DNA from: Stegostoma tigrinum
Lineage: Eukaryota
Direction of reading: 5' to 3'
DNA length: 64,000 nucleotides
Assembly (NCBI RefSeq): GCF_030684315.1
Contig: NC_081381.1
Location: 28,475,114 to 28,539,113 of the forward strand
The translations under genes and the position numbers were made by a program. This document shows, in pieces, positions 1-64,000 of the stretch. Each line of letters opens with the position of its first letter. Position 1 is the first letter of the stretch. The notes under the pieces were generated by a model that worked only from the letters and a program-made list of their open reading frames with translations, was not told where the DNA came from and did no database searches.

Positions 1-446
1 AGCACCGCTCCAAGTCTTCACCATTAATTTATAACAACTGAAGATGTGAATAAAACTGGCCACTTGTCACCAGTTAGCGTGATTTACCATTGTTTACTGC
101 CATTCTTCAGAGAGTTTGGTAACCGAAGTGCTGCAGCTGTGGCCGAAGACAATGTTACTGTAAAGTGGTCCAACTGTGTTTAACAGCAATTGTAACTATA
201 TTCCTTGCACAGGTCCAGTAACACCATGCCTTCCCCAATAGTCACAAAAGTGACATTCCAAAGACAAACACATTCATTTGCTGTGAAGAGCTTGGAAAGG
301 ACCTCTATATAGGGTTATTTTGTCTGTAATGTTAGGACACATTAACAGGTTCCTCAAATGTCAGTACATACCAATAAACTGCAATACCGCACACCTCTTG
401 CACCACTAGGTGAGACCCAGCCAATAAATCTGTTGAAGTTCTAAAC

Positions 447-452
447 TTTATT
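447..452 (-). terminator. candidate polyadenylation signal of MRTO4
   Basis: AATAAA on the minus strand about 130 nt past the stop codon. Confidence 0.55.
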
Positions 453-583
453 AAAAATGCTCACAAAATTCAATGTCCACATTTGCAATAGTTGTTCTCC
501 CAAATGACTGTGAAATTGTTCATTAGTCATTGAAGATTGACACTTTTGAAGTATGCAGGCTGAGCTCTTCAACTTGCATTCAG

Positions 584-721
584 TCACTCCTGCTCTTCCA
601 TCTCCTCCACCTTTTGCTTGTTCCTTCCATCAGTTGTCAGTTGCTCAAATTCACCAGTCTCAGAGTTCCACATGCAGTTTATTGTCACTTTGAAGGTTGC
701 CATTTCAACACCAAGCAGTTT
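584..721 (-). CDS. MRTO4: MRTO4 exon 8 (terminal coding)
   Basis: [27 protein letters not shown]...EEQE, stop TGA at 586-584. Confidence 0.92.
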   Translation of the reverse strand, partial: KLLGVEMATFKVTINCMWNSETGEFEQLTTDGRNKQKVEEMEEQE

Positions 722-3700
722 CTGCAGAAAAGACAGTGAACAGTGGGAATTGGTATCCATGTCACCAGTACTTGTATTTTTTTAAAACTCTAAATGCTGA
801 AAATTGGACAATTCTTTTGACTTGCAAATATGTTTTGCAACTTAATGGCAGGTTCCAGCTGGTCATAGTGACTTCAATACTTGCAAGCTAATTATTGAAA
901 ATAAAGACTAACCAGAAGACGTGCTTGTTCAGGGGTCAGCGAGGCACCTTCTTTACATACATCATAATCAGATAATAATGTCACAACACCTAGGAGAGAG
1001 ACCACAAGTGAAATCCAACTACTGTTGACTGTTCCAAATCTTATTCTTTCCTCTATGACAGTAGAAAATTAGATCACCAGCTACTATGTCATTGTCAGTT
1101 TGCATAAATTGCTATTGTTTACTACCATACCTTTCTTCAGAGTGGTTGGTAACCCAAGCTGTCGCAATTGTGGCTCAAGAGAGTGTGTGAACTGTGGCAG
1201 GGGCCCAGCATCGAGTGTAACGGCCATTGTAGCTACATTCCCAGCACGAGCAAAATCAGACTCTGTGTACTGCTCAAACCACCTACCAATTTGGGAAAGA
1301 CAGCATGTTACTCAGTAGAAAGACTAAAGAATTAAAAAGGAGTGGGAGTAGCTAAAGCAGGTCAAAGGAAGTGGACAGAAAAAAAGACTCACTTGATCAC
1401 TTGCACTTTTGTTCGATTAGTGAACAGAAGACCAACTTCACCTTGCAACTGCTTGCTGACCTAGAGAGAGAAAAGATTCTGCAGATGCTGGTAGTATTCA
1501 GATCAGGCTGCATTGGGAGAATGCAATGCAGGATTAATATTTCACAAAGACCTTTCACCGTAACTGAGGCAAGACAAACTTGAAACATTAACCCATGAAA
1601 CAAGTTTTCATTATGGAAATTTAAACTCAAAAGATGATTCTCTGGTCACAAACACGGCCAATTCAGAAAGCATACCTTGTGCAAACCATCCTTGTATTCA
1701 TCTGCTGGTTCTTTTCCCAGTGCCACCATCATCACTTTGTTTTTACCAAAGAAAAACCTGTTTAAGCACAGAACAATAGTTTCACACTTAAAACTGATAG
1801 CAATGATAAGAGTACATAAAAATGAAGTCAAGCTATTTACATCACTAGGTAATTGGTGAAGAGGGAAGAGACAGTCGAGATAATGAACATGCATTCAATT
1901 TGCAGAATCTAACAAGTGGTTCAGAATATTCTGAAGAGGTATCATACCCTGTCTCTCATCATGAATGCTGTCATACAGGAGTTCCCGCAGCACTTTGTTT
2001 TTATCCCAGATTTCCAACACCCACAGTATTTTGCTTTTACATATCTAAGTTTCCTTGGAACTAAATTAGGTAATGCAGTAAGTAACATCGGTAGCAATAA
2101 AAGGCCTTGAAATGGACAATGTTAGATTTAAGTGGATAAATCAATGGCAAAGGAATGTGGTGTTCACATTGAAACCAAAGCAGTGAAGTCAGAACATTTT
2201 TCAAATGAAAAGAATCTTGGAATTGAAAGGTAATAGGGATTTCATTAACTGAAGCTGATAAGATTTATGTCAGAGGTGGGCAACAAGGCGCCAACATGGA
2301 TTCAAGCCAGTGAGACAGAGGCTGAAATAGCCTCGTTTGTGACAGGAGTTTATTAACCACTCAGTCTAACAGCTCCTTACACACAACCATGCCAACAGCT
2401 TCCCATTTTTATCTACAGTCAGTTAATTGATTTATTAACGCCCATTTTTGCTTCACTACTTGCTGTATTAACATATTGCCCTCTTATCATAAGAGGTCTT
2501 ATGGTGCAATAGCAATTCCCCTTGAGCCAGATGGTTTGGATTTAAATCTCACTCATCCGTGAGGTTTGCCATAGCATGTCCAAAATGGTTGACTTAAAAT
2601 AACTTGTGGTGCAGTGGTAGTGTGTCCCTTTCCCTGGGCTAAAAAGCTGGGTTCAAATTTCACTTCAGGATTTGATGGTCATGGAGATGCTATATCAGAT
2701 TGAGGAGAGAAAATCCCCTTGTCTTTTGAATATATACAAATCAACCCTTGGCTAAAACTACACGAAGTAAATATGATTTCACATAGTTTACAATATAACT
2801 GATCACAATAACTTTTTTTATGTTCTACACAATACAAACCTTTCATATTTCCTTTTCTTTGAACGTAAGTAATTTAGTCACAAAGTGACTGAAACAAAAA
2901 TTGATATTTTTCCCTTGTATTTTTGTTAGTCCTCACAGAGTCAGGTGTTCTTTTTCAAGAATTTCCAATAATTTCTCTAGAGCAAGCAGTTTTTCAGAAA
3001 CATTCTGACAACTGCTATCACATACCAATCCACTTAAGACCCTTTAGTGAACATACATTATCCTAATCCGTTATCCACATAACATTCTATAGGCAAACTT
3101 CTCCCAGACTGGAAATCTTACATTAAGATTTATTTTAGAATTTCAGACAAATATCTCCCCGTTGTTACAATTTCTACCATTGTCAAAGATTGGCTACTTT
3201 TAACTAATGTTTATTTTCTTGGCTTCCCAAGGTAATGGATAACATTTATTCATTCCTACAAGTAGATGATAAATCTGGCCATACTTGAACAGATACCTAG
3301 GTGATTGGAATATGGATATGAAGCTTTGCTATAAAAAGGACAAGCTTCATGTCTTTGGGTGACCCAAAGAGAAAATAAATTTATATGTTTCGTACTTATT
3401 TCAGAATCCCCTTCCCCTCTCCCATTTCTGAAGAGTCCAGACCCAAAACGTTAGCTTTCCTGCTCTTCTGATGTTGCTCGGCCTGCTACGTTCATCCAGC
3501 TCTACACCTTGTTATAACAGATTCTCCAGCCTCGGCAGTTCCTACTATCTCTCTCCCCACGTTGTATTGTCTGCTTTATTTTCTAGAGGTAGCTCCATTC
3601 TCACTCTCTTCTGTAATGATTCTCTTTTCATGTTGATGCTTATAATCTATATTTGGGCAATCTGGAGTTGCTGCCCTCCATCCTTTGTGCTATCGCTGAA

Positions 3701-6700
3701 GTAGTTGAGCCACGACAGCTCCTAAGCCTGAACATTTTCCCTTTAGATTTAGTTATGAAAATTACTGACATCTTGAGGTTGGTTGATTTGCCAAGGTGAT
3801 TTGTTGTTCCGCAGGCGTTTCGTTACCATGCTGGGTAACATCATCAGTGCAGCCTCCAATGAAGCGTTGGTGTGTTTTCCTGCCTGGTCTTTAAACTCTG
3901 GGGTCTGTTGAGATGGATTGCTTCACTGCCAGTTTTCCTGTGTCGTGGATTCCTTCGTATCCATACTCAGTCATCTCAATCCACATGGATAAGGAGAACC
4001 ACCAATTTGACTGGAACACCACCAAAATCCTGGGACAAGCTAAGCAGAGCCTGGCACTCCACAAAGAAAGCCATTAATAAACACATTGAACTGGACCCCA
4101 TATACACTCCAATATGAAGGAAAACCAGAAGTGAGGCAATTCAGCTCAACGGACTCCAGAGTTTAAAAACCAGGTGAGAAAACACACCAACGCTTCATCG
4201 GAGGCTGCACTGATGTTGTTACCAAGCATGGTAACAAAACGTCTGCGGAACAACAAACCAGCTTGGCCAGCCAACCAACCTCAACACCCACAACCCAAGC
4301 TACAAGTCTACCCCAGAACCTTTGTTACTGACATCTCTTCTAAAAGTGCCTTTCCTTCTGAAAATCTAACTCCAATTCAAACTAGGAGGCTATCTATTTA
4401 CAAAACCTACACACATCCCAACAACTGGGGAGGCAATGGCATGGTGGTATTATTGCTGGACTGTTAATCCAGAGACCCAGATAACGTTCTGGAGACCTAA
4501 GTTCAAATCCCACCACGGCAGACAGTGGAATTTGAATTCAATGAATATCTGGGATTAAGAGTCTAATAAATCCATTGCCAATTGCCAGGAAACATCCATC
4601 TGTTTCGCTAATGTCCTTCAAGGGAGGAAACAGCCATCCTTACCTGGTCAGGCCTACGTGTGACTCCAGACCCACAGGACTGTGGCTGACTCTGAACTCT
4701 GGACAATTAGGGATGGACAATAAATGCTGCCTGGCCAGCAATGCCCTCATCCCGTAAATGAATAAAGAAAAACACCTGAAAGGCAAGCTCTGAATTAGGA
4801 ATTCCTAAGGAGCTTTTTTCTTACAACAATCTTGTGTATCATCTGTCGAATCAGATTCTGTTTATTTCTAAGAATATCAATCATCCTTTCTAAATTTATC
4901 AAAGGCTGACCATGCCTCAGATACACTCAATAGATCATATTTCTTATAAATTGTGTCCATAAATTTTAATAGAATTTCAAAACCTACCTCCGTGTCCAAT
5001 TGTTGAGTTGCTAATTCTAAATACTTTACATCTGATCCAATTTCTAGTAGGAATTTGCAAACCTAGGACCATTTCTTTTTCTAAAAAAAGAGGGTGGCCC
5101 ATATATTCACTTAATTCTTTTCCATTAACCATGTAATTCAGCTTCACATGACATTGGTGGGAAACCAGACCCTTACAGACTTGGTTTCAGTCATTCTTCT
5201 CAAATATAATAATTCCAGCTATAATTTTCTGACCAAAAAGAAATTAGTTTCCCATCTTCACTTTTAAGCAACAGGCTTCAGCTAAATATCACTTCAGATC
5301 AAAACAAATAACCTTTCTTTGTGAAGAGAGTTTATTAAACTACTCAATTTTATATTTCATGACAGACAGCAGTTCTACCTGTTACTCATGTTTACATCCA
5401 CCCAGTCAGTCAATCTATCAATTAACTTCAATCACCTGCTTAACTACTTGCATTTCCCTTCCTCCCTACACCTCCCCCACACCCCCCCCCCCCCCACCTC
5501 TATTCATTCATGGATTATGGGCTTCACTGGCTGGGCCAGAGTTTGTTGCCTGTCCTTAACTGCCTTTGAAAAGGTGGTGATGAATAGCTTGAACTGTTGC
5601 CATTCAATTGTTATGGAAACACCCACAATATTATATGGGAGTCTTCATGAATTTCTTCAGTGCATCTTGTAGATGGTACACTGCTAGGTGCACAAAGGAC
5701 CAAAAACATGAGAGGTAAGTAAAGTTAAGACATACATCAGCTACAATCTAATGCAATGGCAAAATGAGCTCAAGATTATGATTGGTTACTATAATTCCTA
5801 CATTCCATAATTGGATAACGAAACTAAAAAGTAAATGTTCAGTACCCATTCTCCTTCAGCTAATACGTCTCTGGGGCAGGTGGTTTTCATGTCAATGACT
5901 CACCGGCTATGCTTCCAAGCACTCCGCATATCCTTCAATTTGTTATTTCGCATATTCTCAACAGAAAAGACAAATAGATTCTTGTAGGTGTCCACACATT
6001 TTCGTAACTTCAAAACAAAAACCAAGATTCAACTGAGCACTAGCAATAAGGGTTCAACTAGACTGTCTGCACGGTTAATCAATTTTCCACCAAATGTTTT
6101 ATTAATTTTAGTGAAGAATTAATTAACCTTAATAACTTGCATGTATATGCATCTCTTAAGGAGAGGCTGAACAGGTTATGACTGAGAAATGACCTTATAG
6201 AATCGGGGGTCATGGATAGGGTGAACAATCAAGGACTTTTTACCAGGGTAGGTGAGTCCAGAAGTAGAGGGCATTGGTTTAGGTGAGAGGGGAAAGATTT
6301 CAAAGGGATTGGGGGCGGGGGGGGGGCAATATTTTCATGCAGCGGGTGAAACATGTATGGAACAAGCTGCCAGAGGGGTGGAAGAAGTGGCACAATTACA
6401 ACATTTAAAAGGCATCTGGATAGGAAGGGTTTAAGAGTTGTATGGGCCAAATGCTTGCAAATGGGACTAGATTATTTTATGATATCTGGTTAGTGGTGTA
6501 TAACTCTATAATTCCCTGACTATAAGAAAATATCCAAACACATTTCACGTGACTACCACACAGCAATAGATACATGGCTATTAATCTCACAAAAGGATAT
6601 CAGAGCAGGTGACTAAAAACTGTACAAAGCTAGGTTTTACAGGGTGTCTTTAAAGAATTACAGACGTTTATCTTTGGAACATAAGTCAAGTGCATGACCA

Positions 6701-9482
6701 TTAACACTGGTACAAAGATTACAGAGATAGGGAGCAGTGAGCCCATGGAGAAATTTGGACATGAGGATGAGTATTAACAGTTTCAGGTACTGCTGAACAG
6801 GGTCCACCGTAGGTTAGCATGGATATTGATGATGGGCAAGTGGGATTTGGAGTAATTCAAAAAATGGTAATGCAGTGCAAATTTTCAATGACCATAGAAG
6901 ACCATAAGACATAGGAGTGGAAGCAAGGCCATTCAGCCCATCAAGTCCACTCTGCCATTTAAATCATGGCTGATGGGCATTTCAATACCACTTCCCTGCA
7001 CTCACCCGTAGCCCTCGATTCCTTCTGAGATCAAGAATTTGTCGATCTCTGCCTTGAAGGCATCCAACATCCCGGCCTCCACTGCACTCTGCGGCAATGA
7101 ATTCCACAAGCCCACCGCTTTCTGACTGAAGAAATGTCGTCTCATTTCAGTTTTAAATTTACCCCCTCTAATTTTAAGGCTGTGCCCACGGGTCCTAATC
7201 TCCCCGCCTAACGGAAACAACTTCCTAGCATCCACCCCTTCTAAACCATACGTTATCTTGTAAGTTTCTATTAGATCTCCCCTCAACCTTCTCCAGTGGA
7301 GTTTAGTACAATCCCAGGATCCTTAGCCGTTCATCATACGTTAAACCTACCATTCCAGGGATCATCCGTGTGAATCTCCGCTGGACATGCTCTAGGGCTA
7401 GAATGTCCTTCCTAAGGTGTGGGGCCCAAAATTGGACACAGTATTCTAAATGGGGCCTAACTAGAGCCTTATAAAGCCTCAGAAGCACATCGCTGCTTTT
7501 ATATTCCAACCCTCTTGAGATAAACGACGACATTACATTCGCTTTCTTAATTACGGACGCTACCTGCAAGTTAACCTTTAGAGAATCTTGGACCAACACT
7601 CCCAGATCCCTTTGCACTTCTGATTTGCAAATTTTCTCACCATTTAGAAAATAGTCCATGCCTGTATTCTTTTTTCCAAAGTGCAAAAACTCACATTTAC
7701 TCATATTGAATTTCATCAGCCATTTCCTGGACCACTCTCCCAAACTGTCTAAATCTTTCTGCAGCTTCCCCACGTCCTCAGTACTACCTGCCTGTCCACC
7801 TAACTTCGCATCATCGGCAAACTTCGCCAGAATGCCCCCAGTCCCTTCATCCAGATCATTAATATATAAGGTGAACAGCTGTGGCCCTAACACTGAACCC
7901 TGCGGGATACCACTCGTCACCAGTTGCCATTCCGAAGAAGAGCCTTTTATCCCAACTCTCTGCCTTCTGTCAGACAGCCAATCCTCAATCCAAGCCAGTA
8001 GCTCACCTCGAACACCATAGGCCCTCACCTTGCTCAGCAGCCTCCTGTGAGGCACTGTATCAAAGGCCTTTTGGAAGTCTAGATAGATAACATCTACTGG
8101 GTTTCCCTGGTCTAACATACTTGTTACCTCTTCAAAAGAATTCTAACAGGTTTGTCAGGCACACCCTCCCCTTAGTAAAACCATGCTGACTTGTTTTAAT
8201 CTGACCCTGCGCTTCCAGGAAATTAGAAATCGCATCCCTGACAATGGATTCTAGAATTTTACCAACTACCGAGGTTAGGCTAATTAGCCTATAATTTTCC
8301 ATCTTTTGCCTTGATCCTTTCTTAAACAAGGGAGTTACAACAGCAATTTTCCAATCATCTGGGACTTTTTCTGACTCCAGTGACTTTTGAAAGATCACGA
8401 CCAAAGCCTCAGCTTTGGAACAGACATTGGAATAGACACAGGGGTCTATTCAGTAGACAGGCTAAGGAAGGGCAGTAACTGTTTTTAATGGGTGTGAAGA
8501 AGTCAATGAAAATGGACGGGAAACAGAAAGTCTGGTGTTCAGCAAGACAGGGATAAGAAGAATCTTAACTCAGTGAGAAAAGGGATCAGCAGAGGTCAAA
8601 TGTTACTGTCTGCAGTTCATAGTCTCCTCATACTTAGAGGAGAGGAATAGATGACCAAAGGAAAATGGGATAGTGGCATTCAAAGAGATAATCAGAAATC
8701 GACAAGCCAAGGATTATTTTGTTAGGATCCAACCAGATCTTGCCAATGGCTTGCAGCTGTAGAGAACAAGAATGAGATAGTAAGAACTGCCGATGCTGGA
8801 ATCAGAGATAACAGTGTGGAGCAAGAGGAGCATAGCAGGCCAGGCAGCAGCAGACGTGCAGGAAAGTTGACGTTTCGGGTCGGGATCCTTCTTCAGAACT
8901 GGGGTTTCTGAAGGGTCCCGATCTGAAATGTCAACGTTCCTGCTGCCTGCCCTCTAAGCTCCTCCAGCTCCACAACGAGAACAAGAATGAGTTGTTCCAG
9001 GACAAGGGATAAGAGAGGGTTTTACAGGAGATAAATAAAAAGATGGTTAAGCATTCTTGAGCAAATCGATGTTTTGGTGGACCATGGGTCAAAGACTAAA
9101 CAGTTGGGAATTATTTTTAAGGTTTCGAGGACGAGATGTGGTGGGGAAAGAGACCCCTCTCAGAAGGCCAGGCTTAAGACAGAGGGATTGGGAGCAGAGA
9201 ACGGGATGGACTGGAGGCCAGTTTGAATCGACAGTATGACCGTTGACTCACCTCCTCGATCAGGTTCTGTTTGACTTGTAATCCTTTCTTCGTTGTTTTA
9301 GTCAAAGAAACTGCAGAAATAATACAAGGATTAAGATTATCGAACCATTCAGGCTGAACCTAATGTAAATTCTATGTCCAGATTTGTGGAGAATCACGGA
9401 CTTCAAAATCTGTCAAATTTAATAATTAATCCCAAAACAGGCGTGAGCCCCTACCCCGCTTATCTCGCCGTGATCGCGGCAT
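584..9482 (-). CDS. MRTO4: mRNA turnover protein 4 homolog (ribosome assembly factor Mrt4); whole-gene span, 8 coding exons, 235 aa
   Basis: Exons 9455-9482, 9252-9310, 5904-6007, 1676-1757, 1393-1460, 1131-1282, 913-989 and 584-721 splice (all GT-AG) to 708 nt: [19 protein letters not shown]...[14 protein letters not shown]...[11 protein letters not shown]...EEQE*. Matches recalled vertebrate MRTO4. Confidence 0.96.
913..989 (-). CDS. MRTO4: MRTO4 exon 7
   Basis: [25 protein letters not shown]; TAG/GTTAGT. Confidence 0.93.
1131..1282 (-). CDS. MRTO4: MRTO4 exon 6
   Basis: [15 protein letters not shown]...[18 protein letters not shown]; TAG/GTATG. Confidence 0.94.
1393..1460 (-). CDS. MRTO4: MRTO4 exon 5
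   Basis: [22 protein letters not shown]; TAG/GTGAGT. Confidence 0.93.
1676..1757 (-). CDS. MRTO4: MRTO4 exon 4
   Basis: [27 protein letters not shown]; CAG/GTATG. Confidence 0.94.
3400..3552 (+). mobile_element. degenerate Penelope-like pLTR (family A)
   Basis: CTGAAGAG..CCAGACCCAAAACGTTAGCTTTCCTGCTC...TTCATCCAGC, similar to the other copies in the window. Confidence 0.65.
3774..4324 (+). mobile_element. Penelope-like element remnant (family C) with inverted 5' pLTR and hammerhead motifs
   Basis: 3774-~3940 is the reverse complement of ~4118-4292. The middle encodes a frameshifted endonuclease C-terminus ([14 protein letters not shown] / WHS...[12 protein letters not shown]). 12-bp TSD TTACTGACATCT. 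Confidence 0.75.
3809..3852 (-). ncRNA. type I hammerhead ribozyme motif (cleavage triplet mutated)
   Basis: CUGCA-CUGAUGA-U-GUUACC(CAGCAU)GGUAAC-GAAA-C-GCC-UGCGG. Confidence 0.6.
4427..4772 (+). mobile_element. Deu-domain (SacSINE1-like) SINE
   Basis: tRNA-like head, CTAATGTCCTT..GGGAGGAAAC..CCTTACCTGGTC..CCTAC.TGTGACTCCAGA core, TGAATAAA tail. Confidence 0.7.
5904..6007 (-). CDS. MRTO4: MRTO4 exon 3
   Basis: [34 protein letters not shown]; AG/GTGAGT. Confidence 0.93.
6155..6510 (+). mobile_element. CR1 LINE 3' fragment
   Basis: GGATAGGGTGAA...TAGAGGGCAT..TTTAGGTGAGAGGGG-type CR1 3' end. Confidence 0.65.
6891..8413 (-). mobile_element. 5'-truncated CR1-clade LINE (RT domain, frameshifted)
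   Basis: ORFs 8132-8404, 7303-8118 and 7002-7286: [45 protein letters not shown]; short-repeat 3' tail. Confidence 0.93.
8777..8976. mobile_element. palindromic Penelope-like pLTR pair (family A)
   Basis: Inverted halves centred near 8903; 15-bp TSD GAGAACAAGAATGAG at 8762-8776 and 8977-8991. Confidence 0.78.
9252..9310 (-). CDS. MRTO4: MRTO4 exon 2
   Basis: [19 protein letters not shown]; CAG acceptor, GTGAGT donor. Confidence 0.93.
9455..9482 (-). CDS. MRTO4: MRTO4 coding exon 1
   Basis: [12 protein letters not shown](V), donor GTAGGG. Confidence 0.9.
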
Positions 9483-10239
9483 GTTGTCAGGACCGGGTCG
9501 CTTGCAATCCCTCTCTCTCCGCTCCGGGTGAGGGGGCTGGGTCTCCCTCTCTCCCCGCTCCGGGTGAGGGGGCTGGGTCTCCCTCTCTCCCCGCTCCGGG
9601 TGAGGGGGCTGGGTCTCCCTCTCTCCCCGCTCCGGGTGAGGGGGCTGGGTCTCCCTCTCTCCCCGCTCCGGGTGAGGGGGCTGGGTCTCCCTCTCTCCCC
9701 GCTCCGGGTGAGGGGGCTGGGTCTCCCTCTCTCCCCGCTCCGGGTGAGGGGGCTGAGTCTCCCTCTCTCCCCGCTCCGGGTGAGGGGGCTGGGTCTCCCT
9801 CTCTCCCCGCTCCGGGTGAGGGGGCTGGGTCTCCCTCTCTCCCCGCTCCGGGTGAGGGGCCTGGGTCTCCCTCTATCCCCGCTCCGGGTGACAAAACATG
9901 CGGCCACCACACACACTCTCTCACGCCGAACGCTCAGGACCCTCTTTCCCGGGGTATTATGGGACTAATAGCGCCCTCACTCCGCCTGTATATTTACATG
10001 GTATAAAAACAACTCCGAGACATCAGATAAGTTATAACAAGTCAGATTTATTGATTCATCCTTGTAAAACAACTTCTGAATAGTGCTTAAAGCTGCACAA
10101 CCGTGTCCGCACATAAAAACCTGCTGAGCGGGAAATCGCGTTTTCTGGGATGTTGGAGGACCAAACTTTTGCGAGCATGCTGGGATTTTGGAGGACCGTT
10201 CTCTCTGTACATTCTGGGATATTGGAGGACCGAGCAGTG
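9483..10239. promoter_or_regulatory. MRTO4/EMC1 bidirectional CpG-rich promoter
   Basis: Divergent ATGs 757 bp apart; CpG-rich; ZNF143/Staf-like motifs at about 9950-9964 and 10137-10232. Confidence 0.8.
9509..9891. repeat. 36-bp GC-rich minisatellite, about 10.6 copies
   Basis: Unit CCCTCTCTCCCCGCTCCGGGTGAGGGGGCTGGGTCT with very few variant positions. Confidence 0.97.
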
Positions 10240-32312
<22,073 letters not shown>

Positions 32313-33723
32313 ATATCTTCGGCAATGAAGAAAGTGATGTCTTGGAGAGCGGAACAGAAGTTGGGTACAACTTTAATCAGGGATCCCGATAGAGTTGATG
32401 CCCATGTACATACAATGTATATTTTTTGTAACACACTCTCACTACGAGAAGCAGAGCGATGGACACTTTCAGAAGTAGATTTTTAAAAAAAGAAATTGGT
32501 TTAATTGCTGTAAAAAAATAATTGAACTGTTTCTATTAATCAGAACTTTTTTTTGAGACGAAAGGTATTTTTGTTCTTGCAGAGCTTGGAGTTAATAGAG
32601 GAGCTGTTGAAAGTGGTATGTTATGAATAATAGAAAAGCTGAACTTGAATGTTTCCCAAAACTGTGCTTTAATCTTTGAGCTTTTGTTGTGTTTTTGAAC
32701 TAGTTGATATTTAACAATAGAACATGGATGTTGCATCCTGCTCAGGTTCCCCTTTGAACATGAATGCTGGAGACTAGTTTCATGTGTTCAATCACTGGAC
32801 AGAAGACCTCAGTCTTGTACACAACTTAAGTTGTCCACCATTCTGGTTTGTTTCCTTAGCCATTGTTCCTAACGTTCCTTTGTGTGACAGGATGTGAAAT
32901 ATTGTCAAAACGGCTTGTCTGTAATTCTGAGGCACTGCCACCAGATGTTGCTTGAATTGTCTTTTTCATCTGGATGGGCACTGGTTCCACACAGTGTATG
33001 GAGGTTGTACTGCATCCTTTGTCCTTGGGCATTATCTTCGGTTCCAACACTCCGAAGTGGACAGTAAATTGGCAAATTTTATTTTAGTGCCATGATTATG
33101 TTGATCTCCTCCCTGTGTAATTAACAGTCCCATTTTTGCAGTTTTGCATGTTGATGGTATTCATGAGGAGTGGTTGATTGATGATTGCTGAATGAGTATT
33201 TACATTAATTTCAAATAGTTGCTGTTAACTGTTTTGATTGAAATTTTGAAGTTTGTGTGAGGGAGTTGTGGGGTATGGGTGCATGTATCTTGAGTGTCAA
33301 CTGACAAATGTCTTGAAATACAAACAATACAGAAAAAGTTAACAGTTGCAACTTGCAAGTGTACCCTAGGAATAGAGGATTTTGATTGTTGATTATTTTA
33401 AGTTATGGATGTTTAGTATTTAACTCCTGAAAACCTTGACTGGATTTTAGAGCCAACTTAAAATGTGCAATGGATGAGTGAGTGAACAGGTTTAATGCCT
33501 GGTGTGTGAATATCTGAGATTCTAATCATGTGCCCAAGTTTCAGCATTGTTTTTCAGGAAACAGGGTCAGAGTGACTGATCTTTTGTTAGTTACATGTCT
33601 TCTTTCCCGTTCCTGTAATTTTATTGAAGTTGCATCAAAAACATTGATACTTGAAACTGATACATGAAAATTCGTTAAATAGTAAATATTAATTTGTTTT
33701 ATGAGTTGTTTTTGAAACCACTG

Positions 33724-33729
33724 AATAAA
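33724..33729 (+). terminator. candidate polyadenylation signal of EMC1 (about 1.4 kb 3'UTR)
   Basis: AATAAA followed about 20 nt later by the GU/U-rich tract TGTGTTTTTTT. Confidence 0.6.
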
Positions 33730-34062
33730 ATGTTACTGTAACATGGAAATTGTGTTTTTTTGAGCTTTAGATCGCGATTGTAACAGTTTCATGAGTATTA
33801 TGCTCTGTTAATATATGGACAACAACTAAATTCACAATGCTTCCCAAATAGTTTTTAAATCATAAGTTCAATAGGAGTACAGTCTAGTGCATTAGTGTTA
33901 GTGTTGGTGTCTTTTTTCCAACACAGTGAGTTACAGATGTTGCTGTTTGATTGTATCAATGTTTGGTGTTATAAAGTGTTGTTCATTATTAACAGCTGAT
34001 CTTCCATTTATTAGCCAAAACGTGCTATAATTGGTTCCAGCTGAAAGGAGTTTCTCCCATTA

Positions 34063-34163
34063 TATGTTCTGAGGAAGGATCATCAGACCCAAAACGTTAA
34101 CTGTTCCAGCAACTTTGTTTTTGTTCCTGATTTACAGCATCCGCAGTTCTTTCTGTTTTTATT
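34063..34163 (+). mobile_element. short Penelope-like pLTR (family B)
   Basis: GTTCTGAGGAAGG...CCCAAAACGTTAAC; 15-bp TSD GAGTTTC(T/C)CCCATTA. Confidence 0.7.
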
Positions 34164-34197
34164 GAGTTTCCCCCATTACTTGGTGTTAGGATATCTA

Positions 34198-34449
34198 GGG
34201 GCTTTCCAATAGTGCAGTGGTAGTGTCCCTACCCCTTAACTGGGAGGCCTGAGTTCAAGTTCCACCTGCTCCAGAGATGTATGATAACATCTCTGAACAG
34301 GTTGATTAAGAAAATAGGTGTTTGTATGTCAGGGGGCCCTCTTACGGCACAGATGGTATCTCTACCACTGAACCAGCAGGCCTGGGTTCAAGTCCTCCTA
34401 GCTCCAGAGATGTTTTTATAACATCCTTGAGTTGGTTGATTAGAAAAAT
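34198..34449 (+). mobile_element. tandem pair of ~120-bp tRNA-like short SINEs
   Basis: GCAG(A)TGGTA..TC(C)CTACC...GTTCAAGT...CTCCAGAGATGT..ATAACATC...GGTTGATTA(A)GAAAA repeated twice. Confidence 0.6.
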
Positions 34450-35353
34450 GGGTATTAGGATGTCTTGAACTGTTTATTTGAGAAAGAGGGAATACATTAT
34501 ATAGGTCATTGAGGAAGGAAGGCCTCACAGACTATAATGAGTAATTGCTTTAATTGTGTTGGCTGAAAAAAATAGTTGGTTAGGGCTTCTGTGAGAAACT
34601 CTGTTCTAATGTGCAGTGGAATCATTTGCATCACTTGATTGGGCAGATAGCCCCTCCAACGCTGTAATACTCTGTTCACTGCTGAAATATCACCCTACTT
34701 TTTATATGCTGAAGTCTTGGGCATAAGGCGCAAACTGTCAATCTTCCAACTCAGATCAGGAATATTAGCTCTGAATCAAGTCTGACACAGTATAAAGGTA
34801 AGCATATACATTAAACATGAAACTTAAGAATTTCCTCTGATTTAGAGGTGTGGACTTAAGGACCTCTAATAATTTGTCTCGTTTTTCACCGTAAGGAAAT
34901 TGAAAACAAAACTGCTGAAACACTAATGTATTTTGAGTATAAGTATTTTTGGTGCATCAAGAACATTATTCTCACACAACCAAGAGTTATAGATATTTTC
35001 TAATTAACATGTTCAGAGATATTATTACACACCTGTAAATCAGGTGGGACTTGAATCTGGGCCTGCTGGCTTAGGGACAGGGACACTACCACTATGTCAT
35101 AATACCTTTTTTCAACCAAGAATTAGAAAGGAACGAAACTAGTAAAGTTTATGATATTTTGACCAACTCGCTTATTTCTGCAGTGTAAGTTTTACATAAC
35201 TAATAATGTAACATTCCCATTTAGCTCTTTTAGCAGTATCTCTTAAGTGTTTAACTGGAAAGAGGGCTGAAAAACTGAGTACTTTGACTTAATCGAAGTT
35301 GGTGAGAGATAACAAATATGATGTTGCTTTATTGCAGGCGAGGGCTGGTTTGA

Positions 35354-35520
35354 GATAGGAGATAATGGGAACTGCAGATGCTGGAGAATCCGAGATAACA
35401 AAGTGTGGAGCTGCATGAACACAGCAGGCCAAGCGCAGTACCTTAGGAGCACAAAAGCTGACGTTTCGGTCCTAGACCCTTCATGGCCTGCTGTGTTCAT
35501 CCAGCTCCACACTTTGTTAT
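35354..35520. mobile_element. palindromic Penelope-like pLTR (family A)
   Basis: Inverted arms; 15-bp TSD CGAGGGCTGGTTTGA at 35339-35353 and 35521-35535. Confidence 0.75.
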
Positions 35521-35869
35521 CGAGGGCTGGTTTGACCTCTGTTTCAAAGGATTGTTATTCTTAAACGTTATGTGGTTGATTTACCATAATAATAGGGGGC
35601 TGAAAAGGTAAAATTGAGAGGACAAGTTAAAGAAGATACCTTGGAAATGCAGCTTTTACACACTAAATAAAACAGCGTGTGACGTAGGTTTTACCCCAGC
35701 CCCTCCCCCTCGTTTGCTAAAGACGAATTCCAGAGACTAGTTTTGTATTCCACGGACTATGAGGCATTGATTATGCGATGTTTGAAATAATTAAAATATA
35801 ATTAACAAAGAGCAATCTATTTCATGTCATAGAACTCAGCTGAAAATAGTAAAACTCTGAGCTTGCTTC

Positions 35870-36320
35870 GGATGAGATGAGGGATTTGAAACGGGTAAAG
35901 TTACTTCAGTTGCAGCGCTCCTCCACAGAACCAAGGCTGGTGTCTTCCGGCCGCGCCCACCAAGAATTGCACGCTGGGATCAGCGGACCGGACGACTTTG
36001 TGTGGCACGTCAACGGTAACGGTGTTAGGCCGCCCGGAGTCTTTAGAGTGTTGCACCAGAAGGGCTGCGGAAGATGGCGCTTAACTCGGCCCCAGCACCA
36101 GAGCCAGATCCGGACTGGAGTGCTGCGGTCCGCCCGCTTCTTGCCGCCTCCTATTCCACCTTCGAGCCGCGGGACATTTCTCAACTTTTCAGTTCAATCA
36201 TTAATAGGTAAAGTAGGATTGGGAACACGCCGGCCACCGGCCCGGGCGGGAAGGGTTCGGGTGCAGGATTCCTGGAAGGGTGGACCCGGTAATGAGCCCC
36301 GAAGTCTCGAAAGATCTCTC
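35870..36320 (+). promoter_or_regulatory. UBR4 CpG-island promoter and first exon region
   Basis: Local CpG enrichment; YY1-type AAGATGGCG overlapping the ATG. Confidence 0.65.
36074..36207 (+). CDS. UBR4: UBR4 coding exon 1
   Basis: aagATGG Kozak context; MALNSAPAPEPDPDWSAAVRPLLAASYSTFE...; donor GTAAAG. Confidence 0.9.
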
Positions 36321-39300
36321 TGTTCAGACTTGGGCTCCCTACGTTCGTTAGGATGGTGGGGGTGGCAGTCAGGGGAAGAAAAACAAGCGTAGAACCTTCT
36401 GTCTGTTGGAACAGCCGGGAACTTTCTAGTATCCGAAGCTCCGAGGGGGAGGGGCTGGATTAAAATGTACCTCACACCCTCCTTTTTTTAATATATTAAA
36501 ACTACATTTATGAAGCACCTTCATTTTAGAAAAGTATCTGAGGCGTTTCGTGGATTTCAGTGTTGAACCAGTATCCTCGTGGTAGGAGGTGAGCATAGTT
36601 ACTTTTACAGTATGGAAAGAGACTCTTGCTCCACCGTGTCCGCGCCGGTCAGCAAGTATCGACCGGTTCTTATCCCATTTTCGAGCACTTGGCTGGTAGC
36701 CTTGGATTCTGTTGCGTTTCAGGTACTCATCTATGTACGAATTAAATGTCTCGAGGGATTCTGCCTCTACTACTCCTTTGGCAAACAGTTCCAGATATCC
36801 AAGATAACAAAATGTGAGGCTGGATGAACACAGCAGGCCAAGCAGCATCTCAGGAGCACAAAAGCTGACGTTTCGGGCCTAGACCCTTCATCAGAGTTCC
36901 AGATATCCAGATGGGTGAAAAGACTTTTGTTTGAACCTCCTGCTCCTGACCTTAAAGGGGAATATTTTTCCCGACCTAACCCATGCCCCTCAGAACTTTG
37001 TAGACCTCAGTCGGATCCCTTTTCAATCATCTTGTCACCAAGGAGAATTAGCTGAATTTCCCCAGCAAAGGCAGCATTCTGGCGAATCTTTTTTGAACCT
37101 CTCTAATGCAATCATGTATTTTCTTTAGTGTGATGATCAGAGCTGCTGATAATACTTCTGCCTAAGGATATGTACAACTAATAACAACCTTGCTGTTGTA
37201 GTCAATGACTTGACATATGAAGGAAATACCCTTGTCTTGCCTTAATCATCCTTATCAACCTGTCTTTCTGCCTTCAAGGTTTTATAGATACACATCCCAA
37301 GGTCCCTCTAATCCTCTGTGCTTTCCAGGGTCCAAGTATTTAATGTGTACTCCCTTGTTAACCTTCTCAAATGTATCAACTCTGATTTTTGAGCGTAAAT
37401 TCCATATGTCATCTTGTATTCCAAGCTTTTCCTCGTTGCTGTTTGCCACGTGACCAACTTGAATGTCATCTGCGCATCTTCTGACGCCTTTCGATCATCA
37501 CTTTCTTTCCTGCCATTAAGCCAATTTCGATCCAATTGATAAATTACTCGATCCCGTGGGCTTTTAATTTAACCAGTCTGTCATGTGAGACATTGTCAAA
37601 AACAATATTGAGGTCCATCTAGATATTTTCTAATCAATCTGTTCAAACATATTATGACACATCTGGTGCAGGTATGACTTGAACCCAAACATCCTCGCCC
37701 TCCAATAGCACTACAAGAGTTCCACTGAAGTCATGTAAACTACATCAGTTGTCCTTCTCTATGCACCTAGTCACTTACTCAGACTTAAATTTCACTGGCA
37801 GATGTGGTGAGATTCGAACCCATGACCCCAAAGGATTAATTTAGGTATGTGGATTAATAGCCCACTGGCATTAGCCACGAGGTATATGTTTCAAATCAAA
37901 TTTTCAATTTTTAACAATGGATATTCAAAGATCATCTTAAAGGATGTCATACGTACTTAAGTACAGTGAAGACAATCACAACATACGAGGACACATCATA
38001 GGGTGATTAAACAGCACAAGGTATACAAAGTTACAGCTGAACACAGTACACAAAAGGAAGATCAACATTAGCTTTATAATTTGAGAGGTCCATTCAACAT
38101 CCTAATAACAGAGAAGCTGTTTTTTTAACCTGTTGGTACAAAAGGTTAAACACGTATCTTCTGCCTGATGGAAGAGTAAAACCAGAGTGGGAGGGGGCTT
38201 TGGCTGCCTTTCTGTGGCAACAATAAGTATAGATGGATTTGATGGTTGGGAGGTTGGCTTGTGTGATGGTTTGGGCTGTGTTCACAATTGTCTGTAGTTT
38301 CTTCTGGTCCTTGGCAGGGCAGTGCTATACCAGGCCATCATGTACCCAGATAAAATGCTTTCTGTGGTGCATCTGTAAAAATTAAGGAGGGTCCTTATGG
38401 ACATGCTGAATTTCCATAGCCTCCTGAAGAAGAAGAGGTGTTGTGCCATCTTGACTGTCGCATCTACATGGGAGGACCAGGATAAATTGGTTGTCATCAT
38501 TCCTGGGAACTTGACGCTCTCTGCTTCAGCTCTATTGATGTAGATGGATGCATGCCCTCCTTTCTTTGTAAAAGGTTGAGGAAAGGAATACTGGAGCTTG
38601 TGCTCCTCTGTTTGGGCGCAAGGGTAAGAGTATTTTTAAGATACTGGAGTCAGGAACTTTGGGCAAGTATAGTGTAGAAGTAGCTGACGTTTCAGGCCTA
38701 GACCCTTCATCAGAGAGGGGGATGGGGTGAGGGCTCTGGAATAAATAGGGAGAGAGGGGGACGCGGACCGAAGATGGAGAGTAGAGAGTTGCAATGGGAG
38801 AGAGATTCCCTGAGGTTGGTCCGGAGGGAGGAGGGTAACCTCTCTCCCTATTTATTCCAGAGCCCTCACCCCATCCCCCTCTCTGATGAAGGGTCTAGGC
38901 CCGAAACGTCAGCTTTTGTGCTCCTGAGATGCTGCTTGGCCTGCTGTGTTCATCCAGTCTCACATTTTATTATCTTGGAATTCTCCAGCATCTGCAGTTC
39001 CCATTATCTCTGATACTATTTTAACCTCACTGCGAAGCCTCTTCCAGGGATGCCTAACCTGAAGAAGTTACCCTCCTCCCTCCGGACCAACCTCAGGGAA
39101 TCTCTCTCCCATTGCAACTCTCTACTCTCCATCTTCGGTCCGCCTCCCCCTCTCTCCCTATTTATTCCAGAACCCTCTCCCCATCCCCCTCTCTGATGAA
39201 GGGTCTAGGCCCGAAACGTCAGCTTTTGTGCTCCTGAGATGCTGCTGGGCCTGCTGTGTTCATCCAGCCTCACATTTTATTATGTAGAAATAGCTGTCTG

Positions 39301-42300
39301 CCAGTTATCCACTTAGTTCAATTTATATCTGTTCTTTTAAAACCCTTTTGGTTTTAAACACCTCTTGTTAGGTCAGTGTCCTCAACTGAAAGGAGTTGAA
39401 ACCATGTTTGTGCAATCTCTTCACTATAATTTTGGCGATGTCAGAGTCTGTTTTGGTTTCGTGCTAATGACCCTACCTCTGAGCCAGGATATCAGAGTTG
39501 AGATCCTAGCTGCCCCAGACGTGTATCATGACATGTTTTATAAACAACCTGTTCAGACATCTATAAATGCGTTGCACGGGACTCCTTTTGTTGCATTAGT
39601 CGTATCTTTGCTTTTGAGTTAGCTATGGGTTCAAGCCGCACCTGCTCCATAGGGATGTCGCAGCATGTTTAAACAGGTTGATTAAGAAGATATCAAAATC
39701 ATAATATCTGGGGGCTCTTGCAGTGGTCGTGTCCCTGCCCCAGAGCTAAGAGGCCTTTTCCAGAGGTGTGTTGTGATGTCTCTGAATTGATTACAGATTC
39801 TCTAAACTGTGATGTCATGATATCCATCCTGGTAAATCTGTATTGTTTCCTTTCCCTGAGGTCTGTCTAAAATTGAGTGCAGGTGGAATCTATATTAATG
39901 AAACCTAATTTCTTCCCATTTCAGGTAAAGCTTACATTTCAATAGCCTGAATGATTTTCTGTTATTCCCATTGCTAACTTTTTTGCTATTTTTTTTCTCC
40001 TCTTGGGTACTCAAGTACTTTTGCTTCCCACAGTTTCTGATATTTCAACATGATGAAAATAGTCTGATTTGTCTTGTATGGAAAGAAAATGATCTCTCTC
40101 GCCTACTTTTAATTCCATTACCATTGGGTTTCCCCAATCGCTTTCTGTGCTTTGTGATGCCCTCTTTCCGTCAACACAGTTTCCTGTGCCTACTGTCTAG
40201 TACTAACCCAGTGTCGTCTGCACACTTGGATTGTAAGCTTTCTTTGCTTTGTCGCTCTTGTTGAGATGAAAATCCGAGGTCAGTGTCCAACTTCTCATCA
40301 CAAGGTTGTCTCTGATTTCCTAAAACTTATGCTGACCAGTCGTGTTGAAATCCCATTAGATATTTTCTAATCAATTCGTTCAGTGGTATTATGAAATGCC
40401 TCCTGTCTCAGAGGAAGAAACACTGCCACTGCACCATAAGGGTCATCACTTTTATTTAATATCATGTACCCCATTACATACAACTAAAATAGGTATTTAT
40501 TTTGAATTTCCCTATTTTAGTTGATTATCCCACATTAGTTTTCTTCTATTCGGTGCAGCACTCCTACAAAACGTCAGTGACCAGTTATAGTTTATAAAAC
40601 ATTACGTTTCTGATGTTAAATTGTGAGCAGTAAGCATCCCTGCACGCTAGGCCACTTAATGGTATAAACTATCGAAAACAATAGCCTATTGTCTTATTTT
40701 TCTGATATAGCTGAATAAAGCAGAAGATGCTGTCAGCTTCCAACATAGTTAAAATATGTGTTCGAAGAATGACTCTGAGTCTGTTCTAAACTAAAGTGGA
40801 TAATTAAACTCTTCTTTGGCTTCAAATTTTTGGAGTACTTGCGTTTTTTTTTATTTGCAGAATATATGAAATTACTGCTGTGGATAACCTGCTAAATGAT
40901 GGCAGGTTGAACACATGATGTGCTGGTGACAGCTATGGTTACATAATCCTAACTGAATAAAAACTAATAGTTGTGTGAATGTATAAGGAATATAAATAGA
41001 CTGAGGCTGGATGACTATGCATATAGTTCCTGTGTCTGTTCATACGCAATGCAGTAGCACTCTGGAATCCACCTCTGACTTGCAGTTTAATCTGGGCATA
41101 TTTTTTAAAAAAAAACACAGACCTCAGATGGTGAACCTTCTTTATCCAGCTTCTATAATGAGTTAATGATAGTTTATCTGTTTTGTTTTGTCATCCACTC
41201 AAACTGTTTTGGTGAATGCATTGATGAGGGAAGTTGTCTCACTTGAATTGTAATTGCTGTTCACAAGATTTGTTTTTGTGTACACTGTCAAATGGAAGTT
41301 TCTGCTGCTTTTCCTAGTCAAAATTTTATAGCTGGTTGAAGCTAAAACTTTGCCAGGTAAATTAGTACAGTGAGACATGATGTAAGAAGGCTAATTATCC
41401 TCTGGTTTGCAGTTTGAGCAAGAAACAGTAACTACAAGTGGGACAAACTGCACATACTGTAAATAGTCAATGTAAAATGCATGCTAAAGAAAAATGCATC
41501 AGTAATGCTTGTGTCAATATGGCACCTACTTTGTTTAAACTCTTCTTCGTATTTAAATTGGCTCAGTTGCCTTGGTTAAAGCCTTTTACTAACATCTTGA
41601 GTGGGAGTAAACATCCGATGGCTCTTTTTGAGTAAATATAGGATCATTCTCCTCTGAGACCTGGATGGTATTTTTTTTAAACCAACAGCATGAAAATAGC
41701 ACTCTGTGGTCACATTTTTCAAATTGCTTATGGGACATTTGTGTGAGATTGATTACCAGGTTTCTTCATTACAGCAATACCTGCTTTGTGCTAGAAAAGA
41801 GTTTTGGAAAATGCTGAGAACCACTATTCAGGCATAGGCTATTCTGTACATCCACTGTACCTAGTAAAGTACAGGCATTACCTTGATTTTTATTTAATTC
41901 ATTCTTGAAATATGATTATTGCTGGCAAAGTCAACATTTGTAGCCCATCACCTGCCAGTAATTAACAGTGTAGTTTGAATCCTTTAACCCAGGACATTGC
42001 CTTTTATTTTAGCTGCCATTGATTGTGTTTTCTGTGACACATTTCAGGAGTGCAACCCACTGAAACAGTCGTTGTAATCTTTGATCAGCTTTGGATGCAA
42101 TTCTCTGATCTGAGGCAACCAAACATCAAAAATTCTGGACTGCAAGTTTTGCTACAGTACCTCCAAAGGGCTCAAGGAAAAGTGCCGCATCAAAATTCAG
42201 ATAGGCGAGATCAGTGTTGTCCATTTGAAATTGCTCACAGGTCATTACACGAATGCTGATTTAGCCATTGGAAGCTGGTTTAAATTTTAAAGATTTTAGG

Positions 42301-45300
42301 TTTTTATTTGCTAAAGAGATCAAGATGTGGCAAAAAAGCAGGTTAGTGGAGTTGAGGTACATTTCAGCTTTGGGGAACAGGCTTGAGGATTTGATTGGCA
42401 GCCGCCTCTCATCAGACAAACAATGTAGGAACTGAACTGGGCCATTTGGCTTGTTGAATCTGCTGTGTCATTCAGTGAGATCGTAGCTGATGTGATGATT
42501 TACAACTTCACTTTCCTGCCTTTTCTCCATAACCTTAGATGTTAAATTAGTAAGGGAATCCATCTCCGAATTGAATGTGTGTAATGACCTATCTGATACA
42601 ATCCTCAGAAGAAATTCCTACTCGCTGCTGCCTTAACTGGACAAACCCTTGTTCTGAGAGTATGCTTCCCGGTTTTAGACACTACTGCAAGGGGAAGTAA
42701 CTTCTCTGTATGGAGTCTAGCCTACTCAATCTCTCCTCGTAAGACAGTCTCCCCGTATCTGGAATCTACCTAGTGAAGTTTCTTCGGCCTTTTCCAATGT
42801 AGACCTTTCCTTCAGTAAAGAGACCAGACTGCGGTATTCCAACTGTGGTACAGTTTTAGCTTGACTTCCCTATTTTTATACCCCGTTCCCTTTGCATTAA
42901 CAATATGCATTTGTTTTGGGAGATGCTTTACCAACATTACACAGTAGAGGTAAATATACTTTGCAGTTTAATGTTTTAATGTGCATACCACAATTCAGTA
43001 ACCACTCAATGGTTAAACTTATTAAAAATTTACAATAAATTCACAAATTAAGGTTCTCGTGGAAATACTGACATATGCCCAATGACACTTTGTTCCACAA
43101 GTTAGAAATGCATTGAACTGTGGCTGGATGTACAACTGTCCACATATAGCTCGATTTAGATATTCGTCAGCTTTCAGAACAGTTTGTTGAAAAAGGTACT
43201 TCAGGATCCATTGAAACAAGCCTGACATTGCCCAAACTTTAATAAAGACTTGTATCCCTTAAAAAGAGGCTACTTGTGTGATATTGTATTTGTTAAAGCT
43301 ATGAGTGTGAATATTAACTGAATTGCAAAAACAAATAGTGATCACTGGAATTTTTGCTGATGAAAACGATCACATTCCCATTGTTTATGTGCATATTCCC
43401 TGTCAGAAACCTGAACTATTATTATGTTTTTGTTTCAGCATAGATTGTAAGTAGGGGAACTTGCTTGAATAGCTCTGCCCTAGTTTTCATTTTGGCATGA
43501 TTACTGCACACACATCATAATCTGCAATGTAAGTGCACATGTTCAGCGAGTCTATTTTTAAACAGCCCTAGCCCCTCCTCACCCTCCCTCACCTCCCACT
43601 TGATCACCACCCCTCATTTGTACCTCTGTTTTTCCCTCCCTTTTCCTTGCCATCTTCCACTTCAGAGGGCAGGCTTGAGTGTGAATTTGAGAAAAGTGTA
43701 GGAAGCAGCAAGGGGGGTGAGGTAGGGTAATTTGAGATGAGCAGTAAATGCTAGTCAGAATCACCCATATTCCTTGAGGAAAGAAAAATAATTTACCTCT
43801 ATAGTGTTATGCACTTCCCGAGCCCAAATCAAAAAGCCTTTTAGCTGTTTGGCGTTATAAAGCTTAAACTGCATTATAACTCACTTCTAAGTTAGAAATG
43901 TTGAGTACCGAATTGATCCATTACTGTTATTTCTTTGGGGTTGGTTAGTTTATACTCATGTTGATTGGAAGTTTATAACTTGATTGTTTTGTGTTTCAGT
44001 GAGAAGCAGATTCTGCATCATGACAAACAATATGAACCCTTCTATTCCTCATTTGTGGCTCTCTCTGCACATTACATCTCAACAGTCTGTGCACAAAGTA
44101 AGTGTTTCTAATTGACTCTTCTTTCATTAATGCTGTTTAAAGTTGATAAAGAAACGAACGTTTGCCTGTATGAGAAGTCTTTAATCACTATTTTGAGCTG
44201 CTTTTGTGTTTAAAATCTCTTGAATCAAGGTGGAATTCAGGGTGCTACCATGATTGCGGCATAAGGAAGTGGTGTGATAAGAAAAATGTGGGCATTTGGG
44301 AAGTCTGCGTTTAACACAACAATATTTTTGCAGCACTTAATTGAACGACTCAAAATATACATGCTTTTGGATATATTGTTTCACACGGATTATAACAGAA
44401 TCATGAAATGATAGAGCAGAGAATGAGGCTCAGCATTTGCTAAAGTAAGATATCCATGTTGTTGTAGAAAGCTGGGTTTACTTTTTGAATGAGATGAAAC
44501 TAGGCAATGTTGCCCACCCAAGTAATCCCTTGCAGACAAAATTATCAGAACCAACTCAAAATGAACAATATTTCAAACCCAGTTTTAGCGTCAAGTTACT
44601 GGACTCTGAACGTGTGAACCAGGCTCAATCTTCTTGTGTTCTTATCTGACTTGACTTGGGGTGGCACCGTGGCTCATTAGTTAACACTGTTGCCTCAGAG
44701 TGTTGGGGACCCGTGTTTAATTCCACCCTTGGGTGACTGTCGGTGGAAAGTTTGCACATTTTACCTCTGTCTACATGGGTTTCCTCCCACAGCCCAAAGA
44801 TGTGCAGGTTAGGTGGATTAGCCCTGGTAAATTGCCCTGTCATGTCCAGGGATGTGCAAGCTAGGTTGAACAGCCATGGGAAATGTAGGGTCACAGGAAT
44901 ATGGTAGGGGGGGAACTGGGCCTCAGTGGGATGCTCTTCAGAGGGTCTGTGTGGATTTGATGGGCTGAATAGCCTGATTCCATGCTGTAGGAATTCTGAT
45001 GATTAGCTCTTCGAAAGAACTGACCAATTAGTCCCATTCAAGTATTGAGAGGATTGCTACAGGTTAGTCGAGAATAGCAACAGATTTTTTCATCTTTTAT
45101 TTCCTAAAATACTTAAGGTTTTGAAAATGCCAAGTCGCCACAGCTAATCTTAATTCCAATATTTATAGTTCCTAGGAATCAGCTGCTGTCTGTTGCAGCT
45201 GCATGTAAAGTCCTGATTGAATTCTCATTGATGCGCCTTGAGAATCCAGATGAAGCATGTGCCGTTTCACAGGTACTGATTTTAAAATCTCTGGTTGTCA

Positions 45301-48300
45301 TGCTGTCTCTGTGTTATGTGTTTGTATTCTTCTCTGCACCCCCCGCCCCCCGCCATGTCCCATCTCTCCACCACCACTATTCCTGCTGTGATATTTAACA
45401 TTGTTACTGGTGTGTCCTAAAAAGAATCTGGGGAAGAATGGAATGGGTGTTACTTATCTACATATTTTATTATTTGACAGTTTCTCCAGAAGTTTCTCAA
45501 CTTTGACAATTGCAAAACCCTATTTATTCCCAAATAAAACACTTGACTTCATGAATAATTCAGGATGGTCAGAGTCGTGGACAACGAGCTACTTAATGGC
45601 AGTGCTGACTGAACTTCAAAATAATTACCGGTCTCTTAAAACACATCATCTTAATACTTCCCTTACTTGAGGGATGTAGTTATACTGGAGGCAGTTCAGA
45701 GAATGTTCAATAGATTGATTCTAAAAATGAGGAATTTGTCTCATGAGAGATTGAGCAGTTTACATCTATGTACTGTGGAATTTCGAAGATTGAGGGAAGA
45801 TCCAGTCGACGTATACAAGATGCTGAAGGGGATTGGCAAAGTGGACGTTAAAAGAATGTTTCTTTATGTAAGTCAATCTAGAATGTCAGGTCAGAAGTCT
45901 AAGAGGTAGCAGATTTAAAACAGATGAGAAACTACCTCTCGGTGTTGTGAATCTATAGAATTCAATATCCCGAGTGAAGTGGATGCTGAACATTGTGAGT
46001 AAATTTGAGGAGCTGGACAGATTTTTAGTTCATAATGGGTTGAAAATTACAAAGTGGGCAAGGAGGTGAAGTTGAAGCTGAGATGAAGTAAGCCATGATC
46101 ATATCAAATGGCAGAGCAGGCTCGGGGGTGCTGAAATACCTATACCTGCTCCTTGTCCTCGTGCTCAGATTATGAGAGAGGAAGGAAATTTCAAAAATTC
46201 CTTTATCTTTTGCAAACCTCCCAATTCTTATGCAAATTATTGCTGGCTGGTATTAAATAAACTAGATTTTCCAAATTCATGATAAAATGGACTCAACAAA
46301 ATTATCTATTAATCTCAATTGCTGATGTTTGTTTTTCTCTTCTACTGTTCTTGAGTGGCGATATTATATTGGCAACTCTGTCATTCTCCTCAAAAATTCA
46401 ATTTCCAAGGATATTTGAAATATTTCCCCCCCATTCAGATTCTAAAACTTTTGTCACCCAAGTTTTTATTACGTGAATTCAAACGCATTCAGATTTTTAA
46501 GTGCATTCGATCATTATGTCTCATTTACATATTGCCCCATTCTTGCCATTTTTAAAATTATTCATTCACAGGATGTAGCTGTCACTGGCTAGGCCGGCCT
46601 TTAGTGCCCAGAGAGCGGTTAAGAGACAGCCACATTGTTCTGGATCTGGAGTCACATGTAGACCAGACCAGGTTAGAATGGAGGATATTCCCTGCAGGAC
46701 ATTAGTGACCCAGACAGGTTTTTCCTGACTTTCAACATTGGTTTTGTGGTCATCACAGCATGATCAATTATAGATTTTTTTGTTTTCAATTGAATCTAAA
46801 ACCCGTCATCTGCCATGACGAGATTTGAATCTGGGTACCCAGATCGTTATTCGTATCTCTAGATTAACAGCCTAGTGATCATACCACTAGGCCAGTGCCT
46901 CCCTGTTTGAACATCTATCCATCAGTGTATAATCCAGAGTCTTTGATCTTTCCTGTGAATCCATCCATGGCTTACTGTCCTTCTGCAGTTAGCTCCAGTC
47001 CTGTTTTCTTCCATGGACTCTCTATTCAATCCACCTTTTGTTTACTGGATTCCCTCTGCTGTAGAGTTAGTGTTTTGTAGAAAGTAACAAAAAGCAATCA
47101 ATGTCTGCCAAACTGTTGTTCTATATCTTAAAGAATGGAAGTTATGCATCTGTGAAATGAGCCTTGGTCATGTCCTGTTTGAAGTATTGTGTACAGTTTT
47201 GGGCAGCATTCCTCAGGAAAGAGGTAATCACCTTTTGAGATCTGCAGCATATATTGATCAGAACCATCCTGAGGTTCAAGAGGGTTTAATTATGGAGACT
47301 AGTTGTAAAAATGTAGCCTGGATGCCTCTAGAGTTGAGCTTTAGCAATAAACTTGATAAGATGTTTAAACTATTAATTTGTTAGATTATGTTAAACTATT
47401 TTAAGGAGTTAATAAAAAGGGGCATAATGTTAATATTGAAGCTCATCTAATGAAGTATGAAATCAGTGATAATGGGAACTGCAGATGCTGGAGAATCCAA
47501 GATAATAAAGTGTGAAGCTGGATGAGCACAGCAGGCCAAGCAGCATCTCAGGAGCACAAAAGCTGATGTTTCGGGCCTAGACCCTTCATCAGAGAGGGGG
47601 ATGCGGTGAGGGTTCTGGAATAAATAGGGAGAGAGGGGGAGGCGGAACAAAGATGGAGAGAAAAGAAGATAGGTAGGGAGGGGGATAGGTCAGTCCAGAG
47701 AAGACGGACAGGGAGGTGGGATGAGGTTAGTAGGTAGGAAATGGAGGTGCGGCTTGGGGTGGGAGGAAGGGACGGGTGAAAGGAAGAACAGGTTAGGGAG
47801 GCAGAGACAGGCTGCGCTGGTTTTGGGATGCAGTGGGGGGAGGGGAAGAGCTGGGCTTGTTGTATGGTGCAGTGGGGGGGGTGGAGGGTGAGCTCCTTTC
47901 TGCAACACGCAGTCAGACAAATTGAGACAAAAATATGAATGGTTCTGATGAGAGTTCAATGACCTGAAAAATTAAGTGTTTTTCTTCTCAGACATTGTCT
48001 GGCCTACTAAGTTTGTTTTATCCATTGATTTTTGTTTTTAGTACAAATCTAGAACACTTTCTTACATCAAACTTATCCTGCTATCCCAAAAAACTCTGGA
48101 TGTCCAAGGCTAGTTGTAGGTGTCAAGACTGAGAATAGTTTTTTTTAAGTTAAGCTATTAGGGCAGTAGAATGAAAATCAGAAAATTAAATCAAGATGTG
48201 GATGAGTTGTGATCTAATTGAGTTGCAGAATGTGGGGATCTTGTATGACCTGTTCATGCTCCTAATAGTCATATGTTTAACCATCTCTCAGAAATTCCTT

Positions 48301-51300
48301 CTTTTGTTGCCTTCTTTTAAGGAGGTGACTTTCGCTTTTAACTTTTCCTCTGTTCTGATCTGGACTGAAATGTTTTGCTTTGTTCAGGATACGTATTTAG
48401 AATTTAAAGACCAATTATGCACCAACCTCAGTAAATTCTGTTAAAGCTTTATGATGGCTAGTTGAGAAAACAAGTGAATGACTGAAAAGTAGTAGTAAGG
48501 GAGTCTCAATAGTTTTGATTTGCTGATCAGAGGTGGAACAATGCCTTACATCATGGGAACCCTGGATAGCACTGACCTCAGCTAGAAGGAGCATGCGTCC
48601 AGAAATAGTTCAAGAACGAGCTTGGGTTTAGTGATGCCAATCATTGAAGAGCTTGTCAGGTATGAAAGATGGTACCTAGGAGATGGTGCCTGAATGTTCT
48701 CATCAAAATTCAGTAGGTGTAGGAAATTAATCAGTCAGGAAGAAGAAAAGATAACAAAATGACAAAAATACAACAGGAACCCTGAGAAGCTTTGTCCGAG
48801 TAGAAGGCTTTTTCCTAAGTTTGTGTTAAATTATATGTACTCTAAATATGTAACATTTTCCTTTTTTAAAATCCTATCATGTTATCCTCACTACTTCCTC
48901 CTCAGAAACACTTGATCCTTTTGATCAAGGGCCTTTGTACTGGTTGCAGCCGATTGGACAGGACTGAGATCATTACATTCACAGCAATGATGAAGTCAGC
49001 CAAACTTCCAATGACAATAAAAACTCTCTCAGATGGTAAGGCTTTGACCCTGATCATCAAAGATTATTTTGTGGGTATGGTTAATCTTTGTGCAGTTGAA
49101 TATCGACTGTTCTGCTGAATAAATTTTCTTATCAGTGAATCTCTTTACACAGTGGAGGATCAGAAAGACTCTGTCTCTCCAGTGACACCTGAACTCAGAC
49201 AGAAAGAAGTGCAAATGAATTTTTTAAGCCAGTTAACTTCAGTATTTGACCCAGATGTGTCAGCCTCATCTGCCCCTTCTCCGGTGGTTCAGGTATGGAT
49301 TTATGAAATAAATTCTGTGTATTTTCAAGTTGACCTTGTTAACATCGTTCCCTTTAGGTTGGATAGTTGGAGGTGCTGAGCACAAGTAATGTTCTCTTTT
49401 GTGGCACGTGCATACATGACCATGTGGCAGTTTTAAAAGGATTGTGTAGTTCCAGAAACTGGCCAAGCATGACAAACAGAATTCAGAAGAAATGTTACTC
49501 TGTTTTTGTTTTACAGCCATTAACAGATGTCCTGTGGTAGAATACCTGAGATTTCAGATATTGTGAAACATGGTTAAAAATGTGATGGTGATGTGGCATA
49601 GTTAAAGGATACCATACTTCATTGCTGGTAGAAAAAAAAGGCCATTCTTTTAGAATAAGTTTACGCCAATAAACTCTAGACAAATTTTGATTCAATGTGA
49701 TGATTTTGTTGTGTTACTTCTGAAACAAAGCTTGTCTTTAAACCTTCAAAACTTATAAAGATGGTATGTATGTACTAAGGGTAGGAGTTTTAGGAAACAA
49801 AACTTTTTTTTTTTAGTTTTCACTCCTAATCAACATTAAGTACTGTGGATGATGTTCAGTAGGATAAGCACCCTCTCTCCCCGCATAGGAGCAGGAAGCC
49901 ATTGATCCTGTCAGAAATTTAATTGGATGATCCACCTGATCTTTTCAAATTCAAAGGTCATGTATTCTGTACCACAGGAGCAACTGTCACTGTGCCAATG
50001 CAATAATAGCCACCTGCACTATTTGCTTGAATTTGTACCAGTTCAATGGAAGTTAGTGCTCAAAAATTATTAGCTGTATTTTGACATGGACTTGTACCTA
50101 CTGGGAACTGGATCAAAGTTGCCTCAAACTTTGTCTATAAATGCCTAGTTAACTGTTAAGCTTGTTTTGATGCCAGCTAGAAGATGACAATGCAGTATTT
50201 TGTGCATTGCGACTTAGTCCCAAATTTATTTATGTTGTCTATTTGGGGATTTTTCACCTGAGTATAAATAATTCTATACATGTTTAGAGGGTGGTTAATA
50301 GCAAATGTAGCAAAGAGATATAATAAGGAGTTAGAATGACTGCTTCTGTAGGGGAAGGGATTAGGAATGATCTAGACTGAGATATTTACCTAATCATTCC
50401 ATGCTGTAATTTCTGTATAATTTCTTTATTTCTGTCAGGTGGTTGGTGAAAGTGATGAACAAACTGGAACTGATCAAGCAACTGTTGCCAAAATGAAAAG
50501 TGCTTTTGTTGCACAAAACGTGTCCAGTTTACAAGCACTGGGTGAGATTCGAATCAAATCCTCACTACTCATTATAATAACAATAACATAAACAACAACA
50601 ACTAATCCCCCACTAGTCATTCATGTGATTAGTCTTTATTATGAATATAAGAATTGTTCTCAATAAATTGGGGAATATTAGTGAAAAAAGTCCTTTTCAT
50701 ACAGCTACTGTATCTTCAAAGCATTCAGTCTCTTCACCACCAATGCTCAGTGGCATCAGTGTGTACTATGTACAAGATGCAGTGCAGAAATTTGCCAAAA
50801 GTCCTTTGACAGCATCTTCTAAACCCGTGGCCAGTTCCATCTCAAAGGACTAGGGCATCAGATATGTTGGACCATCACTATCTGCAAGTTCTCCTCCAAG
50901 TCATTCACCATCCTAACTTGGAAATGTATTACCATACCTTCTGTTACTGGGTCAAAATCCTGGAATTGCCTCCCTAATGTTATTGAGATTTCCTGCCGCA
51001 CATGGACTACAGGAGTTCAAGAATGTAGCTTGCCACCACCTTCTCAAGGGCAACTAAAGACAAGCAATAAATGCTGGCTAGCAGCAGTGCTCGTATCCCA
51101 TGAATGAATAGAGAAAGGAAAAATGAAGCAAATAATATTAGTTTTCTATTGTTATTGAATTACTTAGGTTTTGTTAAAGTCAGTCTTGAGAAACATTAAG
51201 AACACGTTCACAAAATTTGTTGAGCAACCATTATGTGCCGGATATTGTGCATGCTCTTCTATTTCACCCTGTCATCGTCCTTCCGTCCTTCCCATCTTTG

Positions 51301-54300
51301 ACTCATGAGGGCTGGGTCCCAATGTTAAATATAAACTGACTTAATTTGGGAATACAGCTGTTGACCATTTTGACCATTCTTCTGGCATTGTGACAGTAGT
51401 GCAAAATATGCTGTCTGTGGACTTTGAGCCTGTTGTGATTGGGTAACTCCCCAGTTGTTGAGCCTGATGCAAGATTGAAACACTTGAACATATAAGAAAG
51501 AGTACGGAATATCTGGATTCTGGTTAAGAACACATTCGTACCTATTAGAGAGCCAGATACAGGAAGTGTGTGTAATTGGCAGCAGGGTCAAGGAAATCTA
51601 GCAGGATTGCACTAAAAAGCAGTCAGTGCTGAATTCTGTAAGTAGAAGTATAATCAACCTTATTGGATTCTTTCAAAAAGTAACGAGTACCTGCTATTGG
51701 CATGCAAACATAAGAGGGTCAGAGCATATCATCGGGGCAGCTAGTGGAGTAGATTCGAAAATGGTGACAAACCTGAAGTACAAATGAGGTGTTTGAGGAA
51801 ATTTCTGAGAAATGCAAAAAGTTGGAAGATGTCCAACAGAGACCACTTTTGCTTGTCACGTACATGATTTATTTGGATTTGAGAATTGACCATTTTGATG
51901 AAACTTGCAGATGACATTAAATAATGTGGAAACAAATGTGGAGGACTGTATCCAAAAGTTGGAAGACAAAATCCAGGCTTGCACCCGAGCACAGCCCAGA
52001 CCAGACAGCAGGATTTCTTTTTCATGTTAGAGAATTTTGCTGTTTGAGATTTTTGAAACAGAGCTTCATACTCAGTTTTTGATACAAAAGAATACTACAG
52101 ACTATAGGGTCATAATCTTTTTCTGAATATGGGTTGAACAGTCGACACCTTCTAGTTCTTTGAGTACTTGATTTGTTTTCCAAGTGGTTAGTACTTTTCC
52201 TCTCAATATAAAAATGCACAGATCACTTCTGTTGGATCTAAGTTTCGGACCTCTGAGTCCTCTCTGTCTACTTCCATTTGCATGGTTAAACTGATGTACT
52301 TACTCAATGGTAACATGGAACTTTGACTTCTTTCACCTGTTCTGTTGTAGGAGGCTCTGAGAAGTTGCTACGTGTCTGTTTAAACCTCCCTTACTTTCTG
52401 CGCTACATCAACCGCTTCCAGGATGCTGTCTCTGCCAATTCCTTTTTCATAATGCCTGCAACAGTTGCAGATGCAACTGCTGTGCGAAATGGGTGAGTTG
52501 CAAATGCCAATTGAGGACCAATGGACATGATGTATGATCATATCTTTGACTGAAAAGACCACCGTGTATTGATTGGTTGCTGTTAACCAGCATCAGTCTG
52601 TTTCCTTTTCTTGTTCGTGTCACGTGTTAAAGTAAAGACTTCTTTTGAGCGGGGAGTAATATACATGTGGGGCTCCTACTAAAGCTATCTAAGGCTGTAG
52701 TTAGGCCGCAGCTGGAGTACAGTGAACAATTTGCTCCCTTTTATCTAAAGATAGCCAATCTTGTGTGGATCTAAGTGGCTCCTGGGAATGGAGATATTTT
52801 CTTAGAAGGAGTTGTTGAGTAGTTTGGACCTGTATTCATTGAAGCTTAGGTGAATGAGAGAGGTGTGATGGGGTAGATGTTGAGAGATTGTTACCCCTTG
52901 GGGGAGAAACTTGGACATAATTTCAGTAAAGGGGGATACCCATTTAAGATAGATATCGAGAAATTTCTTTTGAGGGTACTGAATCTGGAATATTTACTGC
53001 AGAGTACTATTGAGGCTGGGTTGTTCAGTATATTCAAGGCTAAGGTTGATATATTTTTAATCAGCAAGGAAATTAAGGTTTATGGAGATAAGGCATGAAA
53101 GGGGAGTTGAGAAGTATTGGGTCAGCCATGACCTCAATGAATTCAAACCATATTCAGTGGGCTGAGTGGTATACTTCTGCTCCTGCACATTATGGTTTAA
53201 TGGTTAACTCCAGTGGAAATTAATCTGACTGTGACGAATTTAGTGACCACTCCACTTAAACTCTGCTGTAGGGACATTTTTGACTTCTACAGTGCTTGGT
53301 TTTCTAAGATGCTGTTATTGTTTCTTCAGATTCCATTCCCTGGTTATTGATGTTACCATGGCTTTAGACACACTCTCTCTGCCCGTTCTTGAGCCACTGA
53401 CCCCTGCGAGACTGCAAGATGTGACTGTATTGGCCCTGAGTTGCCTGTATGCAGGTCAGTTTGAGAAAGAATAAAGCAACTTCCCACGCTGGGTACCATG
53501 AGGTCTCATTTGCAGGGTGAATGCTTATTTTAAGTGCTGTTGTTCATAGGAAATGAAATTTGGGATTTATATGGAGTTTGACAAACTTAATCCTGACATT
53601 TATTTAATTTATTTATTTATTTATTTCATTCATTCATTCATTCATTCTTTGGATATGGCTGTGGTAACCAGGCCCGCATTTGTTACCCACCCCTAATTGC
53701 CAAGAGGGCAATTAAGAATTGACCACATTGTTGTGTTTCTGGAGTTGTGTACACGTCATATGAGGTTAGGTTGGTTAATCCCCTTCCCTCAGGGGCATTA
53801 GTGAACAAAATGTTGTTACATGACAATCAGCAGTTAGGTAGTTGCCATTAGGCTAGTTTGTCTTTGAATTTTTTTTTAATTGAATTCTGATCTCGCCATT
53901 GAACATGGTGGGAATTTGAACTCATGTTGCCGAGAGTTCTGGATTACTAAGCAAGTGATAAATTCACAATGCTACCATTTCCACACTTGTTTCCATCTTG
54001 TGGACTATTTTGGTAGATGCTTATTGAACATTACTACCATCTTGATAACTTGCACATTATTTTTGCTCACTTGTCAGTTGAGTTTACCACTTTTGTATTT
54101 ACACTGGGTCAATGTTACCATGTCACTTGTCCAGTGCAGTAATCTTTTGCTAGAGTTGCTACTTGGTTTTTCCAGCACAGACAAATGAAACCTCACTTCA
54201 TACAGTAAACACTTGCCTTCAGGAGATGGTATCATATCCAAATTTTAGGTATAATAATGTTAATTAGATGACTAAATCCCAGTGTTCCCTTTCACCAGGA

Positions 54301-57300
54301 GTAAGTGTTGCAACATGCATGGCTATTCTACATGTGGGTAGCAGCCTGCAAGTACGATCTGGGTCCACCAGTAAGGAAGAAGACTATGAGAGTGATGCAG
54401 CCACAATAGTACAGAAATGTGTAAGTACTGAATAAGTGGGTTAGGGGTTTTGTTGAATTTGGCCTGTTTTGGTTGACCTTGTCATTGGAAGAAAAATATT
54501 TGCTTCATCAAATTATTTCCTATCAGGGCCAAATGATCTTCATTCAGTCTAATCCAACCTGACCTGGTGTGTATCTTGAATTGACATTGTCTCCTGCCGT
54601 TTCTCTTCCCCATATCTTACCATAGATATCCCATGTCCTATCATAGAATCACTGTAAATGTGAGGCTGGGTTCACAAGTTGTTCGTAGTTATTTTTATTC
54701 AACCTGTTCAGAAATGTCATTAAACACCACCAGGTGATGGGATTTGAGCCCAAGTGTCTTGGTTCAGAGGTTAGGGACATTACCACGGCTACACAAGCCC
54801 TCCAGTACTTATGTTTATTGTTTGAGAACATTACTAAATTAATGTACTATTCATCATTTACAGCTGGAAATCTATGACATGATTGGCCAAGCAATTAACA
54901 GCTCACGACGTGCAGGTGGTGAGGTAAGGAGTAGGTTTGGTATTTTACTGATTGAGTAGGAAAAAAAGTTGTTGAATTTACAAAACCTTTGCATGTAGAA
55001 AAGGCGGAGGTTGTTTTGCAGTTCATGTGCAGAAAACATTGGCTGTATATTCTGTGGATGAATATGATGTGAAATTGCTGCATATGATCTAGGTTAGAAT
55101 ATAGAACATTACAACACAGTACAGGCTCTTCGGCCCTCGATGTTGTGCCGACCTGTCATACCGATCTGAAGCCCACCTAACCCACACTATTCCACTTACG
55201 TCCATATGCTTATCCAATGACAACTTAAATGTACCTAAAGCTGGTGAATCTACTACTGTTGCAGGCAAAGCGTTCCATTCCCTTACTACTCTGAGTAAAG
55301 AAACTACCTCTGACATCTGTCCCATATCTTTCGCCCCTCAATTTAAAGCTATGCCCCCTCGTGCTCGCCGTCACCATCCTTGGAAAAAGGCTGTCCCTAT
55401 CCACCCTATCTAACCCTCTGATTATTTTATATGTTTCTATTAAGTCACCTCTCAACCTTCTTCTCTCTAATGAAAACAGCCTCAAGTCCCTCAGCCTTTC
55501 CTCGTAAGACCTTCCCTCCATACCAGGCAACATCCTAGTAAATCTCCTCTGCACCCTTTCCAAAGCTTCCACATCCTTCTTATGATGCAGTGACCAGAAC
55601 TGTACATGATACTCCAAGTGCGGCCGCACCAGAGTTTTGTACAGCTTCACCATAACCTCTTGGTTCCAGAACACACTCCCTCTATTAATAAAAGCTAAAA
55701 CACTGTATGCCTTCTTAACAGCCCTGTCAACCTGGGTGGCAACTTTCAAGGATCTGTGTACATGGACACCGAGATCTCTCTGCTCATCTACACTACTAAG
55801 AATCTTACCATTAGCCCAGTACTTTGCCTTCCGGTTACTCCTACCAAAGTGCATCACCTCACACTTGTCTGCATTAAACTCCATTTGCCACCTCTCAGCC
55901 CAGCTCTGCAGCTTATCTATGTCTCTCTGCAGCCTACAGCATCCCTCGTCACTATCCACAACTCCACCGACCTTAGTGTCGTCTGCAAATTTACTAACCC
56001 ATCCTTCTACGCCCTCATCCAGGTCATTTATAAAAATGACAAACAACAGTGGACCCAACACTTGCGGTACATCACTAGTAACTGGTCTCCAGGATGAACG
56101 TTTCCCATCAACTTCCACCTCTGTCTTCTTTCAGCAAGCCAATTTCCGATCCAAACTGCTATATCTCCCACAATTCCATTCCTCTGCATTTTGTATAATA
56201 GCCTATTCACTCTAGAAAACGACAATGTTGCCGAGGACAATACTGAGATACAGGCTACTAGACTCAGTGTGATTGAGGCTCACAAGGAAGAGGTATTAGA
56301 AATCCTTCAGAGGGTGAAGGTAGATAAGTCCCCTGGGCCGGATGGAATTTATCCTTGGATCCTCTGGGAAGCCAGGGAGGAGATTGCCGAGCCTTTGGCA
56401 TTGATCTTTAACTCGTCATTGTCTACAGGAATAGTGCCAGATGACTGGAGGATAGCAAATGTGGTTCCCCTGTTCAAGAAGGGGAGTAGAGACAACCCTG
56501 GTAATTATAGACCAGTGAGCCTTACCTCGGTTGTTGGTAAAGTGTTGGAAAAGGTTATAAGGGATAGGATTTATAATCATCTAGAAAAAAATAATTTGAT
56601 TAGGGATAGTCAGCAAGGTTTTGTGAAGGGAAGGTCGTGCCTCACAAACCTTATTGAGTTCTTTTAGAAGGTGACCAAACAGGTAGATGAGAGTCAACCG
56701 GTTGTGGTGTATATGTTGTTGTTTCCTGAGTTTGTAACATCTGTGTGTCACCTAAGAATAACTCTGAACAGTCGGGAATGTGTTTGATTCCACAGGCCCC
56801 AATCCAGTGTGGTTCTTAAAAGCTTTATTTTTGTAATTCAGTGAAACTGGCAAGACAAATCCCCATTCTGAGAATGTTTTGGTACCTTGTGGTAAATTTT
56901 GCTTCCTTGATGCTGTTTGGTATAGAATTGCTGGATATTTGCTAATTAGCAATGAAAGATAGGATAGGATGATGTGTAACTTGGAGGTATTTATTCTTTC
57001 ATGGGAGACTGTTACTCGCAAGACCAAAGTTTGTTGCCCACCCCTCGTTAGCCTTGAACTGAAGAGGTTGCTAGGCCATTTCAGAGGACAGATTGAATCA
57101 ACTACGTTGTGGGTTTAGAGTTATGTGTAGGCCATGCCCTGGGTATGGATGATAGATTTCCTTTCTTAAAGAACATTGAACTTTAGATGGTGTATTAATT
57201 ATTGCTGTTCTTGTCCTTCTCAGTGATATGAATCAGATTAGTTAGGAATTACTGGAGTCATCTTGATAGATTGTCGCTGTGAAATCTTTGAGTTCATTGT

Positions 57301-60300
57301 CGTTACACGGCTGGAGTAGGCAGAAATCAAATCACTGGAACAATAAATTGAATTGCTTCATTTTGAGTGTGCAAGTCTACTTGAATGTTGAGTACCCGAC
57401 TCCAGTTTTGATCCTTGAAGATGCTTTGATGTATCTGGACATGAACAAGACATTAGCATATTACTAGCCTCTGTTCGTACAGTTTATTTGGTATTGATAT
57501 AGCTAATTCCATGTTAAGGTATTGATGGTTTGGTGATTAACAATGATAGCCATGGCTTAATAACTGGCCTTTCTCTTGTTCAAGATGATGATTGCACATA
57601 ATTAAAAATTTTAGTATATCTTTGTAGAATACATATAGTTACAGGCAGTTAAATGCCACATATTGCTTGACATTTGTCAGCAAAAGTCTGAAATATATCT
57701 GCAGCTAGCATGACTGCTTCATTTTTGGAGGAGTTGGCTAATGGAGCTGAATATTATCATATTTATAGCAAACAAGAAGAGACAGGCAGAGAACATCGTT
57801 GATGCATTTGGCAAAGAGAGTTGCATTGAGGTTACTCCTTTGTAAATTTTCTACAGTGATGCCCTTAGGGTGTAATGTTTGGCCTCCAACAGCTACACCA
57901 TCTTTCTTTGCTTCTGGTACAACACCCTACTCCCCAACGCAAGGCCAGGCATTTAGCTGCATTGAGATTTGGACGTCAGTGGTTCTAGCCAATTCCAAAT
58001 TGCTCACCTGGTTATGAAAATACGATGCTTGATGGCACTATCGGCAAGTCTTCCATCACTCTGTTAGTAATATGACAGTTATTGATTTGGTTAAATTTAG
58101 CGTGTTTTTCTGTGGAAATGGCATACTGTGGAATTTTTCACAATATGTGGAGGTGTCAGTGTCATACTTGTGTTCATGCACTTTGGCTTTGGAAATTGAG
58201 TGTTCTGTCATGTGCAGCTTTAACACAACAGTTTAAATATCAGCAGGACAAAAGTTTTTGCTGTGTCCAGTGTGGAAAGTCATTTCACTGTTATGTAGAG
58301 TGACTTTGCAAAAATGGTTGAGTTGAAGTTACTCCATTGTAAATATCCTGTAGTGATGCCCTTAGGCTGTCATTTTTGGCCTCCAACAGCTACACTATCA
58401 TTCTTTGCTTCTGGTTTTGTGATTCTTAAGGTTATCATAGGTTATTATACAAATGGAAGTTATCAATCATTTGTGTGATGCAAGCTTTTGTGAAAATGAA
58501 TGGTTACAAATGTGGGGAATACCACTTTATACTTGTGTAACCTTTTTGCAAAATGTCCTTCCTGCTCTGTGCACCTTTCATCGATATGAGCAAGACTTTT
58601 GTGTTTCTGAATTTCAGACTCTTAATTCCATCATACAAAACTCTGCAAATTAACTGTTACAATATATGGTAACAGTCAATGTATAGACGGACATCTTCAA
58701 TGTATTGTTAGAAATTCAACTGCGCTGAAAGAAGTTCTTTATCATGTAATCAGTAGGTGGATTTGAATGTAGCTAAACGTTTCATGTAGAGTACACCATG
58801 GGATATTAAACTAGCTGTATGTTTTGAAAGCATTGGTTGGGCACAGTTGTTGGCTGAATTGTTCTTTTTGCGTTCTCTCACCAGCATTATCAGAATTTCC
58901 AATTATTAGGGGCCTGGTGTTTGCTAAACAGCCTGTACCTGATCCTGAACCTCAGTCCAACAGCACTGGCAGAAAAGGGGAAAGAAAAAGACCCACTGGC
59001 TGCACTGCGAGTTCGTAACATTGCTGCCCGAATGAAGGAAGGAGCTGGATCCCCCAAGCTAGCTCCTGTTAAAGGGTCAGTAAAGAATCCATAGATAAGT
59101 TTTTCAAAAATGATTGGTGCCTTAAGATCAGCACTGGGAGATATAATTCTGTAACATTCTTAACCATTCAATATCCATCTGTTGAATTAGGCAGCAGAAG
59201 ACTTTGAGGTTTACGTTTTAAATTTATAATTTAGCCGAAACATCAGTTTCCCTTTGAGCTATATAGCAGAAGAGAGACCTTTTTGGTCCATCTTGCCCAT
59301 GGCAGTCATCAAGCACTGATTGTTGTCTTATTATCCAGCATTTGCTGTAGTCTACTTGGTATCACACTTAAAATGATCATCGAAACTCTCCTTTGTTGTG
59401 ATGGTTCCTGCATTGAGGTCTCCGATACCACCATATCCTGGCAAACATTCTTCCTTTAAAGCTTCTCTGAACCTGCTGTCCTTTTACCTTGCATCTCTGC
59501 CTGGTTATTTATCTGGAAAGGCTTCTTCCCATCTATATTCCTCATAATTTATAAAACTCCAGCAAGGCCTCTTGCGGCCTTCTCTACTCAGGTATGCCAT
59601 TTACACACACGTGCATGTTTTATTTTACCACCATATCACCCAGGTTGCAAATTTTAAAAAATCAACTACAAAGCAGTGCTCATCAGGTGCAGTGCAAGAA
59701 CCCAGCTCTTTTTCTTTATTTTCTATTCGCCCTGTTCAGAGCTGTCATCCTAGGTAGATGGGAAATGCAGGGTTACAGGGATCGAGTAGCGAGGTGAGTC
59801 TGGGTGGGATGCTTTTCAGAGAGTCTGTGTAGACTTGTTGGGCCGACTGTAGGGGTTCTATGATGCTCGAACCCAAGTCTCCTGGCTTGCAATGTAGGGA
59901 CACTGTCACTGTACTAACGTCTAAATGGAATCCTGTGAGCCTCACTTTTTTCTCTTAGTCTGAACCTGCTTTTGTTACACACATTGAATTCTTCCACTTT
60001 CAGTTCCAGCCTGAAATAATTATTCTACAGTAGCAGTGTGCTTAATTGCATAGGAAAACAATGAATTCTGAAACTGCAAAATAGAACAGATGGATGATTG
60101 ATTCCTTACAAAACATCACATTAGTCACCATATTTCAGATACTGATGGAGCAATATCTTGTTATTTTTAAATCCCTGATTCCCAGTATTCAGTTTTCTAA
60201 CTTTTCTACATAATTGCGCCTGGTTTTCTTTTATTTCAGTTTTATCTTGTTGACTGTTTATACTAAGTTTATATTTACCCCTGAAGTAGGACAGCAGAGG

Positions 60301-63300
60301 CCCATGAGACATTGATGGAGTACTGGAACCCATTTGCTCTGTTGTGAGATCCAACCCTTGCTTGTAGCTTGTGTAAAGAACTGGTATTCAGTTGTGGATA
60401 GAAACTGGCAGGGATATGGGAGCATTACGCTGGAAATTGCATGGAACAAAGTGCAGAACATGGGCAACTAAAATGAATCTGACTCAGTTTCTGTCTGGGG
60501 TAAATTTGGTTGGTTTCTTTCTGATGAGTGATTATACATGCTGCAAACCAATCCTCACTGCAATTTTTTAATAAGGGTTGATATCAGTTTGGACTTGTTT
60601 TCTGCTGCAGACATCAAGGGTTTGGCGTCTTGTCTGTGGTTCTGGCAAATCATGCTATCAAACTGTTGACATCACTGTTTCAGGATCTGCAAGTGGAAGC
60701 CCTTTACAGGGTAAGTGGAGCCCCTGTGTATAGTATGGTGGGTTATTTGTGAAGAAACCACTTATGTTTTCTGAAGTCTTGAAAGTAACATTTAATTATT
60801 TTTGTATTCACTGGTGGTTGAGGGTAAAATTGATTTTGATTAACGGTGGAATATTATGCAGTCTCAATGTATAAAGGATTGTGTTTAAACCATAAGTACA
60901 GAGACTTACATTGATATCCTGCCTGTGTCCCAAATTACATAGAATCGTAGAATCCCTACAGTATGGAAACAGGCCCTTCGGCCAACAAGCCACACCGAAC
61001 CTCGGAGCGTCCCACCCAGACTCACTGTAACCCACCAAATCTACACATCCCTGAACACCTTGGGCAATTTAGCATGGCCAATTTTACCTAACCTGCATAT
61101 CTTTTGGACTGTGGGAGGAAACCGGAGCACCCAGGGGAAACCCACGCAGACAAGGGGAGAATGTGCAAACTCCACACAGACAGTTGCCCGAGGGTGGAAT
61201 TGAGCCCAGGTTGCTGGCGCTGTGAGGCAGCAGTGCTAACCACTGAGCCACCGTGCCGCCCCTGTAACCACTGAAATACGCTATTGCAACATAACTTATG
61301 ACCCAACCAATTTACACACAGCTCGCTCCCAGATATTGACCAGGTAATGTTTTACACGGTCAATGGATAAATATCAGACGTGACATCTGAGAGAACTCTT
61401 TCTTCAGCTCTTGGATAAATATTGCTATTGTTAAACTAATCTTCTGAAAGCCATCATAATGGTCAACCTTTAATTTCAACAGGGTTGGAGAGGTGATGGA
61501 CCACCTGCAGAGCTTAATATCATGGCACAGAGCTCATCTATTCAACGTGTGCAGAGACTGATCGAATCTGTTCCCCTCACCAACTTGCTCTTCACATTGT
61601 TGTCAACATCGTACAGAAAGGTAATCACTTGTGCCGCAGAATCAAAATGCAAAATGAATTAAATTGCTCACTGTGTCGGTGCTATCTTTGATAAAGCAAT
61701 CCAGAATTCATCAGTGACCACGCTCTTCTCCTCAGTCCTGTGTTGTTCTAAGCTAATCCATTTGGCAGTTCTGTCCTCTTAATGCTACATCAATCCAAAA
61801 TTAACCCACTCTGTAGCTCTCTGCAAAATGGTTTACACTAATTCTTAGCTAATCCCACTGTCCACCCATCTTTCACTAATCACTATCAGTCTCATATGAA
61901 ACCCGCTGCAATAGTCCTCATACAGACCATGTATGAAATCAAAACTAGTCCTGCTGTCAGCTCTTCCTGTGAGCATTGTGTTAAGTGAAAACATAATATC
62001 AAAGCCATTCTCTCTCCCTGTATCAATTTAGGACTAATCCTATTGCACTGCATGCATTATACAGTCCTGTATAAACTCAAAACTAACCTTCTTTCCCATC
62101 TTTCTCCATATAGTTCTGTGTTCTTTGGGAACATACCCAAGATCACGAGATACAATAGTCGGTCACTTGCACTGTTTTTATGTTCCGATAGTCCGCTGAG
62201 TTCCAGCCTCTCCCTTCGAAATCTGAGTTGGTTGACTGGAGGAAATAGTCACTCTCTGCTGTCAAAACTCATTCAAATATTGAAATTCTGTACATCTGTC
62301 TACTTCACTAAAAATTGCCCCAGTCACAAGTGTCTCGTTGTTCTTACTGGACAGTCTCTGCGGTGAGCCCCTGTCTCAGTGTTTGCTCAAGTACGTAATC
62401 TCTTAATTCTGCTTCTAGAAAAGAATTGTTTTTAATTCTTTGTCCCTTTCTTTCCATAGGCTTGTGTTCTTCAACGCCAACGGAAAGGCTCTGTGAGTAG
62501 TGATGTCAGTGCGTCCACTGATTCAAACACCTACTATGAAGATGATTTCAGCAGCACTGAAGAAGACAGTAGTCAAGGTAATAAAATAAAAAGCCTTAGG
62601 GTTTATGTACAGTTCATGTGATGGATGAAAATTCATTGTAGTGAAACAGAAGATAGTTAATCTAGTAGATTGCCTGACATGTTAGACAGATTTGAGGTAA
62701 AGTAGCAGTTTTGCAATAGAATTCTAAATTCATTTCTGGGTAATGATTTGTAAATCATCTCAGTAACTTTTTTTATCCAGTGGACTGGTGTGAGACTCTC
62801 TGGTGATATCATCAGTCTGAGTATATAAATAAGCTAGAATTCTTTTAACTTTGCTTTCTCAGAGTAAACAATCTGATAACATTGCACAAAATTTGTGGAA
62901 ATAAACCAGAGAAAGTGAGAAGTAAGTTATTTCTATTGCTCTATGAATTAGTTGCTGGAGGTGATAATGCATCATCAATGGGATAAGGAAAAGTTTACGA
63001 TTTTCTTTAATGCCGGGGACAGTTTGGGTGTGGAATTTCACAACACAGCTGATGGTGTAAAAAGAATTCATTCACTTAGAAAGTGGATAAATATTTAAAT
63101 ATAAATTGATATGTAGAAATTGGACACCTTCTGGGAGCTGGTAAAGCATGATGGGTGGAATGATTCCCTTCTATAAAAGTCTGCGATTCTATTTTGATGT
63201 AACAAGGTGTAGAGCTGGATGAACACAGCAGGCCAAGCAGCATCAGAGGACCAGGAAAGCTGACATTTCTGGCCTAGACCCTCCTACAGCAAATTTGCCG

Positions 63301-63741
63301 AAGAAGGGTCCAGACCCGAAGCGTCAGCTTTCCTGCTCTGCTGCTTGGCCTGCGGTGTTCATCCAGCTCTACACCTTGTTTTCTCAGATTCTCCAGCATC
63401 GGCAGTTCCCACTATTTCTGAATTCTATTTTGATAGTTGTAATTGCTGATAACCACACTACTTATGGGTTGTGCTGTTTGTTTTTCAAGTTCATTTTTTG
63501 TTATTTAATTTGGCTTTATGCATGTGTTATTTCTTTTAATGTATACTTTACAGATGATGATAGTGAGCCAATACTTGGCCAGTGGTTTGAGGAGACCATC
63601 TCTCCCAGTAAGGAGAAGTCAGCACCCCCTCCTCCGCCGCCACCACCACCTTTGGAGAGTTCTCCACGCCTGAAGAGTCCAAATAAGCAGTGTTCTGGAG
63701 AGAATGGCAACATACTGGCGAGTCGCAGAGACCCTGAGCTG
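36074..63741 (+). CDS. UBR4: E3 ubiquitin-protein ligase UBR4 (p600), 5' part; 15 coding exons, 631 codons, continues beyond window
   Basis: Exons splice in frame (1893 nt). AVRPLLAASYS, QYEPFYSSFVALS, KHLILLIKGLCTGCSRLDRTE, GGSEKLLRVCLNLPYFLRY and DDDSEPILGQWFEETISPSKEK match recalled UBR4. Confidence 0.97.
36802..36894 (-). mobile_element. 93-bp solo Penelope-like pLTR with hammerhead core (family A)
   Basis: Reverse strand reads CTGATGAAGGGTCTAGGCCCGAAACGTCAGC; 15-bp TSD AGTTCCAGATATCCA. Confidence 0.78.
38000..38560 (-). mobile_element. Rex1/Babar-type LINE 3' fragment
   Basis: NLSWSSHVDATVKMAQHLFFFRRLWKFSMS..TLLNFYRCTTESILSG..AWY. Confidence 0.75.
38879..38914 (+). ncRNA. minimal type I hammerhead ribozyme motif
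   Basis: CUGAUGA-A-GGGU(CUAG)GCCC-GAAA-C-GUC; stem I only about 2 bp. Confidence 0.6.
39189..39224 (+). ncRNA. minimal type I hammerhead ribozyme motif (second tandem copy)
   Basis: Identical core 310 nt downstream of the first. Confidence 0.6.
44000..44097 (+). CDS. UBR4: UBR4 exon 2
   Basis: EKQILHHDKQYEPFYSSFVALSAHYISTVCAQ. Confidence 0.95.
44658..45004 (+). mobile_element. HE1-like tRNA-derived V-SINE
   Basis: A/B-box-like head, GTGGAAAGTTTGCACATT...CCCAAAGATGTGCAGGTTAGG core, CR1-type tail. Confidence 0.8.
45169..45272 (+). CDS. UBR4: UBR4 exon 3
   Basis: PRNQLLSVAAACKVLIEFSLMRLENPDEACAVSQ. Confidence 0.95.
45660..46165 (+). mobile_element. degraded CR1 LINE 3' fragment
   Basis: LEAVQRMFNRLI...VYKMLKGI; CR1-type 3'UTR. 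Confidence 0.65.
46555..46900 (-). mobile_element. Deu-domain (SacSINE1-like) SINE
   Basis: Reverse-complement homolog of 4427-4772. Confidence 0.65.
47465..47897 (-). mobile_element. Penelope-like element 3' end/pLTR (family A)
   Basis: Same pLTR as at 38.8 kb but with the long pyrimidine-rich 3'UTR retained. Confidence 0.75.
48906..49035 (+). CDS. UBR4: UBR4 exon 4
   Basis: KHLILLIKGLCTGCSRLDRTEIITFTAMMKSAKLP. Confidence 0.95.
49153..49292 (+). CDS. UBR4: UBR4 exon 5
   Basis: EDQKDSVSPVTPELRQKEVQMNFLSQLTSVF...VVQ. Confidence 0.93.
50439..50541 (+). CDS. UBR4: UBR4 exon 6
   Basis: VVGESDEQTGTDQA...FVAQNVSSLQAL. Confidence 0.9.
50740..51115 (+). mobile_element. LINE (L2/CR1-group) 3' end sharing its tail with the Deu-SINEs
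   Basis: TCAAAATCCTGGAA...CACCACCTTCTCAAGGGCAACTA..CAATAAATGCTGGC...ATCCCATGAATGAATA. Confidence 0.55.
52351..52492 (+). CDS. UBR4: UBR4 exon 7
   Basis: GSEKLLRVCLNLPYFLRYINRFQDAV...DATAVRN. Confidence 0.95.
52660..53195 (+). mobile_element. degraded CR1 LINE 3' fragment
   Basis: VRPQLEY-like and FKAKVDIFL motifs; 3'UTR. Confidence 0.6.
53330..53454 (+). CDS. UBR4: UBR4 exon 8
   Basis: FHSLVIDVTMALDTLSLPVLEPL...LSCLYA. Confidence 0.95.
53600..53985 (-). mobile_element. degenerate Deu-domain SINE with (ATTT/ATTC)n tail
   Basis: Same family; expanded microsatellite tail at 53600-53648. Confidence 0.55.
54299..54420 (+). CDS. UBR4: UBR4 exon 9
   Basis: VSVATCMAILHVGS...DYESDAATIVQKC. Confidence 0.95.
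54864..54923 (+). CDS. UBR4: UBR4 exon 10
   Basis: LEIYDMIGQAINSSRRAGGE. Confidence 0.94.
55094..56715. mobile_element. CR1-clade LINE with inverted 5' segment
   Basis: Minus ~55094-56205 is the RT C-terminal half plus 3' tail. Plus ~56204-56715 is the immediately upstream ORF2 segment (KSPGPDGI...YRPVSLTS...CLTNLIEFF). Confidence 0.92.
58885..59075 (+). CDS. UBR4: UBR4 exon 11
   Basis: HYQNFQLLGAWCLLNSL...KGKEKDPLAALRVR...GSPKL. Confidence 0.95.
60611..60710 (+). CDS. UBR4: UBR4 exon 12
   Basis: HQGFGVLSVVLANHAIKLLTSLFQDLQVEALYR. Confidence 0.95.
60938..61262 (-). mobile_element. HE1-like tRNA-derived V-SINE
   Basis: GGGGCGGCACGGTGGCTCAGTGGTTAGCACTGCTGCCTCACAGC head, V-domain and GATTCTA tail. 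Confidence 0.85.
61483..61620 (+). CDS. UBR4: UBR4 exon 13
   Basis: GWRGDGPPAELNIMAQS...LLSTSYRK. Confidence 0.95.
62460..62577 (+). CDS. UBR4: UBR4 exon 14
   Basis: ACVLQRQRKGS...NTYYEDDFSSTEEDSSQ. Confidence 0.95.
63199..63421. mobile_element. palindromic Penelope-like pLTR pair (family A)
   Basis: Inverted halves centred near 63293; 13-bp TSD ATTCTATTTTGAT at 63186-63198 and 63422-63434. Confidence 0.75.
63554..63741 (+). CDS. UBR4: UBR4 exon 15
   Basis: DDSEPILGQWFEETISPSKEKSAPPPPPPPPPLESSPR...RDPEL; donor GTGAGT. Confidence 0.95.
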
Positions 63742-64000
63742 GTGAGTGATATCTAACAGAAATTGGATGAAAGATAAAGACAAAGCAAGTGGTGGTAAAC
63801 TGGCTTCTTGAACCACTGCAGTCTGTTTGGTGCAGGTGCTCCTGTAGTTCTGTTGGCAAGGCTGTTACAAGATTTTGGCCCAGTGACACCTGAAGGAATG
63901 GTGATATATTTTCAAGTCAGCATGGTGGCTCAGTTTGGGATTGGAGGTGGGGAGTGTGGAATCTTACAGATGGTAGTATTCCCAAATACTTCTGTGAATT

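Follow-up and report, generated by a model that had tools for sequence, protein, structure and literature searches.

The insertion in UBR4 intron 1

The window (the whole 64,000-nucleotide stretch of DNA analysed) carries, in intron 1 of UBR4 (36208-43999), a short insertion with the hammerhead motifs of a Penelope-like element (PLE). The host gene proposed in the earlier note is supported by exon 3 and a later exon, which match Pfam E3_UBR4_N; exons 1 and 2 were placed by their translations and splice sites and are presumed to belong to UBR4 from their likeness to the human gene, and the direct units of the insertion run sense to it. We number the element from 0, the last base 5′ of the predicted hammerhead cut (window 38910 or 39220), with + downstream and − upstream; 'parent' refers to the intact element L103 of the same genome, described below.

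36074..36207, plus: first coding exon of UBR4 (presumed from likeness to human UBR4; exon 3 by Pfam)
38673..38686, plus: left target-site duplication (TSD), its last 5 nt complementary to the element around the hammerhead cut
38682..38843, minus: inverted arm, parent +152..+212 joined to −96..+4
38686..38713, minus: third hammerhead core, with a single change in stem II; in the pre-mRNA it lies antisense to the two sense cores
38840..38910, plus: partial unit 1 (about −71..0), with a TATA-like TATTTAT (38849-38855), the GC box lost and a putative start at 38879; promoter role putative
38883..38910, plus: core 1, a minimal type I hammerhead with a 2-bp stem I; cut predicted after 38910
38911..39220, plus: 310-nt cut-to-cut monomer
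38972..39011, plus: PLE 'tail' between two putative reverse transcriptase (RT) start sites, +62-68 and about +100 (PMC11167929)
39050..39123, plus: first 24 codons of the parent ORF, likely within a protein-recognition region (role suggested by PMC11167929)
39123..39124, plus: deletion junction, parent +212 to −96 with one shared T, 3,312 nt removed
39140..39189, plus: GC-box-like motif (39140-47), TATA-like TATTTAT (39159-65) and putative start at −31 (39189); functions putative
39193..39220, plus: minimal hammerhead core 2, predicted cut after 39220
39221..39282, plus: 3′ end of the insertion, which runs to the proximal RT start site at +62
39283..39296, plus: right TSD
47462..47897, minus: ordinary 5′-truncated PLE copy of the same family (3′ UTR, hammerhead, tail)

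This family has further short or older copies in the window, at 36797-36896, 35359-35521, 63200-63431, 3393-3552 and 8774-8897, the first of them beginning at −29, antisense and 600 nt into UBR4 intron 1. Upstream of UBR4 and on the same strand are exons at 23516-32309 (plus), which resemble EMC1 and two of which gave no Pfam match when tested. The window also contains two degraded LINE-type RT fragments (7002-8449 and 55225-56667, minus) and a short-period G+C-rich tandem repeat that is open in several frames (9419-9964).

The insertion is bounded by a TSD, as had been claimed, with 13 rather than all 14 of its nucleotides matching. The inverted segment is real: the arm at 38682-38843 pairs with 39063-39224 over 162 nt (97%) and also with 38839-38914 over 76 nt (99%). 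A direct repeat with a period of 310 nt is likewise present (38839-38981 versus 39149-39291, 95% identity), though the description as a tandem unit holds at this locus for its period and not for its extent, which is 1.4 periods; Tandem Repeats Finder (TRF), run on the window, reported no array, this locus included. Both sense cores are where they were expected, and they form minimal type I hammerheads with a palindromic stem III and a 2-bp stem I. A search of Rfam at E values up to 1 gave no hammerhead family match; its hits to MIR1858 and other microRNAs fell below gathering scores and were rejected as reflections of the inverted repeat.

The deletion junction exists one base earlier than first placed, T39123 being common to both sides, and it occurs exactly twice within the window, in the inverted and the direct parts alike. 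The copy at 47465-47897, against which the deletion had originally been read, cannot display it because this copy is a 5′-truncated 3′ end that lacks the left side; we therefore rejected it as the parent, and the deletion is seen against the intact L103 instead. The unit had also been called non-coding. Its RT and endonuclease (EN) are indeed deleted, but the first 24 parent codons are kept (ATG 39050) and continue into a 48-codon frame whose stop lies inside the second core.

The outer end of the inverted arm lies at the predicted cut site, within the 5-nt target match, rather than at a usual RT start site, an arrangement found in 2 of the 49 inverted insertions described below. At two sites that distinguish the units, the arm agrees with unit 1 and not with unit 2. 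This favours a template whose two units were unlike, although conversion between arms 81 nt apart could also produce the match. The insertion looks like a copy of such a two-unit template, with the 5-nt match at the cut site having primed its second arm. The promoter-like region of the arm (38682-38787, minus) is aimed antisense at UBR4 exon 1, ∼2.5 kb away. Since copies of the family occur every ∼16 kb (23 in 364 kb), the position in UBR4 is probably incidental.

The earlier note had further suggested that the two cores, once dimerised in the UBR4 pre-mRNA, could cut the 310-nt monomer out of intron 1. In favour of this, the cores lie 310 nt from each other on the UBR4 sense strand and both are intact. 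However, in nearest-neighbour predictions, which treat RNA free of protein, tertiary contacts and editing, the antisense arm paired one core at p = 0.96 in all five folding snapshots (core 1 early, core 2 once transcribed), so that two free cores are not predicted to coexist; refolding after 39200 does free core 1. The arm–core duplexes of 76 or 162 bp are worth −165 and −343 kcal/mol. Naked cores also prefer inactive folds, the dimer reaching −5.5 kcal/mol versus −22.8 kcal/mol for two monomer hairpins and −38 kcal/mol for the cross-paired form, and even when the arm is left out, forcing the dimer costs 31 kcal/mol (tertiary or protein stabilisation lying outside the model). An RNA begun at 38879 would escape the antisense arm, but that start has lost its GC box. 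Because the arm is transcribed first and pairs one core, we consider excision from the UBR4 pre-mRNA very improbable, and this copy is predicted to stay uncut there.

An intact parent and a dispersed family

We searched for a parent with a 24-nt mid-unit motif, which has 3,026 exact matches in the genome, and took 40 loci, hand-picked among the first 100 matches listed and all on C1. Among these, three (L101-L103) span a whole unit of ∼3.6 kb. L103 (G000:C1:22094950-22100950) measures 3,621 nt cut to cut, with repeats 98.7% alike, and holds an uninterrupted ORF of 1,076 aa (1319-4549, minus) in which RVT_1 (E 3.5e-5) is followed by GIY-YIG (E 1.5e-3), both under Pfam's cut-offs. The protein carries the catalytic motif YIDD and, in the linker that joins RT to EN, a CX4CXXC motif (CNRRKCYTC at residue 899) common to Neptune and Nematis, the two clades to which a CX2-5CxxC linker has been ascribed (Craig et al. 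2021, PMC8557442). By this linker motif alone, which Nematis shares, the parent would be of the Neptune type. Near residues 240-290 its ORF also carries a repeat insert rich in Pro, Thr and Ala, and the C-terminal tail is rich in Pro and Ser.

The window monomer corresponds to parent +1..+212, at 98.6% identity, joined via one shared T to −96..0, with 3,312 nt, or 91% of the element, gone. The PLE origin suggested for the unit is thus borne out by an intact parent in the same genome, whose RT and GIY-YIG ORF shares cis sequences with it. The insertion is an internally deleted, non-autonomous copy of that element. We firmly regard the unit as a non-autonomous PLE derivative, and both its parentage and its membership of a family are close to certain.

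A genome search for the exact 310-nt junction, one of the checks proposed at the outset, returned seven occurrences, two at the UBR4 locus and five on C13, where the junction recurs in a two-armed array with its own TSD; the reversed junction, used as a genome-wide control, had 0 matches. Near-identical junctions occur at other loci, as expected of a dispersed family. A sister class of 305/306 nt is present at at least 12 loci, one with 12 full units, this count being a lower bound as 40 of 165 candidates were scored. A further class of 302/303 nt gave 35 matches at 18 loci. The 302-nt junction has a 6-nt microhomology and the 305/306-nt junction a 1-nt one; we rejected the 6-nt microhomology form for the latter, as that pattern retrieved the separate 302/303-nt class. 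The three junctions lie 3-4 nt apart in short repeats and may represent one lineage or recurrent events.

To describe the family more broadly, we mapped 86 insertions (at least 92% identity, both ends inside the locus, duplicates dropped). These fall into 45 junction classes after removal of one mapping artefact. BLAST places the ends to within a few bases, and classes that are nearly identical may stem from a single event. So many classes among so few insertions indicate that such units arise repeatedly. Unit lengths run from 166 nt to ∼700 nt. TSDs of 13-17 nt with at most one mismatch, lengths that are upper estimates, flank 12 of the 17 insertions tested, and arrays of up to 12 or more units lie inside the target duplications, in line with the proposal that the template was longer than one unit.

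The arrays vary in makeup. The smallest unit, at L155 (G000:C1:140327500-140332000), has a 166-nt period running from −27, the first core base, to about +141, shows 8 junctions and lacks the promoter-like region. Two-deletion units at L161, L087 and L104 retain an internal piece of the ORF near +1012..1188. At L235 (G000:C2:58041000-58047000, 1974-3892), nine 208-nt units (−4..+203) sit inside a 10-nt TSD with the catalytic core absent, retaining exactly the substrate half, that is, the palindromic stem III strand and the cut site. This array could have been cut in trans or have formed independently of the ribozyme, and it indicates that tandem arrays can form in the absence of a cis ribozyme. 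L042 and L235 contain 4-unit higher-order repeats, which point to DNA-level duplication or assembly error.

Copy ends and junction breakpoints

To locate where copies begin and end, we sampled 67 copies; the DNA covered was 300 kb chosen arbitrarily, the window itself, and 20 stretches that surround a +1..+22 motif. Their 3′ ends fall at +55-75 in 33 copies and at +90-115 in 32, consistent with two RT start zones, at +62-68 and about +100; the PLE tail has been tied to two internal RT start sites by Frangieh et al. 2024 (PMC11167929). Inversion is common, in 49 of the 86 mapped insertions. The two ends come from different start sites in 40 of these 49 and from one and the same site in 2, while in 7 an end is atypical. 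The family therefore displays tandem pseudo-LTRs (pLTRs) and an inverted 5′ copy, with the 30-40-nt tail at exactly one end in 40/49, as in EN+ PLEs, for which a tail at one end only has already been described (Craig et al. 2021, PMC8557442). From this pattern we infer one RT start site per DNA strand.

The 5′ ends fall in −33..−1 in 38 of the 67 copies and in −100..−34 in two, both from the window insertion. Genome-wide, 9,498 exact matches begin at −31, a count taken at that one position. G precedes 82 of the 100 such starts listed; at 20 loci read by eye, five have a G supplied by neither flank nor element, one has a T, and the others are ambiguous, in most cases because the G is provided by the inverted arm. 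A TATA-like motif lies 30 nt upstream of −31, and a GC-box-like motif lies at −80. A cap-derived extra G and a 30-nt spacing from TATA to start are known marks of capped transcripts, and the −31 boundary is likely a capped transcription start, judged from these sequence features.

A second, smaller peak sits at the cut. Among 186,685 matches, 3,622 begin at +1, versus 595 at +3, 967 at 0 and 408 at −4, the last being a control that is also a 4-nt palindrome; fold-back pairs in the first 86 Mb of C1 likewise number 22 at +1 versus 2 at −4. In fold-back insertions of this kind the fusion point is the 4-nt palindrome beginning at the cut (for example, L179, L191 and L196). Only ∼2% of copies end at +1, and the idea that +1 is the dominant 5′ end was rejected, with 4/67 ends at 0..+2. 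Of the +1 ends inspected, 19/31 have 3-4 nt of microhomology, such that the true end could be +3 to +5, and an RT stall at an inactive hairpin would also yield the peak. As evidence the +1 peak is moderate and indirect, and it would correspond to hammerhead cleavage in about 1-2% of templates.

These end positions bear on how the junctions formed. On the upstream side of the 41 junction classes found outside the targeted junction searches, 34 keep −87 or more, 4 break at −70..−47, 1 at −27 and 2 at +1. The downstream breakpoints have a minimum of +141 and are mostly at +173 or more, where the motifs used force at least +122. Such limits fit selection for the promoter, the ribozyme, the start sites and a downstream protein-binding region; an anole PLE also requires an RNA region downstream of its start sites (PMC11167929).

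Alternatively, arrays could be made anew at each insertion, with the RT jumping reiteratively on one RNA in a telomerase-like manner, in which case the units would not form a self-propagating family. Many junction classes do occur at a single locus only, the 6-nt microhomology of the 302-nt junction would suit such jumps, and L254 (G000:C1:149363000-149366200, 1280-1619) carries +1..+46 six times head-to-tail from the predicted cut, as if the RT had reiterated at the 5′ end of a cleaved RNA. However, the 305/306-nt junction, with its single nucleotide of microhomology, recurs across its 12 or more loci, the junctions mostly retain the promoter-like region, and they do not derive from common RT stop points, because 1 of 41 classes breaks in −33..−1 where 38 of 67 copies end. 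We therefore consider template jumping on one RNA improbable.

Proposed template cycle and relation to known elements

To the established parentage, deletion, dispersed arrays inside target duplications and end positions, a fuller account would add predicted circles. The RT-endonuclease of the parent likely pasted in the insertion from an RNA that exceeded one unit in length, and hammerhead-cut, re-ligated circles are the likely form in which the family renews such templates. As a whole, this mechanism is the best explanation of the data, at a probability of roughly 0.55. In it, the GC box (−80) and TATA-like element (−61) would drive a capped RNA from −31. The parent protein would bind the retained ORF start and prime internally at about +65 and +100, one priming site per nicked DNA strand, giving inverted two-armed insertions. 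With priming upstream of the binding region, and transcription beginning downstream of the promoter, a competent daughter would require a template that exceeds one unit. Protein-assisted dimeric cleavage at two successive cores would then free a unit, a host ligase would close it and the RT would roll round the circle; arrays would also lengthen later by DNA duplication. A circle model was proposed earlier by Cervera and de la Peña 2020 (PMC7229834). In sequence, the junction of such a circle would be indistinguishable from that of tandem DNA.

The circle is favoured by units that are identical across both arms of one insertion (7/7 in L043, 5/6 in L120 and 9/10 in L236). It has to be weighed against a cycle of miniature PLEs that uses no circle, in which linear read-through transcripts of existing tandem arrays serve as templates. 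Unequal crossing-over would then let the arrays regrow as minisatellites do, and the hammerhead would be a passenger or do no more than remove the capped leader. The non-identical units of the window, with an inverted arm that resembles the first of them, are what such transcripts would leave, and the 4-unit higher-order repeats and the core-less array L235 fit as well. The inactive folds of the naked cores, and a monomer no more structured than its shuffles, also speak against the circle. Cleavage also appears dispensable in vitro, where ribozyme mutants of the anole PLE still insert (PMC11167929); one of nine Xenopus dimers was cleaved in vitro in the preprint of Li et al. (bioRxiv 10.64898/2026.07.22.740005), which proposes satellite-like growth. 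On the other hand, several identical units in both arms of one insertion (L043, L120, L008) suggest that the array length was probably present at insertion, a −31 start would cost every linear generation one promoter, and the second 5′-end peak sits on the scissile bond. We thus regard the linear cycle as possible but rather unlikely.

Whether these units are retrozymes depends on the definition. Retrozymes are tandem units of about 150-450 nt that each carry a type I hammerhead, which agrees with the two consecutive cores at UBR4 and the longer arrays elsewhere; the present units are dispersed with TSDs longer than 4 bp (13-17 nt in 12/17), and the UBR4 unit has no protein of its own, only the 48-codon remnant frame. 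It lacks the canonical hammerhead of the 2020 description, with a 6-bp helix I and tertiary contacts, stem I being 2 bp as in PLEs, and the monomer is not highly self-paired (−57.2 kcal/mol versus a shuffle mean of −60.3 kcal/mol, z +0.74). Li et al. admit minimal cores in their definition. By sequence and predicted folding, then, the family is a retrozyme under a loose definition, and a strict one fails on ribozyme type and self-pairing.

Metazoan non-LTR retrozymes have been described by Cervera and de la Peña 2020 (PMC7229834) and by Li, Clavereau and Pollet (bioRxiv 10.64898/2026.07.22.740005), the latter reporting them in one chondrichthyan, at a mean of 363 bp, and linking Xenopus families to PLE pLTRs. 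The present unit resembles them in its few-hundred-nt tandem arrangement, single type I hammerhead per unit, TSD of more than 4 bp and absence of an own enzyme. Unlike the characterised examples, with their canonical hammerheads and highly self-paired circles, it has a minimal PLE core, is not self-paired, is known as DNA, retains the start of the parent ORF and, a defined deletion aside, aligns at 98.6% to an intact parent.

The resemblance to EN+ PLEs of the Neptune type (PMC8557442) extends to the RT with a C-terminal GIY-YIG, the CX2-5CxxC linker, partial tandems, the inverted 5′-truncated copy and the 30-40-nt tail at one end, except that the window unit is without 91% of the element. With PLE minimal hammerheads it shares a palindromic stem III and an additional base ahead of stem II (Cervera and de la Peña 2014, PMC4209133). 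Like Poseidon PAc of Anolis (PMC11167929), the family appears to have two internal RT starts bounding the tail, a need for downstream RNA and both DNA strands cut and extended. PAc belongs to another clade and its ORF starts inside the ribozyme, whereas here the ORF starts at +139; in that study the start sites did not differ by strand in vitro and none of the reads ended at the cut, whereas here the arms use different sites in 40/49 and the cut is a peak of genomic 5′ ends. Non-autonomous PLE derivatives with multicopy head-to-tail insertions also include Chlamys elements such as MRC1 (Craig et al. 2021, PMC8557442), but these form a green-algal clade, are described as generally without canonical hammerheads and resemble their parents chiefly at the 3′ end.

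Earlier publications already cover non-LTR retrozymes, including a proposed PLE origin and an occurrence in one chondrichthyan, as well as minimal PLE hammerheads and non-autonomous tandem PLE derivatives. Our literature searches, which lay outside Repbase, Dfam and subscription journals, showed no description of this family (the supplements of Li et al. may list a related chondrichthyan one), no base-level deletion series from an intact parent and no genomic 5′-end footprints at a PLE start or cut. The cited papers argue for a PLE origin of animal retrozymes on the grounds of co-occurrence and pLTR likeness, and they leave open what PLE hammerheads do in vivo.

The value of this finding lies in the family and its parent–derivative series, not in the UBR4 locus. 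An intact parent and graded derivatives of 166-700 nt coexist in one genome at high identity, giving a base-level route from PLE to retrozyme-like unit and a natural deletion map of cis elements, and the genomic footprints of transcript start, cleavage and priming are directly testable. The unit and its family likely show how animal retrozymes arise. More tentatively, and at less than even odds, these may be retrozymes in the course of being born: one recently active PLE would shed dozens of independent mini-circles that define its minimal cis module, and its roughly 187,000 copies would record a capped −31 start, cap-removing hammerhead cleavage in vivo and a PLE dimer priming two DNA strands at two RNA sites. 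If so, rolling-circle reverse transcription would be the normal PLE cycle, and the minimal cis module would consist of a promoter, a ribozyme, two RT starts and the binding region at the ORF start.
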